Part shown: piece by piece, positions 1 to 64,000 of the stretch
Position numbering within the stretch: the stretch's first letter is position 1
How the letters are laid out: each line of letters opens with the position of its first letter
Assembly (NCBI GenBank): GCA_964629815.1
Contig: CAZVTA010000003.1
Location: 112,721-176,720, forward strand
Reading direction: 5' to 3'
Length of the DNA stretch: 64,000 bases
DNA from: an uncultured Candidatus Saccharibacteria bacterium
GTDB taxonomy: Bacteria; Patescibacteriota; Saccharimonadia; Saccharimonadales; AWTP1-31
Position numbers and translations under genes: made by a program
The notes under the pieces: generated by a model
Database searches by the model: none
What the model saw: only the letters and a program-made list of their open reading frames with translations
Told to the model about the DNA's origin: nothing

Positions 1-518
1 CCGACACCCAGGAATTTATGTGTCAAAAGCCATATCTTGTACGGTAGATTAATAAAGAATGTGATTATGAGTAGAACCACCAAAAACATGAAGCCGATAG
101 ATCCGTAAAGGATATCTAATCGCTCCAAATTTGGTATTAATAGATCAGCGGCGGACTCGATTGAGCTGGGCACTAAACGCAGGCTTAGTGCCAACGGGTG
201 TGCGATAAGTGTAACGAGGGCTAAACCCCCAATAAGGTGGTGAGCGATATACACTTTATTAAGTCCGCCGAACAGATTTTCTAGAAACTTTATGCGTGTA
301 CTAAGGAAAAGGTTGAATGCATACATGGTAAGCCCAATAAGGCCACTGAGCTTACCAATGCTGTGTAGCGTTGCGACGGGTGTGCCAAAACTGTATGACA
401 AAGGTTCCAGCGTCATCCATCTGATTGCCGGTACAAGACATAAGAATGCCAGAAGTGGCCAGCCAATTTTTCGTGTAAATCGGAACAGGTCAAATTTTGC
501 TAACTGCATATCTAGCAT
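1..518 (-). CDS. Ferric-reductase-like transmembrane domain protein (N-terminal part; runs off left window edge)
   Basis: Own minus-strand translation from ATG at 518: MLDMQLAKFDLFRFTRKIGWPLLAFLCLVPA...NKVYIAHHLIGGLALVTLIAHPLAL... Several TM helices with His pairs as in heme-b ferric reductase/MsrQ-like domains. Not in the ORF track because there is no stop inside the window. Confidence 0.5.
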   Translation of the reverse strand, partial: MLDMQLAKFDLFRFTRKIGWPLLAFLCLVPAIRWMTLEPLSYSFGTPVATLHSIGKLSGLIGLTMYAFNLFLSTRIKFLENLFGGLNKVYIAHHLIGGLALVTLIAHPLALSLRLVPSSIESAADLLIPNLERLDILYGSIGFMFLVVLLIITFFINLPYKIWLLTHKFLGV

Positions 519-550
519 TAAGCATAACAGACATTGTGCATAAAAGGCAT

Positions 551-2326
551 CTAGTCTTCTATGAAGCCACCCGATTGATGGTTCCATAGGTCAGCGTAGA
601 TACCCTTTTTCTGTATGAGCTCGCTATGGGATCCTTGTTCGGCGATGCGCCCATTGCTGAGTACAATGATGCGGTCCATTTTTTGCACAGTGCTCAACCG
701 GTGCGCAATGACAACGGTGGTTCGTCCGTCGATGAGTTTCCAAAGTGCCTCTTGAATTAGTACTTCGCTTTCAGAATCGAGTGCGCTCGTTGCCTCGTCT
801 AGGACCACGATTGGCGCATCTTTGATCATTGCACGGGCAATAGCAATGCGTTGTCTTTGACCGCCCGATAGCTTGACGCCCCGCTCGCCAACCAATGTGT
901 CATATCCGTCGGGTAAATCTTTAATGAATTCATGCGCATTTGCGAGTCTTGCAACCTGTTCAATCTCTTTCTTCGATGCATTTGGTTTACCGTAGGCAAT
1001 ATTCTCTGCCAGCGAACGGTGAAAGAGCAAGGGCTCTTGCGGTACGTAGGTGATTTTTTTGTGCAAGTCATCTTGTGTAATGCTTCGTACATCTTGTCCG
1101 TCTACCTTTACCGAGCCGTCCGAGATGTCGCTAAATCGTAGCAATAAGCGAGTAAGTGTGGACTTGCCTGAGCCAGAGTGTCCAACAAGACCTATTTTTT
1201 CACCCGGTCGTATATGCAGATTAAAGTTATTGAACAAGGCTTTTTTATTGCCGTCGTGCGTAAATGAAACGTTTGCAAATTCAACTTCTCCATTGCCCAC
1301 TGCCACAGTTTCTGGAGAAACCGGGTCTTTTATTTTTGGCTCAAGCGTCAATATTTTTGCCATGTCGCTTGCATCGCCAAGTGCGCGGTTGTAATTTCGT
1401 AACGAGCTGTTACTGAAGTTGAAAAGCTGGTCGGCAATGGTAGCCGAGTAGTTTAATATCAAAAACACTGTTGCTACGTTTGCGCCATAGTTCACTATGC
1501 TTATGGCTGCAGCAATAAGCGCTGTTATCTGCATAATGCGCGTAAACATAGAAAAGACGGTTATTTGTAGCAAAAAATAGCGAATTACACGGTATAACGA
1601 CTTCTGGGTATTCCGCGTGTATCTACTGAAGCGTGCGTCTTCGTGTTTCTTTGCAGAGTAGCTCTTGATAGCAAGTATATTGGTGATGCTGTCAGCTAAA
1701 GCTCCAGTCTGTTTGCTTTCGGTTGTAGCATGGTGAGCCCCGGCTTTTCGTGATTTGTTGGTCAGTAGAACAGCGCTTGTAATAAACAGGACCACTACAA
1801 TGTTAAACAGGATAACGAACAAAGGGGCGCGCTTATATAGTAGTATCGACGTAAAGAATACGCCCCACAACAAAGGCAGCGTGCCGTAAATAGTAGTATC
1901 GGCAATACGGACGTATGCGCCGACCAGCTTGTTTGTTTGCGACACAAGCGAGCCCGTAAAGTGATTGGCATGAAAATCAGCACTTAAGCTTAGAAGATGG
2001 CTATGTACTTTCTCGGCCAGCGATTTTGTAACACGACCTTCTAACGGCCATGTCGAGAAATCTACTATACGCCATGTAAGTACGCCGAAAAGCATGATCG
2101 CCGCATACCAAAAAAGCTGCGGGCCAAAACTTGCTAGCACATTACCTTTTTCATATGCACCCCGTGCAAGTTTGTCGAGTATGTTTGCTGCAATAAGTGG
2201 GGGGAGAAAATTATTAACGAAAGTTGTAACTGGTATAGTGACTAACGCGACCAATACCAGCAGGGGGTGTCTTGAAACATGCTCCCAATAGAGTTTTAAT
2301 GTGGTTTTTGCATGAATGGATTTCAT
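551..2326 (-). CDS. ABC exporter, fused permease + ATPase (MsbA-like type I exporter)
   Basis: 591 aa; TM-rich N-terminal half; Walker A GHSGSGKST, signature LSGGQRQR, Walker B VVLDEATSALD. Confidence 0.9.
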   Translation of the reverse strand: MKSIHAKTTLKLYWEHVSRHPLLVLVALVTIPVTTFVNNFLPPLIAANILDKLARGAYEKGNVLASFGPQLFWYAAIMLFGVLTWRIVDFSTWPLEGRVTKSLAEKVHSHLLSLSADFHANHFTGSLVSQTNKLVGAYVRIADTTIYGTLPLLWGVFFTSILLYKRAPLFVILFNIVVVLFITSAVLLTNKSRKAGAHHATTESKQTGALADSITNILAIKSYSAKKHEDARFSRYTRNTQKSLYRVIRYFLLQITVFSMFTRIMQITALIAAAISIVNYGANVATVFLILNYSATIADQLFNFSNSSLRNYNRALGDASDMAKILTLEPKIKDPVSPETVAVGNGEVEFANVSFTHDGNKKALFNNFNLHIRPGEKIGLVGHSGSGKSTLTRLLLRFSDISDGSVKVDGQDVRSITQDDLHKKITYVPQEPLLFHRSLAENIAYGKPNASKKEIEQVARLANAHEFIKDLPDGYDTLVGERGVKLSGGQRQRIAIARAMIKDAPIVVLDEATSALDSESEVLIQEALWKLIDGRTTVVIAHRLSTVQKMDRIIVLSNGRIAEQGSHSELIQKKGIYADLWNHQSGGFIED

Positions 2327-2580
2327 ATGCAGCCTCCTGCTGCAGTTTAGTTAAGGGTGATGATATTTTTTGTGGTTAACAACGAACCGGTGCGTTTAAG
2401 CTTGGTCGCTGCAGGCGACCGAAGAGACGCTGAGATAGCTAAAAGAGCTATACATGATGTTGTGGCCGCCTTTCCTTTATGTTGACAATTACAACAACTG
2501 TAGCATAAGCGCACCGAAAAAAACAAGTGAACAGAATGAAAAGTTGTAAAAAAGACAAGATAATGATATAATACATAATT

Positions 2581-2886
2581 ATGAATGCAGATTCTATGGA
2601 TGTTATGCCATTGGGTGAATGCGAATTCCGTACTGGGCTTATGGAAGAGCTTGATAAGGCTCAAGAAGAGTTTAAACGACACGATCTAGGTGGTCACTTA
2701 GATCCACGAGCAATTGGCAACGAAGGTCTAATGGCTCGTGCCGAACGGCGCGTTGAAGAACTTGCTCGTCTTATTACTAATTGCGCACTGCTTTGTCAGA
2801 GCTGTGGAATTGAGAGTATGTCGCGCAATAATCCTATTACTACGCCGGTATCTCGTGCAGAATGTCCCATGAAAAACCAGCAATAA
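2581..2886 (+). CDS. Hypothetical small protein
   Basis: 101-aa ORF; TTGTAA-17-TATAAT promoter-like sequence (2544-2572) ends 8 nt before the ATG; no recognisable motif. Confidence 0.4.
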   Translation: MNADSMDVMPLGECEFRTGLMEELDKAQEEFKRHDLGGHLDPRAIGNEGLMARAERRVEELARLITNCALLCQSCGIESMSRNNPITTPVSRAECPMKNQQ

Positions 2887-2924
2887 GCTTGCAATAACAG
2901 GGGTAAACGGTATACTAGATTCGT

Positions 2925-3806
2925 ATGAATAAAGTCATCTTATATTACAAATTTGTACCTGTTACAGACCCTGCAATGACTGTTCGGTGGCAGAAAGAGT
3001 TGTGCGCACGTTTGCAGCTAAAAGGCCGCATAATCGTGAGTAAGCACGGCATTAACGGTACGCTTGGGGGTGATATCGAAAACCTACGCGAGTACAAACG
3101 CGAAATGAATCGATCGGTTGTATTCAAGGGGATTGTATATAAGTGGAGCAATGGTAATGGCGAAGAGTTTCCTCGTTTGAGCGTAAAAGAGCGTCCGGAG
3201 CTTGTCGCTTTTGGTGTGCCCGACGAAGTGCAGGTTGACGAAAAGGGTGTTGTTGGCGGCGGCAAGCACCTAAAGCCCGAGGCACTTCATAAGCTCATGG
3301 CAGAAAAGGGCAACGATGTAGTTTTTTTTGATGGACGTAACGCGTACGAAGCAGCCGTTGGAAAATTCAAAGATGCTATTGTTCCTGAAACCGAGACAAC
3401 ACACGATTTTATTTCGGAAATTGAAAGTGAAAAGTACGACAATATTAAGGACAAGCCAGTTGTTACCTACTGTACCGGTGGAGTACGCTGCGAAATTTTA
3501 AGTGCCCTTATGAAGAAACGCGGCTTTAAGGATGTTTATCAAATTGACGGTGGTATTGTGAAGTACGGCGAGAAGTATGGTGATGATGGCCTATGGGAAG
3601 GTTCGTTATATATATTCGACGGCCGTATGAATCATCGTTTTTCTGACAAGTCCCAAGATATTGGTACATGCATTTACTGCAATAAAAATACCAGTCGGTA
3701 TATAAATTGTGCCGATGTATCGTGCAACAAACTTGTATTGGTTTGTGAACAATGTGATCAAAAAACACACTGCAAAACACACCAAAAGCAGACCACTAGA
3801 GTGTAG
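2925..3806 (+). CDS. trhO: Rhodanese-domain tRNA uridine(34) hydroxylase family (UPF0176/TrhO-like)
   Basis: 293 aa; rhodanese active-site loop CTGGVRCE; C-terminal Cys-rich tail; TATACT box at 2911-2916, 8 nt before the ATG. Confidence 0.75.
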   Translation: MNKVILYYKFVPVTDPAMTVRWQKELCARLQLKGRIIVSKHGINGTLGGDIENLREYKREMNRSVVFKGIVYKWSNGNGEEFPRLSVKERPELVAFGVPDEVQVDEKGVVGGGKHLKPEALHKLMAEKGNDVVFFDGRNAYEAAVGKFKDAIVPETETTHDFISEIESEKYDNIKDKPVVTYCTGGVRCEILSALMKKRGFKDVYQIDGGIVKYGEKYGDDGLWEGSLYIFDGRMNHRFSDKSQDIGTCIYCNKNTSRYINCADVSCNKLVLVCEQCDQKTHCKTHQKQTTRV

Positions 3807-3822
3807 TAAAACTTACATTTAT

Positions 3823-4010
3823 TTGACATACCAACCACTTTATTGATATTTGTGGTATTACAACTGAGTGTTGGTTGTAGACAATGAAACATAACTCGTA
3901 TTTGGACGCTTGAGTTATGTGGAGTCAGTAGCGTAACCGGGCAACCAAACTTTCTCTGCTATAACGGCTCGAGAGGTTTGGACCCTAACAGGCCAAACCT
4001 CTTTTGTATT
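3823..4010 (+). promoter_or_regulatory. Candidate leader/attenuator: promoter-like TTGACA (3823-3828), hairpin 3890-3919, mutually exclusive antiterminator (3945-3956 with 3971-3981) and terminator (3971-3981 with 3993-4002, then TTTGTATT)
   Basis: Segments CCAAACTTTCTC / GAGAGGTTTGG / CCAAACCTCT read directly. The middle segment can pair with either neighbour. No obvious promoter lies between the terminator and the SD-led ATG at 4083. Confidence 0.4.
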
Positions 4011-4082
4011 AGCTAAATAAATATGCAAAGTGAGCGAGTCTAGTGACTGAGCCTAGCTACGCATATGCCAAAAGGAGATACA

Positions 4083-6986
4083 ATGCCCGAACACAGCCCT
4101 GCACGCTATTCGGAAGAGCTTACAAAATTAATGGCGTGTACAGATAATGATTCCTTAGTGCGCGTACATGATGCACTGTATGTTCGTGATGGCGAAGACT
4201 GGCAGTACCTACACCATGTAGGCGGAGTGCGACTATATGATCCTCGATACGACGAAGTGAAAACAAATGGCCAGCCCCAAGAACTGAAGCCGTGGGAGCA
4301 GTTTGTGCTAAACGGTGATTTTACAGTAATTGGCGACTACTTTCGCGACGGTAGACATCGCGATGTTGGTGCACGAGTACTTGGGGTTGAAGCAACAGAT
4401 TTATGTGCAGATGCACTACGAGAAGAGTTGGTAAGAGGCAAGGACCAGCTTGTATCGTTTGGCCAAGCCGGTAAAACGGTTGCGGTTGCCGCAGGCGATG
4501 GGGTAGTGTTTATGGCCCGGAAGACAGGCGAACATTCTAAGCAAATTGTCGCAGCAGCGGCTGCATCTGCCGTGCTATTTGGTGGTGTTGGGCTGCGTAT
4601 GGATCATATGGTTCCCGAACAGCCCGTGCCCACAGAACAAGCGCACGCCGCGACGCGGGGCGTTTCGATTGCAGTGCACGTAGATTCAACGACGGATGTC
4701 GAGGATTTGTCGTATCAGGTTGGTATGCCGCTCGAGCAAGTGCGACTTTCTGCCGACGGCAAAACGGCACACGTTACTATTCCACAGCCAACAATATTAC
4801 CAAAAATGACGCATGAACAAGAGACAGAACTTGCAACTCAGCTTGGTATTGATCCTCAGGTTATGAAAGCTGCCAACGAAGATACAACGAGCACAATTGT
4901 GCCGGTTCAGGACCTCGAGTTGGTACAGGTTACGGCGATAAGCCCAAATACTAAAGCAGTAGCGCAGGCGGTAGGCTTGCATGAGCAGGCAGTACAGGCA
5001 GTAACGATTGGCGATGAACATATGCTTGCCATGAGAACGCACATGATTGATGCCGACCCAACGGTTTGGGAAGACATGGCTTCCATCGTTTCTGTCGCAG
5101 CAAATTTACCTGAAAACGCTCAACAAAAAACTACGGTGGTTGAGGGCCAGACACCTGCAGAAGTGGCGCCGACACCGCAACCTGCACCCGAAGTTATAAC
5201 TCCCGAAGCAAAATATCATAAAGACATAGCAGAGGTGCAAAAAGCGCTCGAACATGCAGTTCAGACAGGGGGAGACCTTGGTCCGTTAAATCATATGGTA
5301 GTCTATTCGCCGTTATTTAACCCACGGCACGATTTGCCAGGCGATCTTGAATCTACTCGGCGTATACGATATATGCCACCTTCAAATCTGATGGAAATAC
5401 CCGGTTTGAAATACGAGTTTTCTCGTGGGGCGGGCGATATGCAGCGCTATGCAACTAATGAGACGGTCGCGACCACACTATACCTAGCGTATGCTTACCA
5501 ACAATATCTTGCACAGCATCCAGAATTACAGGCTACAATTGGCAACTCGTGTTTGCGGATTGGTGATTTGTCTGCAAAACACGATCATAAAACACACCAT
5601 GGTTCCATGGTGGACTACACTTCAAGCTTAAACTGCGACGTTCAGCACGGTCACCAGGTGGCAGATGGTCCTGTATTGTGGCTCAACCGTTCAACCGGCG
5701 GTGTGAGCGGAAGAATTGAAAATCCGCATTATGACCGAGCTATGGACATGTTCTTGCTGCAGGCACTAATGGGGGCTCATATTGGCGACAACTCATTAGT
5801 AGGCTCGATCCTCTACAACATTGATGGTGTAGATGTGCCGCGTTTGAAGAAGGCTGCAAACCATAGCAATCACGCTCATATAAATACAGCACCAGCGTTT
5901 AAAGATCTGCACCTGAAGGAATTTGCAGTTGGGGGTGAGCGTCCAGAGCTTAATCTAGATGGTTTGCGGGCAAGCGTGTTTGGTGATTACGTCCAAGGTT
6001 ACGGAGTGCCTGGTGTAAGTGATATGCCCCTATCCACGCTTGAGCAGCCAACTCAGCCGGCTCCCGTCGCACCTGAAGCAGTGGTAGCTGCGCAGGAAGT
6101 TACTGCTTCGCCTGAAGATCAATTTAAGTGGCATGTTGGTATGCTATTGAACGAAATTGCAGCCGGCGAGGGTGGGTATGATTCGGTTAACCGTGGTGTT
6201 GCCGGCGACACAAAAGTTGGCAGCGAAGCCTACCAGCGATTGTTTAGTGGACGGCAGTTGTCGCAGCTGACGATTGCAGAAATTCAGGCTAGCGATGCGT
6301 TTGCGGTGGGTAAATATCAGTTCATACCAAAAACCCTCGAGTCTGCAGTTCGTGCTTTGGGATTCGATAGAAATCGTGTGTTCGATTCTGCAACACAAGA
6401 TGAACTTGCAACAAAGTACTTGTTGTTCGCCAAGCGCCCAGCGTTAGCCAACTATTTGCGTGGTCAGTCAGACGACGTAAATGCTGCGGTTACTGCGCTG
6501 TGTATGGAGTTTGCGTCGATGCCGTGTCTCGACGGTACAGGGCATTACGATGGTGATCGTGCTGGCAATAACGCTGTGGGTGGTACAGAACGCGTCGCCC
6601 ATATACGGGCGCTGCTTACAAATGTGCGCAACGCCTTTGTTGGCTCGATCCTTACGGCCTATGCAGAAGCAAATTTGCCACCGGTTGAACCAGAAGAGGT
6701 TCCGATAGCCCCGACTCCGCCTATAACGCCATCTACGACCGCGGCGGTGCAGGCCGAGCCAGAAGTAGTACCACCGGTAACTGAAGCTGAAACATCTCGC
6801 GGTGCAGCACAGCAGGACGACGTGACTGGCCCAATTGTTTCGCTTTCGGAAGAAAGTGTGCGGCGAGTGCTGGGTTCGGTGATCGATGATGAAAACCGTA
6901 TTAACGATGCACTACAACAACTACAGGTTAATGACGAAGGTAGATACCAAATATCTACACAGCAGTTAATAGAGTTATCACAATAA
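4083..6986 (+). CDS. Large membrane-anchored putative cell-wall hydrolase: LAS-type metallopeptidase-like region + lambda-lysozyme/lytic-transglycosylase-like domain, Pro/Ala-rich linkers
   Basis: Start moved to the ATG at 4083, preceded by AAAGGAGA. One TM (QIVAAAAASAVLFGGVGL). HKTHHGSMVD (~5578-5616) plus NHSNHAHI (~5859-5885) resemble the HxxH..D / HxH motifs of MepA/M15-like LAS peptidases. EGGYDSVN...VGKYQFIPKTL...FDSATQDELA (~6166-6420) resembles phage lambda R-type lysozymes. Confidence 0.55.
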   Translation: MPEHSPARYSEELTKLMACTDNDSLVRVHDALYVRDGEDWQYLHHVGGVRLYDPRYDEVKTNGQPQELKPWEQFVLNGDFTVIGDYFRDGRHRDVGARVLGVEATDLCADALREELVRGKDQLVSFGQAGKTVAVAAGDGVVFMARKTGEHSKQIVAAAAASAVLFGGVGLRMDHMVPEQPVPTEQAHAATRGVSIAVHVDSTTDVEDLSYQVGMPLEQVRLSADGKTAHVTIPQPTILPKMTHEQETELATQLGIDPQVMKAANEDTTSTIVPVQDLELVQVTAISPNTKAVAQAVGLHEQAVQAVTIGDEHMLAMRTHMIDADPTVWEDMASIVSVAANLPENAQQKTTVVEGQTPAEVAPTPQPAPEVITPEAKYHKDIAEVQKALEHAVQTGGDLGPLNHMVVYSPLFNPRHDLPGDLESTRRIRYMPPSNLMEIPGLKYEFSRGAGDMQRYATNETVATTLYLAYAYQQYLAQHPELQATIGNSCLRIGDLSAKHDHKTHHGSMVDYTSSLNCDVQHGHQVADGPVLWLNRSTGGVSGRIENPHYDRAMDMFLLQALMGAHIGDNSLVGSILYNIDGVDVPRLKKAANHSNHAHINTAPAFKDLHLKEFAVGGERPELNLDGLRASVFGDYVQGYGVPGVSDMPLSTLEQPTQPAPVAPEAVVAAQEVTASPEDQFKWHVGMLLNEIAAGEGGYDSVNRGVAGDTKVGSEAYQRLFSGRQLSQLTIAEIQASDAFAVGKYQFIPKTLESAVRALGFDRNRVFDSATQDELATKYLLFAKRPALANYLRGQSDDVNAAVTALCMEFASMPCLDGTGHYDGDRAGNNAVGGTERVAHIRALLTNVRNAFVGSILTAYAEANLPPVEPEEVPIAPTPPITPSTTAAVQAEPEVVPPVTEAETSRGAAQQDDVTGPIVSLSEESVRRVLGSVIDDENRINDALQQLQVNDEGRYQISTQQLIELSQ

Positions 6987-6995
6987 GGAGTGTAT

Positions 6996-8057
6996 ATGAA
7001 CAGAAATAGAGACGAAATTTTAGATAGTTTTCCCGAGGGTGAAGAGTTGTTTGCTGATCGCCGTGAACCACAAGTGGGCACGATCACAGAGCCTCGACAG
7101 GGTGTTTCGTACGCCATACCCGCTCGCCCAAGTAAGGCTGAACGCACTGTACGACCTGAACGAGCAAAACCACGTCTTGGTATCCGGGCAAAACTCGTCG
7201 GTCTTGCCGCCATTGCTGCTAGTGCAACTCTTGCAGCCGACAGACTGGGAGTTATCGACATACCAATCCCCGACCTTAACCCGTCACCAGGTCAGGAGGC
7301 GGGTACCTTTGCCATGTCAGATGTCGTAATGTCTAAGTTCAAGGCAAGCAGCAGTAATGCCACGGGCAACGTTACTGTTTCGGTCGCCAGTATGACCCAG
7401 CAGTGGGTTGATAAGCCAGAAGCTGGCGAGAAGCTCAATCCACACGAAACCATGGTACTGCGAAATGGTAAGTACCAAGCGGTGTGGGGAGTACAGGGCT
7501 TATGGCAGGCGAATAAAACGCAAGCTGGTGTAGAGGTTTTGTTGCCGGCAGTAACGGCGCTTAATCTCGATACTACGAAAGACCCGGTTGTTGACGAGAG
7601 TAAATCAAGTCGAGCAGCCGTGCAGAAACTGGGGGGTATTTTTGGGGGAGATACCGATGATGCAACGCCGCGAAAAAACGCACGAAAGGCACTACGCGAA
7701 TGGATGTCTGACCCACGAAAAAGCGGTCAATATCAGACGCTACTTGCCTGCACGGCAATCGCAGGCGCTGCCGATAATGCGGGCAGTTTACTCCAGGCTA
7801 TGGATGTGGCGGCAAATGTCGAACGGTATTATCCTCCTCGCTCTGAAAAACCAGCGGTTCTTGAGAATGCTCCGACAATATCGTTCCGTATCCCTGACCC
7901 CACAAAGCAAAAAACAACTCTCGGTATGTCAGATTGTCTCGATGAACTCGACGGAATTGGCTACAGCAGCAAATTGGGTGCAAGTGAGCAAAAAAGCATC
8001 ATTGGTATGGGGTCGACCACTATTGGTTCACTCAAACTAGACCCACAGGTGCAGTAA
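6996..8057 (+). CDS. Hypothetical single-pass membrane protein
   Basis: AGGAG SD 6 nt before the ATG at 6996; TM LVGLAAIAASATLAA; starts 10 nt after the upstream hydrolase gene, so probably co-transcribed. Confidence 0.6.
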   Translation: MNRNRDEILDSFPEGEELFADRREPQVGTITEPRQGVSYAIPARPSKAERTVRPERAKPRLGIRAKLVGLAAIAASATLAADRLGVIDIPIPDLNPSPGQEAGTFAMSDVVMSKFKASSSNATGNVTVSVASMTQQWVDKPEAGEKLNPHETMVLRNGKYQAVWGVQGLWQANKTQAGVEVLLPAVTALNLDTTKDPVVDESKSSRAAVQKLGGIFGGDTDDATPRKNARKALREWMSDPRKSGQYQTLLACTAIAGAADNAGSLLQAMDVAANVERYYPPRSEKPAVLENAPTISFRIPDPTKQKTTLGMSDCLDELDGIGYSSKLGASEQKSIIGMGSTTIGSLKLDPQVQ

Positions 8058-8083
8058 GCCCGTTTTCGACGTATACTATAGGG

Positions 8084-9577
8084 GTGAATACAGCGCTCAA
8101 AGAAAAGTTACAGTCATTGCCAAATGCTCCTGGTGTTTATTTTCATAAAGATGCAGCCGGGCACATTATTTATGTGGGTAAAGCGGCAGTTTTAAAAAAC
8201 CGAGTCCGTCAGTATTTTCAGGCATCGCGAAACCGTGACCCGAAAACCGAGCTACTTGTAAGTGAAATTGCCGACACAGACTGGCAAGTGGTCGATAGCG
8301 AGATAGAAGCACTGTTCCTCGAAGCAGAACTCATCCGGCGGTATTTGCCACGTTACAATATCTTGTTGCGCGACGATAAGTCGACCAGTTTTGTTCGAAT
8401 TGATTTCAAGGCACGGTATCCAACCGTAACGCTCACGCGACGACCACTCGACGATAGTGCAACGTATTACGGGCCGTATCTTAGTACTATTGGTTTAAAG
8501 CGGGCGCTCAAATATTTGCGGCGAATTTTTCCCTATTCAACACATACAGTTTTACCAAAACGAGCCTGTTTACAGGCGCACATTGGCCTGTGTCCAAACC
8601 CAGAGAGTGGTGAGCTCGATGAAAAGCAATATAAACACGAACTCAAGCGCTTAGTGCGCGTTTTGCAGGGGCAACGCGCAACACTCATTAAAGACTTTGA
8701 AAAAGATATGAACACGGCCGCTAAGCGTGGCGAATATGAGCAAGCTGCAAAACTCAGAGACAGGTTGTTTGCCCTCAAGAATCTTGGTCAGCAAGTTATT
8801 TTTAGCGATAAAGAATTCCAAGACCTCAGCAAAGACCATGCACTCGTAGAGCTGACCGACCTGCTAGGTCTCACTAAAGTACCAAAACGCATCGAAGGGT
8901 TTGATATTAGTCATATGAGTGGTACCGACACGGTTGCCAGTATGGTGGTGTTTACGAATGGCGTATCAGACAAAGCCAACTATCGAAAATTTAAAATGCG
9001 CATACCCGGCAACGATGATTTTGTACATATGCACGAGGCGATCTCGCGGCGCTTTAGCGAGGCGAATGTCAAGAAATGGGGTAAACCCGATTTATTACTG
9101 ATCGATGGTGGTAAAGGGCAGCTTTCCATGGCGCTCAAAGCCTTACAAGAGCGGGGTATAGAGCTTCCGGCAATTGGGCTCGCTAAAAAACAAGAAGAAA
9201 TTGTTATTAAGAAAGACTGGCACCCAGTGCAACTTAATCACGAATATGCCACGAAGCAGCGCGCTTATATTTTCGACAGCAATGATTTTGTGCGAATAGA
9301 TTTACCGGACAGTTCACACGTCGTTAAGTTGCTACAGCGTATACGCGATGAGTCGCATCGGTTTGCGGTCAGCTATCATTCTGTTTTAAAGGTGAAGCGC
9401 CAAACGGCTAGTCTTTTGGACGAGGTGCCCGGTATTGGCCCAGTACTAAAAAAACGCTTACTTACGACCTTTGGTAGTCTAATGGGCGTGCAACAAGCAC
9501 GGAATGCAGATCTTGTGCGAGTGCTCGGTGAAAAACAAGCGGTCATTTTACGGCAATACTTGCGGGCACATAAATAG
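8084..9577 (+). CDS. uvrC: Excinuclease ABC subunit C (compact, 497 aa)
   Basis: GIY-YIG N-terminus (GVYFHKDAAGHIIYVGKAAVLKNRV), UVR motif (EYEQAAKLRDRLFAL), C-terminal HhH (VPGIGPVLKKRLL). GTG start 6 nt after TATACT (8072-8077). Confidence 0.9.
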   Translation: MNTALKEKLQSLPNAPGVYFHKDAAGHIIYVGKAAVLKNRVRQYFQASRNRDPKTELLVSEIADTDWQVVDSEIEALFLEAELIRRYLPRYNILLRDDKSTSFVRIDFKARYPTVTLTRRPLDDSATYYGPYLSTIGLKRALKYLRRIFPYSTHTVLPKRACLQAHIGLCPNPESGELDEKQYKHELKRLVRVLQGQRATLIKDFEKDMNTAAKRGEYEQAAKLRDRLFALKNLGQQVIFSDKEFQDLSKDHALVELTDLLGLTKVPKRIEGFDISHMSGTDTVASMVVFTNGVSDKANYRKFKMRIPGNDDFVHMHEAISRRFSEANVKKWGKPDLLLIDGGKGQLSMALKALQERGIELPAIGLAKKQEEIVIKKDWHPVQLNHEYATKQRAYIFDSNDFVRIDLPDSSHVVKLLQRIRDESHRFAVSYHSVLKVKRQTASLLDEVPGIGPVLKKRLLTTFGSLMGVQQARNADLVRVLGEKQAVILRQYLRAHK

Positions 9578-9597
9578 TGCTATACTAGATAGCTGTC

Positions 9598-10821
9598 ATG
9601 GAGGAAAAGTTTACGGCCGCGTTCTTTGCGGCAAATCGTGAGCGTCTGCGGACGTTATTTGTAGGCAAGGCGCCTATTGTGCTTACAGCCAATGGCTTGC
9701 TTCAAAAATCAGCGGATACCGCCTTCCCATTCAAGCAGGACACCAGCTTTTGGTATTTTACGGGCATTACCGAACCCGATATTATCTTGGTAATTGATAA
9801 GCACAAAGAGTACCTTATTGTCCCCGACCGCGAGCCTATAAGAGAGGCGTTCGACGGTGCAATACAACACGAACAACTTACTCAGCAGTCGGGTATCGAG
9901 CAGGTTTTCGGCGAAGCCGACGGTTGGCGCCAACTGTCGGCCAAGGTCAAAAAAGTAAAACATATAGCCTCGCTCTCAGCGGCGCCCGCATATATTGATC
10001 ACTACGGTATGTTTACAAACCCAGCACGTGCCCGTTTAATGGCTAGAATAACCGAAATCAATCCATCTGTTGAGTTTCTCGACTTGCGGCCACATGTCAT
10101 AAAAATGCGCTCAGTAAAACAACCAGCAGAGCTGGCCGCCATTGAACAGGCGGTCGATAGCACGGTTACTGCGTTTAAGAAAATATCAAAAAAACTTACA
10201 CACTATGAGACCGAAAAAAATGTTGAACATGCATTTACCCAAGAGTTTATGAAGCACGGGCTTGTTCATGCCTACGACCCAATTGTTGCCACAGGAGCCA
10301 ATGCATGCACATTGCACTATGTCGATAACACGACTACGCTTGGGCAAAAAGACCTATTGCTTATAGATATTGGCGCCGAAGTAGACGGCTATGCTGCGGA
10401 TATAACGCGCACCTACGCCCTGGGTCCTGTGGGTCGCCGCAAACAGGCAGTATATAAAGCGGTCGTAGACGTGCAAGACTTCGCTTTTAGTTTGTATCGT
10501 CCCGGGGTTACAGTTCGTGCAGTCGAAAAACAAGTACAGCAATATATGGGTGAAAAGCTACGAGAGCTGGGACTTATAAAGAATATCGAAGCCGAAGAGA
10601 TTCATCGATACTATCCCCATGCAACCTCTCATTTCCTTGGACTCGATGTGCACGATATTGGCGATTATGATGCCTTACTCGAACCAAATATGGTACTGAC
10701 TGTCGAACCGGGTATTTACATCCCAGAAGAAGGTATTGGTATTCGCATTGAAGACGATATCGTCATAACCAACGAAGGAAACACGATATTGTCTCGTAAG
10801 TTGCCGCGAGACATAGTCTAA
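9598..10821 (+). CDS. M24B Xaa-Pro aminopeptidase family
   Basis: 407 aa; metal-ligand motifs DIGAEVDGYAADITRT, HATSHFLGLDVHD, EPGIY..GIRIED. Confidence 0.85.
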   Translation: MEEKFTAAFFAANRERLRTLFVGKAPIVLTANGLLQKSADTAFPFKQDTSFWYFTGITEPDIILVIDKHKEYLIVPDREPIREAFDGAIQHEQLTQQSGIEQVFGEADGWRQLSAKVKKVKHIASLSAAPAYIDHYGMFTNPARARLMARITEINPSVEFLDLRPHVIKMRSVKQPAELAAIEQAVDSTVTAFKKISKKLTHYETEKNVEHAFTQEFMKHGLVHAYDPIVATGANACTLHYVDNTTTLGQKDLLLIDIGAEVDGYAADITRTYALGPVGRRKQAVYKAVVDVQDFAFSLYRPGVTVRAVEKQVQQYMGEKLRELGLIKNIEAEEIHRYYPHATSHFLGLDVHDIGDYDALLEPNMVLTVEPGIYIPEEGIGIRIEDDIVITNEGNTILSRKLPRDIV

Positions 10822-10845
10822 GTGTGGTACAATAATACTTAAGCT

Positions 10846-11208
10846 ATGAAACGTCCACTTTCACGTTTTCTATTACGATGGTTCGTCTGCGCACTAGGCC
10901 TCTGGGTTGCAGCCGGATTGCTCGGTGGCCGTGTAGATTATGGTCAGCGACTCGGTGTTATTATTGTTTCGGGTCTTATCTTGGCGCTTGTAAATGCAGT
11001 CATCAAACCAATTGTTATAATTCTGTCTTTACCTGCCATTTTGTTTAGCCTTGGATTGTTCATGATTGTCATCAATGGGTTGATGGTAATGTTGGTTAGT
11101 AAGCTCTACGGCCCGTTGCAAGTTACTAACTTTGGTGCCGCAATGCTTGCTGGTATGGTCATTGGCTTGGTAAACTACTTAGTGACCACTATCTTGGAGG
11201 AAAAATGA
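10846..11208 (+). CDS. Phage-holin-4/DUF360-like small membrane protein
   Basis: 120 aa, 4 TM; LVNAVIKPIVIILSLPAILFSLGLFMIVINGLM pattern typical of the family. Confidence 0.65.
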   Translation: MKRPLSRFLLRWFVCALGLWVAAGLLGGRVDYGQRLGVIIVSGLILALVNAVIKPIVIILSLPAILFSLGLFMIVINGLMVMLVSKLYGPLQVTNFGAAMLAGMVIGLVNYLVTTILEEK

Positions 11209-11417
11209 ACATATTCAACTATATTACGATTGGTACGGCAGTTCTGCTGGTTATTTTGATTCTGATTCAAACACGTGGCGCTAGTTTAGGCGCAGGTCTC
11301 GGCGGGGGTGGCGAAATTAATTCTGTGCGACGTGGATCCGACAAAACAATACACCAACTAACCATCCTGTTGGTTGTGGTCTTTGCTTTGTCTTTGGTTC
11401 TTGGCGTTATAGTCTAG
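11205..11417 (+). CDS. secG: Preprotein translocase subunit SecG
   Basis: 70 aa, two TM; IQTRGASLGAGLGGGGE loop; ATGA overlap with the upstream gene. Confidence 0.7.
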   Translation: MNIFNYITIGTAVLLVILILIQTRGASLGAGLGGGGEINSVRRGSDKTIHQLTILLVVVFALSLVLGVIV

Positions 11418-11424
11418 GAGCACT

Positions 11425-13212
11425 ATGGTAGATCGAACTACAAAACTTCGTTGGCGTCGTCGATTTAGACGAAGTCAAAAGCAGGTTGAAGATCTGGGCG
11501 TACAGGCAGAAGAACAGTTAGAGAAGAATTTTTTTAAACGACTGAGTCGCTTAACCAAGGTTCGTCGATTCGTGACGGCATGGGTGCTGTTATTTGTTTT
11601 TCTTATAGCAGGTGTCTTGTATCAGGCGCGAGGTTTGGGTAAATTTTATCTAACGCCACAGCCTGCAACAGGGGGCATTTTTACCGAAGGAATCGTTGGC
11701 ACGTTTACTAACGCCAATCCAATCTATGCATCGGGAAGCGTCGACAACAGTGTAGCGCGACTTGTATTTGCAGGCTTGTTTAAATTCGATCAAAACAACA
11801 AGCTTATTGGCGATCTGGCCCGTACCTGGGAAGTAGACGAGAGTGGCAAAACATATACCGTAAAGCTCAAGCCAAATCTTAAGTGGCACGACGGCAAAGA
11901 TATTACCTCGCAAGATGTTGTTTATACCTATAGCATGATCAAAAACCCCGATGCAAAATCGGTACTGGCGAGCAGCTGGCAAGGTATCAAGGTAGAAGCG
12001 AAAGATAAGCTAACCATTGTGTTTACATTACCAAACCCACTCAGCGCATTTCCGTATTCTATGACAAACGGTATTGTGCCCAAACATAAACTCGACGGTA
12101 TACCGCCATCGCAGCTCCGTTCGGTTTCGTTTAACGCAACCAGCCCTGTCGGCTCGGGCCCGTTCAAGTGGGAGGCGGTAGAAGTGCTGGGTGGCGACGA
12201 TAGCGATAGTAGGGAACAGCGTATTGCTTTGCTGCCATTCGACGGCTATAACGGTGGCACTCCAAAAATAGACAAATACATTATTCGTGCTGCACGTAAC
12301 GAAGATAAGTTAATCGAAGCATTTAAAAACAAGAGTATCGACTCAATAGCAGGCCTCTCAAAGATGCCCGAAGCATTGTCAGACGACAAAGCTGTTAACG
12401 AATTTAATATTCCGCTTACCAGCGAAGTCATGGTATTCCTTAAGACCAATGTCGAAGGCTTAAACGACATTAAGGTGCGCCAAGCTATTGCGTATGCAAC
12501 AGATACGGGTAAGATTGTCGACGAAATTGGTCGGCCTGTTTCGCCAGTTCAGTCGCCGCTTTTGCCTGGACAAGTTGGGTACGATAAGTCAGTGCTGCAA
12601 AAAACCAACAATCTAGAAGAAGCAAAGAAATTACTGGATCAGGCTGGTTGGGCGTTGGGCGCAGATGGCTTGCGCTATAAAAACAATCGTCCATTAAGCT
12701 TTAAGTTTTACACTCAATCAAACCCAACATACGACTATGTCGCACAGTCATTAAAAGCGCAGTGGAAACGTGTTGGTGTAGATGCTGAGATTATTTCACA
12801 AGAAGATGTCGACTTTCAGTCTACGCTGAGCGCTCATATTTACGACGCTCTATTGTATGGCATAGCACTTGGACCAGACCCAGATGTGTTTGTGTACTGG
12901 CATAGTTCTCAGGTAGACCCTCGCGCGCCGGTACGATTAAACTTCTCAGAGTACAAATCGGGAGCAGCCGATAAAGCTCTTGAGGGTGGGCGGACACGTA
13001 ACGACCCTCTTGTGCGTGCGGCCAAGTACAAGCCGTTTCTAGAAGCGTGGCGAAACGATGTGCCGGCTATTGCGCTATATCAGCCAAAGTATTTGTATGT
13101 AACTCGACTCAAGATTGCAAACTTTGCGCCGAGCGCGCTCAATAGTGGAACAGACCGCCTCAATAATGTAGTTAACTGGCTTATTCGTGAGCAAGACCAA
13201 GTTATAAAATAA
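11425..13212 (+). CDS. ABC-type substrate-binding protein, family 5 (peptide/nickel), N-terminal TM anchor; no cognate permease adjacent
   Basis: 595 aa; family-5 SBP-like sequence throughout (..KWHDGKDITSQDVVYTY.., ..PDPDVFVYWHSSQ..). Confidence 0.75.
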   Translation: MVDRTTKLRWRRRFRRSQKQVEDLGVQAEEQLEKNFFKRLSRLTKVRRFVTAWVLLFVFLIAGVLYQARGLGKFYLTPQPATGGIFTEGIVGTFTNANPIYASGSVDNSVARLVFAGLFKFDQNNKLIGDLARTWEVDESGKTYTVKLKPNLKWHDGKDITSQDVVYTYSMIKNPDAKSVLASSWQGIKVEAKDKLTIVFTLPNPLSAFPYSMTNGIVPKHKLDGIPPSQLRSVSFNATSPVGSGPFKWEAVEVLGGDDSDSREQRIALLPFDGYNGGTPKIDKYIIRAARNEDKLIEAFKNKSIDSIAGLSKMPEALSDDKAVNEFNIPLTSEVMVFLKTNVEGLNDIKVRQAIAYATDTGKIVDEIGRPVSPVQSPLLPGQVGYDKSVLQKTNNLEEAKKLLDQAGWALGADGLRYKNNRPLSFKFYTQSNPTYDYVAQSLKAQWKRVGVDAEIISQEDVDFQSTLSAHIYDALLYGIALGPDPDVFVYWHSSQVDPRAPVRLNFSEYKSGAADKALEGGRTRNDPLVRAAKYKPFLEAWRNDVPAIALYQPKYLYVTRLKIANFAPSALNSGTDRLNNVVNWLIREQDQVIK

Positions 13213-13274
13213 TTTTGCATTTATTTACTCTATGATATAGTCAAAGCATAAAGACTTTATACGGTAGAGTTGGT

Positions 13275-13685
13275 ATGCAAAAACAAATATTTAAAACAAA
13301 GTTACGTACATTACTGATTGCGCTGGTTTTCGGCATTGTCGGCTGTGCATTGGTGGTAAGTAGCTTTGCGCAGTCGCGTGTAGACACGACCAATCCGGGA
13401 ACAATAGAGGTTCAGAAGATACGAATCGATGGTGCTGCCAACGAATTCGAATTCTCTGTTGCAAACAAGCTAACGTATTGCTTTATAGACAAAGGAATCC
13501 CTAGCGGTGGAGCAGCACTGAAGATAATGAAGCCGCGCGATCTACAAGACAAGATAACTCGCGTTGCCGAAGATACGGTGAAAGGTGAACTCTATTGCTT
13601 TAGGGTAGATAAAGCTTACAGCAATGTTCGCATGCAACTCATTGCGAAAGATGTAAATTCGGTCGTTTCGTTAAGTATTCGCTAA
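13275..13685 (+). CDS. Hypothetical secreted/anchored protein
   Basis: 136 aa with N-terminal signal/anchor LLIALVFGIVGCALVV. Confidence 0.5.
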   Translation: MQKQIFKTKLRTLLIALVFGIVGCALVVSSFAQSRVDTTNPGTIEVQKIRIDGAANEFEFSVANKLTYCFIDKGIPSGGAALKIMKPRDLQDKITRVAEDTVKGELYCFRVDKAYSNVRMQLIAKDVNSVVSLSIR

Positions 13686-13930
13686 ACGCGAACGCGTAAA
13701 TCTACTACATCAATCTCTGGTTGCTGTAAAACTAAGGCAACCATTTCTGACATACGCTCGCCACGATTATGGCCTATTGCATAGGCACCGTCTACAAGGA
13801 TTTCATCGAACGCGACTTTGCAGGCAGTTTCATAATCAAGCCCCATGTCTCGGAGGACCGTAAAACCGGCGTTACTTATCCATGCTTTTTCGATGAGTCT
13901 GTCTTGGTCGAATTGGTGTTCCATAAGCAT
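13682..13930 (-). CDS. Hypothetical small acidic protein
   Basis: 82 aa. TTGACT-16-TACAAT lies in the 38-nt gap upstream, with the second ATG 6 nt after the -10 box (leaderless layout). Confidence 0.4.
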   Translation of the reverse strand: MLMEHQFDQDRLIEKAWISNAGFTVLRDMGLDYETACKVAFDEILVDGAYAIGHNRGERMSEMVALVLQQPEIDVVDLRVRV

Positions 13931-13968
13931 ATTGTATGACGTTGTGCCGTTTAGTCAATGTCTGCTGA

Positions 13969-14196
13969 TTATGGCTGTACGCCCAGTATGCGATGAGTTG
14001 TCCGGATCCGTTTTGAAACGCCGGCTGGATTACGCGCATCAAGGTACGCAATGGCTTCATCTCTGCCAAGCATATCGCTGAGGCTCGCAACTTTACCGAT
14101 GGTCAATTCCCTGCCTACGGCCGTACTTTCTTGTGGCACTAGTTTTTGCTCAGGGATGGTCTGTTCGTTTCTCTCCATAGCTGTATTGAAATACAA
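13969..14196 (-). CDS. Hypothetical small protein
   Basis: 75-aa ORF upstream of, and in a different frame from, 13682-13930; no motif. Confidence 0.3.
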   Translation of the reverse strand: MYFNTAMERNEQTIPEQKLVPQESTAVGRELTIGKVASLSDMLGRDEAIAYLDARNPAGVSKRIRTTHRILGVQP

Positions 14197-14229
14197 AACG
14201 TCGATTGTGTAAAGACAGCGCGACAGTTG

Positions 14230-14529
14230 CTAGCGGTACATTAGTATGCCGACAATCATGATAACTTGCACTATAAGCCAGAGCGTATTTAGGACTATGA
14301 TTTGCGTATGCTTATATAAGTATCCGAACATAAGAAAGGGTATACAGCCAATACAATATAAAACCCACATGGCTAAGGATATTCCGGTAGAATCTTTGCT
14401 CTGGAACAAAAGCACAATTTGAGGAATTGCAGTCAAGGGCATTAATACTGCAAAAATAGAACAGACACGATTAATGAGTCGTTTTTCGTCTTTTTTAGAT
14501 ATGAAAAAGTGGTAACTTCTGTTTGGCAT
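14230..14529 (-). CDS. PQ-loop / SemiSWEET-like 3-TM protein
   Basis: 99 aa, 3 TM, PQ motif (LTAIPQIVLL). Clear paralog of 22772-23107. Confidence 0.6.
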   Translation of the reverse strand: MPNRSYHFFISKKDEKRLINRVCSIFAVLMPLTAIPQIVLLFQSKDSTGISLAMWVLYCIGCIPFLMFGYLYKHTQIIVLNTLWLIVQVIMIVGILMYR

Positions 14530-14561
14530 ATATCGTTGTTGACGATTTTATTTTAGCATAA

Positions 14562-14583
14562 GAAAAACGGCGCAACGCGCCGC
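14562..14583 (-). terminator. Hairpin GCGGCGC-GTT-GCGCCG + TTTTTCT closing the tRNA-Leu(CAG) complex
   Basis: Read on the minus strand directly after the duplicated ..CATCCGCACCA. Confidence 0.6.
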
Positions 14584-14606
14584 TAATTCTGACTTGAGCC
14601 TATTTC

Positions 14607-14746
14607 TGGTGCGGATGAGATGGCTTGTTCAGTTCCATCCGGAATATGAGCAGTGCGAACGAGCCGTTAGGCGAGCTTTAGGGGGAGGGGTACGAAATTT
14701 GGATTCACTCCATATTCGTACCGGAGGGGTTCACCCCTCCTGAATG
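14607..14746 (-). other. tRNA-Leu(CAG) 3'-half mimic with spacer. Hairpin GGAGGGG-TGAA-CCCCTCC is followed by a GGTACGAA/TTCGTACC hairpin. A T-arm-like hairpin GATGG-AACTGAACAAG-CCATC follows, and the mimic ends in T-CATCCGC-ACCA.
   Basis: The last 14 nt are identical to the tRNA 3' end (14747-14760). The pseudo T-stem differs from the real GGAGG/CCTCT by paired changes. Confidence 0.6.
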
Positions 14747-14833
14747 TGGTGCGGATGAGAGGACTTGAACCTCCACGGGGTTGCCCCCACTACGACCTGA
14801 ACGTAGCGCGTCTACCAATTCCGCCACATCCGC
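14747..14833 (-). tRNA. tRNA-Leu(CAG), type II, CCA encoded
   Basis: GCGGATG..CTACG-TTCAGGT-CGTAG..GGAGG-TTCAAGT-CCTCT-CATCCGC-ACCA folded by eye; 87 nt. Confidence 0.95.
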
Positions 14834-14917
14834 ATATGATTTGAATGTTAAAGGTACTTCAGATATGTAGATAGTGGGGTCCCCACAAAATTGATAGATT
14901 TTGAGGGGTAAGGTGTT

Positions 14918-14958
14918 GCGCGTCTACCATTCGCTAGACAGCGAACCGCCACATCCGC
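14918..14958 (-). other. Pseudo 5' fragment of tRNA-Leu(CAG): acceptor 5' strand + D-arm, with the D-loop AAT replaced by a 16-nt hairpin TTCGCT-GTCT-AGCGAA
   Basis: GCGGATGTGGCGG[TTCGCTGTCTAGCGAA]TGGTAGACGCGC versus the real GCGGATGTGGCGGAATTGGTAGACGCGC. A TTGCAG-17-TATTAT promoter-like sequence lies just upstream. Confidence 0.6.
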
Positions 14959-15082
14959 ATGTGATTTGTATTAACAGATGACATAATAGTCTATATGAAA
15001 CGTCACTGCAAATCTCACACAGCGGTCGTTTCGTATGGTATGATATATGCCAGAACTACTAATGCTTTAACTTCGAGGGAAC

Positions 15083-16720
15083 ATGAGTAAAGTTGCACAT
15101 TATCTACAAGAACACTTATTGGGCGAAGTAAGCACATCTGCAGATGTACGACGATTCTTTTCTACCGATGGCGGCGTTTTCACGGTTACACCGTCGCTCG
15201 TGGTGTATCCGCGCAACGAAAACGATGTGCGCAAAACTGCACGGTTCACCTGGCAACTGGCCGAACGTGGCCGCGTTATCCCAATCACTGCTCGTGGTAT
15301 GGGCACCGACCAAGGCGGTGCGGCTATTGGGAGTGGTATCTCGCTGGTCTTTCCAGCCCATATGAACAAGATTCTCGAATTCGACGGCAAAACGGGCGAC
15401 GTAACGATCGAGCCGGGTATTATCTACGGCAAACTACAACAAACGCTTCATACTCATGGTCGTTTTTTGCCACCGTTTCCGTCTAGCGTGGAATATTCTT
15501 CTATCGGTGGGGCGATTGCCAATAATGCGGGTGGGGAAAAGACAGTCAAATATGGTAGTACCCGAAAGTTTGTAAAGAGTTTACGTGTTGTGCTGGCAAA
15601 TGGCGAAGTTATCGAAACCAAGCGTTTAAACAAGCGAGAACTCAGTAAAAAAATGGGCCTTTCGTCGTTCGAGGGCGAAATTTACCGTGCACTCGACGCC
15701 ATGTTCGACGAAAATAAGCCAATTCTCGATACGATGAACCTTAACGTAAGTAAAAACTCTGCCGGCTATGCCTTGCAAGAGGTAAAGGGCAAAGACGGTT
15801 CGTTCGACCTGACTCCATTGTTTGTGGGTTCTCAGGGTACACTTGGTATAGTCACCGAAGCGCTTATTAGTACCGAATTACACAATGCTAACACCACACT
15901 CATTGCAGCCTATTTCGACGATATTCGTGTTGCCGAAGAAGCCGTGCAGCAGCTCTTAAAACTTCCCGAACAACCAAGTGCTATAGAAGTAGTCGACGAA
16001 AACCTGCTGAAGTTTATTGATCAGCATAATCCAAACCAGCTAAAAGGTATCGTTACCAAACCATTCCACAAGCTCATTGTGTTGATAGAATTCGACAACT
16101 TAAACGTGCGTATACAAAAACGCATGGTCAAAAAGGCTGTTAAGATTCTGAATAACTACCAAGTAAAACACCAGGTAGAGACCGACGAAGAAGAAAAAGA
16201 AAAGCTCTGGAAGATTCGTCATAGTGCTGCAGCGGTTATTTCGCACGCCGAAGGTAACCTCAAGGCGCTGCCAATTATCGAAGATGGTATTGTACCGCTC
16301 GAACAATTCCAAGCATATCTGCACGGTGTGTATGAATTGTTTGCGAAGTATAATTTGCAGTCTGCTGTGTGGGGGCATGCCGGAAACGCCAACCTACATA
16401 TGCAGCCATTTCTTGACCTCAGCCAAGTAGGCGACAGACAAAAGGTCTTTAAGCTCCTTGAAGAATACTACACTATGGTTATTAGTATGGGCGGTAGCAC
16501 CAGTGGCGAGCATAGCGATGGCCGGTTGCGCGCACCATTCTTGCCGCGACTATATGGCAAAGAAGTATATGCGCTGTTCCAAAAAACCAAACAGATTTTC
16601 GACCCTTACGGAACACTCAACCCAGGTGTCAAGATAGACGTTACGCTCGACGACATCAAACCACTCTTGCGACACGAATATTCTATGGATCACTTAGCGG
16701 CGCATTTGCCACGGACATAA
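15083..16720 (+). CDS. FAD-binding oxidoreductase (GlcD / D-lactate dehydrogenase family)
   Basis: 545 aa; FAD-binding PCMH-type N-terminal region (..RGMGTDQGGAAIG.., ..GGAIANNAGGEK..). Confidence 0.8.
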   Translation: MSKVAHYLQEHLLGEVSTSADVRRFFSTDGGVFTVTPSLVVYPRNENDVRKTARFTWQLAERGRVIPITARGMGTDQGGAAIGSGISLVFPAHMNKILEFDGKTGDVTIEPGIIYGKLQQTLHTHGRFLPPFPSSVEYSSIGGAIANNAGGEKTVKYGSTRKFVKSLRVVLANGEVIETKRLNKRELSKKMGLSSFEGEIYRALDAMFDENKPILDTMNLNVSKNSAGYALQEVKGKDGSFDLTPLFVGSQGTLGIVTEALISTELHNANTTLIAAYFDDIRVAEEAVQQLLKLPEQPSAIEVVDENLLKFIDQHNPNQLKGIVTKPFHKLIVLIEFDNLNVRIQKRMVKKAVKILNNYQVKHQVETDEEEKEKLWKIRHSAAAVISHAEGNLKALPIIEDGIVPLEQFQAYLHGVYELFAKYNLQSAVWGHAGNANLHMQPFLDLSQVGDRQKVFKLLEEYYTMVISMGGSTSGEHSDGRLRAPFLPRLYGKEVYALFQKTKQIFDPYGTLNPGVKIDVTLDDIKPLLRHEYSMDHLAAHLPRT

Positions 16721-16727
16721 AACTTGT

Positions 16728-17021
16728 ATGATACGGTGGGAAGATCCTGTTACATATGTGGGCATTACTGGTGTGGTGCTGGTGTTGTTTTCTATTTATC
16801 GAACGAGTATTGGTCGCTGGACCAATAAGTCTTTTTGGTACGAGCTCGATGTTGTTTTTGGTGCGTCCATGGTGGCGTTTTATCAGCTGCATGTCGGTGC
16901 GTACGTTACTGTCGTTACCAACATTGCTTATGCTGTGGTTGCGTTTCGTGGCCTTACATCGTTCGCAGAACGATACACGGTCAAAAAGAAACGAACCAGC
17001 CGAAAAAAACCAAAACGCTAA
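16728..17021 (+). CDS. Small membrane protein with basic C-terminal tail
   Basis: 97 aa, 3 predicted TM, KKKRTSRKKPKR tail. Confidence 0.4.
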   Translation: MIRWEDPVTYVGITGVVLVLFSIYRTSIGRWTNKSFWYELDVVFGASMVAFYQLHVGAYVTVVTNIAYAVVAFRGLTSFAERYTVKKKRTSRKKPKR

Positions 17022-17029
17022 CTTATCGT

Positions 17030-17980
17030 TCAGTCAAGTAGCAGAAACTCATCTGCTTTAGTAGGCGCAAGTCCTTCGGGGCTTACGCCAATAGCAAGAA
17101 AATATGCAACATATCGATTCATAAAACGGCCCCACGCAAATAGTACGTCGTCGATTGCCGTGTACTGGCCTTGTTTTAAAACAACGCGTTTTGTGGTCTC
17201 GTCTATTTTACTTTCGTCTGTCACAAAGCCAGAGTGCGAACCTTCACCAACGATGCCACGCTGTTTTAAAAACGAATAGTTTTCTACCGTTGTTGCAAAG
17301 GCGGTCCGCGCTACGGGGCAGCCTACACTTTCTCGCTTTGGTATGCTTCTGTGTACGAGTGCGGTTGCTTCTCTTGTGAGGCTAATAGTATGTAGGCCAG
17401 ACTTGGTGTCTACGACTATCTCGTAGGGTGACAAGACAGCATTACTTGTGTTTTCAAAAAATGATGCATTGTCATACTCGAAGGCCTTGCTGAACGTAAG
17501 TTCAGTGCTGCATATTGGTCCAAAGTCGCGTGCATTAGGTTGGTATCGCCCAATTTGCGCAAGTGCCATACTGCCAAGCATCGAGCCAAACCACCCGGTT
17601 TGATACAGCTTGGCATGGTCGGCAAGACTGAGTGGCTCTTCAAGTAAGCCTTCGCGCAGGCAGAACTTACTTATATCGTTGCCAATTGCCCCTGCCATCA
17701 TTCCGGTAAAATGCCGGTCTGCAAAGCCGTGTTTATATACATCTCTGCCGGAAAATTCAGTGACGCCGTGTTGTTCTGCAAAGGTGTCCTTCGCATCGTC
17801 GCTTATTTCTAGATAGATCTGTGACTCTTTACCAATATCGACAGCATCGCCAAACAGACCGATTCGATGTGGCTTAAGGGCGTCTATATCTGGGACAAGA
17901 CTTGCCCGTGCATGGTGCGTATAAATAGCGGGCGCAACCGTACCATGAAACTCTTTTCGTAACGTGTGCATATCGGACAT
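17030..17980 (-). CDS. Hypothetical protein (orphan)
   Basis: 316-aa ORF with no motif recognised. Checked for tyrosine-recombinase R..HxxR..Y and found none. Confidence 0.55.
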   Translation of the reverse strand: MSDMHTLRKEFHGTVAPAIYTHHARASLVPDIDALKPHRIGLFGDAVDIGKESQIYLEISDDAKDTFAEQHGVTEFSGRDVYKHGFADRHFTGMMAGAIGNDISKFCLREGLLEEPLSLADHAKLYQTGWFGSMLGSMALAQIGRYQPNARDFGPICSTELTFSKAFEYDNASFFENTSNAVLSPYEIVVDTKSGLHTISLTREATALVHRSIPKRESVGCPVARTAFATTVENYSFLKQRGIVGEGSHSGFVTDESKIDETTKRVVLKQGQYTAIDDVLFAWGRFMNRYVAYFLAIGVSPEGLAPTKADEFLLLD

Positions 17981-18102
17981 ACTTAAAAGTAATAATACAA
18001 CAAAATCAACATAAAGTAAATAGATAGAGAAGGCAAGCGTTGAAGAAAGAGTTGCAAAATTTACAGTAATTCAGTAGTATATTGTAGTTCATTTACAGAT
18101 AG

Positions 18103-18189
18103 GCGCGAGTGCTGGAATTGGTAGACAGGCTACGTTGAGGTCGTAGTGTTCGTAAGGACGTGGAGGTTCAAGTCCTCTCTCGCGCACCA
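18103..18189 (+). tRNA. tRNA-Leu(GAG), type II, CCA encoded
   Basis: GCGCGAG..CTACG-TTGAGGT-CGTAG..GGAGG-TTCAAGT-CCTCT-CTCGCGC-ACCA; 87 nt. Confidence 0.95.
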
Positions 18190-18198
18190 AAACAATAT

Positions 18199-18227
18199 GC
18201 CGACCTCGAAGGTCGGCTTGTTGTTTT
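18199..18227 (+). terminator. Intrinsic terminator after tRNA-Leu(GAG)
   Basis: GCCGACC-TCGAA-GGTCGGC followed by TTGTTGTTTT. Confidence 0.7.
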
Positions 18228-18254
18228 GTAGCCGGTGGATTTGAACCGATAGGT

Positions 18255-18339
18255 GAGAAATGCCAGTGGCATTTTGCAAGGAAACCTTCTCTTGAAAACT
18301 TGTTTTCAAAGACGAAGTTTCGGGCCCGCAGAATGTGGG
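18255..18339 (+). ncRNA. 85-nt three-hairpin module, copy B
   Basis: GAGA-AATGCC/AGT/GGCATT-TT-GCAAGG-P2(AAACCTTCTCTTGAAAAC..TTTTCAAAGACGAAGTTTC)-GGG-CCCGCA/GAA/TGTGGG. Lies between ..ATAGGT and CAAGTCC.., which is a T-loop context. Confidence 0.6.
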
Positions 18340-18360
18340 CAAGTCCTCTCTCGCGCACCA
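18340..18360 (+). repeat. 21-nt direct copy of the tRNA-Leu(GAG) 3' end (T-loop CAAGT through ACCA)
   Basis: CAAGTCCTCTCTCGCGCACCA is identical to 18169-18189. Confidence 0.9.
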
Positions 18361-18371
18361 AGCAAAATAGT

Positions 18372-18400
18372 AACGACCGAAAGGTCGTTTTTGATTTTTG
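18372..18400 (+). terminator. Second terminator closing the Leu(GAG) complex
   Basis: AACGACC-GAAA-GGTCGTT followed by TTTGATTTTT. Confidence 0.65.
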
Positions 18401-18405
18401 TACGG

Positions 18406-18433
18406 TTGACAGATTGGTTGGCTGGTATATATT
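18406..18433 (+). promoter_or_regulatory. TTGACA-16-TATATT promoter; ATG at 18440 lies 6 nt after the -10 box (leaderless)
   Basis: Read directly. Confidence 0.55.
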
Positions 18434-18439
18434 GAGGTC

Positions 18440-18691
18440 ATGAAACATAATTTACAGAAGCCAGAAGTTTTGTGTGCACGGAATGTAATTATCTTTGAGT
18501 CGCCATACGCGGATGAGCCTCGATTAGATACGCCAGATGCAGGAAGTATGCTGAGCGAATATCCTCATGTGCCACCAGAAGTAGCCCGCGGTGCCCTTGA
18601 AAGCCTTACACAACTCGCAGATCTTGATATGCGTAGCCCAGAACGAGTTGCTGGGCTGCTTGCAATCGCAGACACTTTATCAGACCGATAA
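18440..18691 (+). CDS. Hypothetical protein (orphan cassette 1, gene 1)
   Basis: 83-aa ORF. Confidence 0.5.
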   Translation: MKHNLQKPEVLCARNVIIFESPYADEPRLDTPDAGSMLSEYPHVPPEVARGALESLTQLADLDMRSPERVAGLLAIADTLSDR

Positions 18692-18694
18692 TGT

Positions 18695-19234
18695 ATGACA
18701 AGCGAACGATATTTGTACGGACCCACAAATGGATTTGTAATTCCAGATAAAGCAGAGGTCAAAGCGCTGCCAAAAGGTATACGAAAATATACTGACAGAA
18801 TTGCGCCTCAAGGAAAGAGATGTCCTGACGGAATGTGGCGATCCGTTCCCGACGATGATTTTGCTTATGACGTTTACCTTACAAATGAAGAAGATGAGCT
18901 GTGGGTGAGACGCGCAACCCCATCGGTATTTCGTATGCAGGTACATACCCCACCGGGATTAAGCGGGGAGATAGAGCGTGTAATTTACAATTCGAGCGCA
19001 GGCAGTGCTGGAGTGTATGAATTTGGTGATTACGGTGCAGCAATCAGTATTGAGTCGGGCAATCCAGAAGAAATTGTTTCGATTCACAAGACAGACGATC
19101 CAGAAGGTTACCAACGTAAATTAAAATTTGTTTCTTGTTTACTGCTCGATAAATTGCTGCAGCGAAATCATTATAGGGAATTCTATCTTTCAAGAGCACT
19201 TGGGGGCGCCATGATTGACAGAGCGGTTGATTAG
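18695..19234 (+). CDS. Hypothetical protein (orphan cassette 1, gene 2)
   Basis: 179-aa ORF, 3-nt gap to the previous gene. Confidence 0.55.
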   Translation: MTSERYLYGPTNGFVIPDKAEVKALPKGIRKYTDRIAPQGKRCPDGMWRSVPDDDFAYDVYLTNEEDELWVRRATPSVFRMQVHTPPGLSGEIERVIYNSSAGSAGVYEFGDYGAAISIESGNPEEIVSIHKTDDPEGYQRKLKFVSCLLLDKLLQRNHYREFYLSRALGGAMIDRAVD

Positions 19235-19249
19235 GTTATATTAAAGGGC

Positions 19250-19555
19250 ATGCAAGAGCAACAGATTTCTCCAGGGGCAGCAACAAGAGCAAGAATAATG
19301 ACAACGGCCGAAGCGTGGCGTGCAACTTTGCACCCAAGCGATGCAGAATCATTGCGAAATCCTGCAGAACTGCTCGCTGCATTTCAGGATCACCAGATTT
19401 TTGCGAGTATGTTGGCCCGCGAGTTTCCTGAATCGATGCCTGGCCCCTACGAGCTATCTACCGAAGATATGGTTGTACTGCAAGGCTTGCGCCGTGCGCT
19501 GCCGTCTGCGGCCGATAGACTGTGGGAACAAGCCTATCCTATAGAAACCGCATAG
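19250..19555 (+). CDS. Hypothetical protein (orphan cassette 1, gene 3)
   Basis: 101 aa. TTGACA (19215-19220)-16-TATATT (19237-19242), ATG 7 nt later. Confidence 0.5.
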   Translation: MQEQQISPGAATRARIMTTAEAWRATLHPSDAESLRNPAELLAAFQDHQIFASMLAREFPESMPGPYELSTEDMVVLQGLRRALPSAADRLWEQAYPIETA

Positions 19556-19558
19556 CAT

Positions 19559-19918
19559 ATGGCACTTATTCGAGTTACTCATTTAGAATGTGGAGACGTA
19601 AAGCTTACTTCTAAAGATGTGAAGCTGTATACGTACGAAGGTAATGCCGAATGCCCGTCGGGCTGATATAGGTTTACGTGTTCAGAATGCGGCAAAATAG
19701 CATTGTATGATGCCGACCCGCAAGCTTTCGATATCTTACGTGCAGCAGGCTGCATAATAGAGGCGGTAAATGCGCCCGAGCATGATAGTAAAGAGGTTGA
19801 TTCAATAACGCTCCAGCAAGGTGTACTGTCTACAGATGAGGCTCTCGACACAATGAGGGCGCTCAATAGTGCGAGCGACCACCAAATTATGGAAATACTG
19901 ACCCGCAGCGTGCGCTAA
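19559..19918 (+). pseudogene. Cys-containing small ORF interrupted by an in-frame TGA (19664-19666); either two ORFs (35 aa + 71 aa) or a disrupted/recoded gene
   Basis: Own translation: MALIRVTHLECGDVKLTSKDVKLYTYEGNAECPSG*YRFTCSECGKIALYDADPQAF...; both parts are in the same frame. Confidence 0.35.
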
Positions 19919-19980
19919 GCCGCATTGTTGCATTTACAGATAAAAAAGGGTAAAATACTGCAGTTGCATACGTGCAAAAT

Positions 19981-20057
19981 GGGTTGTTAGCTCAGTTGGC
20001 TAGAGCATCTCGTTTACACCGAGGGGGTCGGGGGTTCGAGTCCCTCACAACCCACCA
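19981..20057 (+). tRNA. tRNA-Val(TAC), CCA encoded
   Basis: GGGTTGT..TCTCG-TTTACAC-CGAGG-GGGTC-GGGGG-TTCGAGT-CCCTC-ACAACCC-ACCA; 77 nt. Confidence 0.95.
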
Positions 20058-20065
20058 CGAAAACG

Positions 20066-20090
20066 GCCGGTCTTATCGACCGGCTTTTTT
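20066..20090 (+). terminator. Intrinsic terminator after tRNA-Val
   Basis: GCCGGTC-TTATC-GACCGGC followed by TTTTTT. Confidence 0.75.
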
Positions 20091-20134
20091 CGTGCTTCGG
20101 TGCGGTCTTGAATATCCGACCAAAGGGTCGGGGT

Positions 20135-20219
20135 GAGAAATGCCGGTGGCATTTTGCAAGGGAGCCAACTCTTACAAACTGGTTTGTAAAGATGTTGCGA
20201 CGGGCCTGCCAAAGGTAGG
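20135..20219 (+). ncRNA. 85-nt three-hairpin module, copy C
   Basis: GAGA-AATGCC/GGT/GGCATT-TT-GCAAGG-P2(GAGCCAACTCTTACAAAC..GTTTGTAAAGATGTTGCGAC)-GGG-CCTGCC/AAA/GGTAGG. Flanked by GGGTCGGGGT (20125-20134) and TCGAGTCCC.., so it sits inside a pseudo tRNA-Val T-loop. Confidence 0.6.
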
Positions 20220-20241
20220 TCGAGTCCCTCACAACCCACCA
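20220..20241 (+). repeat. 22-nt direct copy of the tRNA-Val 3' end
   Basis: TCGAGTCCCTCACAACCCACCA is identical to 20036-20057. It is followed by a 16-bp perfect hairpin (20241-20276). Confidence 0.9.
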
Positions 20242-20352
20242 AAGGATAAGTCCCATCAAGATGGGACTTATCCTTTGGCTCCGTGTAGTTTTTACAAAGG
20301 TGGTTGTTTGCGCTTCTGCTTTTGCTACAATCGAACACATTGAGGAGGGTAC

Positions 20353-20805
20353 ATGGAACATTCGCCGGAAATGACTTACGGTGCTAGCTCGCTCGGTGCC
20401 GCAAGCTCAGAAGCTCTGCAACAGCAATACCAAGCCGCACTCGGTCGTATAGAAGCGCGAGAAGACGGCGATTACCTAGATGGATACCCACTCCCACCGG
20501 ACAACGACGATGTATGGAAGACGCAGAGAATTGACGCAGACGTAACGCGTTTTATTGAGCCCTCAGTAGGGTTTGAGAGCGTTTGTTGGACTACTGAAAG
20601 GCGCATTTCGATCTTAGAAATTACCAACGCTGTGCAGCGGCAACGTAATATCCAAAGTATTATTAACGGCTGTGGGCCGTTTGATATTACTCCAGAACAG
20701 ACGGTGTTTATTGGCCTAGAGTTGATGCGTCAGGCAAAACCTAGTCGTATGCAAAAATTGGCAGCTTTTGTTGGCCGTATTGTGGAAGGAATTGCAGAAG
20801 CATGA
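20353..20805 (+). CDS. Hypothetical protein (orphan cassette 2, gene 1)
   Basis: 150 aa; TACAAT box and GAGGAGG SD upstream. Confidence 0.55.
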   Translation: MEHSPEMTYGASSLGAASSEALQQQYQAALGRIEAREDGDYLDGYPLPPDNDDVWKTQRIDADVTRFIEPSVGFESVCWTTERRISILEITNAVQRQRNIQSIINGCGPFDITPEQTVFIGLELMRQAKPSRMQKLAAFVGRIVEGIAEA

Positions 20806-20981
20806 CGCACGAGCAGATGGCAGAATCTTGCCCATACAGCGAAGAAGGCATTGCGGCGGTAGCAGCCGTGGTGGAAAAAATATTTGCTGGCCCCAGTCCA
20901 CAATATGTCGAATGGTTGTCGGGTTATTTGCAGCAACGGCACGAAGTAGCAGCACGTATTGGTTCACTGCCATTGTTCTAG
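20802..20981 (+). CDS. Hypothetical 59-aa protein (below the ORF-track cutoff)
   Basis: Own translation: MTHEQMAESCPYSEEGIAAVAAVVEKIFAGPSPQYVEWLSGYLQQRHEVAARIGSLPLF. ATGA overlap with the upstream stop. Confidence 0.45.
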   Translation: MTHEQMAESCPYSEEGIAAVAAVVEKIFAGPSPQYVEWLSGYLQQRHEVAARIGSLPLF

Positions 20982-21021
20982 ACGTGCGTGGTGCTATACT
21001 CGATATGAATGGAGGTATGCT

Positions 21022-21594
21022 ATGGCAGATCGTAGTGCAGAAAGTCCGTTGCTGGGTATAGAGCATGCTTGTGGCGGTTGCGAACAGGTTGACGTGTTAG
21101 AGCGTCAAGCAGGCGAGATATTACGTGCATCTGGCATGGTTGGGTTTGTGAACGAAGAAGGAACGGTTAGAGTGTGGGTCGGTAGAGATTCGATAGTCGA
21201 TCGACCGCGCGAAGAGCGTTTAGCGCAGGCTGGTATGGTTATTGATGCCGAGGTTCTGGGTAGTAACGATTCGCTGCGTTGTGCTGCTGGTTGCCTTTTG
21301 GCCGAAGTTTGCCTGAGCGATGTGTATAGGGATGTCAATGAATCGAATCATCAGTATAGGCAAGGCCATAAGTGGCACCAGATGCCGCTAGAAGATATTG
21401 TTGCCATGCCGCCACTCCTGTCCCCTGACGATGAGGTTACGAGATTTATAGAAGAGGCGTTTGGCGACACGGCAACGGAACATCAGGCTGCCGAAAGGCC
21501 TACGCACGGCACGGTGCATGTTCCACAGGTAGACGGTACAATAGAACGGTTTACCATTCGTCGCAGCGAAATTAATAGTAGTCAGGTACAGTAA
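21022..21594 (+). CDS. Hypothetical protein (orphan cassette 2, gene 3)
   Basis: Start moved to the ATG at 21022, which has a GGAGG SD 6 nt upstream; 190 aa. Confidence 0.55.
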   Translation: MADRSAESPLLGIEHACGGCEQVDVLERQAGEILRASGMVGFVNEEGTVRVWVGRDSIVDRPREERLAQAGMVIDAEVLGSNDSLRCAAGCLLAEVCLSDVYRDVNESNHQYRQGHKWHQMPLEDIVAMPPLLSPDDEVTRFIEEAFGDTATEHQAAERPTHGTVHVPQVDGTIERFTIRRSEINSSQVQ

Positions 21595-21603
21595 CCAATT
21601 ACT

Positions 21604-21846
21604 ATGGATATAGAACAGATACAACCAGCGGACAGTCCAGCGATTGCAAGGCTTCGGTTTACAGACGTAAACGGCAACGTCCAAGAGCGGAGCATACCAA
21701 CCAAGCCCATATTGAATATTGGTGAATGCGCATTAAGGACCGAGTGGCCAGAACCACCAGCCGAAGCGCCTTTGGGCAGGGCGATTATTCGTACCGATAC
21801 ATACCCGGGCTGGGTAACGGTTCCTACGCGGCTACTGTTGAGCTAA
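21604..21846 (+). CDS. Hypothetical protein (orphan cassette 2, gene 4)
   Basis: 80-aa ORF. Confidence 0.45.
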   Translation: MDIEQIQPADSPAIARLRFTDVNGNVQERSIPTKPILNIGECALRTEWPEPPAEAPLGRAIIRTDTYPGWVTVPTRLLLS

Positions 21847-21970
21847 CTCGATAAGGTGGGCAACAAAGTCCCACACTGGGTGTTCAAGCCGTGCGTAATA
21901 ATGACGCTGTTCGCCTTCGGGTGTTTCGACTCGGCGTATCATTCCTAGTCGTGCTAGGCACGCCATCTCT

Positions 21971-22041
21971 TGGTGGCTCCTCCCAGATCGCTTCACCGAA
22001 CTGGTCGTTCGCTCCGCTCACTTTTCCAGTTCTCGTCTGGG
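21971..22041 (-). other. tRNA-Phe 3'-half mimic: intact T-stem CCCAG/CTGGG with a 44-nt hairpin-forming insertion in the T-loop, then AGGAGCC-ACCA
   Basis: Minus strand: CCCAG-ACGAG[AACTGGAAAAGTGAGCGGAGCGAACGACCAGTTCGGTGAAGCGA]T-CTGGG-AGGAGCCACCA. The last 17 nt are identical to 22083-22099. Confidence 0.6.
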
Positions 22042-22048
22042 TACCATT

Positions 22049-22082
22049 AAAAAAGACCCCAGCTTTAGTGGGGTATTTTTAA
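22049..22082 (-). terminator. Terminator directly after tRNA-Phe
   Basis: Minus strand: AAAAATACCCC-ACTAAAGCT-GGGGTCTTTTTT. Confidence 0.7.
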
Positions 22083-22158
22083 TGGTGGCTCCTCCCAGAC
22101 TCGAACTGGGGACACAAGGCTCTTCAGGCCTCTGCTCTACCAACTGAGCTAAAGAGCC
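22083..22158 (-). tRNA. tRNA-Phe(GAA), CCA encoded
   Basis: GGCTCTT-TA-GCTC..GAGGC-CTGAAGA-GCCTT-GTGTC-CCCAG-TTCGAGT-CTGGG-AGGAGCC-ACCA; 76 nt. Confidence 0.95.
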
Positions 22159-22217
22159 ACAACCCGTCTATTTTATGAGAAAAAACACTTTTCGGCAAGG
22201 GTAGGGCGGTTAATAAC

Positions 22218-22349
22218 TTGCAAAAACACATTTGTCGTATACAATAGGCAAAAGTATGAACAGTATTTGTATGGCAAAGAAGACAAAGCGACAGCCCTAG
22301 CCGAAGCGGCCTTTTTTGACATGAAGCCCCGCCTCGGCGGGGTCTTTTT
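22218..22349 (+). ncRNA. Candidate small transcript: TTGCAA-16-TACAAT promoter, about 100 nt, two tandem terminators (22300-22317, 22327-22349)
   Basis: GCCG-AAG-CGGC + CTTTTTT, then CCCCGCC-TC-GGCGGGG + TCTTTTT. Contains only a 14-codon ORF (MNSICMAKKTKRQP). Confidence 0.3.
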
Positions 22350-22421
22350 ATGCTGTATGTCGATAAAAAGATTCATCTAGGGCCAGCACAGACAATGCTA
22401 ACTTTAAATGAACTGTAATAT

Positions 22422-22775
22422 ATGGAAAATAACAGAACTATACCAATTCAACCAGACATTGAGCCACTTGTGCCGTTACTCATGGTAGAGGCTATCCGCG
22501 AATCAGGGCAGTTGGCTGTATCGGGGCGGCCATTGTTTGTGATGGGTGGCGAAAAAGAACGCTATTATAACGACACGGTTATAGAGCTAGACGTGCCGCT
22601 GTACATATCGGCACTGCGTTCGATTCGCATTCCGCTTCTTGGGCACTCGCATCTCGAAAAAGTGTTCATCGGTGAGTACCCAGTGCTTACGGGTATACAC
22701 CAGGTTACGGGCGAAGACTACATGTTTGGCATACGGCCAGAGCTGAACTTCGACTGGTGCGACAACGCGGTCTAA
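22422..22775 (+). CDS. Hypothetical protein
   Basis: 117-aa ORF. Confidence 0.5.
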   Translation: MENNRTIPIQPDIEPLVPLLMVEAIRESGQLAVSGRPLFVMGGEKERYYNDTVIELDVPLYISALRSIRIPLLGHSHLEKVFIGEYPVLTGIHQVTGEDYMFGIRPELNFDWCDNAV

Positions 22776-23107
22776 TACCACTTGGCGCCGTACATAAGCC
22801 CACCAATGATGATCAGCTGCTGTAAGACGAGCCAGCACGCCTGGTAAAATATAATAACCTTTTCTTTATGGACGATTCCGTACCATAACCATACAAGCGT
22901 AAACAGCTGGTAGCCCACCCACGAACTAATGGCTATGCCCTCAGCGGACTTGTCGCGAAAAATCACATAAAGCTGCGGTATCGTTACGATTGGTTCAATG
23001 GCGGCCACAAGGTAAGTGAGCCGGTCTACGAGCAGGGGCTTGGCCTGTTTTTTTACAATGAGGGCTTTGCGGGCTTTGGTGTGTTGGTGTTGCCGAAATT
23101 TTGTCAT
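22772..23107 (-). CDS. PQ-loop / SemiSWEET-like 3-TM protein (paralog of 14230-14529)
   Basis: 111 aa; VTIPQLYVIF PQ motif; aligns along its length with the 99-aa paralog. Confidence 0.6.
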   Translation of the reverse strand: MTKFRQHQHTKARKALIVKKQAKPLLVDRLTYLVAAIEPIVTIPQLYVIFRDKSAEGIAISSWVGYQLFTLVWLWYGIVHKEKVIIFYQACWLVLQQLIIIGGLMYGAKWY

Positions 23108-23184
23108 GCTTATGCTTTAACTTTACTTCATACTAACAAATCTTGAGTTATTGCACAAAATGCCGTATAATCTCAATCTGTTAT

Positions 23185-23306
23185 GCGGGTCTAGCTCAGT
23201 TGTTTAGAGTGAGAGCTGCCTGAGGCAGGTCGCAAGGAAACCTTCTCTTGAAAACTTGTTTTCAAAGACGAAGATTCGGGGTCGCGGAACGTGACCGTCC
23301 TTGCCA
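23185..23306 (+). other. Pseudo 5' half of tRNA-Gly(GCC) (positions 1-24, then anticodon stem/loop CGTCCTTGCCA) interrupted by the 85-nt module
   Basis: GCGGGTCTAGCTCAGTTGTTTAGAG is identical to 23357-23381. TTGAGT-17-TATAAT promoter at 23143-23171. TTTAGAGT (23203-23210) can pair with ACTCTAAA (23321-23328). Confidence 0.6.
23211..23295 (+). ncRNA. 85-nt three-hairpin module, copy E
   Basis: GAGA-GCTGCC/TGA/GGCAGG-TC-GCAAGG-P2 (identical to copy B except 1 nt)-GGG-GTCGCG/GAA/CGTGAC. Confidence 0.6.
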
Positions 23307-23356
23307 GGCCAAGGTTGTCTACTCTAAAATCAAGAGATGTTCGTTTAGCAATATAT

Positions 23357-23433
23357 GCGGGTCTAGCTCAGTTGTTTAGAGCGCGTCCTTGCCAAGGACG
23401 AGGCCAGGGGTTAGAGTCCCCTGACCCGCACCA
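23357..23433 (+). tRNA. tRNA-Gly(GCC), CCA encoded
   Basis: GCGGGTC..CGTCC-TTGCCAA-GGACG-AGGCC-AGGGG-TTAGAGT-CCCCT-GACCCGC-ACCA; 77 nt. Confidence 0.95.
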
Positions 23434-23505
23434 AGAAAAGAGTCTTGTCCGATAGGGCAGGGCTTTTTTCTTGGCTTCGGTTACAGATTCTAACACCTGC
23501 CAAAA

Positions 23506-23541
23506 GAGGCCAGGGTGAATAGTGCCAGTCTTGCACCACCA
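23506..23541 (+). other. Degenerate tRNA-Gly 3'-part mimic ending GCACCACCA
   Basis: GAGGCCAGGG matches 23400-23409 (G + variable loop AGGCC + T-stem AGGG). It then diverges (TGAATAGTGCCAGTCTT) and ends GCACCA+CCA. Followed by the 9-bp hairpin ATGACCCCC/GGGGGTCAT (23549-23572). Confidence 0.45.
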
Positions 23542-23578
23542 AAAATGCATGACCCCCATTTTCGGGGGTCATTTCATG

Positions 23579-24067
23579 CTATAGCATTTTAACCATAACG
23601 AGCTTACCGAGTTTGTGGCCAACTTCAGTAAACCCAAGCTTTTCGGTCAGTAACTTGCTATCCGCATTGCATTTTGCTATGAAACCTTTGTGCCCGTATT
23701 TCGCGACCATTTCTGGTGTCGACGCAGCATTCAGTAGTCCTGCAACTGTCTTTGTGCCTACGCCTTGGTTTCTGAATTGAGGCAGGGTGATTATGCCCCC
23801 GACGACTGCAAGGTTTTTGCCGTCGTATTTTTCGAAACCAGTCACTCCTGCGTAGCTCATAACATCGCAATGAAACACCCAATGTGGCGACATAAATTCG
23901 CTAACCATAGCCATACCTATTGGGTGATTTTTAATAGTGATTGGGTCTAATGCTTTCATGTCTTCTTGCGAAGACAGCTCACATATTTCTTCAAAATCTA
24001 GTTCTAAGAACGCATCGCCGCTTGGCTCGTAATATATCGTGTCATGCGGTACTAATTCGTATTTCAT
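23579..24067 (-). CDS. GNAT-family N-acetyltransferase
   Basis: Start moved to MKYELVPHD (AAGGA SD). Motif A: ITLPQFRNQGVGTKTVAGLL. Confidence 0.65.
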   Translation of the reverse strand: MKYELVPHDTIYYEPSGDAFLELDFEEICELSSQEDMKALDPITIKNHPIGMAMVSEFMSPHWVFHCDVMSYAGVTGFEKYDGKNLAVVGGIITLPQFRNQGVGTKTVAGLLNAASTPEMVAKYGHKGFIAKCNADSKLLTEKLGFTEVGHKLGKLVMVKML

Positions 24068-24357
24068 ACAATATCCTTTCAAATAAAAACGCCCCGTTGT
24101 CGGAGCGATGAAAGGCATTATTTTGTTATATTTTAGACACTACAAGCATCGCTCCCGTATATACGAGCGCGTCGAGTCTGAATAAATGTGCCTAGATAGT
24201 ACATAACATTATTAAACACTAACGTATTATAGTAGTCAAATATTTTTTGTATGCGCGCTACAAAATTTTCATACATTTAGCCTGTATATGGTGAAATCGT
24301 AAAAGACGCGCTACAATAGGTAACTATTACATAACTAATACAAGAAGGAGCACGTAT

Positions 24358-24549
24358 ATGGTCACAGGATACTGCGTTAAATGTAAAGAAAAAGGTGTAG
24401 AGCTAACAGATGCAGAAGTAGTACAAACTGCAAAAGGTGGCTACATGGCCAAAGGCAAGCACGCTGTATGCGGAACCACCGTTTGCGCCATGATGTCGAA
24501 AGAAAATGCCGAAAAGGCAGTAGAAGGCGGCGCCAAGAAGTCTTACTAA
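24358..24549 (+). CDS. Small zinc-ribbon protein (DUF5679-like)
   Basis: 63 aa; GYCVKCKEK...VCGTTVC pattern; AAGGAG SD; terminator at 24573-24600. Confidence 0.5.
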   Translation: MVTGYCVKCKEKGVELTDAEVVQTAKGGYMAKGKHAVCGTTVCAMMSKENAEKAVEGGAKKSY

Positions 24550-24572
24550 AATATTTTGTAGGATTATACAAA

Positions 24573-24600
24573 ACACCCCGCCTGGGGTGTTTTTAGTTTT
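24573..24600 (+). terminator. Intrinsic terminator
   Basis: ACACCCC-GCCT-GGGGTGT followed by TTTTAGTTTT. Confidence 0.75.
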
Positions 24601-24655
24601 TCATTTCAATGGTTCGTCTATTATATAAATATTTCAGGTATGCTATAGTGGACGC

Positions 24656-25369
24656 ATGATTCAAGACAGAGTAGTGGTGCCAGAAGCAGCAATTGCTGAT
24701 TTAACCGCCGTGGGTTTCCCGCTACTAGAAGGTGTAGAAGGCGATGAGCTCGTAAAAATTACAAATGCTCCGTGTGGCATGGAAGGATATGTAAAGGCAG
24801 AACACTTCATGCCACGTGCGTACGATTTGTATAACCCTTATCGGGCGACAAGACAAAGCACATTAGAATTTACACGAGGCGTGCACTTTAATGCGGTTGT
24901 TGAGCGTTATCTTGGGCGAAATTCATTGAATTTCGCGGATGGTGTCATCGGTGAGCTTATGCTGCACGCCGCCATCAATAATTGTGCGAGTATTGCGGCA
25001 ACGGCAGTGCGTATTGTGCTAGACCAAGAGCCAGATGGGCACTTTGAAGCTGCGGTGTGGGATGATGGTATATCGCACGAAGGCGTACAAGAAGCAACAG
25101 AATATCTACACGAAGATGAGTTTGGAGATTTAGAGAACCCTCATTCAAAACCAATGGGTGAAACAGATGCGGTATTGGGCCCCATGGCTGTTCGCGCCGT
25201 TACAACGGTCACAGCATTGCTGGGCGGCGAACTGAGTCTTATGAGTGCAGGAACGAAAGTAACCGTTCGGCACGATAAAGCGGCTGGTACATATGATTTT
25301 ACCGACGGTAAATGCCCAGTTACATCTGGCAACGTAATTGCGATGAAATTTCCATCACAACGATGGTAG
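24656..25369 (+). CDS. Hypothetical protein with weak GHKL/anti-sigma-kinase-like motifs
   Basis: 237 aa. ELMLHAAINNCASIA (N-box-like), VWDDGIS (G1-like) and a Gly-rich region. Leaderless layout: TGCTATAGT, then 6 nt, then ATG. Confidence 0.4.
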   Translation: MIQDRVVVPEAAIADLTAVGFPLLEGVEGDELVKITNAPCGMEGYVKAEHFMPRAYDLYNPYRATRQSTLEFTRGVHFNAVVERYLGRNSLNFADGVIGELMLHAAINNCASIAATAVRIVLDQEPDGHFEAAVWDDGISHEGVQEATEYLHEDEFGDLENPHSKPMGETDAVLGPMAVRAVTTVTALLGGELSLMSAGTKVTVRHDKAAGTYDFTDGKCPVTSGNVIAMKFPSQRW

Positions 25370-25396
25370 TGTGCTCTTTTTTGATATGATGAGGGT

Positions 25397-26116
25397 ATGA
25401 TTGAGGTTACGAACGAGACATATAACGGGCACACAATTGCCGTGGCGCACCACAACACTCACTCTAAACAGCTTGTTATCTTTTGTCATGGATACAGAGG
25501 TTCATCTATTGGCCCTAGTCGTAATTTTGTACGGGTTGCACAGATGCTTGAAGAGGCGGGCATATCGAGCCTTCGCTTTGACCAGTATGGTAGCGGAAAC
25601 TCGGATGGTGATTTTTACGAATCAAGTTTTAATGACTGGATAGCGACAACAAGAGCTATTACAGAACAGCATCTCGCCAAAGGACACCAAGTTATTTTAT
25701 TTGGTCAAAGTATGGGAGCGGCAGCTGTTATCGCTGCTGGAGCCGATTTGCGTGACATTACTGCCGTAGTTGCATGGGTGCCGGATCCAAGCGTAGACGA
25801 TCTAATCTTGCCTAAAAGTGGGTTTATGGAAGAAGGTGGCCAACGTGTGCAATCGGCTTTCTGGAAAGAAGCTCATGAAGTGAACGTTGCAGATAAACTC
25901 GCAGGTCTGAAGGCAAACGCGCTTATTATTCAGTGTACAGGCGACGAATATGTAGATGCAGCAAATCGTGCCGCAATTGCTGCAAGCGCGCAGCCTAATC
26001 ACAGCGTGCTTGATTTTGAAGGTTATACGCATAGTAGCTGGACGTATGATCAGGCCGAACCCGTATTGCAGAAAAGCGTGGACTTTATTGTTCGATCGTT
26101 TAGACAGAGCTCATAG
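25397..26116 (+). CDS. Alpha/beta hydrolase
   Basis: 239 aa; nucleophile elbow GQSMGAA; C-terminal His region. Confidence 0.75.
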   Translation: MIEVTNETYNGHTIAVAHHNTHSKQLVIFCHGYRGSSIGPSRNFVRVAQMLEEAGISSLRFDQYGSGNSDGDFYESSFNDWIATTRAITEQHLAKGHQVILFGQSMGAAAVIAAGADLRDITAVVAWVPDPSVDDLILPKSGFMEEGGQRVQSAFWKEAHEVNVADKLAGLKANALIIQCTGDEYVDAANRAAIAASAQPNHSVLDFEGYTHSSWTYDQAEPVLQKSVDFIVRSFRQSS

Positions 26117-26158
26117 TTTCCCCGTCAAATCGGTGTCTGAATCTGATATCATAAGCCC

Positions 26159-26722
26159 ATGGATACATTTCTTGGTGGCGCGGCAGTCGTTGTAGGCTTT
26201 ATTGGGTATGTTCCGTACTTTACGACTATATTAAGTGGAAAAACAAAACCCCATGCTTTTACTTGGTTTGTGTGGGGTTTACTGACTGCAATTGCATTCG
26301 GTGGCCAGATTGTAGGCGGAGGTGGCGCTGGTACTTGGGTGACGGGTTTTACTGCGATAATTAGCTTTGTTATTTTTGGACTGGCGCTTTTTAGGGGTAA
26401 ACGTGATTTTCCGCTTGCAGATTGGCTGTGTCTTAGTGGCTGTCTTTTGGCGTTATTAGTGTGGTTTCTAACCGATAGTCCTTTAGGCGCAATTGTGCTC
26501 ATAACGCTTATAGATTTGCTGGCGTTTGTTCCGACGTTTCGTAAAACATATCGTTCCCCAGAGAGCGAGCCGGCTGCAACCTATGTGCTGAGCGCTATAA
26601 AATTTGTCTTTGGTATAGCGGCGTTACAAAGTTTTTCGGTCCTGACGGTTCTGTATCCAGCTTCGCTTGTGCTGACTAATGGGTTGTTTGTAGTAATGCT
26701 TCTGGTTCGAAGAAGCAATTAA
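26159..26722 (+). CDS. Multi-pass membrane protein
   Basis: 187 aa, about 6 TM; TGATATCAT box 6 nt before the ATG. Confidence 0.5.
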   Translation: MDTFLGGAAVVVGFIGYVPYFTTILSGKTKPHAFTWFVWGLLTAIAFGGQIVGGGGAGTWVTGFTAIISFVIFGLALFRGKRDFPLADWLCLSGCLLALLVWFLTDSPLGAIVLITLIDLLAFVPTFRKTYRSPESEPAATYVLSAIKFVFGIAALQSFSVLTVLYPASLVLTNGLFVVMLLVRRSN

Positions 26723-26841
26723 GCCCTAAAGAGGCAATGAAGTAGTATGAAGTTCGAGATACATTTTGCGGGCAATTAATAAAACCGTAGGCGAAGAGGT
26801 TGTGGTGGCAATAAAAGAGCGCTTCGAATAACTTGGTTGGC

Positions 26842-27360
26842 TTAGTGTTTGATAAGGCGGGGAATTCGGAACGGGCTGACGTACAAAAAAGCCAGAATAG
26901 CAATACAAACCGCCATAGTTTGCGTAGACATGTCGGTAATAAAGAGTGCGATCATTAAAATCGTGCTCGCGTCTATGGGTACGCCAATAAAGTAGTTTTT
27001 GGTCTTTTTCCGATTAATATTGTAACGCGCTAAACGTAGTGCGCCACAGATTGGTATCAGTGCAGCGAGTGCAGTTAGCCAATCGGTTTGATAGTAGCTC
27101 ATAATAATGATAAATGGTGTTGCACCAAAACTGACGAGGTCTGCGAGCGAATCGAGTTCGGCGCCGAAGTCGGATTCTTGGCCAAGGTAGCTGGCTAGTT
27201 TGCCGTCGAGAATATCAAAGAGCATTCCGATTAACAAGGCAATAACCGCAGCAGTAAAGCGACCATGGATTGCGGCGTACATGCTGCCCAGCCCAGCTGC
27301 TAAGTTGGCGATAGTTGCGATGTTTGCAGGCTTAAAACCTCTAAGAATTGATTTGTGCAA
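26842..27360 (-). CDS. pssA: CDP-diacylglycerol--serine O-phosphatidyltransferase
   Basis: CDP-alcohol phosphatidyltransferase motif DILDGKLA..GAELDSLADLVSFG. Confidence 0.8.
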   Translation of the reverse strand: MHKSILRGFKPANIATIANLAAGLGSMYAAIHGRFTAAVIALLIGMLFDILDGKLASYLGQESDFGAELDSLADLVSFGATPFIIIMSYYQTDWLTALAALIPICGALRLARYNINRKKTKNYFIGVPIDASTILMIALFITDMSTQTMAVCIAILAFLYVSPFRIPRLIKH

Positions 27361-27964
27361 TGATTGTTTCTCCGGCTATTACTTTTTGGCCGACTGTTAC
27401 TTTAAGCATAACAGATTTGGGCACAACGAGTGTAACTTGCGAGCCAAGATTAATAAGGCCGACAATCTGACCAGTATTGACCGCTTCCTTTACTTTTACA
27501 AATGTCTCGATTCGGCGCGCTAAGAATCCGGCAATTTGGATCATTTTGACCTTAACGTACTTACCAGCAATAACAATTTCGGTTTTTTCGTTTACTAACC
27601 CTGCTTCGAGCGAATTTACTGGTAGGAGCTTACCATCTGAATGGTTAATGCTGGTAATAGTGCCTGCTATTGGAGCTCGGTTGTAGTGTACGTCGAGTGG
27701 TGACATAAATATCGACACGATGTAACCAGAAGGTGCTACGTCGTTGGTGAGTGTAGATATTTTTCCAAGAATCCTGTGATTTCCCTTAAACATGTCGGCA
27801 TGGTTTTGTGTAAAGGGAACGATAGCAATAACTTTGCCATCTGCAGGTGAAACCACAACGTTGCCTTCGGGGATGGTGCGTTCTGGGTTGCGCAAGAAAA
27901 CAAGTTTCCAAAACAGCAAACCCACCAAAGCAATGGCAAGAAATAGAAGGGCAAGTAGGATCAT
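27341..27964 (-). CDS. psd: Phosphatidylserine decarboxylase proenzyme (short type)
   Basis: 207 aa; N-terminal TM; LGS self-cleavage site (INLGSQVTLV); overlaps pssA. Confidence 0.8.
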   Translation of the reverse strand: MILLALLFLAIALVGLLFWKLVFLRNPERTIPEGNVVVSPADGKVIAIVPFTQNHADMFKGNHRILGKISTLTNDVAPSGYIVSIFMSPLDVHYNRAPIAGTITSINHSDGKLLPVNSLEAGLVNEKTEIVIAGKYVKVKMIQIAGFLARRIETFVKVKEAVNTGQIVGLINLGSQVTLVVPKSVMLKVTVGQKVIAGETIIAQINS

Positions 27965-28041
27965 GATAAATGTAACTATACACGATTAAACACAAGCAGA
28001 AAAACATAGACAAAAAGCAATAAATATGTTAAAATAAATAC

Positions 28042-28512
28042 ATGCGTGGTGATTTAGAAATAGCGTTTTTTGAACGCAATTTTGGTGGGTATTCGGACGA
28101 AACCCAAGCTGTACTGCTTGAAGCACGTCAGGGTATGACGCCATTTGAAATTGCAAGCAAACGTCAGTCTATGAAAGCTAGTGCACGGCACGAGCGTATT
28201 TTGTTTGCTTTGAATTCACTCAGCCAGCGGACTCCTTGGCGAGTGCTGCGGGAAGCTGCTGTTATACCCGAGCGGTTTTCTATTGTCGACAAAGACTTAC
28301 TCATGAAAGACGTACAGATTATAGAAGGTACGTATCGTGCAGATTTGTATAGAGCCGACCTAGATGAGCACATAGCTCGCGAAGACAGATTTGCTCGTTC
28401 TGCACGGGCAATCTTAGAGATTTCAGGCCCTTTACTACCGGTGGATGGTCAGTATATTCAGACTTATGCAGTAAGTGAGCACGGCAAAAGAGTATTGACA
28501 CAAACTAATTAA
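28042..28512 (+). CDS. Hypothetical protein
   Basis: 156 aa; TAAAAT box 6 nt before the ATG. Confidence 0.5.
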   Translation: MRGDLEIAFFERNFGGYSDETQAVLLEARQGMTPFEIASKRQSMKASARHERILFALNSLSQRTPWRVLREAAVIPERFSIVDKDLLMKDVQIIEGTYRADLYRADLDEHIAREDRFARSARAILEISGPLLPVDGQYIQTYAVSEHGKRVLTQTN

Positions 28513-28549
28513 ACTGTTAATGTATAATCTTTGTGTTTAAGAAAATAGT

Positions 28550-28774
28550 ATGATTGAACGAGAACCAACTCCTAGCTTTGAATCTGTTCCACGCCCAGTG
28601 CGTGTCTTTATGGCTATTGGCGACAGGGCGCTTAATTTGCTCGATCGTGTACAGAAGAATCCTGGTCCGGTGGAAAATTTAGAGGAAATTAGCGCACGGC
28701 ACGATGCCATGGTGGCAGACGTCGATGCCATGCTTGCTCGTATAGCCGAAGCTCTCCCGACAGAAGACTGTTAG
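28550..28774 (+). CDS. Hypothetical small protein
   Basis: 74-aa ORF. Confidence 0.4.
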   Translation: MIEREPTPSFESVPRPVRVFMAIGDRALNLLDRVQKNPGPVENLEEISARHDAMVADVDAMLARIAEALPTEDC

Positions 28775-28815
28775 TTTGACCACTTTTTTGCTAGTATAGA
28801 AGAGTTCTTTTTACT

Positions 28816-28889
28816 GGCGCCTTGGCGGAGTGGTTACGCAGCGGTCTGCAAAACCGCGTACACCGGTTCAAATCCGGTAGGTGCCTCCA
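28816..28889 (+). tRNA. tRNA-Cys(GCA)
   Basis: GGCGCCT..GCGGT-CTGCAAA-ACCGC..CCGGT-TCAAATC-CGG..GTGCC-TCCA; 74 nt. Confidence 0.9.
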
Positions 28890-28901
28890 AATCGTTTACT
28901 C

Positions 28902-28989
28902 GGGCGAGTGGCGGAATTGGTATACGCGGCGGACTTAAAATCCGCTGGTCTAAACAACCTTGAGGGTTCAAGTCCCTCCTCGCCCACCA
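28902..28989 (+). tRNA. tRNA-Leu(TAA), type II
   Basis: GGGCGAG..GCGGA-CTTAAAA-TCCGC..GAGGG-TTCAAGT-CCCTC-CTCGCCC-ACCA; 88 nt. Confidence 0.9.
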
Positions 28990-28993
28990 CGAT

Positions 28994-29024
28994 GAAACTT
29001 CGGTATTCTACCGAAGTTTTTTTC
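28994..29024 (+). terminator. Intrinsic terminator after the tRNA pair
   Basis: AAACTTCGGT-ATTCTA-CCGAAGTTT followed by TTTT. Confidence 0.8.
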
Positions 29025-29086
29025 ATGAAATTCTCAGCCAAAATGCTATACTAGTAGTACAACTAATAGGTAGGAGTTACGAACAA

Positions 29087-29641
29087 ATGATGATTGCGTT
29101 AATTATCGTAGGGGTGTTGGTGCTGGGGCTTATTGTTATTTATAACGGTTTGGTGCGCGCAAACGTACGTGTAGATGAAGCATGGAGCGACATTACGGTT
29201 CAGTTGAAGCGTCGAGCCGATCTGATACCTAACCTTATCGAAACGGTTAAGGGTTACGCCAAGCACGAAAAAGAAGTATTCGAGAATGTTACCAAAGCAC
29301 GTTCTGCTATTTTGGGTGCAAAAACGGTAGACGAAACCGCCAAAGCTGACAATATGTTTACCGACGCCCTGAAGAGTGTGTTTGCAGTGGCGGAAAATTA
29401 CCCGCAACTAAAAGCTAATGAAAACTTCGCTCAGTTACAGGCTGACTTAACAGACACTGAAGATAAAATCCAAGCGTCACGACGATTTTATAACGGTTCT
29501 GCACGAGATTTGAATATTAAGATTCAAACTTTCCCTACAAACATCTTTGCAGGTATGCTGGGCTTCAAAAAGCGCGAATTCTTTGAGCTCGACGAAGCGG
29601 AAGCTGCTAAAGCAGCGAAAGCTCCAGAAGTTAAGTTCTAG
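29087..29641 (+). CDS. LemA family protein
   Basis: 184 aa; N-terminal TM; [37 protein letters not shown] pattern. Confidence 0.85.
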
Positions 29642-29655
29642 TTAGCAGGCTGGCT

Positions 29656-30114
29656 GTGAAGGTATCGATTAACGGTGAGTACGATTTTGAAGCGACGCCT
29701 GTAGAGCCGAGTGTGCTTGAACAGGCCTTCGATGTGCTAAAACCATACGACGACGGGTTGCGCCGTACGGTTGAAGCCTATGGCAATCGTATTATGCATT
29801 TCGTCATGGGACGCACTACTAATGCGCTAATGGTACAGATGCTTCTCGACAATTATCATCAGTCGGGAGTTGACGAAGAAGGGCAACCACTGCACGAGGC
29901 AGGCCATATTGAAATAGCAACGTTGACTCATACATACGGCATTGACGAAGACTTTCAGGAGCTTGTGGTTGTACGCACCCCAGGTATAGTGCCCGATGTA
30001 GTCATTAACGATGTTCATCAAATATTACCATCAATGCTGCGCCTAACACTGCAGCGTCAGGAATATCTTGATAAATTGTTTGGTAGCAAGCAAGGAATAC
30101 CTGCCCATGTATGA
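29656..30114 (+). CDS. Hypothetical protein
   Basis: 152 aa; GTG start; 8-nt overlap with htpX. Confidence 0.45.
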   Translation: MKVSINGEYDFEATPVEPSVLEQAFDVLKPYDDGLRRTVEAYGNRIMHFVMGRTTNALMVQMLLDNYHQSGVDEEGQPLHEAGHIEIATLTHTYGIDEDFQELVVVRTPGIVPDVVINDVHQILPSMLRLTLQRQEYLDKLFGSKQGIPAHV

Positions 30115-30991
30115 CCAGATAGCTGCGAATAAACGTAAAAGTGCACTCATTATGGCCTTGTTTGTTGGTTTTGCTGCAGCAATAGCCTACATTGCTGCAG
30201 TATTTGTTGGTGGCGACACGAGCTATGCGCCGTTTGCGATTGTTGCGTCGTTTGTATACGTATTGTTCAGCTATTTTGCTGGATCCAAAATGGCACTCGC
30301 ACTTAATGGAGCGCGTGAGGTTACAAAACGCCAAGAGCCCCGTTTATATAAAACAGTCGAGAATTTGGCAATTACCGAAGGCATGCCTATGCCCAAGGTT
30401 TATGTTATAGACGATGCAGCACCCAATGCATTTGCATCTGGTCGTGATCCAAACCACGCGGTGGTGGGCGTGACGCGTGGGCTGATTGATATGATGGACG
30501 ACGCCGAGCTTGAAGGAGTAATGGCGCACGAACTAGGGCACGTCAAAAACTATGACATTCGCGTAAGCCTCATAGCTTTTGCGCTTGCGTCGGTGATTGG
30601 CATTATTAGCGACATGGTTATTCGCATGTGGTTTTGGGGTGGTGGGCGTGACGATGATGACGGACCAGCGAGTAACCCTGTTTTTATGGCAATTGGTGTG
30701 CTGGCTATAATTCTATCCCCCATTGTGGCATTGCTGGTTCAGATGGCTATTTCACGCCGCCGTGAATATTTGGCAGATGCGACTGGCGCACTTACTACAC
30801 GATACCCAGAAGGTTTAGCACGGGCGCTTGAAAAAATTGGCAAAAGTGGCTCGGTGCTCAAACGTCAGAATACCAGTACAGCGCACCTCTTTTTTGCAAA
30901 CCCTCTTAAAGGTAAAAGCATATCGAATATGTTTAGTACACACCCGCCCATTGAAGATAGAATTGCCAGATTAAACAAGATGGGGCGATAG
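30107..30991 (+). CDS. htpX: M48 zinc metalloprotease HtpX
   Basis: Start moved to MYDQIAANKRK. HELGHVKN (HExxH), TM segments, EYLADA downstream. Confidence 0.85.
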   Translation: MYDQIAANKRKSALIMALFVGFAAAIAYIAAVFVGGDTSYAPFAIVASFVYVLFSYFAGSKMALALNGAREVTKRQEPRLYKTVENLAITEGMPMPKVYVIDDAAPNAFASGRDPNHAVVGVTRGLIDMMDDAELEGVMAHELGHVKNYDIRVSLIAFALASVIGIISDMVIRMWFWGGGRDDDDGPASNPVFMAIGVLAIILSPIVALLVQMAISRRREYLADATGALTTRYPEGLARALEKIGKSGSVLKRQNTSTAHLFFANPLKGKSISNMFSTHPPIEDRIARLNKMGR

Positions 30992-30992
30992 C

Positions 30993-33913
<2,921 letters not shown>

Positions 33914-33928
33914 GAGTAAACTAGCACT

Positions 33929-34129
33929 ATGGAACAATTGCCTCCTGCTGAAAGAGAGCCACATACTCACATAAGAACGCAGCAAGAGCTGATTGATGGT
34001 ATAAATGACTTAATTGAAGAGTATACATCACGACCATTATTGGATGGTGAAGAAGTTAACCTGAATGCTGCGTACCGTTTACGACAGAAAATTACTGGTG
34101 AAGCCCCGCCAGACGACTGGGTTTATTGA
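33929..34129 (+). CDS. Hypothetical small acidic protein
   Basis: 66 aa; TAAACT box 6 nt before the ATG. Confidence 0.4.
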   Translation: MEQLPPAEREPHTHIRTQQELIDGINDLIEEYTSRPLLDGEEVNLNAAYRLRQKITGEAPPDDWVY

Positions 34130-34133
34130 TAAT

Positions 34134-34517
34134 TTACTGAAGTGTGCCAATCTTTAGGTTTGCTAGCATGTTATAGGCTTTGTTTGGGTGTCCATTGCGT
34201 CCCCCTTGTGTCTTGAATGCGTTTGTAGCATCTTGGCCGCACATACTCACAATCTCTTGTGCTCCCCCGGGATGTTTGTTGATGTATTTGGTGACGTCGT
34301 ACACCGATCCGTCAATAATGAGCCAACAGTCATTTTCTGAGGCGTGTTCTGCGACCTGTTGTGGAGTATATGTGCTCGTAGTTGATGATTGCTTTGTGCT
34401 TGTTGATGTGGAAATAGTCGAATTTGAAGAAGAATTGTCACTGGACGTATTTATTAGTAGAAATAGACCACTTCCTAAGCCAAGAATTACAATTAGAGTA
34501 ATAATTATTTTTTTCAT
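34134..34517 (-). CDS. Cytochrome b5-like heme-binding domain protein, membrane anchored
   Basis: Start moved to MKKIIITLIVILGLG. S/T-rich linker. ENDCWLIIDGSVYDVTKYINKHPGG. Confidence 0.7.
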   Translation of the reverse strand: MKKIIITLIVILGLGSGLFLLINTSSDNSSSNSTISTSTSTKQSSTTSTYTPQQVAEHASENDCWLIIDGSVYDVTKYINKHPGGAQEIVSMCGQDATNAFKTQGGRNGHPNKAYNMLANLKIGTLQ

Positions 34518-34717
34518 ACCGATATAGTATGTCAGCAATACTGAGAATTTGCCAAGAGCTTGCAAATCAAGCACAAGCGTTGTATATATAAAGTAATCGT
34601 GCGCTTCAAGCGGCGCGTCCCAAAACAAACATTTGTGAAACAAACATCACCCGCCGCAGGGTGGGCGCGCACGAAAAAACCGGCTTATAGCCGGTTTTAA
34701 TTTGCGGTTACGTGCGT

Positions 34718-35026
34718 TTACTCGCCGTATACTTCGAGGCGACGACGTGCATCGTATATAGTAAGCCCTCCAAGGGTGGCAGCGAAACCGCCGCCTGCTA
34801 TACCACCAATAACTTTTGCGATTGCTTCGGGTCGAGAATCTGTATTTGCATCAGAGAACCATGCTTCGGTAACGCCAATTGCAAAGCCTGCGCCTCCTAG
34901 GGCTGCCATAAGCAGTCCGGCGCTTAGTTGTTTACGGAGTGTACTGATTCTGTAATCATGTTGCACATCTGCAGCAAGACGTTGCTCTTGTGTATTGGGG
35001 TCAAATGGGTTGGATTCGTTGGTCAT
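34718..35026 (-). CDS. Hypothetical Gly-rich membrane protein
   Basis: Start moved to MTNESNPFD so it does not overlap tRNA-Ala. Terminator ACCGGCT-TAT-AGCCGGT at about 34678-34700. Confidence 0.5.
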   Translation of the reverse strand: MTNESNPFDPNTQEQRLAADVQHDYRISTLRKQLSAGLLMAALGGAGFAIGVTEAWFSDANTDSRPEAIAKVIGGIAGGGFAATLGGLTIYDARRRLEVYGE

Positions 35027-35061
35027 AACAAAATAGTAACACAAAAATAGTGAAAAAGCAA

Positions 35062-35138
35062 TGGTGGAGCTACGGGGACTCAAACCCCGGACCTCAGCGC
35101 TGCCAGCGCTGCGCTCTAATCAACTGAGCTATAGCCCC
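35062..35138 (-). tRNA. tRNA-Ala(GGC), G3:U70 present
   Basis: GGGGCTA..CAGCG-CTGGCAG-CGCTG..CGGGG-TTTGAGT-CCCCG-TAGCTCC-ACCA; 77 nt. Confidence 0.95.
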
Positions 35139-35217
35139 ATTACAATAAAACAGATGTATTTTACGGCAAAAATCGTCTTTTGTCACGATTACACACCGGG
35201 GCTGTTACAATATGGTT

Positions 35218-36120
35218 ATGTCAATACATCAAACACTTACACCTGAAGAAACCAAAACAACAAATACATTTCGAACAATCTTACTCGTCTTAGTGCTCGG
35301 GTTGGTAATAGGAGTTGTCCTTATCTGGCAGACGGTTTATACCTCGGCCGAGAATGTATTTTGGGGTATGATACGCAATAATCTGTCTACTAACGGTGTT
35401 ACGCGTACGGTATCAAATGAATACCAGGGGCAAACATATGAGCAAGTGGCGCATGTTGGGTTTGGCTCCAATCCGTTTGCACATACCGTAGTGCAGATTA
35501 CTCAGCAGCAAAATGATACGAAAACGGATGTTATAACTGAGTCGATAGGTACACGGAACGCTGACTATAACCGGTACATAAAAATTGAAACAAACGAAAA
35601 GGGCAAGGATGGTCAAGTACTAAACACGAATCAGATTGTAGGTAAGTGGGGTAAAAATGAAGATGCAAGTACAGTTAGCGGATATGCACAGTCGGTACAA
35701 GGGCTTGTTGCATTTGCTAACTTGCCCACACAAGTGCGCAACGATGTTGTGAAGCGAATGCGTACCGACAATATTTATACGGTAGATTTTTCGACGGCGA
35801 AGCCACGCAAAGAAGGAAAAAAGGCTGCTTGGTCGTATCAAGTTGAAGTTGACGTGTATAAATTTCTGCAGGTTTTGCAATTAGTGAGTCAGTATAATGA
35901 CTTAAACAAAGAGGCTGCAATTAATCCCGATGACTACAAAGACCAAGGAAAGTTGCAAATGACCATGGTGGTCGACAAGGCGTCTCGTCAGTTGCTTTCG
36001 ATAGAACAGCAGGGTCAGACCCAAAAGTATAGTGGTTACGGATTAAGAAATACTATCGCACTACCTACGGATACAATCAGCCAACAAGAATTCGAATCTA
36101 AACTACAAACCCTTCAATAG
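35218..36120 (+). CDS. Hypothetical membrane-anchored extracytoplasmic protein
   Basis: Start taken at the second ATG, 6 nt after TACAAT (35206-35211). TM ILLVLVLGLVIGVVLIW. Confidence 0.55.
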   Translation: MSIHQTLTPEETKTTNTFRTILLVLVLGLVIGVVLIWQTVYTSAENVFWGMIRNNLSTNGVTRTVSNEYQGQTYEQVAHVGFGSNPFAHTVVQITQQQNDTKTDVITESIGTRNADYNRYIKIETNEKGKDGQVLNTNQIVGKWGKNEDASTVSGYAQSVQGLVAFANLPTQVRNDVVKRMRTDNIYTVDFSTAKPRKEGKKAAWSYQVEVDVYKFLQVLQLVSQYNDLNKEAAINPDDYKDQGKLQMTMVVDKASRQLLSIEQQGQTQKYSGYGLRNTIALPTDTISQQEFESKLQTLQ

Positions 36121-36158
36121 CACATGCAATAAAGACGCGGATATTCTATACTTCTTAT

Positions 36159-36914
36159 ATGCAGATTGTGGTAAATGGTCTCCTGACAACGTATACGACT
36201 GAGGGCACAGGTAAAAACAAAGTTGTTTTGCTTTTACATGGCTGGGGGGATACGCATAAGACATTTTTATCACTAGTTGAATACTTGAAGAATGAGTATA
36301 TGGTTGTAGCTCTTGACCTGCCAGGCTTTGGAGGTACTCAGGCGCCTCCTACAGCATGGACGCTTAGTGACTACGCGCGTTTCGTGCAGCAGTTTTGTAA
36401 AAAAATATCAGAGAGTCCGACGGTGCTTATAGGGCACTCTAACGGTGGCGCGATTGCACTGCGATCTATTTCAATGAGGCTGTTCCATGTAGATAAATTG
36501 ATACTCATTGCTTCCTCTGGAATTCGTGGTGAATATAAGGGAAGAAATAAAGTACTACGCATCATGACCAAGACAGGAAAACTTTTTACCATGCTGTTAC
36601 CCCTATCGGCCAAGCGAAGAATACGTCAAAAAGTATACAGCACCATTGGATCGGATATGCTTGTCGCCGAACATTTGCAAGAAACATTCAAGAATATTGT
36701 TTCAGACGATGTGCGCGATGATGCAAAGACGGTAAACTGTGCTACGCTGCTGATTTATGGCGATGAAGACCATGCAACACCTGTAGTTTGGGGCAGTAAA
36801 ATCCACGAATTAATTACAGGGTCTCGCATGGAAGTTATAAAGGGCTCGGGACATTTTGTTCATCATGATGCAGCAGAACAAGTAAATGGTTTAATAAAAG
36901 ATTTTATAGCATGA
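36159..36914 (+). CDS. Alpha/beta hydrolase
   Basis: 251 aa; HGWGD, GHSNGG nucleophile elbow, C-terminal GSGHFVHHD. Confidence 0.75.
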   Translation: MQIVVNGLLTTYTTEGTGKNKVVLLLHGWGDTHKTFLSLVEYLKNEYMVVALDLPGFGGTQAPPTAWTLSDYARFVQQFCKKISESPTVLIGHSNGGAIALRSISMRLFHVDKLILIASSGIRGEYKGRNKVLRIMTKTGKLFTMLLPLSAKRRIRQKVYSTIGSDMLVAEHLQETFKNIVSDDVRDDAKTVNCATLLIYGDEDHATPVVWGSKIHELITGSRMEVIKGSGHFVHHDAAEQVNGLIKDFIA

Positions 36915-38338
36915 AATTTCCTAAGCGGTTTCGCTCACCAACAACTATCGTTTATATGCTTCAGAATACGGAGTATGATACTAATCAATACATAGCGTGG
37001 CTTAGAAGGACCAAAGACTTTTCACGGGTTATGTATCGTAGAAAACTTGAAAAAACACGACGCGCAAGATTGCTTTTGTGGGTGCTGCGATGGTTATATT
37101 TAGTGCAACTTGCACTGTGCTTAGCTGTCTTGTGCTGGAGCCTTGCTAGCTCAAATTATATACTTGCAGTTGTTGCACTCGTCTTGGCATCTATTACAGA
37201 TAATATCTGGTCATTCCTTGTTATTGTGCCGTTGCAGGTGGTACGAGTTCTGATTGTAGGGCCAAAGAATCGACGACTCATCGCCAACTCTCGAACTGTA
37301 TTTTCTAATACAAAAGCAATAAAAATTGCTGTTGCAGGTAGTTATGGTAAGACGACCATGAAAGAGTTACTCAAGACGGTTCTACAAGAAGGTCTTCGGG
37401 TCGCAGCAACACCAGGGAATAAAAATGTATCGGTATCGCACGCTGCTTTTGCTACTAAACTAAAAGGTGATGAGCAAGTTGTAATTATTGAGTACGGTGA
37501 AGGTGCTCCAGGCGATGTAGAACAGTTTAATCAAATCATCAAGCCAAATATCGGCGTGATTACTGGTATAGCTCCTGCGCATCTTGATAAATATGGTACG
37601 GTTGAAAATGCAGCAAAAGATATTTTGTCTCTTGTTTCGTATGTAGGCAAAGAAAACGCCTACCTGAATGCAGATTCGGTAATGCTGACGAAACACATAG
37701 ATAAAGCAAGCCAAACGTATAGTCGAGCGAGTGTTTTGGGATGGCGCATTTCTGGTATAGCTACTAATGTTACCGGCACGGATTTTATTCTGACAAAGGA
37801 TAAAAAATCAATAAAGCTACATACGGACTTGATTGGTGAGCATCTTGTTGGATCGGTGGCGCTTGTGGCCGTTTTGGCTTTACAATTGGGACTTACAAAG
37901 GAACAGGTAGTTACTGGTATTGCAAAGACAAAGCCATTTGAGCATCGAATGCAAGCAAGAGCTCTTTCTGGTGGGTGGATCATTGATGATACGTATAATG
38001 GTAATCTTGAAGGAGTCAGAGCAGGTCTTGAGCTACTGAGCGGTTTAAGTGCTCAAAGAAAAATATATGTAACCCCAGGGCTCGTAGATCAGGGAAACGA
38101 AAGCCAACGGGTGCATACGGAGATTGGTAAGTTAATTGCTCGCGCTCATCCGGACATAGTTGTACTAATGGAAAATTCGGTAACAGAATGGATTCGTTTG
38201 GCACTTGTTGGTGCTGGTTTTAAGGGTGAGGTAAGAGTTGAGTCGGATCCCTTGCGCTTCTATAGTAATATCGAGCATTTCATTGCTGCTGGTGACATTG
38301 TATTGATGCAAAACGATTGGACCGATAATTACAATTAA
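36911..38338 (+). CDS. Mur ligase family protein (MurF-like) with an N-terminal multi-TM extension
   Basis: 475 aa; about 115-aa TM-rich N-terminus, then P-loop AVAGSYGKTTMKE and Mur ligase middle and C-terminal domains. ATGA overlap with the upstream gene. Confidence 0.65.
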   Translation: MKFPKRFRSPTTIVYMLQNTEYDTNQYIAWLRRTKDFSRVMYRRKLEKTRRARLLLWVLRWLYLVQLALCLAVLCWSLASSNYILAVVALVLASITDNIWSFLVIVPLQVVRVLIVGPKNRRLIANSRTVFSNTKAIKIAVAGSYGKTTMKELLKTVLQEGLRVAATPGNKNVSVSHAAFATKLKGDEQVVIIEYGEGAPGDVEQFNQIIKPNIGVITGIAPAHLDKYGTVENAAKDILSLVSYVGKENAYLNADSVMLTKHIDKASQTYSRASVLGWRISGIATNVTGTDFILTKDKKSIKLHTDLIGEHLVGSVALVAVLALQLGLTKEQVVTGIAKTKPFEHRMQARALSGGWIIDDTYNGNLEGVRAGLELLSGLSAQRKIYVTPGLVDQGNESQRVHTEIGKLIARAHPDIVVLMENSVTEWIRLALVGAGFKGEVRVESDPLRFYSNIEHFIAAGDIVLMQNDWTDNYN

Positions 38339-38385
38339 GTACATATAATTGTAACAACAATGATATTGTATGGTATGATTCCTGT

Positions 38386-39552
38386 ATGAAAACGGTAGCG
38401 GTAATATTTGGCGGCAAAACTGCCGAACACGACGTTTCAATCATAACTGCGCTTGCGGCCGTTATTAGGCCTCTTGAGCTTTTAGATGAGTATGAGGTCA
38501 TACCGGTATACATAGCTAAAGACGGAACATGGTACTCAGATGATAAATTAATGGATATAGACTTGTATCGTTCCGGAAGAATTGACGAATTTTTGCACAA
38601 AGCACCTAAGGTTCATATAGAATTTGGCAAGGGTTTAACAATTGTGAAGTCTAGTCAATTTGCTGGACGGAAGCGGTACAAAAAAATAGACATTGTTTTT
38701 CCTGCCATGCACGGAACGCATGGCGAGGACGGAGAACTGATGGGTGTACTCGAGATGGCCAATGTGCCATATGTAGGTTGCGGTGTTGCTGCGAGCGCCA
38801 TTGCAATGGATAAAGTACTCTCAAAGCAGATAGCAGCCAGTGCGAACATACCAAGTACGCCATGGATATGGTTTAAGGCAAATGATTTAGAAAAAAATTA
38901 TTCATCTGTGATTGAGCGAATAAAGCCACTAAAACTTCCGTTGTTTGTTAAGCCAGCAAGGCTCGGGTCTAGTATTGGTATATCTAAAGTAACAGATGAC
39001 GTGCAACTCAATAATGCATTAGAAGTGGCGGCACACTTCGATGACAAAATTATTGTTGAACAGGGTGTTGCTAATCTAATCGAGGTAACGCTACCGATTG
39101 TCGGAAATGAACATCCAGAACCAGCATTTCTTGAACAGCCACTACTTAAGTCAGAAGATTTTTTTGACTTTGAAACCAAGTATATGGGACAAGGTAAGAA
39201 AATGGGTAAGAAGCTAGGTAATAAGCGTGGATCGCAGGGTTATAGTAAGATACCTGCTGAATTGCCAAAACAAATCTATGATATGGCAGTAAAGACTGGA
39301 CTTCAGGTTTATAGTGCAGTTGGCTGTGAGGGTATTGCAAGGGTTGATATGCTTATTGATAGTAAGGCCGAGAAAGTGTACTTTAACGAAATAAATCCTA
39401 TGCCTGGAAGTTTGTACGCTCACAACTGGCGTGCAAAAGGCGTTTCGAGTGTTGAGCTGATAGCGAGGCTGTTACGTTTGGCAGAAGAGCGTTATGCAAA
39501 GAAACAAAAAATCGAAACAACCTTCGTGACGAATTTTTTAAAACAGTTCTAA
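38386..39552 (+). CDS. ddl: D-alanine--D-alanine ligase
   Basis: 388 aa; ATP-grasp; FPAMHGTHGEDGELMGVLE; PLFVKPARLGSSIGI; RVDMLID..YFNEINPMPG. Confidence 0.9.
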   Translation: MKTVAVIFGGKTAEHDVSIITALAAVIRPLELLDEYEVIPVYIAKDGTWYSDDKLMDIDLYRSGRIDEFLHKAPKVHIEFGKGLTIVKSSQFAGRKRYKKIDIVFPAMHGTHGEDGELMGVLEMANVPYVGCGVAASAIAMDKVLSKQIAASANIPSTPWIWFKANDLEKNYSSVIERIKPLKLPLFVKPARLGSSIGISKVTDDVQLNNALEVAAHFDDKIIVEQGVANLIEVTLPIVGNEHPEPAFLEQPLLKSEDFFDFETKYMGQGKKMGKKLGNKRGSQGYSKIPAELPKQIYDMAVKTGLQVYSAVGCEGIARVDMLIDSKAEKVYFNEINPMPGSLYAHNWRAKGVSSVELIARLLRLAEERYAKKQKIETTFVTNFLKQF

Positions 39553-39559
39553 CGTTCCC

Positions 39560-40228
39560 ATGATCAGTTTAGCTGAAATAGATTTTGAATCAGAGCTCTC
39601 TCGTGTTGAGGCAGAGACCGCTATTGAAAGGCGGTGGATGGATGATGCAGGTGTTCGTCTATTTGAGACTGATGAAGAAATTATCCAGGTGCGCGAGAAA
39701 GGTGGTCTTGTGGAGGTGCAGTCGGTAAATCCAGGCTTTGCGTTGAGACGGTATTTGCGAGAATGGAAAGTTGAACATTGCGATCCGGCGCACCCAAGGC
39801 ACTATTCACCACCATATCTGCGGGTTGATTCTTATGATATGATGCTTAGTATTATTGACCAGTGGCGTGGTCGAGTTGGCGACGATCTCTTGTTATCAAT
39901 AACTTCCCTTGTTAGAAGCCGTAGATATCAATCACGGTTGGCGGAACGCAGTTCCTTGGCTATCTCTACACCCGGTCTACGCAGTAGCCATGAAGCAGGA
40001 CTTGCCTTCGATGTGGATGCGTGTGGTTTTTATCGTAGGTTGAATGATAGGCTTTTGCCATTCAACCCTCGTGTTGAAGGGTATGATGCTGAAGTGGCGA
40101 GGAACTTAAGAGTTGAGCTTCTGGGCTCTCTTGCAGTATTTAAGGACCAAATCAATGTTGTTGATGAGTTTTCTGGAACTGACCGACATTGTTTTCATGT
40201 AGCCGTCAGACCACAAGAACTTGCTTAG
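39560..40228 (+). CDS. Peptidase M15 (VanY-like D,D-carboxypeptidase / LAS superfamily)
   Basis: Exact SxHxxGxAxD motif (SSHEAGLAFD) and a distal HCFHV. Confidence 0.55.
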   Translation: MISLAEIDFESELSRVEAETAIERRWMDDAGVRLFETDEEIIQVREKGGLVEVQSVNPGFALRRYLREWKVEHCDPAHPRHYSPPYLRVDSYDMMLSIIDQWRGRVGDDLLLSITSLVRSRRYQSRLAERSSLAISTPGLRSSHEAGLAFDVDACGFYRRLNDRLLPFNPRVEGYDAEVARNLRVELLGSLAVFKDQINVVDEFSGTDRHCFHVAVRPQELA

Positions 40229-40258
40229 TGTTCCATTCCGATTTGCTATACTATAAGC

Positions 40259-42157
40259 ATGAGCACAAAGCGCTTGTTTTTTGTAGTGGGTCTGATATCG
40301 CTCGTGGTCACTTCTCTTAGTGGTACGGTATTTGCCGATACTAAGCAATTTGTTGTTAACTCTGTTCTCGATACTGCAGATGTTAAAGTTGGCGATGGTG
40401 TTTGTAGAACCGCAGAATCGGTATGTACGCTTAGGGCAGCAATCGAAGAAGCAAACAAAGAAACAAAGAGCACGCAGGTTGGTATAAGTTTTGCGGGGCT
40501 TGATAATGGCACTCAGACTATTGTATTAACATCGGCTTTGCCAGCGCTACAAAGAAGTATTTTTATTGATGGATATACAAAAAAAGACAGCCGCGAGAAT
40601 ACCGCAAAGTCTCCGTTGCCGTTTGATGGTGCAATAGGTGTTGCGATTGATGGGTCGAAGGTTACGTCTCAAGATGGTTTAGTAGTGGCCGCCAATGATA
40701 TACGCATTCGCGGCATAGCACTGTGGGGTTTTTCTGGATCGAGCAGCGCAATTTATATTGATGCGAACAATGCAGTGATAGAAGGAAATTATGTTGGCTT
40801 GACCGGGTCGGGGAGTATGACAGCGGAAACAAAGACCTATAATGCAATCTATGTATCAGATAAAGCAGTTGGTGCGCGTATCGGCGGCTTACGGGCTTCG
40901 GAACGTAATATTTTTGCATCCACCGCCAGCTTGGCAGGTGCAGTTGTAGAGCTGCGCGGACAGAAGCCTGAACTCTACGGCAACTATATTGGTGTCAAGC
41001 AAGATGGTAAGTCTGCTTCGAGCTGTGGTACGGGTGTAATTGTTGCAGGAACGGGTGCACTTATTGGATCGGGTGCTGAAGGTGCAGAAAATGTTATTAG
41101 TTCGTGTAGTTCCTATCAGATGCTCGTTACGGGCGCTAAGGCAAGAATACAAGGTAACCGCATAGGTACTGATTACACGGGAAGAAAAAGTGCAGATTTA
41201 GTGAATGGTGTGGGCATACTGTTTCAAGATGGCGCTGCGCAAAATATGTTTGGCGGTGTCAATCCAGGCGATGGTAATATTGTCGCGGGCGTGAGTGGTA
41301 TAGGGGTTGGGGTTCTCAAAAATCAAGACACCATGACACCAACACAAAATGCAATTTTAGGTAACGCTATTTTTGCGGTATCGCCAAAGACAGCATTTGG
41401 ACAGGTCAATAATAGTACGGGTATAGATTATTTTGTCGTTGGCGAACGAGATACGGCGGGCTTACCAACTAAGTATTTGTATACGGGGCCAACGCCCAAT
41501 GATTCGGGCGATATCGATACAGGCCCGAATGATTTTATGAATGAACCAGTACTTTTAAGTGCTCGACAAAATGGCGATTCTTTAGATATAGACTTTACGC
41601 TCGATACGGCCGATTCACAGCAGAATCTATACCGAGTAGAATTCTTTCTCAATGAAGATGCAGGAGGTAATACGCATGGCCCGGGTGAGTTATTAATTGG
41701 CTATGTTACCCAGAATCCAGGGCAAAACAAGCGTGCGACACTCAGATTACCTAGTGGTACGTCGGCTATAGGTAGAAAGATATCGGCGACCGCAACTGCT
41801 GTCAATGGCTCGAGTAATACCTTGGCAGATTTTGGATCTACGAGTGAGTTCGCTAAGAATATTGTTGTCAGCGATCGAACGCCAGTACAGGCGGGTATTA
41901 ACTTCTTCAGCCAGGCCACCTTGGCGCTGCAGATTGTAATTGGGGCTATCACACTGCTTATTGCAGCCACACTTTGGTATATACAGCGCGATTATCGTAA
42001 GCACAAGCAGCCACTCGTCCAAGTTGACCCGTATATTTCCTATACGCCATGGCATCATTTGCGAGTAGTGGTGTGGCCGCGACTACGTTATAGGGTGCAA
42101 TCGCTTTTGCCAAAAAGACGAAAACCGACTGTTTTGCCGCTCCGGCCCAAGCAGTAA
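40259..42157 (+). CDS. Surface protein with a predicted right-handed beta-helix region, signal peptide, C-terminal TM anchor + conserved basic tail
   Basis: 632 aa. GDGVCRTAESVCTLRAAIEEAN motif, common at the start of beta-helix adhesin-like proteins. Gly/Asn-rich repeats. C-terminal TM and the tail DYRKHKQPLVQVDPYISYTPWHHLRVVVWPRLRYR. Confidence 0.6.
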   Translation: MSTKRLFFVVGLISLVVTSLSGTVFADTKQFVVNSVLDTADVKVGDGVCRTAESVCTLRAAIEEANKETKSTQVGISFAGLDNGTQTIVLTSALPALQRSIFIDGYTKKDSRENTAKSPLPFDGAIGVAIDGSKVTSQDGLVVAANDIRIRGIALWGFSGSSSAIYIDANNAVIEGNYVGLTGSGSMTAETKTYNAIYVSDKAVGARIGGLRASERNIFASTASLAGAVVELRGQKPELYGNYIGVKQDGKSASSCGTGVIVAGTGALIGSGAEGAENVISSCSSYQMLVTGAKARIQGNRIGTDYTGRKSADLVNGVGILFQDGAAQNMFGGVNPGDGNIVAGVSGIGVGVLKNQDTMTPTQNAILGNAIFAVSPKTAFGQVNNSTGIDYFVVGERDTAGLPTKYLYTGPTPNDSGDIDTGPNDFMNEPVLLSARQNGDSLDIDFTLDTADSQQNLYRVEFFLNEDAGGNTHGPGELLIGYVTQNPGQNKRATLRLPSGTSAIGRKISATATAVNGSSNTLADFGSTSEFAKNIVVSDRTPVQAGINFFSQATLALQIVIGAITLLIAATLWYIQRDYRKHKQPLVQVDPYISYTPWHHLRVVVWPRLRYRVQSLLPKRRKPTVLPLRPKQ

Positions 42158-42196
42158 CCTTTTGCAAATAACAGATTACAGGCTATACTTGAGTCG

Positions 42197-45091
42197 ATGA
42201 AACGATATAACCCAAAAGACATAGAACCCAAGTGGCAAAAGATTTGGCAAGAGATGGGGGTGTATACAACCGACCTAGCTAGCAAAAAGCCAAAATATAT
42301 GGGCATGAGTATGTTCAATTACCCGAGCGGTGCCGGTATACACGTTGGCCATGCAATGAACTATACGATTAGCGATGTAAAAGCTCGCTTTAAGCGCCAA
42401 CAGGGATACGAAAGTTATCATCCGGTAGGTTGGGATTCGTTTGGATTGCCCGCAGAAAACTATGCGATTAAGGCTGGAGTTTCGCCGCAAGAAAGCATGG
42501 CTACTATTATTCCTGACTACCACAAACAATACCAGGCCATGGGTTGGAGTAATGACTGGGAAAAAGAAATCACAACCAGCTTGCCCGAATACTACAAATG
42601 GACACAGTGGATTTTTGTAAAAATGTACGAGCAGGGACTAGCTTATCAAGATAGTCGCTGGCAGTGGTGGTGCGACAAATGCCAGACCGTACTTGCAAAC
42701 GAACAAGTTATTGACGGTAAGTGCTGGAGGCATGATGGTTCGGATGATCCGCAGGTAGAAAAGAAAGAAGTTAAACAGTGGTTCTTCAAAATAACCGATT
42801 ATGCAGACGAGCTACTCGAGGCAACCGATGCGTTAGATTGGACTGAAAGTGTAAAATTGGCTCAAAAGAACTGGATCGGCCGCAGTCAAGGGGCAGAAAT
42901 TGAGTTTGGCGTCAAAGACTCAGACACAAGAATTACAGTATTTACGACAAGACCCGATACTGTGTATGGCGTTACATTTATGGTGCTTGCGCCAGATCAT
43001 GAGCTTGTAAAAGAGTTGACCGCAAAAGATAAGCGTAGTGAAGTTAGTGCCTACGTTAAGGAGACTGCTAAAAAAACCGATGTCGAGCGCCAAGCTGCTA
43101 AGGAAAAAACTGGTGTATTTATCGGCGCATATGCAATTAACCCCGCAAACAACGAAGAAATCCCTATCTACATTGCCGACTATGTGCTTTCTGGCTATGG
43201 TACGGGTGCCATTATGGCCGTACCAGCTCACGATGAGCGTGACTATGCATTTGCGAAAGCGTATAGCCTACCGGTCGCCTATGTGGTCGAGCCAACTTTT
43301 GGTACTCCACAAGGTGATGATACGCATAAAAAAGCTGTGTATGCTATTGTGAGGAATCCAAAAAATAATCACATAATTGTCTTAGACTGGGGTCCTCGCC
43401 AAGAACGACACGGTGGCTATATGCTTATTGGTGGTGGGCTTGAAGAGGGTGAGAATTATGTAGATGCTGCAAAGCGAGAGATCTCCGAAGAAACAGGGTA
43501 CAAGAATTTTAAACTAGTAAAAGAAACGGACTTTCTCGGACATGGGTATTTTTACTCGAACACCAAGCAAAAAAATATGCATGCCAGCGGCAAGGGATTA
43601 TTATTCGATCTGATTGATGAAGAAAAAACTGAAACGAATCTTGACGAAGGAGAAAAGGATAAATTTACGGTAACATGGCAACCGGCTCATCGTGTAGCAA
43701 CAATGTTAGATGATGGCATACACGAGGCGATGTTTCGTCGTTTAGTACTCGATGAAGTTTATAGCGGTGAAGGGGTTTTGGTTGAGTCTGGTGCATATGA
43801 TGGTATGCTCTCCAGCGAGGCGAGAGAAAAAATTGTAGCCGACTTAGAGCGTAAGGGGCTAGCAAAAGTTCGCATCAATTATCGTATGCGCGATTGGAGC
43901 ATTAGTCGTCAGCGTTACTGGGGTGCGCCAATACCCGTAGTAAATTGTGATTCATGTGGGCCGGTTATTCTGAGCGAAGATGACCTGCCAGTTGTATTGC
44001 CTGAATTAACCGACTTCAAACCAAGTGGTGATGGCCGTAGTGCTTTAGCACGAGCAAAAGACTGGCTTACGACTACCTGTCCAAAATGTGGTGGCCAGGC
44101 CGAGCGCGAAACGGACACGATGGACACATACGTTTGTAGTAGCTGGTATATGCTGCGGTATCTCGACCCACACAACCAAGAACAGATATTTAACAGCGAA
44201 ATTGCTAATGCATGGATGCCGGTCGATTTTTATAATGGTGGCGATCATGCCACTGCCCACCTACTGTATGCACGTTTCATTACCCGCTTTCTCTACAAAA
44301 TGGGGCTACTCGTTAATCCAGAACCCTTTAAACGGATGCTTTATAACGGTAAAGTAACTGCTAGTGATGGCAGTGTGTTTTCGAAATCGAAGGGCAATGG
44401 ACCAGATCCTCTTAAGATTATCGAGCAAGGCTACGGAGCAGATGCGCTGCGTACCTATCTGATGTTCGCTGCGCCTCTAGAGCTTGGAGCGCGGTGGGAT
44501 GAGCAAGGTGTGCCGGGTACTTACCGCTTTTTAACACGCGTATGGAACTTAACTCAAGAGTATAACGCAACTACGGCTGTAGAGCTTGATGAAAAGCAGC
44601 ATAAACAGGTACTCGGAATTGTGCACAAGGCGGCACGTAAGGTAACGGAAGATATCGAAGAAGATCGGTATAATACTGCTATTTCCGCCTGTATGGAAGC
44701 GGTTAATAAATTGTATTTGGCAAAAACTAAACTGCCGTTTGGAACGTCTCCACTGTGGCAAGAGGCAATTGAATTTATTGTTCAGCTGATTGCGCCGTTT
44801 GCGCCACATGTCGCCGACGAACTTTGGCAGCAGCTGGGTCACAGTGATTCAGTACACAAGGATCATTGGCCACAGTGGCAGAAAGAATATCTTATCGACG
44901 ATACAATCACAATTGTCGTACAGGTGAATGGCAAGGTGCGCGCACAGCTACAGGTTGCCGCAGATACAGCTAAAGAAGAGATATTGGCGCTTGCCAAGGC
45001 AAACGAGCATGTACAGACATTTCTAGCAAAAGGCGCTATCAAGAAAGAAATTTTCGTACCAAACAAACTTGTCAATCTCGTAGTTTCATAG
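42197..45091 (+). CDS. leuS: Leucine--tRNA ligase with an inserted Nudix-box domain
   Basis: 964 aa. HVGH and FSKSKGN class I motifs; CP1 editing TTRPDT..AVPAHDERDY. About 150 extra aa follow, containing GGLEEGENYVDAAKREISEETGY (43433-43501). Confidence 0.95.
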   Translation: MKRYNPKDIEPKWQKIWQEMGVYTTDLASKKPKYMGMSMFNYPSGAGIHVGHAMNYTISDVKARFKRQQGYESYHPVGWDSFGLPAENYAIKAGVSPQESMATIIPDYHKQYQAMGWSNDWEKEITTSLPEYYKWTQWIFVKMYEQGLAYQDSRWQWWCDKCQTVLANEQVIDGKCWRHDGSDDPQVEKKEVKQWFFKITDYADELLEATDALDWTESVKLAQKNWIGRSQGAEIEFGVKDSDTRITVFTTRPDTVYGVTFMVLAPDHELVKELTAKDKRSEVSAYVKETAKKTDVERQAAKEKTGVFIGAYAINPANNEEIPIYIADYVLSGYGTGAIMAVPAHDERDYAFAKAYSLPVAYVVEPTFGTPQGDDTHKKAVYAIVRNPKNNHIIVLDWGPRQERHGGYMLIGGGLEEGENYVDAAKREISEETGYKNFKLVKETDFLGHGYFYSNTKQKNMHASGKGLLFDLIDEEKTETNLDEGEKDKFTVTWQPAHRVATMLDDGIHEAMFRRLVLDEVYSGEGVLVESGAYDGMLSSEAREKIVADLERKGLAKVRINYRMRDWSISRQRYWGAPIPVVNCDSCGPVILSEDDLPVVLPELTDFKPSGDGRSALARAKDWLTTTCPKCGGQAERETDTMDTYVCSSWYMLRYLDPHNQEQIFNSEIANAWMPVDFYNGGDHATAHLLYARFITRFLYKMGLLVNPEPFKRMLYNGKVTASDGSVFSKSKGNGPDPLKIIEQGYGADALRTYLMFAAPLELGARWDEQGVPGTYRFLTRVWNLTQEYNATTAVELDEKQHKQVLGIVHKAARKVTEDIEEDRYNTAISACMEAVNKLYLAKTKLPFGTSPLWQEAIEFIVQLIAPFAPHVADELWQQLGHSDSVHKDHWPQWQKEYLIDDTITIVVQVNGKVRAQLQVAADTAKEEILALAKANEHVQTFLAKGAIKKEIFVPNKLVNLVVS

Positions 45092-45105
45092 TTTAATTCA
45101 TTCTT

Positions 45106-45960
45106 ATGAATTTGAATTTGTCGGCGCCGCAAGGCTATGGGAAACACGAAACAGGTGGTGAGCATGCAATGAAACACATGCATGATCCATACGAGTTCTG
45201 CCGTATACGGCAATCTACTTTTGGTGATGGTATCGCGCATCGTGACCCAACAGAAATTCTTCATATCATGCAAGAAGAGCGAGACGGCGGTCTATTAAAT
45301 GTACTTACAAGCGACGCTCGTCATGCACTGGCTATGGTGGGTGGTGCTTTTTATCGTAACGAGTTTCCGCATGGAAAACGCATTATTTCGGTCGACGCAA
45401 GCGATGTTGTTCTTGCTTCAGAACATCGTCGGCGCGGAGCTGGTTCTTGGTTATTGTCTCGACTTATGATGTCTGGTGGGTATTATCATGCACGGGGTCA
45501 ATCACAAATGTTTGCCACCGATTTAAGTATTACAGATGATAATGCAGTTATGGCCGACTGGCAACGGCAAAAAGCTCAAGAAATAGGTATGGCGCAGCGG
45601 AATGGTCGATTGCACTATTATCTACCCGGGCCGTATGCGCACGTTAAAAATCCTATAGGCGAGCTGGCGGGAACGTTAGAGCAAGTTGAACTACATAAGT
45701 ATACCGGAAGCATACCTTTTAGTAGGGGTGAAGCTGAGCCAGATCGGCGATATGTATTTCGTCAAGGAATGACTATTGGATGGGTTCAACGCAATGAGAC
45801 AAACCAAGACAACCTAGGCGATTTTTGTCGCGAATACTTAATAAAAAATATGCTCGATGATACATCGTATACCCAAGTATTGCATGACGAACTGTTCGCT
45901 ATAACTTCACTACTCAATACTTCTTCCGTGCGCGAACAACTTGAAGCTATGGATGCGTAA
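45106..45960 (+). CDS. Hypothetical protein with a GNAT-like motif A
   Basis: 284 aa; SEHRRRGAGSWLLSRL. Confidence 0.45.
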   Translation: MNLNLSAPQGYGKHETGGEHAMKHMHDPYEFCRIRQSTFGDGIAHRDPTEILHIMQEERDGGLLNVLTSDARHALAMVGGAFYRNEFPHGKRIISVDASDVVLASEHRRRGAGSWLLSRLMMSGGYYHARGQSQMFATDLSITDDNAVMADWQRQKAQEIGMAQRNGRLHYYLPGPYAHVKNPIGELAGTLEQVELHKYTGSIPFSRGEAEPDRRYVFRQGMTIGWVQRNETNQDNLGDFCREYLIKNMLDDTSYTQVLHDELFAITSLLNTSSVREQLEAMDA

Positions 45961-46498
45961 CCGGAGCTATAGTGCTTGCCGAATCAAGGAATGCTTTAGC
46001 TTCGGCAGTTTGTTTTGCGAGATATTTGCTCGATCCGCATAATTTTACAGGATCATTAGATTGGAAATCCTCATATATCGCTTCAGCTGTGTCGGGATTG
46101 GCGTGTATATCTCGAGCCAGACGTTCAGTGGCCGTAATTGGGTCGTTGGCAAACATGGCGTACGTAAATAGTTCGCAATCTACACGTCTATCGATTTCAG
46201 CGCGGGCGTTTTGCGTCAGTTTGACTGCAGATGCAGTTATGCCCAAGCTGAGAGTCGCTATCACGCCAATTGCTATTCGGCCCAAAACAACACGATGATG
46301 CCGTTCTTGTATGCTGAGTGTGGTGGCATTTTTGCTTTCCGGCGAAGTCAGATATCGCATCTTACGACCTAGTCGCTCGGTAACGGATAGTTCTATTGGG
46401 TCGAGAGGTTGTAGCGTGAGCGGCTGCAATTGATTAACGCCCCGAGTATATACAGAGGGGGCTTGCTGGTTTACTGGTCGGTGTTTAGGTCGAGGCAT
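45947..46498 (-). CDS. Hypothetical single-pass membrane protein
   Basis: 183-aa ORF; TM IAIGVIATLSLGITA. Confidence 0.5.
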   Translation of the reverse strand: MPRPKHRPVNQQAPSVYTRGVNQLQPLTLQPLDPIELSVTERLGRKMRYLTSPESKNATTLSIQERHHRVVLGRIAIGVIATLSLGITASAVKLTQNARAEIDRRVDCELFTYAMFANDPITATERLARDIHANPDTAEAIYEDFQSNDPVKLCGSSKYLAKQTAEAKAFLDSASTIAPVTHP

Positions 46499-46950
46499 AG
46501 TTTAAGGATTTTACCGTTAGCTTCAGCAGTTTGCCAGGTCTTGTTTTCAGCATCGGGTGCTTCACCAATTACATAGCCACCTTGAAACTGTTCACCGCTC
46601 GTGTCGCCGTATGCAAGGCCGTCGCCAATATCTTTTACTATCAGGTTTGAGCCTTCGGGTGTGTGCGTATCAACACATTCCTGAATAACTGCAGTTCTGC
46701 GATTTTCTTCTGCCTCAGAATCAATAACAAGATTTGCAACAAGCGCAACGCTCGCTAATCCAAGTGCGAGTGTGCTGCGGCGCACACCGTAACGGTAGGC
46801 GCTTGATTCGTGTCGAGACGATGCACCCAGACGGCCTAAAAAGACCATTGTCGAATAATGGGCATCAAGCAGTCGCTCGCGTAATTTTACATTCCACGGC
46901 TGACGTGCTTCGAAACGATCTACTGCATCTATAACGTTATTGTTTTTCAC
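46471..46950 (-). CDS. Hypothetical single-pass membrane protein
   Basis: 159-aa ORF; TM LALGLASVALVANLVI; overlaps the downstream gene. Confidence 0.5.
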   Translation of the reverse strand: MKNNNVIDAVDRFEARQPWNVKLRERLLDAHYSTMVFLGRLGASSRHESSAYRYGVRRSTLALGLASVALVANLVIDSEAEENRRTAVIQECVDTHTPEGSNLIVKDIGDGLAYGDTSGEQFQGGYVIGEAPDAENKTWQTAEANGKILKLCLDLNTDQ

Positions 46951-47066
46951 CGAACCATTTTATAACAATAAGCACAATAAGTCAATACCTTTACCACTTG
47001 TGTTTTAGGGGATAACAGCGTATAATTGGTTTCAAATACTAATTGTAAACGGAGTGCTGATTCCCT

Positions 47067-47216
47067 ATGGGTAAGCCAAAAAAACGAACCAGTCCACGTC
47101 GTACCGGTATGCGTCGCAGCCACCTAGTGGTTAAGCTGGCACGTGCGGTAAACGCAAAATCGCCAATCAAGGCATATACAACGCGCAGAGAAAGCGCTAA
47201 AAGCCTCAGCAAATAA
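47067..47216 (+). CDS. rpmF: 50S ribosomal protein L32
   Basis: Own translation (49 aa, below the ORF-track cutoff): MGKPKKRTSPRRTGMRRSHLVVKLARAVNAKSPIKAYTTRRESAKSLSK. bL32 N-terminal signature; GGAG SD. Confidence 0.8.
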   Translation: MGKPKKRTSPRRTGMRRSHLVVKLARAVNAKSPIKAYTTRRESAKSLSK

Positions 47217-47279
47217 TCAGAACTTTTGAGCTATACTTTAAACGTATACGATAACTTAAGTTTTTAGGAATTTAACAAT

Positions 47280-47762
47280 ATGGCATCTAATCGTCACCTT
47301 GGCAGAATCGTTGCACTTCAAACGCTCTACGAGCAAGATTTTCGTCGTGACTGCGGTGATGAACATGTTGATATGGCGGAAGTGCTCGATCGCAACATTG
47401 AGCGCTATAAAGAAACAGTCGACGATAAAGATTTTGTGGCGCAGCTTACCAAAGAGGTTGAGCGCTATGCAAGCCAGCTCGATGTTATTATTCAGCCTAT
47501 AGCTCCTGAGTGGCCTATTGATCAAATTGCACGAATGGACCGCCTCGTGTTGCATATGGGTACCTATGAGCTACTTTGTGTTAATGATGTGCCGGCTAAA
47601 GTTGTCATAAACGAGGCAGTAGAACTTGCCAAGGCCTTTGGTGGCGAAAATAGCTCTAAGTTTATCAATGGCGTGCTTGGGACTATTTATCGACAATTCC
47701 TCGATGGTAGCCTGAAGATTCCTGAAGCATTTACGGTTACGCGTACGAAAGAAGAACAATAA
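47280..47762 (+). CDS. nusB: Transcription antitermination factor NusB
   Basis: 160 aa; RIVALQTLYEQDF.., VVINEAVELAKAFGGENSSKFINGVL. Confidence 0.85.
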   Translation: MASNRHLGRIVALQTLYEQDFRRDCGDEHVDMAEVLDRNIERYKETVDDKDFVAQLTKEVERYASQLDVIIQPIAPEWPIDQIARMDRLVLHMGTYELLCVNDVPAKVVINEAVELAKAFGGENSSKFINGVLGTIYRQFLDGSLKIPEAFTVTRTKEEQ

Positions 47763-47764
47763 CT

Positions 47765-48274
47765 ATGAAACGACCTAAACCAATTCCCGGCTTACAAGGA
47801 TTTCGCAAGTTTGTGCGTCGTCGTCCAGCTATTAGCGAGGTGGTGCGTGAACCGACCGCTGGCGGTATTGTGTATCGACGAAACAAGCAAACAAATGATG
47901 TAGAAATCTTGCTTATTCAAGATGCAAAGGACCGTTGGACCATTCCAAAAGGCCATATCGAAGAGGGCGAAAGTGCCAAACAAACAGCAGCACGAGAAGT
48001 TGGTGAAGAGACCGGCCTAAAAGAGATGAAGGTTCTGAATTGGCTTGGTAAAATCAACTTTCGATATCGTCGCATCAATAGTCTTGTACTTATGACCACA
48101 GAAATATTTCTTATCAAGGCGCTTGGCGATACCGACGATCTACAGAAAGAAGAATGGATGAATGGTATTGCGTGGTTTCCGTCTAAAGAAGCGCTCGAAA
48201 AAATCGAGTACGAAGACATTGGAAAATTAATTTTATTAGCATTAAAAAAGATTCGAGAAGATGCAAGACTATAG
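47765..48274 (+). CDS. Nudix hydrolase
   Basis: Nudix box GHIEEGESAKQTAAREVGEETGL. Confidence 0.85.
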   Translation: MKRPKPIPGLQGFRKFVRRRPAISEVVREPTAGGIVYRRNKQTNDVEILLIQDAKDRWTIPKGHIEEGESAKQTAAREVGEETGLKEMKVLNWLGKINFRYRRINSLVLMTTEIFLIKALGDTDDLQKEEWMNGIAWFPSKEALEKIEYEDIGKLILLALKKIREDARL

Positions 48275-48980
48275 TGCATACCAACAATTCGCCAAAGATG
48301 TTCTTGGCGTAACCTTCAACAACATTGATCTACTGGTAACAGCGTTTACTCACCGATCGTATGTAAATGAACATCGTAAGACCGCCAGCGAACATAACGA
48401 GCGATTAGAATTTCTTGGAGACGCCGTGCTTGAGCTGGTTGTTACTAATTATCTGTTCTCTAATTTTACCGAACCAGAAGGCATTCTTACCAACTGGCGT
48501 AGTGCACTTGTTCGAACGGAAAGTATTAGTGCTGCCGCGGCAAATAATAGCTTCGAACCACTGCTTCGCCTAAGTCGTGGTGAACGACGCGGAACCGAGC
48601 GGGCGAGAGCGCAAATTTTAGCCAATGCGTACGAAAGTGTCATCGGTGCGTTGTATCTCGACCAGGGATACGAGGCAGCCCGGGAATTTATTACAAACAC
48701 GCTACTGGTTACATTTCAGAAAATTCTTGAGACTGGTTCGTGGATGGATCCAAAATCTCACCTTCAAGAAGTTGCCCAAAGCAAGGATGGTTTTACGCCG
48801 GTGTATCGAGTGCTGAGTGAAGAAGGTCCAGATCATGAAAAAATCTTTACCGTTGGGGTCTATGTAAACAATACGCTCAAAGGCCAAGGAAGTGGCCCGA
48901 GTAAGCAAGAGGGTCAGCAAAAAGCTGCCGAACAGGCTTTAATGGCATACAACGAAGTAGATAAGAAGACAAAGCATTGA
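48261..48980 (+). CDS. rnc: Ribonuclease III
   Basis: ERLEFLGDAVL signature and a C-terminal dsRBD. Confidence 0.9.
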   Translation: MQDYSAYQQFAKDVLGVTFNNIDLLVTAFTHRSYVNEHRKTASEHNERLEFLGDAVLELVVTNYLFSNFTEPEGILTNWRSALVRTESISAAAANNSFEPLLRLSRGERRGTERARAQILANAYESVIGALYLDQGYEAAREFITNTLLVTFQKILETGSWMDPKSHLQEVAQSKDGFTPVYRVLSEEGPDHEKIFTVGVYVNNTLKGQGSGPSKQEGQQKAAEQALMAYNEVDKKTKH

Positions 48981-49004
48981 CAAAAATAGCAGAGGTAGTA
49001 TAAT
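48977..49004 (+). promoter_or_regulatory. TTGACA-16-TATAAT promoter; ATG at 49012 lies 7 nt after the -10 box
   Basis: Read directly. Confidence 0.6.
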
Positions 49005-49011
49005 ATTTTTT

Positions 49012-49374
49012 ATGAATGCAGATTTTGAGGTCGGTAGACCATATATGGAACAAGTCCTTGCAAGTTCGTATCATTTACAGTGGCTCGTAAAGCTAGGGGC
49101 AGCCGCTGTTGAACCCTATATTCGTAACACGGCAAGCCCTTCTTTCCCTGATTGTGTCCGAGGTTCGGTTACGGGGAATAACGGTACCTATGTAAGCTTT
49201 GAGTCAATTGATCCTAGTCGCCATGCAGTTATGACGATGCAAAGAGTTGTTGGTGGGTTTTCTGAAGCAGTTATGCCAGTAAAAGTTGCTGAATCGGGTG
49301 AGGGATTTTACTATGGTTTACCTACGAGATTATCAGCACATCAAGCAAGACTGCTCGCAGCCGGTCTCAAGTAG
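49012..49374 (+). CDS. Hypothetical protein
   Basis: 120-aa ORF in a leaderless layout. Confidence 0.5.
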   Translation: MNADFEVGRPYMEQVLASSYHLQWLVKLGAAAVEPYIRNTASPSFPDCVRGSVTGNNGTYVSFESIDPSRHAVMTMQRVVGGFSEAVMPVKVAESGEGFYYGLPTRLSAHQARLLAAGLK

Positions 49375-49399
49375 TACCTTACGGGATGAATTAGTCTTG

Positions 49400-49428
49400 T
49401 TGACAAAAGCGCGACTTACCTCTATAAT
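49400..49428 (+). promoter_or_regulatory. Consensus TTGACA-17-TATAAT promoter of the rpsP operon
   Basis: Read directly; 48 nt upstream of the rpsP ATG. Confidence 0.65.
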
Positions 49429-49476
49429 TATGACCAAATTGTTCATAAAACAGTAGAAAAAGGATTTTAGATACAT

Positions 49477-49914
49477 ATGTTAGCTATTCGTTTGCAACGC
49501 ACCGGACGTAAAGGTCATGCTCAGTTTCGCATGGTCGTACAGGAATCACGCCTTACACCAACCAGTGGGCGCGTTGTAGCACAGCTTGGTACCTACAATC
49601 CACACACAAAGTCGCTCACTGTAGATGCCAAAAAGACTCAGTTCTATCTGACCAATGGTGCGCAACCTTCTGATAAAGTCGTTCGACTACTCTCGAGCGA
49701 AAAGAGCGTAACACTGCCTTCTTGGGTTGTGGCGTCTGAGGCAAAGAATCGTACGATTCGTAATCCGGAAAAATTGCGCAAGAACCAACCAAAAGAAGAG
49801 GCTCCTATAGAAGAGCCAGAAGCGGCTGCAGAAGAAGCGGTAGCAGAGGATGCTCCACAAGAAGATGCAGCACAGCTAGAGGCAGATGCCCCTAAAGAAG
49901 ACACAGCTGCGTAG
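49477..49914 (+). CDS. rpsP: 30S ribosomal protein S16 with an acidic Ala/Glu-rich C-terminal extension
   Basis: MLAIRLQRTGRKGHAQFRMVV.. N-terminus; about 60 extra C-terminal residues. Confidence 0.9.
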   Translation: MLAIRLQRTGRKGHAQFRMVVQESRLTPTSGRVVAQLGTYNPHTKSLTVDAKKTQFYLTNGAQPSDKVVRLLSSEKSVTLPSWVVASEAKNRTIRNPEKLRKNQPKEEAPIEEPEAAAEEAVAEDAPQEDAAQLEADAPKEDTAA

Positions 49915-49935
49915 TAAGACCAAGAAATACACAAT

Positions 49936-49960
49936 AGCCCCGTAAGGGGCTTTTTGTTTG
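49936..49960 (+). terminator. Intrinsic terminator after rpsP
   Basis: AGCCCC-GTAA-GGGGCT followed by TTTTGTTTG. Confidence 0.75.
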
Positions 49961-50009
49961 TTATGGTACTGATGGTATAATAAGTTTGTTAAGTAACAGG
50001 GAGTCTGTC

Positions 50010-50429
50010 ATGAGCAGTATTGACCAGCAGTTTGTAGAGTTTATTGTTAAGTCACTTGTCAGTAAGCCCGATGCGGTTGTTATTGAACGACGTATAGACG
50101 AAAAGGGTGTGCTACTAGAACTAACCGTTGATCCAGAAGATCTTGGCCGTATTATCGGCAAGCGAGGAGCAACGGCGCAAAGTTTGCGAACATTATTGCG
50201 TGCACTTGGTACCAAGAACGACGCACGCTTTAACCTCAAGATTGTCGACAATGGTCCACAAGATGGTAAACGATCTCAGCAATCAGAAGAAGCATCGGTT
50301 TCTAACAACAGCGAGCCAGCACAAACAGCTCCAGAGGCAGAAGACGACGATGCAGAGGAAGAGCCTACAAGCGACGTTGTAAGCAAAACACGCCAAGAGC
50401 TTGCCGAACTCGACGACCTCGATCTGTAA
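50010..50429 (+). CDS. KH-domain RNA-binding protein (YlqC/UPF0109-like) with an acidic tail
   Basis: Start moved to MSSIDQQ (AGGGAG SD). LELTVDPEDLGRIIGKRGATAQSLR. Confidence 0.8.
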   Translation: MSSIDQQFVEFIVKSLVSKPDAVVIERRIDEKGVLLELTVDPEDLGRIIGKRGATAQSLRTLLRALGTKNDARFNLKIVDNGPQDGKRSQQSEEASVSNNSEPAQTAPEAEDDDAEEEPTSDVVSKTRQELAELDDLDL

Positions 50430-50617
50430 GCCGCTCTGCTTGCATAATCGGTTTGAGTCAGGTAGACTATATACGAGTCGAAAACGACCAAAACAAAGAT
50501 CTAGAAGCTCATTGCGAGCCATCTCTACTGAGAGGTAGACATGGGAGCTTTATGTGGCAAAACATCCGGTAGCATTTAGCGAACCGGATTTTTTGTTTAT
50601 CTGGTACAATAAACGAA

Positions 50618-51268
50618 GTGAAAATTCAAATTATTACCCTATTTCCCGAAATGTTTCCAGGTGTTATGAACGCCAGTATGCTTTGGAAGGCTCAAGATAA
50701 AAAGCATCTAGATATTAGCTATATTAATCTCCGTAATTATGGTATTGGCCCGAGACAGCAAGTTGATGACACTCCATATGGTGGTGGCGATGGCATGCTA
50801 CTCAAGCCAGAGCCGTTATTTGCAGCGGTAGAGGCCACCAAACAAAACGATCCAACCGCGTTGGTACTACTTATGACGGCACGCGGCGAGCGCTGGGTGC
50901 AAGCAAAAGCTCAGGAATTGGCCGATCAAGACAAGGGTCTTATAATTATCTGTGGTCGTTATGAAGGTTACGATGAACGAATAGTTACGGTTGTTGATCG
51001 ACAGTTGTCGGTTGGTGATTATGTTTTAACGGGTGGTGAGCTGCCAGCAATGATTATTGTCGATAGTATTATCCGACTTATCCCCGGTGTGCTCGGCGGC
51101 GAAACAAGTGCAGCAATAGAGAGTTTTAGCGATGGCAAAACACTGGAATTCCCGCAGTATACTCGTCCGGAAGAGTTTAAGGGCATGAAAGTTCCCGACG
51201 TTCTACTGAGTGGCAATCACGCAGAAATTGCCCGCTGGCGCGAAGAAAATAGCAGCCAGGCTTCTTAG
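50618..51268 (+). CDS. trmD: tRNA (guanine37-N1)-methyltransferase
   Basis: GTG start 7 nt after TGGTACAAT. MKIQIITLFPEMF.., GRYEGYDERI, LTGGELPAMIIVDS. Confidence 0.9.
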   Translation: MKIQIITLFPEMFPGVMNASMLWKAQDKKHLDISYINLRNYGIGPRQQVDDTPYGGGDGMLLKPEPLFAAVEATKQNDPTALVLLMTARGERWVQAKAQELADQDKGLIIICGRYEGYDERIVTVVDRQLSVGDYVLTGGELPAMIIVDSIIRLIPGVLGGETSAAIESFSDGKTLEFPQYTRPEEFKGMKVPDVLLSGNHAEIARWREENSSQAS

Positions 51269-52176
51269 ATCTTTAGCCACAATTTGTGTAGCTTTTGAGC
51301 GAATGCTTGTTTGCGAACAGCAGGACCATAGCGCTTGAATATGTAGCCAACACCAACGTAGGCTGCAAATGCATAGATAATGCCTAAGATAGCGTCTATG
51401 GCGTAATGCTCTCCTTGGTATACGGTTCCAACGTAGATCATCAATGGATAGATACACGCTAGAGCAGCCCACTTACGCCCGAATAATTTATTAATCATGA
51501 GTACAAAAAGGGTTGCGTATGCAGCATGCAGTGAAGGCACGGCTGCAACAGGGTTGGGGGCTATTTTGTTGTAAACCGAAGGGAAGTCATGAATGCCAAG
51601 CGAAAACCATACGTCACTCGATATGCGGCGGATGGGCTCAATCAGTCCTTGGTCCGATGCCATCCATGGTGGGGCTGCCGGAAACAATGTGTAGGTTAGA
51701 AAGCCCGAAAAAGACAAGGCAACATACGTAGCCATGTATTGCCAGTAAAAAGAATCTTTTACCTTCCAAACAACAATAGCTAAGCCTAACGGAAAAATAA
51801 AATGGAGCATATAAAAAATATAGAACGCAAAATCATACCATTGTATCGAGCCGTGCCACCAATGCTGTTGTAGCCAGCTAGTAGGTAGTGCCGAGAAGAT
51901 CCAGCGGTCTGCAGATGGCATCCATAAGTAATTTACGCGCGCGCCCAGATTGTCGGCAAAGCCGCGAAAAGACTCGTAAGTTAGTAACAAGAGTACAAAT
52001 GGTAGAAAACGTTTAAGCATTTCCTTTGCTTGGCCGAAAATCATAAAGACAAGTGTGAGAAAAACCAATAACTTATCGGGCGTTGGCCAGCTGGGGGTGC
52101 GAAGAAACAGTATGATGCATGCGATTGATCCGCACACTCCAACTAGCCGTCCGAAGTTTTGACGGGACATTTTCAT
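51265..52176 (-). CDS. PAP2-superfamily membrane protein (AUR1/PAP2_3-like)
   Basis: Start moved to MKMSRQ, 2 nt after the upstream stop. VPSLHAAYA and GEHYAIDAILG motifs; multi-TM. Confidence 0.65.
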   Translation of the reverse strand: MKMSRQNFGRLVGVCGSIACIILFLRTPSWPTPDKLLVFLTLVFMIFGQAKEMLKRFLPFVLLLLTYESFRGFADNLGARVNYLWMPSADRWIFSALPTSWLQQHWWHGSIQWYDFAFYIFYMLHFIFPLGLAIVVWKVKDSFYWQYMATYVALSFSGFLTYTLFPAAPPWMASDQGLIEPIRRISSDVWFSLGIHDFPSVYNKIAPNPVAAVPSLHAAYATLFVLMINKLFGRKWAALACIYPLMIYVGTVYQGEHYAIDAILGIIYAFAAYVGVGYIFKRYGPAVRKQAFAQKLHKLWLKI

Positions 52177-52177
52177 G

Positions 52178-52981
52178 CTAAATGCTAATGTCTCGCGAGT
52201 TAAAGAAGAAGATTCCGCCAATAGTGCTGATTACTGTAATCAGTACAAATACAATACACGAAACAAGGGGTAGGTGCGCGTTACTAAGTACGGTTACTGC
52301 ATCAAAATAATGAAAGACACTTGCATACTTAAGTCCTTCGAGACTTGGTTTTATGCCAGAAACGACATTTAACACGTACATCAGAAATAGTGTTCCGCCG
52401 ACGATACCGTATACTTTACTGCGATCTTTCATAATAGACGATACCATCATGCCCGTGCTAAAAACAGCGAGTGAAAACAGTGCACAAAAAACAGCGCACA
52501 ATAGAAAGTTTCTTGGGTGAATGTTAAGCTTATAGATCCAGCCGATTGGTATTGGTGCGAGAATCGACGCACATATAAATAGCCCAATACTTAGTGCGCC
52601 GCTTAGGTACTTGCTCATAAATAAACGCGTGCGACTGATTGGTTGTGCTAGCAAGGTGCCAATGGTATTACGTTCAATTTCACCGGCAATGGCATTGCCG
52701 GCACGAGACAGCCCAAGCATAATAACAAGCAAAGGCCACATGAGGCTGAATAGTTCATATGATAAAAATGACTCTATAGTCTCAAAGCCTGCCCCCTCAA
52801 TCTTGAAGGCCTTTTTGAGGGCATCTGGGTAGGTTTCGACGAGCTTATTGAGGCTTGCAGCTTGATCTCGTACGGTTGGAAATAGAATGATATACAACCA
52901 GGTGAGAAGTAGTGCTACGACGACGTAAATGGTTAGAGAAACTTTGCGTTCACGAATTTCGTGTTTAATAAGGGGCCACAT
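52178..52981 (-). CDS. ABC-2 type transporter permease
   Basis: 267 aa, 6 TM; overlaps the stop of the ATPase gene. Confidence 0.7.
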   Translation of the reverse strand: MWPLIKHEIRERKVSLTIYVVVALLLTWLYIILFPTVRDQAASLNKLVETYPDALKKAFKIEGAGFETIESFLSYELFSLMWPLLVIMLGLSRAGNAIAGEIERNTIGTLLAQPISRTRLFMSKYLSGALSIGLFICASILAPIPIGWIYKLNIHPRNFLLCAVFCALFSLAVFSTGMMVSSIMKDRSKVYGIVGGTLFLMYVLNVVSGIKPSLEGLKYASVFHYFDAVTVLSNAHLPLVSCIVFVLITVISTIGGIFFFNSRDISI

Positions 52982-53850
52982 TATCGGTAGTACTCCATAA
53001 ATATATCTTCCAAGTTTGCGTGGGTAATCTCTATATCTTTAATCGGATATTTGCTTGCGGCTTCAATAGTCTCTTGGACGCTTCCTTTGACTCGAAGCAA
53101 AAGGTGTTTGTCACTTTGATGAACAATTGTTATGTTGCTGTCAGAAAAATCTTTGATGTTGATACGTTTGCCGCTGGTAAGTGTTATGTTGTGGATACTC
53201 ATAGCGCGTATTCGCTCCATGCTTTCGTGAGCCACAATGGAACCATCTTTAATGACACCAACTTTATGACATATTTTTTCGACCTCTGGCAAATTGTGCG
53301 AGGAAATAAAAACCGATCCTCCCGCTTGACTGTACTCTTTTAAGATATCGTAAATTTCCTGCTGTAGTAATGGGTCAAGCCCTTTGGTTGGCTCATCAAG
53401 AATCAGTAGCTTAGGCTTACCCATAACGGCTAATAAAAACGCAAGCTTTTGGCGGTTTCCTGTCGATAGATTGCGCACTTGCATTGTGAGGTCGAGTCCT
53501 AGTCGTGATGCGAGTTCGGCAGGTTTGGCTGTTTTTCGGGTATTGGCATAAAAAGCAACATGTTCTGCGCCGGTCCAGTGCTCGTACAGCTGCGATTCCG
53601 CAGGCAAATAGCCGATAAGTTGTTTTACTAGGGCTGATTCATTTTGGGCATCGTGTCCCGACACGGAAATAGTGCCCTCCTGTGGTCGGATAAAATCCAT
53701 GATGCATCGAATAGTGGTTGTTTTGCCGGCGCCATTGGGCCCTAAAAAGCCAAAGATCTCACCAGGATTAATCTGGAAGCTGACATTGTGTATGCCACGT
53801 CCATTGCTATAAGTTTTTGTAACATTATGTAGTCGTAGTACAGCAGCCAT
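52981..53850 (-). CDS. ABC transporter ATP-binding protein
   Basis: Walker A GPNGAGKTT, signature LSTGNRQK, Walker B LLILDEPTKGLD. Confidence 0.9.
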   Translation of the reverse strand: MAAVLRLHNVTKTYSNGRGIHNVSFQINPGEIFGFLGPNGAGKTTTIRCIMDFIRPQEGTISVSGHDAQNESALVKQLIGYLPAESQLYEHWTGAEHVAFYANTRKTAKPAELASRLGLDLTMQVRNLSTGNRQKLAFLLAVMGKPKLLILDEPTKGLDPLLQQEIYDILKEYSQAGGSVFISSHNLPEVEKICHKVGVIKDGSIVAHESMERIRAMSIHNITLTSGKRINIKDFSDSNITIVHQSDKHLLLRVKGSVQETIEAASKYPIKDIEITHANLEDIFMEYYR

Positions 53851-53910
53851 TAGAACTATTGTAGCAGAGCACTAGCAGGTCATGATAGAATATAAATACA
53901 AGGAGGATGT

Positions 53911-54288
53911 ATGCAACTGATTAAGCCAGTATACGCACATTGTGATCTACCATGTGGTGTATACGATCCTGCTCAAGCACGCATTGAAGCTGAGTCGGTA
54001 TTCATGATCATGTCTAAGTATGCATCCCAGCACGACGAGGATAAAATTCGCGCTATTGTCATCAAAGAGCAACGTGCCGAACTAGTAAAACACCATTTGT
54101 GGGTTTTGTGGAGTGATTACTTTAAGCCAGAACATCTTAAACAATTCCCAGACTTACACGATTTGTTTTGGCGGGCAACAAAAGCTGCAAGCGATACCAA
54201 GAAGTCTGTTGATCCTACAGTAGGGCAAAAGCTTCTTGATTTGATTGCAGAAATAACGAAAGTATTCGATGCTACCAAAAAAGGCTAA
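53911..54288 (+). CDS. sodN: Nickel superoxide dismutase precursor
   Basis: Ni-hook HCDLPCGVYDP directly after the 9-aa propeptide MQLIKPVYA; AAGGAGG SD. Confidence 0.9.
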   Translation: MQLIKPVYAHCDLPCGVYDPAQARIEAESVFMIMSKYASQHDEDKIRAIVIKEQRAELVKHHLWVLWSDYFKPEHLKQFPDLHDLFWRATKAASDTKKSVDPTVGQKLLDLIAEITKVFDATKKG

Positions 54289-54565
54289 GCCAAGCGGCTT
54301 CCCGATTTTTTTGAGACGAATACAAGGCGAAAGCATGCTACCAAAATACCGACCTGGTAAGATAGTTGTGTGCACGCGACGCTTTCGTATTGTGTATCCT
54401 GGCGATGTTATTATTTTTCTCCACGAAGGCCGCGAAAAAATAAAAAGAGTTCGTGCCGTGAAGCAGGAACATGTATACGTAATTGGCGATAACCCAACAG
54501 GTAGTACTGACAGTCGTCACCATGGATGGATTCATATCGATGCCATCGTCGCTGTTGTGTTATAA
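54269..54565 (+). CDS. sodX: NiSOD maturation protease (S26 signal-peptidase-like, SodX)
   Basis: GESMLP Ser motif, KIKRV, GDNPTGSTDSRHHG; overlaps the sodN end. Confidence 0.7.
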   Translation: MLPKKAKPSGFPIFLRRIQGESMLPKYRPGKIVVCTRRFRIVYPGDVIIFLHEGREKIKRVRAVKQEHVYVIGDNPTGSTDSRHHGWIHIDAIVAVVL

Positions 54566-54600
54566 ATGCAATTTAGTTGCAAAATGATATACTAAACTCC

Positions 54601-55017
54601 ATGAGTTCTGATATTTTGGCTGCAAAACTCCGTGCGGCGAACTATAGCGCCACCAAGCCGAGGCTAGCAGTGTTTACTATGCTTCGACAACACGACAGCA
54701 TTACTATTCGTGAACTTGTAGAGGGTTTGTGCGGTACTGTAGATCGGGCGAGCGTATATCGAACGATTGACCTGTTTGAAAAGTTAGATATTGTGCATCG
54801 AATATACAATGGCTGGAAGTACAAGCTCGAATTATCAGACGATTTTATGCATCACCATCATCACCTAACCTGTACTATATGTGGCCGCGTAATATCTATC
54901 GACGAAGACACTGAGCTCTCTAAAATCATCGACCGCATGAGTACGATGCATAATTTCACTGTTACGAACCACCAATTTGAACTAACTGGGGTCTGTCAGT
55001 CTTGCGCGACAGCTTAA
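54601..55017 (+). CDS. Fur-family metalloregulator (possibly Nur-like)
   Basis: Start moved to MSSDIL, 7 nt after TGATATACT. Winged helix; HHHHHLTCTICG..CQSC metal sites. Confidence 0.8.
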   Translation: MSSDILAAKLRAANYSATKPRLAVFTMLRQHDSITIRELVEGLCGTVDRASVYRTIDLFEKLDIVHRIYNGWKYKLELSDDFMHHHHHLTCTICGRVISIDEDTELSKIIDRMSTMHNFTVTNHQFELTGVCQSCATA

Positions 55018-56846
55018 GATTTCTGGGCGCGTTTTCGTTTGTTGTGGTCAAGCTCGCGTTTGCGAAGCCGTAGGTTAAGTGGAGTAACCTCGAGTAGTTC
55101 GTCGTTCTCGATAAAATCGATGCATTCTTCCAGGCTGAGTCTCGTAGGTGGTGTAAGCTGTACGACACCATCACTTGAAGAACTGCGCATGTTTGTGAGG
55201 TGCTTTGCTTTGCATACGTTTATTTCCATATCATCACCCCGGCGGTTAAGACCAACGATTTGCCCAGCATATACCTTTTCAGCGGGCCCAACAAAACATG
55301 TGCCTCGTTCTTCGGCTGTTTGTAGTGCATACGGCGTTGTTGTGCCGTTTTCAAATGCTACAAGTACACCGTTGCGTAACTGCTCAATTGGCGCGCCGAG
55401 CGGTTGATAGCCAATCATGAGTGAGTTCATGACGACGGTACCTTTGGTGTTAGTGATAAGTATATTACGTAAACCAAGCAGCGCACGGGTCGGTAACTCA
55501 TAGACAAGTTTCGTAACACCTTTTGGACTTGCAAATTGTTCTTTGAGCGTCGCCTTGCGCGAGCCGAGCTCCATTTGTATGCTCCCAACGTGTTCTGCAG
55601 GGACTTCTATCAAGAGCTCTTCGAGTGGTTCCATGGTCGTACCGTTTTCTTCTTTGGTCACAACCTGTGGTCGTCCAACTTCGAATTCAAAGCCTTCGCG
55701 TCGCATTGTTTCGATGAGCACGCTTAGGTGTAATTCGCCTCGTCCACTTACGAGGAAGCCAATGCCGTCTTCTTCAACCGATAGACCAATATTGGTTTCA
55801 AGCTCTTTCTTGAGGCGATCGCCAATTTGACGACTCGTGTTGAACTGGCTTTCTTGGCCTTTAAACGGGCTCGTATTTGGACCCAAATAAATTTTGAGTG
55901 TTGGTGCTTCAACTTCCAGTACTGGCAAAGCTTCTGGATTGTCGGTGTCGGCAACCGTTTCCCCAATTTGTGCATCGGTAAGGCCAGTGAGCTGCACGAT
56001 GTCGCCAGCTATACCGGCTTCTACTTCTTTGCGAGAAACGCCGTGGCTCATCAAGATACTGTCGATCTTTGCGCGTGTAATCGTTCCATCTTTCTTACAG
56101 AGGGCAACCTGTTGACCGGTTTTTACCGTGCCTCGATTGATACGACCAATGGCGTATTTGCCTTTAAAGCTATCCCAGTCGAGTGCGGTAATAAGCATTT
56201 GTAGTGGCTTGTCGACATCAACTTCAGGCTGGGGAACATGCTCGGTAATCGCATCAAATATAGGCTCGAGGTCCGCTGCGGTAGTGCTGTCTTCGGGGAT
56301 TTGTTTCCATGATTTACCTTCACGACCAATGGCGTAGAAGATAGGGTAGTGTAGCTGATCTTCGTGTACTGCTAGTTCTAGGAACAGATCGGCAAGTTCG
56401 TCCTCTACCTCTGCAATTCGGCTGCCTGGCTTATCGATCTTATTAATAACGACAATTGGCTTTAGCTCAGCAGCGAGTGCTTTCGATAAGACAAACTTCG
56501 TCTGGGGCATAGGACCTTCTTGGGCGTCTACAATCAGTAGGCAGCCGTCGGCCATATTGAGGGTTCGTTCTACTTCGCCGCTAAAGTCGGCGTGGCCTGG
56601 CGTATCAATAATATTTACGCGGTAGCCATTGTGCTCAACGGCAGTCACTTTTGCGGTGATGGTAATGCCTCGTTCGCGCTCTTGATCGCCGCTGTCCATG
56701 ATTAATTCTTGGCTCATTTCGGCTTGGTTGTCGCGAAAAGTATTGGACTGCTTTAATAGTCCATCGACGAGTGTGGTTTTGCCATGGTCGACGTGTGCGA
56801 TGATGGCGATATTGCGGATTTTGTCTGGTGTTATATTCATAAGCAA
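55014..56846 (-). CDS. typA: Translational GTPase TypA/BipA
   Basis: 610 aa; AHVDHGKTT, DTPGH, NKID G-motifs; EF-G-like domains. Confidence 0.95.
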   Translation of the reverse strand: MLMNITPDKIRNIAIIAHVDHGKTTLVDGLLKQSNTFRDNQAEMSQELIMDSGDQERERGITITAKVTAVEHNGYRVNIIDTPGHADFSGEVERTLNMADGCLLIVDAQEGPMPQTKFVLSKALAAELKPIVVINKIDKPGSRIAEVEDELADLFLELAVHEDQLHYPIFYAIGREGKSWKQIPEDSTTAADLEPIFDAITEHVPQPEVDVDKPLQMLITALDWDSFKGKYAIGRINRGTVKTGQQVALCKKDGTITRAKIDSILMSHGVSRKEVEAGIAGDIVQLTGLTDAQIGETVADTDNPEALPVLEVEAPTLKIYLGPNTSPFKGQESQFNTSRQIGDRLKKELETNIGLSVEEDGIGFLVSGRGELHLSVLIETMRREGFEFEVGRPQVVTKEENGTTMEPLEELLIEVPAEHVGSIQMELGSRKATLKEQFASPKGVTKLVYELPTRALLGLRNILITNTKGTVVMNSLMIGYQPLGAPIEQLRNGVLVAFENGTTTPYALQTAEERGTCFVGPAEKVYAGQIVGLNRRGDDMEINVCKAKHLTNMRSSSSDGVVQLTPPTRLSLEECIDFIENDELLEVTPLNLRLRKRELDHNKRKRAQKS

Positions 56847-56915
56847 AAATAAAGAGTCACGAAACGTGACTGCATTTCTAAGTTATTCTAACACAAACAT
56901 AAGCTTTTGAAAAGA

Positions 56916-57710
56916 TTAGCCGCGTGGTTTTCGAGGAAAAAATACGCTTGTTCGTTTTGCGTAGGCCTGAAAATCTGGATTGTCTTTGTATTTTTTCTCG
57001 AGCATGGGTATGCCGGATACGAAGATAATAAGGTAAGAGATAGTTGCGGGCCCGAGAAGGCCAAGTAACTTAATATTCGTTGATATGTCGGTAGCGGCAA
57101 GCACGAGCCATACGCCCCACCACTGGGTAACTTCTCCGAAATAATTGGGGTGGCGTGTATAGTTCCATAGACCTTGGTTCATGATCTTGCCTTTATTTTT
57201 TGGGTTGGCAATGAACTGGCGTAGTTGCCAGTCGCCAACCGTTTCGAAATAAAACCCAAGGCCCCATAGTAAAATACCTGCCCACAGCCAGGCGGGGATA
57301 ATTACAGTGTTTTGTATGCCAACCGTATATAAAACGGGGGAAACAACTACGAGCATAAAAAGTCCTTGCAATATAAAGACTTGCAAATATGTACGAATGA
57401 CAAACCACTTGCCCCACTCATCACGCCATTGTTTGTATCTAAAATCTTCGTGTTTGCCGTGATTACGCGTGTAGATGTGTATAGCAAGCCGCAATCCCCA
57501 AAGTGTGGTGAGTATCAGGGCAACGATGCTCGCTTGCTGGCTTGTACGATGTTTCGCAAAAGTCCACCATGCGGTAGCAATAAACCCAAGACCCCACGCG
57601 ATATCGGCGACATCGTTACGTTTTTTGAGTTGGCTCCATAAAAACCAAGCGGTCATATAACAAAAAATAAAGAGTGCCCCCGAACCTATAAGAGAAAGTG
57701 CTGTATCCAT
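56916..57710 (-). CDS. DUF1295 / steroid-5-alpha-reductase-like membrane protein
   Basis: 264 aa, multi-TM; [20 protein letters not shown]. Confidence 0.7.
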
Positions 57711-57821
57711 ATAGGCAATTATACAACACTGTTTTTATATAAAATTCAAAATTCGTGTATTCATGCGGTACAATATCTTTGTAATAACAATAATGCCTAT
57801 TAAGGTACCTCGGAGGGAATA

Positions 57822-58124
57822 ATGGATCCAACACAAGATCAGCCTGCTGTACCAACGCCAAGCGTTGACCCAGCTGCACCAGCACCGGCTCCAGCGCCAG
57901 CAGAAAGCGCTACACCAGACATCACTGTAAGTGCGCCAATGGCAGATATACCAACGCCAAGCGTTGACCCAGCTGCACCAGCACCTGTAGAGCCTGCACC
58001 GGCTGTAGAACCTGCGCCAGTTGTAGAGCCTGCACCGGCTCCAGCTGACCCAGCTGCACCAGCACCGGCTCCAGCAGAAGAGGGTGCGCCCGCAGAAGCG
58101 CCACAGCAATTCGGATCATTCTAA
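57822..58124 (+). CDS. Pro/Ala-rich low-complexity protein
   Basis: 100 aa. GGAGGG SD. DNA-level repeats (CCAACGCCAAGCGTTGACCCAGCTGCACCAGCACC at 57852 and 57951). Terminator at 58143-58172. Confidence 0.45.
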   Translation: MDPTQDQPAVPTPSVDPAAPAPAPAPAESATPDITVSAPMADIPTPSVDPAAPAPVEPAPAVEPAPVVEPAPAPADPAAPAPAPAEEGAPAEAPQQFGSF

Positions 58125-58176
58125 GACAATGAATCGGAGCGAATACCCCCAATAACAAGGGGGTATTTTTATACAA

Positions 58177-58689
58177 ATGAGTGGATATAAAGGACACATA
58201 ACAGGCGCGGTCTTAGCGAATACTGTACTCGTTGGCGGTATGGCGGTTTCCCCATGGGAATTTACGAATCGTGCCAGCATACTTATGAATAACTGGCAGT
58301 TTATTGCGGCAATGTATGTTATTGCGATTCTTTTTGGATTATGGCCCGACGTAGATACTAATAGCAAAGGACAGAATATTTTTTTTGCCATAGCGTTTAC
58401 GCTCGACATTGTCCTTATTGCTACCGGCAAAACCGAAACTGCCGCTTACCTCGGATTGCTGGCCATGACGCCCATTATTGGAAGGCATCGTGGGTGGACA
58501 CATAGCAAGCTTGCGGCTTTGTTAGTGCCGCTACCTATTGTACTTGTGCCATACATGAACCGAAGTACGTTGCTTGCGGCTTCATGCGTGTTATATGCTG
58601 CTGCCGTAACTGGATACCTCAGTCATTTGCTACTCGATGGTCTTTTGGTTAAGGGAATACGCTTCTCTGGTAAGTGGAATGATCGTTAA
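58177..58689 (+). CDS. Membrane-bound metal-dependent hydrolase (YdjM/DUF457-like)
   Basis: 170 aa, 4-5 TM; GRHRGWTHS motif. Confidence 0.55.
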   Translation: MSGYKGHITGAVLANTVLVGGMAVSPWEFTNRASILMNNWQFIAAMYVIAILFGLWPDVDTNSKGQNIFFAIAFTLDIVLIATGKTETAAYLGLLAMTPIIGRHRGWTHSKLAALLVPLPIVLVPYMNRSTLLAASCVLYAAAVTGYLSHLLLDGLLVKGIRFSGKWNDR

Positions 58690-58998
58690 ATGAGCATGGA
58701 AATTATCGATGGTTATGTTGCGCTACGCCGAACATGCCGGGATTTCATGGGATATAACGGGGTAGCTTCAAATCCTGGTTTTTCTGATGACGACATCGCG
58801 GTTGGAATGCATGAACTACTGCTTGGTGCCTGTGCTTTACCTATTGGGATGGGGCCTGAGCGTGGTCAGACAGACACGTTCGATACGTTTGTGCGTTTTC
58901 GAACGGGAATAGAATCGATTTTGCGTATGGCAAACATAGAGTTGCCCGAACCGGTTACAGCCGAGAGTATTACGCAGGCGTTGTCGCACAAGGTTTAA
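58690..58998 (+). CDS. Hypothetical protein
   Basis: 102-aa ORF. Confidence 0.4.
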   Translation: MSMEIIDGYVALRRTCRDFMGYNGVASNPGFSDDDIAVGMHELLLGACALPIGMGPERGQTDTFDTFVRFRTGIESILRMANIELPEPVTAESITQALSHKV

Positions 58999-59264
58999 TA
59001 TTTGCGTATTTGTTTGCGTTCTCTATCTGCGGGATAGATTTGTAAACTGAGGCGGTATTTAAGCAAGGGGATTGTTACGACTTTTACGTGGTGCATAAGG
59101 CCATATCGTATGCGGGGGTCAGCTTGTTTAAGAGGTGACTTGTGGTTCTGGTAATCGATAAATACGTAGAGGATTGTTCCGAGTACAATGAGGCCCAGTG
59201 CGCTTAATAGTAAGGCGAATGGGCGCACGGTGTCTAAGGAAAAAATTGCTATAAGCATTATCAC
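58995..59264 (-). CDS. Stand-alone copy of the TM + basic-tail anchor module found at the C-terminus of 40259-42157
   Basis: DYQNHKSPLKQADPRIRYGLMHHVKVVTIPLLKYR versus DYRKHKQPLVQVDPYISYTPWHHLRVVVWPRLRYR, about 50% identity over 37 aa (aligned by eye). Confidence 0.5.
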   Translation of the reverse strand: MIMLIAIFSLDTVRPFALLLSALGLIVLGTILYVFIDYQNHKSPLKQADPRIRYGLMHHVKVVTIPLLKYRLSLQIYPADRERKQIRKY

Positions 59265-59362
59265 TTACTAATTATAGCAAAACCAGTCTATTGTTCGCTT
59301 GTCATTTGTTTTAGACAAAAGTTCGCTTATACTTAAAATGAAGCATAAGCGAGATAAAGAAT

Positions 59363-60289
59363 ATGAATTTTGCACACGTTAAGTGGTTTGTAGAAAACGA
59401 TGAAATCGTAAAGTTTAGCAAAAATAATTTTTCAATGAGCGATAGTTTTGCTCTTGGGGTGTGGCTGCTTGTACTTGCCATCATCGCCGCAGCGTACATG
59501 ATCGATAGGAAGGCAGTTTCGCCTCCGAAAAAGTGGATGCAGTTTGTTAGTAATCACAAAAAAGGTATTTTACGGGCGTTTTCGGTATTATTTGGCGTGT
59601 TTATGATTTGTACGGGTCTAATGTGGAATTTTGTACTCTCCCCAGAAATCGTGGCAGATGCCAATACGTTTACGCAACTGCTACGCGCGTTTGAAGTGGC
59701 GCTTGGTGTACTGTTTGTTGTCGGTTTTAAGCCCTACGTTTCGGCAATCGGTCTTGTTGTGTTGTATGTTTTGTGCGGCTTTGTAGATGGCATGGAATTT
59801 TGGTTGGAGAATCTGCTGATAGCAGGTAGTGCTATCTTTTTGCTTATACAGTACGCTCCAAAGCAATCATGGCTTGCTAAAAAGCAAGCGTATGCTGTGC
59901 CGGTAGCACGTATTACCACAGGAATATCATTGGTTGTTATGGCTTTTACCGAAAAACTACTACACCCTGAAATGAGCTTGCAATTTTTGAGTACTCATCA
60001 CTGGAATATCTTGGCAAATTTGGGCCTGAGCTCAATAAGTGATGAGCGATTTGTTTTGATAGCAGGGGCTGTTGAATTGCTGTTTGGGGTATTGTTTATA
60101 CTTGGTGTGCTCACACGAGTCAGCACCATCGCCATTGGCTCAATTTTTGGCATTTCAGTGGTAACCATGCTAGTGAGCACCGGCAAATGGGAAGTCGAAG
60201 ACCTGCCAGTATATGCGCTGGCAGTCATTTTACTTGCTTATGGCTCGGGTTCTCGTTGGAGGGTTGGATCGGGAAAAGACGTTATATAG
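59363..60289 (+). CDS. Multi-pass membrane protein (possibly DoxX-like)
   Basis: 308 aa, about 8 TM; N-terminal AHVKWF. Confidence 0.5.
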   Translation: MNFAHVKWFVENDEIVKFSKNNFSMSDSFALGVWLLVLAIIAAAYMIDRKAVSPPKKWMQFVSNHKKGILRAFSVLFGVFMICTGLMWNFVLSPEIVADANTFTQLLRAFEVALGVLFVVGFKPYVSAIGLVVLYVLCGFVDGMEFWLENLLIAGSAIFLLIQYAPKQSWLAKKQAYAVPVARITTGISLVVMAFTEKLLHPEMSLQFLSTHHWNILANLGLSSISDERFVLIAGAVELLFGVLFILGVLTRVSTIAIGSIFGISVVTMLVSTGKWEVEDLPVYALAVILLAYGSGSRWRVGSGKDVI

Positions 60290-60330
60290 TTCAGGCGTAT
60301 CCTAGGTGTGCAATGTATACTTAGATATAC

Positions 60331-61254
60331 ATGCCGCAGTATCAAAGAAATAAATACATACCAACGCGTGCGTACTACCAGCCGCAAGCATCAGTTAAAG
60401 CAAAACCAAAACGACGGTCATTTTGGGTATTTTTAGTGGCAGTGTTACTCGTTGGCTATTTTGTGCTAAAACCATCGGGAAGTAGTGTTGTTAAATCGGT
60501 TGCGGAGCCTGCTGTAAAAGAACCCGAAAAGCCTGCAAAAAAAGACATGGCTCAGTTTGCAGGCCAGCTCGATACGATCATGGCATCAGAGCCCCAGCTT
60601 AATATTGGCGTTAGTGTCGTCGATCTTGTGCACGGCAGTGCCTATAATTACGGTGTGCAAGAACCGTATGTGGCCGCCAGCATTTCAAAGTTATTGACCG
60701 CAACGTATTACTTGCAAACCATTGAAGAAAACGACGAGTCTCTCGATGATCAGATTGGAGCACTCTCTGGCAAAGAACAGCTACGCATGCTTATCGAAAA
60801 AAGCGACCAAACTGCGTGGGTTGCCATTAACGATGAAATTGGCCGCCCCAACCTGGAAAAATATGCAATTAAGCACGGGTTTGCAGAATATAGCGTAGAG
60901 TCTAACCATGTACGGCCAAGTCAGATAGCTGCGTTCTTAAAGGAACTGTACTCGGGCAAACTTTTAAACAAGAACAATACCGCCCGGTTGTTAGGACATA
61001 TGAAAAATGCCAGCGAGCCACAGTATGTTGCCGATGTCGCTAAGCCGTACGCAACTGTCTATCATAAGACAGGTTATTTAAAAGACCGCGTACACGATGC
61101 AGCAATTATCGACAACGGAACCTACCCATTTGCTTTGGTTATATTTACCAAAGCAAAAGGCGATTACGACTTTTTAGAAGGAAAAAAGTTACTCAACACT
61201 ATTACCGAAGATGTTTTAGTGGCTTTCGACATCAAACAAGCGTCTGCTCAGTAA
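60331..61254 (+). CDS. Class A beta-lactamase-like serine hydrolase, membrane anchored
   Basis: SxxK (ASISK) and KTG (HKTGY) motifs; N-terminal TM. Confidence 0.65.
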   Translation: MPQYQRNKYIPTRAYYQPQASVKAKPKRRSFWVFLVAVLLVGYFVLKPSGSSVVKSVAEPAVKEPEKPAKKDMAQFAGQLDTIMASEPQLNIGVSVVDLVHGSAYNYGVQEPYVAASISKLLTATYYLQTIEENDESLDDQIGALSGKEQLRMLIEKSDQTAWVAINDEIGRPNLEKYAIKHGFAEYSVESNHVRPSQIAAFLKELYSGKLLNKNNTARLLGHMKNASEPQYVADVAKPYATVYHKTGYLKDRVHDAAIIDNGTYPFALVIFTKAKGDYDFLEGKKLLNTITEDVLVAFDIKQASAQ

Positions 61255-61302
61255 CAATACTTATGCTTGCAAAATCGGTCTTCAGAGAAGATAGTTACAC
61301 AT

Positions 61303-61629
61303 ATGGAATCATTTTTTGAAGAAGCAGATACACCAGATGGCGAGCAAGCGGTGTTAATTGATTACGGCGACATAACCCTAGAGCTCCATGCTGACAACAC
61401 GCATATACGAGAATATCGCGAAGGCGATGGTGCATACAATCATGTATTTCATGTGCCAGGTGGTAGTTTCGAAGGTGCTGTTATGTTTGCAGCCGAGCCA
61501 GAGGTAATCGAACTGCTTGGTGAAGTAGGTGTTGTTACGGTTATACACGAAGCGCTCGACGATGTTGCGATCGACTTTATGCGTACGCAGATTGTTGGCT
61601 CATTTGAAACGCTTCTAAGCGACGAGTAG
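61303..61629 (+). CDS. Hypothetical acidic protein
   Basis: ATG start preferred over the TTG at 61267; 108 aa. Confidence 0.4.
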   Translation: MESFFEEADTPDGEQAVLIDYGDITLELHADNTHIREYREGDGAYNHVFHVPGGSFEGAVMFAAEPEVIELLGEVGVVTVIHEALDDVAIDFMRTQIVGSFETLLSDE

Positions 61630-61690
61630 CCTACCGATTCTTGCTGTGTTTTCCAGACTGTAGGATACTGTATGTAGCAAAAGGAGATAT

Positions 61691-62257
61691 ATGAATCATA
61701 AAAAACTTATCATTATTACGGCGCTAGCGGTGTTGGTCGTTGGCGGAGGAGTCTTTGTATTCACAATGAACAAAGACGACAAAAACGTTTCTCAATCGAC
61801 CACTCAAACACAAACCGCTGATACAAATACGCAAGAGCATGAGGGTAATCACGCTATGGAGCAAGGAAATATATACTCGTTGGTAGATATTGGCCATGCT
61901 CACAAATGTACGTTTACCTATAATGGTTCAAACGGCACCGGCACAGGAACCATGTACACAAACGGTAAGGGCAATGGACTTATGACGATAGATGTTAAAA
62001 CCGCTGAAGGAAAAACAGGCACAATAAATACTCTTCTGCTCGCCGATGATGCGTATGGCTGGACACAAATAAACGGAAGCACTATTGGATTTAAATTTAA
62101 GAAATCAAGTGTGCAAGCGGATGCAAAGAAAGCTGCAGGCTCGGCAACAACCGATCCGTCCCAGAAGTTTGATCTGGCATGCGAAAATTGGACAGTAAAT
62201 GATTCATTATTCGTTGTGCCGTCGAATGTGCAGTTTATGAGCCTCCCCACAAACTAG
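61691..62257 (+). CDS. Hypothetical anchored/secreted protein
   Basis: 188 aa; AAGGAG SD; N-terminal TM LIIITALAVLVVGGGVFVF. Confidence 0.55.
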   Translation: MNHKKLIIITALAVLVVGGGVFVFTMNKDDKNVSQSTTQTQTADTNTQEHEGNHAMEQGNIYSLVDIGHAHKCTFTYNGSNGTGTGTMYTNGKGNGLMTIDVKTAEGKTGTINTLLLADDAYGWTQINGSTIGFKFKKSSVQADAKKAAGSATTDPSQKFDLACENWTVNDSLFVVPSNVQFMSLPTN

Positions 62258-62307
62258 CAGAATAACGAATACAATTTGGCTAACATATTGTATGCTATGA
62301 TATTTTC

Positions 62308-63018
62308 ATGAGTGAACAGAGAAGAGCGAATGTAATCACAGTACGGTATAGGCCCGATTTAGCAGAAGACGCGGTAGTGTTAACACATGCCGGCACTTAT
62401 GGTAATGAATGTAAGCGGTATATCGATGGTATCGTGGGGATTGGCCGTTCTGTAACGGCGTTTGCTCTTGAAGACGGTGTGTATAGTGAGTTAGAAAATA
62501 AGTCACGGTCTCAATTCCGTGCAATATTAGACGATGTGCCGCAACGTCGTCTACAAAGTTGGGCAGACCGGCAGGTTCGCGGTATGCAACGTCGCCTTGG
62601 GACCGAACACACAAAAGTTATTTCTGATTTCAGATCGAAAGAAGAGGCTCGTAACAGTGAGCGCACCGTCCAAATTGGGGGGTATCTGCCAGGAGAGTAT
62701 ACTGATATTAGCTTTCGTGTAGCGCGGGCACTTAGGGAGCTAAGATATGGCGATTTTAGACTCGCTATTAATACCGATTTCTTTTCAAGAGGACATCGCG
62801 ATGACCATAATAGCTACTTTGTTTTTGGTATGGGAAACGGTACCGGAGACGATGCTACTGGTTCGTGGATGCCATTCTATGATGCGAGAAACCGTGCCAT
62901 AGATCAATATTCTAAAATGCGCTCTGAGGGTGCACCCTATGTACGTGCGATTGGGTCAATTTCGTTTGCACATCTTGCGCAAGAAGCTATGGCACGAGTA
63001 AATGGCGTGCGAAGTTAG
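62308..63018 (+). CDS. Hypothetical protein
   Basis: 236 aa; TGCTATGAT box 6 nt before the ATG. Confidence 0.5.
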   Translation: MSEQRRANVITVRYRPDLAEDAVVLTHAGTYGNECKRYIDGIVGIGRSVTAFALEDGVYSELENKSRSQFRAILDDVPQRRLQSWADRQVRGMQRRLGTEHTKVISDFRSKEEARNSERTVQIGGYLPGEYTDISFRVARALRELRYGDFRLAINTDFFSRGHRDDHNSYFVFGMGNGTGDDATGSWMPFYDARNRAIDQYSKMRSEGAPYVRAIGSISFAHLAQEAMARVNGVRS

Positions 63019-63554
63019 ATGGATTGTATTTTGGTGGACAGGGTTCGCATGGTATTACAGTTGCGAATAGTGATGTTTTTGTAGAGTTCTGTCCCGATAA
63101 TTTTACGCATGCCACTCGTACTAATTTGGGTTCGATCAATATGCCAGATAATTGCACCGGGGGTGTATAGTGCGCTATCGACGCCCTCTCGTAATGGTAG
63201 AGCATGGAGGGTTTTTGGTGAATCGATACCTTCCCATAGCAGCAGTACGTCGCACTTATTGGAGGTATCATTGCGCCACCCGCGGGGTATTTTACCCGCA
63301 ATTGCAGTTAATTCTTCGTCGGTTTTAACAAGGACTGGTACGCCGAATCCAAATTCTTCGGTTATGGCACGAGATATGCGGTCGGTAATCTTTGCTGTAG
63401 ACGCTTCGGTGCTCGAAAATAGCACATTGCCAGAGTTTATGTAGGTTGTTACCTGGGTAAAACCAAGACCTTCCATAACGCTTTTTAATGTCTTCATCTC
63501 AACGCGGCTATTACCGCCAACATTGATGCCTCGAAGAAAAGCAACATACTTCAT
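63015..63554 (-). CDS. DUF1697 family protein
   Basis: MKYVAFLRGINVGGNSRVEMKTLK N-terminal signature. Confidence 0.75.
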   Translation of the reverse strand: MKYVAFLRGINVGGNSRVEMKTLKSVMEGLGFTQVTTYINSGNVLFSSTEASTAKITDRISRAITEEFGFGVPVLVKTDEELTAIAGKIPRGWRNDTSNKCDVLLLWEGIDSPKTLHALPLREGVDSALYTPGAIIWHIDRTQISTSGMRKIIGTELYKNITIRNCNTMRTLSTKIQSI

Positions 63555-63576
63555 GGCATTATCATAACAAAGTGCG

Positions 63577-64000
63577 TTAAGAACTTTGGCCTTGAGCTTG
63601 AGCAGGGGTTATTTCTTTATACAAGCAACCCACAGGGTTTTGTGTACTTACGTCATACAGGTCGAGTCCGCTAATTTTCTCCCAGGCTGCTTGCATACTG
63701 CTTAGCTGTTGTATGGTCGAATCTTTTATAGAGTCATCGAGCAAGGTCGTAGGACATATGTGTTTAGTATTTGAATCATTAGTGCCATGGTTTATTTGTA
63801 TTTCAAAACGCAACAGACCGTTGTTTTGTCGGGCGGGTTTACCAATGATGTCGCCAGCTTTGACCTTGTCGCCCTTTTTGATCTGTAAATCGATAACATG
63901 ATCATAGCCAATTATCCATTGAGTGTCGTCATTGGTGCCAAGAAACACTTCACTATCTTTGCTTTCGGGCTGTTCTTGTATAAACATAACAACGCCGTCT
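63577..64000 (-). CDS. LytM/M23-like domain protein, C-terminal part (may continue beyond the window)
   Basis: KKGDKVKAGDIIGKP...LLRFEIQ resembles the M23 barrel, but the HxH His residues appear substituted. The frame is open to the window edge. Confidence 0.4.
   Translation of the reverse strand, partial: DGVVMFIQEQPESKDSEVFLGTNDDTQWIIGYDHVIDLQIKKGDKVKAGDIIGKPARQNNGLLRFEIQINHGTNDSNTKHICPTTLLDDSIKDSTIQQLSSMQAAWEKISGLDLYDVSTQNPVGCLYKEITPAQAQGQSS

Follow-up and report, generated by a model that had tools for sequence, protein, structure and literature searches.

A three-hairpin module embedded in partial tRNA gene copies of Saccharibacteria

The general principle of integrative elements that target tRNA genes has been described (10.1101/2022.07.05.498093). 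The three-hairpin module reported here, which occurs in three copies in a window of 64,000 nucleotides of Candidatus Saccharibacteria DNA, resembles such elements in several ways: as at phage and ICE att sites, the insert lies between direct repeats formed by a complete and a partial tRNA copy, the tRNA is restored, and, as in tandem accretion, repeated events stack remnants at one tRNA. Unlike these elements, however, the module-bearing unit measures only 171–184 nt, antisense tRNA arm included, and has neither integrase nor cargo; it makes use of both 5' and 3' tRNA pieces and of many cloverleaf positions, and it holds an inverted tRNA arm and a core that is a covarying three-hairpin fold. 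Archaeal tRNA genes carry introns at non-canonical positions, and transposition of these introns among tRNA genes has been proposed. They too are short structured insertions (D-loop, 25/26, 37/38, variable loop, T-loop) that hit many different tRNAs, sometimes two per gene. The module, in contrast, is bacterial, has a separate intact tRNA gene, and lies in a host copy that is truncated and minus 2 nt, so that its removal cannot yield a tRNA; one conserved 88-nt fold is found at all sites, and a bulge-helix-bulge context is not apparent.

Bacterial MITE, REP and RPE-type repeats are, like the module, small, multi-copy, hairpin-forming and non-autonomous. The module differs from them in having no terminal inverted repeats or target duplication, in being strictly tRNA-embedded and orientation-locked to the tRNA, and in that its copies are diverged, with the fold kept by compensatory changes, rather than near-identical. 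Insertion of R2 deletes 2 bp of the target. The likeness to such site-specific retroelements would be a functional analogy only, with an RNA element co-transcribed with target sequence and, as also in group I trans-splicing ribozymes, flanking target sequence that can anneal to the target; the module resembles no known ribozyme class and lacks both an ORF and a reverse transcriptase. Finally, snap-back replication (tandem inversion duplications) yields a direct-inverted-direct order with junctions at palindromes. The units share this order of tRNA copies, as in origin-dependent inverted-repeat amplification, and have their junctions at a long terminator palindrome (T1) and a short tip hairpin, but the scale here is one of tens of nucleotides, their third tRNA copy always bears the module 8–12 nt from the junction, and the closing hairpin (T2) is usually no copy of T1. 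A process related to snap-back replication is described in PMC11790251.

The module family and its fold

The three copies lie on the + strand at 18255–18339, 20135–20219 and 23211–23295, each of exactly 85 nt, as an earlier, sequence-only reading of this DNA had placed them. We widened these boundaries by 2 nt on the 5' side and 1 nt on the 3' side, and refer to the resulting 88-nt copies as c1 (18253–18340), c2 (20133–20220) and c3 (23209–23296). A covariance model of the kind proposed in that reading (R1) picks out all three at 96–106 bits, whereas the next best match in the window reaches 12.4 bits (E = 0.45); the copies are therefore not due to chance. Their mosaic likeness was also correctly noticed, with P1 common to c1 and c2 and P2 identical in c1 and c3. 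Outside the window, about 148 further copies were found at 128 other loci (67 genome loci, with 89 model matches, and 61 metagenome loci). Nearly all are in Saccharibacteria, to which the range is restricted as far as sampled, in line with the earlier guess of Patescibacteria. Rfam 15 holds no match to the module at the gathering threshold or at E ≤ 10, which agrees with the claim that it belongs to no named RNA family; the family is previously undescribed. None of 13 intragenomic copy pairs is more than 93% identical (range 64–93%, mean 79%), and similarity among modules tracks neither tRNA type nor genome.

The module folds into three hairpins joined by the linkers AG and GG: P1, of 10 bp with an A·G mismatch and an NGU triloop; P2, of ∼17 bp with two bulges and a CUNG loop; and P3, of 6–7 bp with a conserved G·U and a GAA loop. 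The stems were evaluated on 60 distinct copies from 58 sources. Across this set 96.4% of cells are paired, against 82.3% in column shuffles and 30–48% with slid partners, two-sided changes occur at 18 of the 34 pairs and span 275 cells, and none of 500 shuffles matches any stem measure. RNAalifold independently recovers P1, the P2 core and P3. The paired substitutions that the sequence-only reading had ascribed to selection on a folded RNA are thus seen as strong covariation, and the G·U it had described at P3 pair 4 is retained in 55 of the 60 copies. An optional seventh P3 pair forms with the first flanking nucleotide (G·U in 31, G-C in 26). The G·U pairs would read A·C on the opposite strand, which marks the + strand as the folded one, and a strand-specific fold under selection is supported.

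The joiners had been read less accurately. GAGA and TT/TC-GCA, which had been taken as single-stranded, both extend P1 (U2-A26, G3-C25, the A4·G24 mismatch, G5-Y23, A6-U22), and only AG and GG link the hairpins. In the collected copies, 20 positions are invariant by construction, having been demanded by the collection scans, and copies found by the model only vary at such positions (for example GTGCGA, or CCGAU in P2). Single-nucleotide indels at alignment columns 51 and 81 and the purely spurious ORFs that cross the module bear out that no reading frame is kept.

Embedding in tRNA gene copies

The earlier reading of the structure stands, but it missed the decisive tRNA context: the host of every copy is a partial duplicate of a neighbouring tRNA gene. 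The partners in the window are Leu-GAG, Val-UAC and Gly-GCC for c1, c2 and c3 (Table 1), and 14 amino-acid families host modules overall. Of the 79 units that could be mapped, 72 have the module in place of exactly 2 nt that follow a G, the target usually being preceded by GG. The same rule is seen at more than eight different tRNA positions, and the replaced sites fall in loops or hinges of the cloverleaf (T-loop, gene positions 25–28, anticodon loop, variable loop and D-loop). The module shares the tRNA sense orientation in 111 of 114 cases; the G-rich strand carries it in only 66 of 103 (66 to 37).

On one flank of the module is a perfect tRNA copy that reaches the tRNA end, and on the other a short sense arm of 8–12 nt, which then turns into a degenerate antisense tRNA copy. 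This antisense arm, which makes the unit a foldback, is present in most units (it is wholly absent in L084 and L096), is best conserved beside the module and degenerates with distance. It retains the 2 nt missing from the module-bearing arm and therefore, on the evidence of its sequence, derives from an uninterrupted tRNA. The tip of the foldback always lies 8–12 nt past the module, whatever the tRNA position, which indicates that foldback and module are coupled. As a single strand, the unit is predicted to fold into one hairpin from which the three hairpins of the module branch off; in unit 1, 18228–18252 would pair with 18340–18346 and close a five-way junction. The adjoining intact tRNA has its own terminator where the unit lies downstream (c1, c2) and its own promoter where it lies upstream (c3). 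No promoter is predicted for c1 or c2, which both sit behind terminators, so that their transcription is not assured. The best reading of the module is as an insertion module aimed at tRNA sequence, and not merely as an orphan structured RNA.

Table 1. Features of the three units and of the tRNA-Phe locus in the window
Feature	Positions	Strand	Basis
Unit 1: intact tRNA-Leu(GAG), partner of c1	18103–18189	+	ARAGORN; Rfam tRNA 48.9 bits
T1, long palindromic bidirectional terminator-like hairpin directly after tRNA-Leu (stem 18199–18217, flanked by A-tract and T-tract)	18190–18227	+	two-strand terminator scan; sequence
Degenerate antisense tRNA-Leu T-arm GGATTTGAACC, then tiny tip hairpin and short sense arm	18228–18252	+	reverse-complement similarity
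Module c1 (G1, 18253, tRNA-derived; U2 through P3 end, 18254–18339)	18253–18339	+	R1 105.9 bits; covariation
Perfect 21-nt copy of tRNA-Leu positions 56–76, ends in CCA (18361, A, also equals the base after tRNA-Leu, giving 22 nt)	18340–18360	+	22-nt exact repeat of 18169–18190
T2, second terminator-like hairpin closing unit 1	18372–18389	+	terminator scan
Unit 2: intact tRNA-Val(UAC), partner of c2	19981–20057	+	tRNA gene search
T1, terminator-like hairpin after tRNA-Val	20065–20085	+	terminator scan
Degenerate antisense arm (reverse complement of T-loop, T-stem, variable loop), then tip hairpin CCGACC-AAA-GGGTCGG, 3' strand = short sense arm (tRNA 44–52)	20099–20132	+	similarity
Module c2, in place of tRNA-Val G53-T54	20133–20219	+	R1 96.2 bits; junction mapping
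Perfect 22-nt copy of tRNA-Val positions 55–76, ends in CCA	20220–20241	+	exact repeat
T2, perfect 17-bp palindrome closing unit 2	20241–20278	+	sequence
Decayed unit downstream of tRNA-Phe(GAA)	21971–22082	-	sequence
tRNA-Phe(GAA)	22083–22158	-	
Unit 3: promoter-like TTGAGT-17-TATAAT, would drive tRNA-Gly 5' piece and c3	23143–23171	+	predicted
Perfect 25-nt copy of tRNA-Gly positions 1–25 (28-nt exact repeat with 3 upstream nt)	23185–23209	+	exact repeat
Module c3, in place of tRNA-Gly C-G dinucleotide, gene positions 26–27	23209–23295	+	R1 99.7 bits; junction mapping
Short sense arm (anticodon stem 5' strand and loop), foldback hairpin CCTTGCCAGGCCAAGG, degenerate antisense D-arm	23296–23343	+	similarity
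Promoter-like TTGCCA-18-TAAAAT within 23296–23343	23301–23330	+	predicted
Intact tRNA-Gly(GCC), partner of c3	23357–23433	+	tRNA gene search

Mobility, decay and rival explanations

Several loci bear on mobility. A module is nested within the P3 of another at six loci, one pseudo-tRNA-Leu copy (L080) holds two modules, and in L010 and L052 the module is on the antisense strand of tRNA-Phe. Stacked units decay away from the tRNA, with scores of 108, 63 and 41 bits in L028, and stacking is also seen in L007 and L031. At the syntenic tRNA-Leu(GAG) locus by an FAD-oxidase gene, the window and L068 carry a unit of type A and L065 carries one of type B; L007 and L027 have no unit there. We regard the module as a new non-autonomous small insertion element with a structured-RNA core, aimed at tRNA sequence, and put the probability of this reading at about one half. 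Such an element would be transcribed jointly with a tRNA piece, and the folded RNA, either as a ribozyme by itself or with the help of a trans-acting enzyme, would insert into tRNA-like folds at accessible G^NN^ sites; that insertion is at the RNA level we infer only from the orientation and site statistics. DNA copies would survive only where the tRNA copy is redundant, since insertion into the single functional gene would be lethal. The redundant copies may arise at the terminator palindrome, through a snap-back or template-switch duplication that gives the direct-inverted-direct order, or alternatively by recombination through the shared tRNA piece, and repeated rounds would stack units at one tRNA.

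Active IS or MITE families usually show recent bursts, and the intragenomic identities given above speak against one here. The units also persist despite flanking direct repeats of 21–28 nt, which should favour deletion. Orthologous Gly-GCC units persist across at least four species, and in each the tRNA piece follows the tRNA of that species, acceptor position 7 included; this points to selection in situ or gene conversion rather than to parasitism alone. This tracking would suit a host-beneficial, tRNA-specific RNA, an explanation we consider rather unlikely, in which each unit yields a guide, module and exon RNA: the antisense arm would anneal to its cognate tRNA in the region around one loop, with the module as a catalytic or protein-binding core and the perfect piece as a spare 5' or 3' part, serving a trans-splicing-like repair of cleaved tRNA or a control of maturation via alternative pairing. 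Engineered group I trans-splicing ribozymes have the same order of guide, core and exon, an analogy that this explanation can draw on along with the conservation of the antisense arm next to the module, the nearly universal sense orientation, the strong predicted promoter at c3 and the fact that intragenomic copies are old yet structurally intact. It does not sit well, however, with the unit missing at two orthologous tRNA-Leu loci, with modules that insert into one another and break P3, or with the antisense tRNA-Phe cases, which make no sense as spare exons. Moreover, type A units lie behind terminators, two units have no antisense arm, and simple excision gives no correct tRNA, since 2 nt are missing from the module-bearing copy.

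A miniature transposon that moves at the DNA level through a transposase or recombinase whose gene lies elsewhere in the genome (MITE-like, PATE-like of the IS200/IS605 type, IS607-like, or a tiny integrative circle) is unlikely. In tRNA genes its enzyme would recognise either the folded top strand or GG sites, and the hairpins P1 and P3 at the module ends, the target after G, and a G·T-tolerant folding that suits single-stranded DNA as well as RNA are all consistent with this, as are the tRNA-end direct repeats around an insert that regenerates the tRNA and the accretion-like stacking. In L060, L052 and L070 identity continues upstream past the tRNA 5' end for at least 15 nt, which argues that at least some duplication occurs at the DNA level. 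Against a transposon, terminal inverted repeats are absent, the target loses 2 nt instead of having them duplicated, the module is oriented with the tRNA sense and not with the replication strand, insertion points coincide with folded-RNA loops, and copies within a genome are not near-identical. No transposase, integrase or reverse transcriptase, nor any other enzyme gene linked to the module, was found in the sampled flanks (67 loci, up to ∼14 kb); neither a free or circular form of the module nor an empty allele of c3 came to light. We judge it very unlikely that the module works in cis as a structural element (an insulator, a terminator or a processing signal) of single origin, spread by local tRNA-gene duplications, with the foldbacks as template-switch debris unlinked to it. 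Snap-back replication would indeed produce direct, inverted and direct copies that meet at palindromes, and tRNA foldback debris does occur without a full module, but the constant tip distance couples the two, the exact 2-nt rule holds at many tRNA positions, nested and double insertions occur, and similar modules are grouped neither by tRNA type nor by genome.

Debris of this kind, lacking a full module, is seen in the window at tRNA-Phe and tRNA-Leu(CAG). The decayed tRNA-Phe unit runs from the T1 palindrome through the antisense arm to CCAGTTCG[TGAAGCGA]TCTGGGAGGAGCCACCA, where the bracketed 8 nt still obey the after-G and 2-nt rules and look like a remnant of the module.

A three-hairpin RNA module in Saccharibacteria

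The observation that a three-hairpin element occurs in three copies in the window is confirmed and greatly extended. The positions assigned to the copies on the + strand by the sequence-only reading (c1, c2 and c3 in the table) are borne out by reading the sequence, and a repeat finder groups them into a single 85-nt family with 75–86% identity. The covariance model R1 scores c1 at 105.9, c2 at 96.2 and c3 at 99.7 bits, compared with 12.4 bits (E = 0.45) for the next-best match in the 64-kb window, a gap that leaves exactly three intact copies and excludes chance. The mosaic similarity noted earlier also holds, with P1 common to c1 and c2 and an identical P2 in c1 and c3.

Structure was assessed on A1, an alignment of 60 distinct module copies, against 500 shuffles and against pairings with slid partners, using the structure.((.((((((((...)))))))).))..(((((.((((((((((((.....))))).)))).))))))))..(((((((....))))))). 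Twenty pattern positions are invariant in A1 owing to how the copies were selected, and copies found by the model only do vary at them (GTGCGA; P2 CCGAU). Standard pairs fill 96.4% of the cells, versus 82.3% in the shuffles and 30–48% when partners are slid by 1–3 columns. Both-side changes are seen in 18 of 34 pairs (275 cells), a level reached by 0 of 500 shuffles, and the covariation score is 0.40, as opposed to 0.14 shuffled and <0.08 slid. RNAalifold by itself predicts P1, the P2 core and P3. The G.U at P3 pair 4 (77-86), said to be retained in the window copies, is kept in 55 of the 60; pair 73-90 is G.U in 31 copies and G-C in 26, and for pair 5-23 the counts are 49 G-C and 10 G.U. Since these G.U pairs would read A.C on the opposite strand, the + strand is the folded strand. 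At the P2 base, a tandem G.A/A.G substitutes for two A-U pairs in 22 copies, and every helix seems to switch between a small number of permitted variants. One detail of the sequence-only reading has to be revised: GAGA and TT-GCA, taken as single-stranded joiners, both extend P1, and the real linkers are AG and GG.

The proposal that the fold is under selection and belongs to no named family is thus supported, by the covariation and by the lack of any module match in Rfam 15. The module gives no match at gathering thresholds in the window, none at E ≤ 10 over 5.6 kb, and no meaningful overlap at E ≤ 10 when just 176 nt are searched; only tRNAs and the c-di-GMP-II riboswitch exceed a gathering threshold in the window. 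No published description of the module was found in Rfam or in the searchable full-text literature. If our reading is right, the module represents a structured RNA of a new class, one whose covariation is unusually clean.

A scan of 185,579 species-representative genomes with a 20-base pattern, for which ∼1 chance match is expected by estimate, returned 67 loci. Nearly all are in Candidatus Saccharibacteria MAGs, with a few labelled Parcubacteria, Binatia or "bacterium". R1 finds 89 copies in these loci, with at most four per 8 kb; a metagenome scan added 61 loci, and a looser regular expression brings the total to 148 copies. A divergent sub-family has a GTGCGA 5′ end and a P2 with CCGAU/AUCG instead of CUCUU/AAGAG, and a more distant variant contains GTGAGGAGTGCTGCGTCTAGCACTCCGGAAACC, indicating that the family extends beyond what the search pattern captures. 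Three patterns run on the viral collection gave no true match, the sole match (L002) being due to chance, and the window is bacterial chromosome, encoding UvrC, LigA, LeuRS, BipA, Ddl and a Mur ligase. There is no evident sign of phage carriage of the module.

Embedding in tRNA genes and the junction rule

The sequence-only reading had the copies and the fold right and missed that every copy is embedded in tRNA sequence. ARAGORN identifies eight tRNA genes in the window, and c1, c2 and c3 lie beside three of them, each between exact repeats whose lengths are 22, 22 and 28 nt and whose spacings are 171, 184 and 172 nt, respectively.

Positions of features in the window and of divergent module copies in other loci
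Feature	Position	Strand	Remark
c-di-GMP-II riboswitch	3868-3951	+	68 bits, full length; directly upstream of the ORF at 4065
ORF	4065-6986		973 aa; no Pfam domain
tRNA-Leu(CAG)	14747-14833		
Module-free tRNA debris around tRNA-Leu(CAG)	14599-14619; 14918-14958	-	
tRNA-Leu(GAG), partner of c1	18103-18189		c1 starts 63 nt downstream
c1	18255-18339	+	
c1 3′ flank	18340-18360		perfect 21-nt copy of tRNA-Leu positions 56-76 with CCA end; next base matches, giving a 22-nt repeat
ORFs between tRNA units	18440-19555; 20353-21846	+	83, 179, 101, 150, 211 aa; no Pfam domain
tRNA-Val(UAC), partner of c2	19981-20057		c2 starts 75 nt downstream
c2	20135-20219	+	
c2 3′ flank	20220-20241		perfect 22-nt copy of tRNA-Val positions 55-76
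Promoter-like site before c3	23143-23171		good site
c3 5′ flank	23185-23209		perfect copy of tRNA-Gly(GCC) positions 1-25
c3	23211-23295	+	
Promoter-like site before tRNA-Gly	23301-23330	+	-35 TTGCCA
tRNA-Gly(GCC), partner of c3	23357-23433		intact; downstream of c3
Leucyl-tRNA synthetase	42197-45091	+	NUDIX domain at residues 377-502
Imperfect tandem repeats	57833-58088	+	54 and 30 nt; CCAGC/ACCAGC-rich
Divergent copy, L031	4300-4400		
Divergent copies, L007	2766-2853; 3238-3325		
Divergent copy, L084			
Divergent copy, L127			

Of the 114 modules that lie no more than 260 nt from a tRNA, 59, including c1 and c2, belong to type A units. In these, the intact tRNA is followed by a long, perfectly palindromic terminator (T1), a degenerate antisense tRNA copy running from CCA back to ∼position 44, a turn of 3–6 nt, 8–10 nt in sense orientation, the module, a perfect sense copy that starts at position 55/56 and ends with CCA, and a second terminator. 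Type B units, which account for 38 and include c3, begin with a perfect sense copy of tRNA positions 1 to k, followed by the module, ∼10 nt of sense sequence, a turn, the antisense copy, a spacer that includes a -10-like box, and the intact tRNA. A few units (L084, L096) have neither T1 nor the antisense arm. For the whole units of c1 and c2, RNAfold predicts a five-way junction composed of a tip hairpin, P1, P2, P3 and a closing helix in which the antisense arm pairs with the tRNA piece. A further RNAfold pairing, between GUGAGA and the 3′ strand of the tRNA T-stem, is dismissed as chance because GUGAGA is invariant and its partner varies.

The antisense arm is 0.64–0.88 identical to the reverse complement of the tRNA in the T-loop and variable loop and 0.33–0.64 in the acceptor part. 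It is not a T-arm complement of general type that the element brings with it, as it bears tRNA-specific bases, such as GGAAAGG in L038. In L010 and L032, it retains the two nucleotides missing from the module-bearing arm, and so was copied from an uninterrupted tRNA. Adenine mutagenesis of the kind seen in DGRs does not explain its mismatches, which, judged by eye in L016 only, are mostly transitions and not specific to template A.

Of the 79 units whose two flanks could both be placed on the adjacent tRNA, 72 have exactly 2 nt replaced by the segment from U2 to the end of the 6-bp P3 (86–88 nt). The base 5′ of the module is always G, itself mostly after G or A, and the first base 3′ is usually a pyrimidine able to pair with G73. 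The replaced dinucleotide varies (GT, TT, CG, CA, GC, GA, TG, AG). About 60 sites are in the T-loop, at G53-T54 or T54-T55; the others fall in four stretches of the gene, namely 25-28, 37-41 in the anticodon loop, 45-49 in the variable loop and 17-20 in the D-loop. The sites correspond to loops and hinges of the folded cloverleaf.

A proposed insertion element and its alternatives

These data best support reading the module as a new insertion element that is non-autonomous, has a structured RNA at its core and targets tRNA sequence. The invaded tRNAs span fourteen amino-acid families. In six loci, a module is nested at the P3 site of another, after CGGG (by eye, the nested copy in L068 replaces GT); L080 has two modules in one pseudo-tRNA-Leu copy, and in L010 and L052 the module runs antisense to tRNA-Phe. 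Several units can pile up around a single tRNA, those farther out being decayed, as in L028 (108, 63 and 41 bits), L007 and L031. The syntenic tRNA-Leu(GAG) locus by the FAD-oxidase gene has a type A unit in the window and L068 and a type B unit in L065; in L007 and L027 it has no unit, only the tRNA and a single terminator. The window tRNA-Phe has a decayed unit with 8 nt in the module's place, in which the after-G and 2-nt rules are kept. The module would persist solely in redundant tRNA copies, which would themselves bear the marks of snap-back duplication or of recombination via a shared tRNA piece. If right, this reading describes a new exploitation of tRNA genes by an 88-nt module that has no linked protein and inserts with a precise signature, in cloverleaf loops, behind a G and with the loss of 2 nt. 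It would also account for the partial tRNA copies and assembly breaks around Saccharibacteria tRNA genes, provide a candidate small ribozyme or RNA-guided activity, and offer a concrete model for the spread of short insertions from one tRNA gene to another, which has hitherto been discussed mainly for archaeal tRNA introns. As Saccharibacteria are now culturable and transformable, it is experimentally accessible.

Two rivals are live. In one, the unit would serve the host as a guide and exon RNA. Some findings are awkward for a plain parasite, among them the lack of a recurring transposase, integrase or reverse transcriptase near the modules. Within-genome copies are 64–93% identical (13 pairs) and, with a mean of 0.79, no more alike than copies that share a tRNA but come from different genomes (0.79) or than any other pair (0.78); the nearest neighbours are mostly in other genomes at other tRNAs (0.84–0.95). 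The Gly-GCC units of the window, L006, L029/L114, L055/L120 and L013 look orthologous, since they share an odd post-module hairpin, CCTTGCCAGGCCAAGG, and their 24–25-nt tRNA piece is the species' own in 4 of 5 lineages, including acceptor position 7 (C/G/T), with one mismatch in L013. This match points to gene conversion or to selection on the piece. The other rival is a transposon acting purely at the DNA level. Module orientation follows tRNA sense in 111 of 114 cases but coincides with the locally G-rich strand just 66 times in 103, and so tracks transcription, not the replication strand. On the other hand, in the type B units of L060, L052 and L070, the match continues for at least 15 nt beyond the tRNA on its upstream side, and at least part of the duplication is therefore a DNA-level event. 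The more ambitious proposal that the module is a small ribozyme or RNP core that joins itself to G^NN^ loop sites in tRNAs, with the antisense arm as guide and the tRNA piece as exchangeable exon, strikes us as quite unlikely. Were it true, it would describe a protein-free mobile RNA that invades tRNAs or, alternatively, a trans-splicing system that renews damaged tRNA ends in bacteria whose tRNA genes are single-copy. Conserved junction purines and boundaries at helix ends are the only hints of a possible new class of self-cleaving ribozyme, which would cut at, for example, G1|U2 or the end of P3.

The module was compared with known classes. At the module, no Rfam 15 family reaches its gathering threshold; these families take in the hammerhead, twister, pistol, hatchet, HDV and hairpin ribozymes, group I/II introns, tmRNA and YrlA. 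A group I intron requires a P1–P9 core of at least ∼200 nt, compared with three hairpins in 88 nt here; there is no Intron_gpI match, and joining the exons would not give a functional gene, the host tRNA copy being truncated and 2 nt short. Group II introns, with domains I–VI and the catalytic hairpin of domain V, are incompatible in size, have no Rfam match to the module and end in AY, which the module does not; GUGAGA/GUGCGA resembles their 5′ GUGYG, but G1 of the module is derived from the tRNA. An archaeal-type (bulge-helix-bulge) tRNA intron, which interrupts a complete gene whose joined exons give a functional tRNA, is rejected because the flanking tRNA is partial on one side and lacks 2 nt. 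The ends of the module (UGAGA... and ...P3) are not inverted repeats as in a MITE, and instead of a target-site duplication 72 of 79 insertions delete 2 nt. One-strand subterminal hairpins are shared with IS200/IS605-derived elements (PATE/REP), with P1 of the module beginning 1 nt in from the 5′ end and P3 reaching the 3′ end; the lack of skew bias (G-rich strand in just 66/103) argues against a lagging-strand ssDNA transposon of this type, and no TnpA/RAYT gene occurs in the flanks of the 67 genome loci. Integrative elements at tRNA genes likewise have direct repeats of the tRNA end and a regenerated tRNA, but they carry an integrase or cargo, whereas the insert here is only terminator, antisense arm and module. 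A snap-back inverted triplication, of the tandem inversion duplication type, fits the copy order and junctions of c1 and c2, but T2 in the window is not a copy of T1, and the module is left unaccounted for.

Genes and other features near the modules

Near the modules in the 67 loci, no transposase, integrase, reverse transcriptase or recombinase family recurs, and all-against-all clustering of their 1173 ORFs yields only spurious module-spanning ORFs and housekeeping genes. A metagenome scan for an empty c3 allele was negative; synteny via the neighbouring 316-aa protein gave only 3 homologues, the single long contig stopping at the gene. The only public contig with the exact FAD-oxidase protein of the window, L001 (Logan, 3376 nt), reaches ∼210 nt past the neighbouring gene, which by coordinate estimate places its end near the 3′ end of tRNA-Leu and the start of the 22-nt repeat, and suggests that units break short-read assemblies.

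A promoter-like site precedes c3; c1 and c2 are behind terminators, and no promoter is predicted for either. The -35 of the site before the intact tRNA-Gly is duplicated anticodon-loop sequence of the foldback, whose duplication may supply the promoter of that copy. Upstream of tRNA-Leu(CAG), a partial 5′ copy reads GCGGATGTGGCGG - ttcgctgtctagcgaa - TGGTAGACGCGC, in which the middle part, a 16-nt hairpin, replaces AAT, and ∼125 nt downstream is a copy of the final 13 nt of that tRNA. The leucyl-tRNA synthetase has an unusual architecture, with the NUDIX domain inserted directly after the editing domain.

Follow-up and report, generated by a model that had tools for sequence, protein, structure and literature searches.

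An apparently undescribed RNA module embedded in partial tRNA copies beside tRNA genes of Saccharibacteria

The window, a stretch of 64,000 nucleotides from the genome of an uncultured Candidatus Saccharibacteria bacterium, contains a locus at which a single functional tRNA-Gly(GCC) gene is flanked on both sides by partial copies of itself. The tRNA, called by ARAGORN at 23357-23433 on the plus strand with CCA encoded, scored 67.5 bits with Rfam family RF00005, whose gathering score is 29. A 28-nt exact direct repeat (TATGCGGGTCTAGCTCAGTTGTTTAGAG; repeat family D7) occupies positions 23182-23209 and 23354-23381 and thereby fixes the start of a 5' pseudo-half at 23185. From this point the plus strand carries nt 1-24 of tRNA-Gly (the acceptor 5' strand and the D arm) reproduced without mismatch (23185-23208), an 88-nt module termed M (23209-23296), and a hairpin, GTCCTTGCCAGGCCAAGG (23297-23314), that corresponds to the anticodon arm of tRNA-Gly enlarged by 5 inserted nt. 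The tRNA 5' part recurs in inverted form, weak and degenerate, at 23319-23345; in the minimum-free-energy fold, ACTCTAAA (23321-23328) pairs with TTTAGAGT (23203-23210) and closes the element; such inverted 5'-part copies are clearer at two other loci, L111 and L069, than here. The module stands in for tRNA nt 25-28 (GCGC), between nt 24 and nt 29 in linear numbering. Upstream of the pseudo-half lies a plus-strand, sigma-70-type promoter-like site, TTGAGT-17-TATAAT (23143-23171), that agrees with the consensus at 10 of 12 positions. The pseudo-half (23185-23314) gave no RF00005 match even at E <= 10: a complete cloverleaf is absent, and its only tRNA-derived parts are nt 1-24 and the altered anticodon arm. 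An earlier, sequence-only reading of this DNA had described this promoter, the nesting of the module in a 5' pseudo-half, the intact tRNA after it and a degenerate 3' mimic beyond, an arrangement that our analysis recovered.

Downstream of the tRNA, a plus-strand 20-bp hairpin with A-tract and T-tract arms (23431-23474) begins within the CCA end and probably serves as a terminator or processing stem. With a folding energy of -31.4 kcal/mol and z = -7.8, it is a strong structure, not the weak hairpin with a T-run that had been described. Positions 23471-23501 (plus strand; TTGGCTTCGGTTACAGATTCTAACACCTGCC), when compared with tRNA nt 44-76 in reverse complement, read as an inverted, degenerate copy of the 3' part of tRNA-Gly, in the same place as the inverted arms of intact 3'-type elements. 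The decayed 3' pseudo-half follows on the same strand (23506-23541) and runs through exact tRNA nt 43-52 (GAGGCCAGGG, 23506-23515) and a truncated start of the module (GTGAATAGTGCCAGT) to a decayed acceptor/CCA end. The two strings said to bound this mimic, GAGGCCAGGG and GCACCACCA (23533-23541), were found at the expected ends, and the covariance models described below gave no module match in it. The downstream copy is a decayed mirror image of the upstream one, with terminator hairpin, inverted 3' part, nt 43-52, a module from which most has been deleted, and the remains of a CCA end; intact counterparts of this 3' element are present at three other loci (L074, L113 and L065). Beyond it, a terminator scan identified a hairpin at 23549-23572, with 10 base pairs rather than the 9 reported earlier and a fold of -17.7 kcal/mol. 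This hairpin was scored as the terminator of a convergent acetyltransferase gene (23579-24118, minus strand, with Pfam GNAT matches), and may close the plus-strand unit as well.

Module M folds into three hairpins, which in the Gly copy are P1 (23210-23234), P2 (23237-23277) and P3 (23280-23296). We defined the family by this fold together with the core GUGAGA...GCC-NGU-GGC...UYGCAAGG...CGG(G), backed by covariation, and the Gly copy shows both, scoring 106 bits (E 8e-24) and 97 bits with two covariance models. In an alignment of 123 covariance-model matches, 94.8% of cells were paired versus 31-51% when the partners were slid. Compensatory changes occurred at 32 of 34 base pairs, G-U pairs were conserved, and the predicted base pairs made up 20 of the top 21 mutual-information column pairs; a mutual-information scan for pseudoknots gave no signal outside the secondary structure. 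The module fold forms on the tRNA-sense strand. A 29-nt core pattern was present three times in the window versus 0 in 100 shuffles. Searching the window against Rfam 15 returned nothing for the module at gathering score, only tRNAs and scattered noise, and a permissive search (E <= 10 / E <= 5) of the three window copies and 13 loci gave no consistent match. Interpretation of GUGAGA...GUGAC as a C/D box or K-turn was rejected, the 3' GUGAC being a covarying P3 strand and not a conserved box.

Intact module copies in the window number only three (18253-18340, 20133-20220 and 23209-23296), and a search for extra or degenerate copies with both covariance models and filters off found none beyond these. 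A 17.8-bit minus-strand match at 20216-20284 was dismissed as a module because it overlaps a terminator hairpin. The Gly module had earlier been labeled copy E; as only three intact copies exist in the window, that lettering must include degenerate remnants. One sister copy, on the plus strand at tRNA-Leu(GAG) (18253-18361), consists of the module (18253-18340) and the tRNA 3' end copied exactly over 22 nt (18340-18361), and sits 3' of the tRNA-Leu gene (18103-18189) and its terminator. The other, on the plus strand at tRNA-Val(TAC) (20133-20241), places the module (20133-20220) within the T loop of a 3' pseudo-half, where positions 20220-20241 form an exact 22-nt repeat. A terminator, an inverted arm and a small hairpin (20065-20132) lie ahead of it. 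Several elements of the window, namely the 3' elements of tRNA-Gly and tRNA-Phe and both elements at tRNA-Leu(CAG), have lost the module; individual copies are therefore dispensable.

The family extends well beyond the window. The core pattern retrieved at least 120 loci, almost all from Saccharibacteria metagenome-assembled genomes, a sample biased to intact copies since the pattern demands an intact P1 while P2, P3 and the flanks lie outside it; the 123 covariance-model matches came from 90 assemblies, again almost all Saccharibacteria. A tRNA gene lies within 450 nt of 99 of the 123 matches (96 on the same strand, 3 on the opposite strand), and 31 different tRNA isoacceptors adjoin family members. 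Copies are also carried by 16S-23S spacers, after tRNA-Ala. The module is almost always inside a partial duplicate of the adjacent tRNA gene, and its flanks match that tRNA, often perfectly. Exactly 4 nt are replaced in 48 of 49 doubly anchored cases; the replaced bases read G-N-N-C/Y and come from the T loop, positions 24-27, or the variable, anticodon or D loop. The Gly copy obeys this placement rule, being on the same strand as the tRNA, inside a partial copy of it, with GCGC replaced. In 3'-type elements, the tRNA and module are separated by 60-85 nt with no ORF, and an antisense arm, the module, an exact tRNA 3' piece with CCA and a copy of the tRNA's own trailer succeed one another. Direct repeats of the tRNA 3' part, 22 nt and exact in the window, reach 58-62 nt at other loci, and 3'-end repeats sometimes extend through the terminator. 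5'-end duplicates are as common as 3'-end duplicates, and both types of element often flank one tRNA. A sense-antisense-sense order is found on both sides of tRNAs, and the inverted arm prolongs the terminator palindrome. A literature search for the module found no description, and the family, Saccharibacteria-wide beside tRNA genes, is apparently undescribed. The inverted copies of tRNA ends, the exact 4-nt replacement rule and the phylum-wide family did not figure in the sequence-only reading. An INPHARED phage search of 20300-28000 returned tRNA matches only, and Pfam matches to LeuRS, BipA, LigA and a Mur ligase showed that the genome is cellular.

Comparison with relatives, which had been suggested as a check, was possible at 10 orthologous tRNA-Gly loci from other Saccharibacteria. 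At 8 of the 10, a -35/-10 pair is present at the same position upstream of the pseudo-half, with TTGCAA/TATAAT-like hexamers that align with the 23143-23171 site. The tRNAs themselves vary among species, yet in 9 of 10 the copy of nt 1-24 matches its cognate tRNA exactly. The module fold and altered anticodon hairpin are kept, with CTTGCCAGGCCAAG invariant in 10 of 10 loci, while the spacer is unalignable. Likewise, the Val module of the window is 88% identical to that of locus L091, whereas the adjacent FAD-oxidase gene is only 68% identical; terminators flanking the Val element have diverged. Thus, the module and tRNA-derived piece are far better conserved at orthologous loci than spacers and neighboring genes. 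The inverted arm decays, but the sense piece continues to match the tRNA exactly, an identity that could stem from gene conversion rather than selection. The module has also moved or been copied, as modules are nested within modules (after the CGG of the P2-P3 junction) and copies at different tRNAs of one genome can be 91-99% identical. Mean module identity was 0.68 within genomes, 0.69 at orthologous sites and 0.66 for other pairs, values that are saturated apart from individual clear pairs. A search for a longer, ORF-bearing autonomous version among four truncated matches (L041, L089, L025 and L118) yielded decayed copies or a longer subtype B, with no ORF.

These comparisons bear on the proposal, made from sequence alone, that the module is part of the 5' leader of the tRNA-Gly precursor. 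A terminator-like hairpin intervenes between module and tRNA at only 1 of 39 upstream-type loci, which makes co-transcription as a leader the natural reading, and promoter conservation in 8 of 10 orthologs is also in its favor. On the other hand, the distal promoter is not the single best candidate it had been taken for. A second, tRNA-proximal plus-strand site, TTGCCA-18-TAAAAT (23301-23330), agrees equally well with the consensus (10 of 12 positions), and at 25 of 39 upstream-type loci the tRNA is preceded, at a distance of 5-25 nt, by a -10-like hexamer; the tRNA therefore need not rely on the distal promoter. Nor is the leader model general, since the other two window copies and 57 of 99 tRNA-linked copies elsewhere are downstream of a tRNA, and a terminator-like hairpin precedes the module at 44 of 53 downstream-type loci with short spacers. 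No promoter was seen for downstream-type copies, which, situated behind such hairpins, may be poorly expressed. Release of the module RNA by RNase P, also proposed earlier, is putative.

The explanation we favor, and to which we assign about an even chance, is that the module belongs to a selected, transcribed noncoding RNA that arose by site-specific insertion into duplicated tRNA ends and that, at this locus, forms the 5' portion of the tRNA-Gly primary transcript. The upstream element, made up of exact tRNA nt 1-24, the 88-nt module, the altered anticodon arm and the weak inverted 5' part, would be transcribed from its own conserved promoter, and with no terminator between them the transcript would continue into tRNA-Gly. 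Normal 5' maturation of the tRNA would then free a module RNA of roughly 150-170 nt. The module itself is proposed to be the functional part, possibly a generic protein- or RNA-binding handle, and the tRNA sense piece and inverted copy may close the element into a stable multi-helix junction with tRNA-type ends. More radically, though we consider this quite unlikely, the module could be a novel small RNA whose targets, at the RNA level, are tRNA ends, either as a mobile inserter at G-NN-C in tRNA transcript loops or as a catalytic or ligase-recruiting RNA that replaces or complements cleaved tRNA ends by means of the exact tRNA piece and antisense arm. In the latter case, ultra-small bacteria would possess a built-in tRNA repair or exchange system.

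Much of the mobility evidence would also suit a purely selfish, intron-like or MITE-like element that survives only in spare tRNA copies, with modules and pseudo-halves devoid of a cellular role. The nested insertions, the presence of almost identical copies beside different tRNAs in a single genome, the decayed copies in the window, and the different insert types found at the same positions in some other genomes are all of this character, and strict replacement of 4 nt suggests a defined insertion chemistry. We nonetheless think this rather unlikely, because locus-specific module variants outlast neighboring genes and spacers between species and a hairpin outside the module (CTTGCCAGGCCAAG) is invariant in 10 species. 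Moreover, the element is not associated with a transposase, reverse transcriptase or homing endonuclease, and it shows neither target-site duplications nor terminal inverted repeats of its own. Genomes of Saccharibacteria are small and streamlined, so that dozens of neutral 150-nt elements would be unexpected. A role in cis is suggested by the sense-antisense-sense order on both sides of tRNAs: duplication and inversion at the tRNA-terminator palindrome may have made an antisense arm that would poison folding of the adjacent tRNA, with the sense copy and module serving to sequester this arm or direct processing. Such handling of tRNA precursors would fit the prolonged terminator palindrome, the sense piece that remains tRNA-identical as the inverted arm decays, and upstream copies with no terminator ahead of the tRNA. 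It does not account for the need, at each locus, for one and the same 88-nt module with its invariant core, nor for conservation of the module itself, and the inverted arm is very weak at the Gly 5' element; we regard this role as unlikely.

Three further explanations fare less well than a selected, transcribed RNA. The 3'-type layout resembles engineered trans-splicing ribozymes, and the insertion points are classic tRNA cleavage and modification sites. This could point to a small catalytic or ligase-recruiting RNA. Once a tRNA had been cut in its T loop, D arm, variable loop or anticodon loop, the exact tRNA piece attached to that RNA (nt 1-24, or nt 56-76 ending in CCA) would act as a replacement exon or as a complement; alternatively, the module could be an intron of a split or trans-spliced tRNA. 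Either role seems very unlikely for a module of just 88 nt with no pseudoknot covariation and no match to a ribozyme or intron family of Rfam 15; the pseudo-copies lack the other half needed for a tRNA, and splicing would be superfluous, as the intact tRNA gene is never missing. Direct repeats of the tRNA 3' end, some of them running through the terminator, might instead be attL/attR remnants of genomic islands or prophages that had entered tRNA genes by integration and were later deleted, with junctions in the T loop and anticodon loop, known sublocations of integrase crossover. This highly improbable origin is largely refuted by the roughly 150 nt between repeats with no integrase gene, tRNA sequence that runs 8-40 nt past the module (unlike att sites), a conserved RNA fold exactly at the junction, and equally common 5'-end duplicates. 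A scan of IMG/VR (2.9 million viral contigs) with strict and relaxed patterns also returned 0 matches. Finally, the short-read contigs assembled from the source samples terminate within tRNA-Gly, where the 28-nt repeat lies, as an assembly artifact made by repeats might predict. That explanation and chance similarity are nevertheless refuted by massive covariation, absence of the pattern from all 100 shuffles, and recurrence of the architecture across 90 independent assemblies, some contigs of which span 0.3-1 Mb.

Several known systems share individual traits with these elements. Archaeal tRNA introns occur at non-canonical positions in Thermoproteales, with transposition proposed, alongside split and tri-split tRNAs. 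Like the module, they are short structured inserts at many tRNA positions (D arm, anticodon, variable and T loop), with related copies in different tRNAs of one genome; the module differs in its bacterial host, its location in a truncated duplicate rather than a functional gene, and its replacement of 4 nt. No bulge-helix-bulge (two 3-nt bulges and a 4-bp helix) could be drawn by eye at the module junctions, and the covarying structure, which places the module ends in P1 and P3, speaks against one. No splicing endonuclease is known from these bacteria. The archaeal work (Sugahara 2008; Fujishima 2009) is cited in PMC8919778. Like tRNA att sites, tRNA-module loci have an intact tRNA followed by a second 3'-end copy with T-loop or anticodon-loop junctions, but their interval of about 150 nt is gene-free, tRNA sequence lies on both sides of an RNA fold at the junction, and inverted copies and 5'-end duplicates are additional. 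Of the hallmarks of an att site, we found the direct repeat of the tRNA 3' part, and neither an integrase nor element genes between the repeats. Group I introns of bacterial tRNA genes are likewise mobile, structured RNAs that interrupt tRNA sequence, but measure at least 200 nt in contrast to 88 nt; the module also uses sites beyond the anticodon loop and resides in a pseudo-copy. No Intron_gpI match or P1-P9 core was found at the module in the three window copies and 13 loci. Locus L061 has an Intron_gpI match in Rfam, elsewhere than the module.

Other mobile elements were rejected on structural grounds. For a group II intron, the 5' GUGAGA merely resembles GUGYG, and there is neither a hairpin with the AGC triad, bulge and GNRA loop of domain V nor an Rfam match. 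For a MITE or insertion sequence, the four target bases are replaced rather than duplicated and the module ends are not mutual inverted repeats. Integron attC sites, IS200/IS605-type hairpin ends and serine-recombinase dinucleotide crossover do not account for replaced target bases or confinement to tRNA-like sequence. YrlA/Y RNA, tmRNA, viral tRNA-like structures and mascRNA resemble the module element in joining a tRNA-derived piece to a separate structured domain, with maturation by tRNA enzymes likely. The element has no Rfam match to any of these, and it differs in containing a literal half-copy of the adjacent tRNA and in being multicopy with one version per tRNA. The 3' external transcribed spacer of leuZ is an RNA freed from a tRNA precursor that acts as a sponge. 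Such spacer RNAs parallel the leader model for tRNA-Gly, being leaders or trailers of tRNA transcripts freed by tRNA maturation; they are unstructured and locus-specific, whereas the module is conserved, covarying and multicopy with a fixed insertion rule.

Saccharibacteria, most of them uncultured, live as ultra-small epibionts, and their RNA biology is largely unknown. A strongly covarying, multicopy RNA found in about 90 species under a strict tRNA-gene rule would rank among the larger unexplained classes of bacterial structured RNA. The family offers a handle on how single-copy tRNA genes are dealt with, be it their expression, protection, repair or colonization by a new mobile RNA, and exact replacement of 4 nt in tRNA loops implies an insertion chemistry unseen in the mobile-element and intron types compared here. 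The covariance model enables annotation of the elements, which account for breaks in short-read assemblies at tRNA genes of these genomes.

Three copies of the 88-nt module lie in the window (18253-18340, 20133-20220 and 23209-23296), near tRNA-Leu(GAG), tRNA-Val(TAC) and tRNA-Gly(GCC). Its 29-nt core pattern had three matches in the window versus none in 100 shuffles. All three copies fold as hairpins P1, P2 and P3, which differ from copy to copy by compensatory changes, and a covariance model built from them matched only these three in the window, in agreement with a broader model. Beyond the window, the same model (custom, with rough E-values) recovered 123 copies from 100 sources representing 90 assemblies. 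Loci had been gathered with a pattern demanding an intact P1, and relatives' genomes were viewed as 8-kb windows and the source genome as one 64-kb window. In the 123-copy alignment, 94.8% of cells were paired versus 31-51% when partners were slid by 1-3 columns, both-sided changes occurred at 32 of 34 pairs, and the covariation score was 0.56 versus 0.04-0.08 in slid controls. By mutual information, 20 of the 21 strongest column pairs were predicted base pairs. The fold can be assigned to the tRNA-sense strand because G-U pairs are conserved (one P3 position is GU in 90 sequences); thus, the module is an RNA structure. Its unpaired core is almost invariant (GUGAGA, GCC-NGU-GGC, UYGCAAGG and CGG(G)), an invariance partly imposed by the search pattern itself. 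A longer subtype (GCAAGGCCGGAAGCC...), captured weakly by our covariance models, differs in P2, and its P3 is extended and carries an extra hairpin. It was present in fetched loci L024, L032, L071, L083, L092-L094, L099, L106, L108 and several more; a frequent insertion site was the D loop of a tRNA-Gln copy.

Among species-representative genomes, the core pattern marked at least 120 loci, almost all labeled Candidatus Saccharibacteria or Saccharimonadales. At the few differently labeled loci the modules are genuine and their context is unchanged; mis-binning probably explains the labels. One fetched locus, L007, was rejected as a chance match. The window is cellular chromosome, as it encodes leucyl-tRNA synthetase (LeuRS), BipA, NAD-dependent ligase and Mur ligase; its genes are syntenic with those at Saccharibacteria module loci at 64-69% nucleotide identity, and its proteins were matched in Logan assemblies of runs SRR16481182-4. 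A search of viral contigs for the module gave no match, nor did 16 module copies match any Rfam 15 family at gathering score or permissive E-values. A description of the module was not found in the open-access full-text literature. Fremin and Bhatt (2021, PMC8040213) reported HMP2_2419 from human microbiomes, a taxonomically unclassifiable structured RNA near valS, leuS and ileS.

A tRNA gene lies within 450 nt of 99 of the 123 copies, on the same strand in 96 cases and the opposite strand in 3, and 31 isoacceptors adjoin module copies. Module flanks are copies of the neighboring tRNA, arranged in two mirror-image layouts. In the downstream type (57 copies; also window Leu and Val), the tRNA is followed by a long A-tract/hairpin/T-tract stem, an inverted, imperfect duplicate of the 3' part of the tRNA extending the palindrome of this stem, a small hairpin, 8-10 nt of tRNA sequence, the module, and the rest of the tRNA, copied exactly up to and including CCA. 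Often the tRNA's own trailer and terminator are then repeated as well, and the direct repeat of young copies spans 50-62 nt, reaching the end of the T-run. The upstream type (39 copies; also window Gly) runs from a promoter through tRNA nt 1 to X, module, more tRNA sequence, sometimes an inverted copy, and a short spacer to the tRNA. The module core replaced exactly four tRNA bases in 48 of 49 doubly anchored cases: the T loop lost GTTC or GGTT; positions 24-27 lost GCGC, GTGC, GTGT or GAGC; the variable loop lost GGTC (or GTCC, at the three opposite-strand tRNA-Phe copies); the site after the anticodon lost GGTG; and the D loop lost GGTA. As the core has G at its start and, in most cases, C at its end, the rule is equivalent to the module taking the place of the two central bases in G-N-N-C. 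Nested modules occur too, at the equivalent GGUC of another module's P2-P3 junction.

The tRNA-Gly locus illustrates both layouts. Intact tRNA-Gly(GCC) was called at 23357-23433 by both ARAGORN and Rfam. An exact 28-nt direct repeat, TATGCGGGTCTAGCTCAGTTGTTTAGAG (23182-23209 and 23354-23381), reveals that tRNA nt 1-24 plus three leader bases were duplicated 172 nt upstream. The module (23209-23296) directly follows the upstream repeat copy at tRNA positions 25-28, making this a standard upstream-type element, and hairpin CTTGCCAGGCCAAG (23297-23314), an anticodon arm with a 5-nt insertion, comes directly after. The sequence-only reading had designated TTGAGT-17-TATAAT (23143-23171) as the best promoter; the site is present and scores 10/12, but a second candidate, TTGCCA-18-TAAAAT (23301-23330), scores equally. 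The hairpin 3' of the tRNA (23431-23474), described as weak, is in fact strong, with 20 bp and a folding energy of -31.4 kcal/mol (z = -7.8). Farther downstream, strings GAGGCCAGGG (23506-23515) and GCACCACCA (23533-23541) of the claimed degenerate 3' mimic and the hairpin behind it (23549-23572) were all located. The mimic is a decayed downstream-type element in which the strong hairpin is followed by an inverted duplicate of the 3' part of the tRNA (23471-23501), exact tRNA nt 43-52, a module remnant consisting of the first bases only (GTGAATAGTGCCAGT), and a decayed CCA end. Intact counterparts occur in fetched loci L074, L113 and L065.

Ten orthologous Gly loci align across the whole unit. 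The -35/-10 pair 5' of the pseudo-half (the partial tRNA duplicate) is kept in 8 of 10 loci. The nt 1-24 copy is identical to its cognate tRNA in 9 of 10, although position 7 and the D loop of tRNA-Gly itself vary among the species. The module fold persists in all ten through many compensatory changes, CTTGCCAGGCCAAG is invariant, and the spacer preceding the tRNA is unalignable. At the Val locus, module, small hairpin and 3' copy are conserved and both terminators have drifted. With the module of L091, the window Val module shares 88% identity, versus 72% and 61% with the window Leu and Gly modules; the adjacent FAD-oxidase gene is 68% identical. Conservation at both loci argues that individual copies are held in place under constraint.

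A terminator-like hairpin separates module and tRNA in only 1 of 39 upstream-type loci versus 44 of 53 downstream-type loci. Some copies are found behind tRNA-Ala in 16S-23S spacers and, given this location, are probably transcribed with the rRNA operon; module-bearing tRNA-Ala or tRNA-Ile pseudo-halves were seen in such spacers at L022, L055, L115 and L076. Signs of movement or copying include near-identical modules (91-99%) at different tRNAs and insertion positions of one genome, nesting, and three copies in opposite orientation.

Remnants without a module adjoin two other window tRNAs. Beside tRNA-Phe (22083-22158, minus strand), an element at 21970-22082 comprises, on its own strand, a terminator, an inverted T-arm copy and a 3' pseudo-half ending GGAGCCACCA, with a 10-nt insert (GGTGAAGCGA) replacing the module in the T loop. 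Orthologous tRNA-Phe pseudo-copies in L019, L052 and L101 carry a reverse-oriented module in the variable loop. tRNA-Leu(CAG) (14747-14833, minus strand; region about 14608-14960) is flanked upstream by a 5' pseudo-half whose D loop contains a 15-nt hairpin (TTCGCTGTCTAGCGA) and downstream by a decayed copy ending CTCATCCGCACCA. Among fetched loci, a sample biased to module-bearing regions, roughly a third of tRNAs were followed by a second copy of their final 18 nt and roughly a quarter were preceded by one of their initial 18 nt, some of these copies with other small inserts. Other inserts occupied the module position in 3' pseudo-halves (Phe, Ala, Ser, Leu, Val, Gly) at L065, L113, L044, L070 and L112; two of these are a recurring GAGCA...GCGAAC-like motif and short TTGCC...GGCAAGG hairpins. 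Such inserts may represent further module families or deletion derivatives.

We give about an even chance to the module being a new structured RNA that entered duplicated tRNA ends site-specifically and became a selected part of small tRNA-adjacent non-coding RNAs. The data directly establish the fold, the family, the insertion rule, the layout, the conservation and the lack of a terminator between module and tRNA-Gly; transcription, processing and stability of the module RNA are predictions. At tRNA-Gly, transcription most likely starts at the conserved distal promoter and runs on into the tRNA, with module RNA most likely freed at tRNA 5'-end maturation. We propose that sense and inverted tRNA pieces close the module into a stable junction with tRNA-type ends, and that it may offer a protein or a second RNA a generic handle. 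Purely selfish insertion would account for the mobility signs and decayed copies but is at odds with locus-specific conservation, and we consider it unlikely. A cis-acting function in folding or processing the precursor, suggested by the sense-antisense-sense layout, would leave the universal conserved module unexplained and appears somewhat less probable still. The antisense-module-exact-exon layout and choice of sites would also suit an RNA replacing, complementing or splicing tRNA ends, to which we assign a slim chance. Integrase scars are very improbable and an artefact scarcely credible: both are contradicted by covariation, tRNA-matching flanks, the four-base rule, tRNA-linked distribution, the lack of an ORF between the repeats and the lack of a viral-contig match.

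Known systems that come closest are archaeal tRNA introns at non-canonical positions, with their transposition; att-site duplications at tRNA genes; group I introns in bacterial tRNAs; composite RNAs with a tRNA-like part (such as YrlA or tmRNA); and leader- or trailer-derived RNAs. Each shares one aspect with the module, but a defining feature of each, when tested, was absent. We therefore rate the module as outside known kinds, within the scope of Rfam 15 and open-access literature. A group I intron (Rfam, 74.5 bits) was detected in L061 at 7202-7409 (-), an 8-kb locus with two module copies.

Two Logan short-read contigs from the source samples, L124 and L125, stop at one shared position within tRNA-Gly, which is what breakage of de Bruijn assemblies by the 28-nt repeat would produce. 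Based on these contig ends, tRNA loci of these genomes may be fragmented systematically in short-read MAGs. Elsewhere in the window, a c-di-GMP-II riboswitch aptamer at 3868-3951 (+) (68 bits versus a gathering score of 53.5) precedes a 973-aa ORF (4065-6986) with no Pfam match. In LeuRS (42197-45091, +), the editing domain is separated from the remaining catalytic core by an inserted NUDIX domain (aa 377-502, E 6e-14). Tandem imperfect 54-nt and 30-nt repeats (families D2 and D9) rich in CCAGC/GCACC occupy 57833-58088 (+ coordinates) between a minus-strand ORF (56916-57710) and a plus-strand ORF (58177-58689), and probably represent a repetitive Pro/Ala-rich coding stretch.
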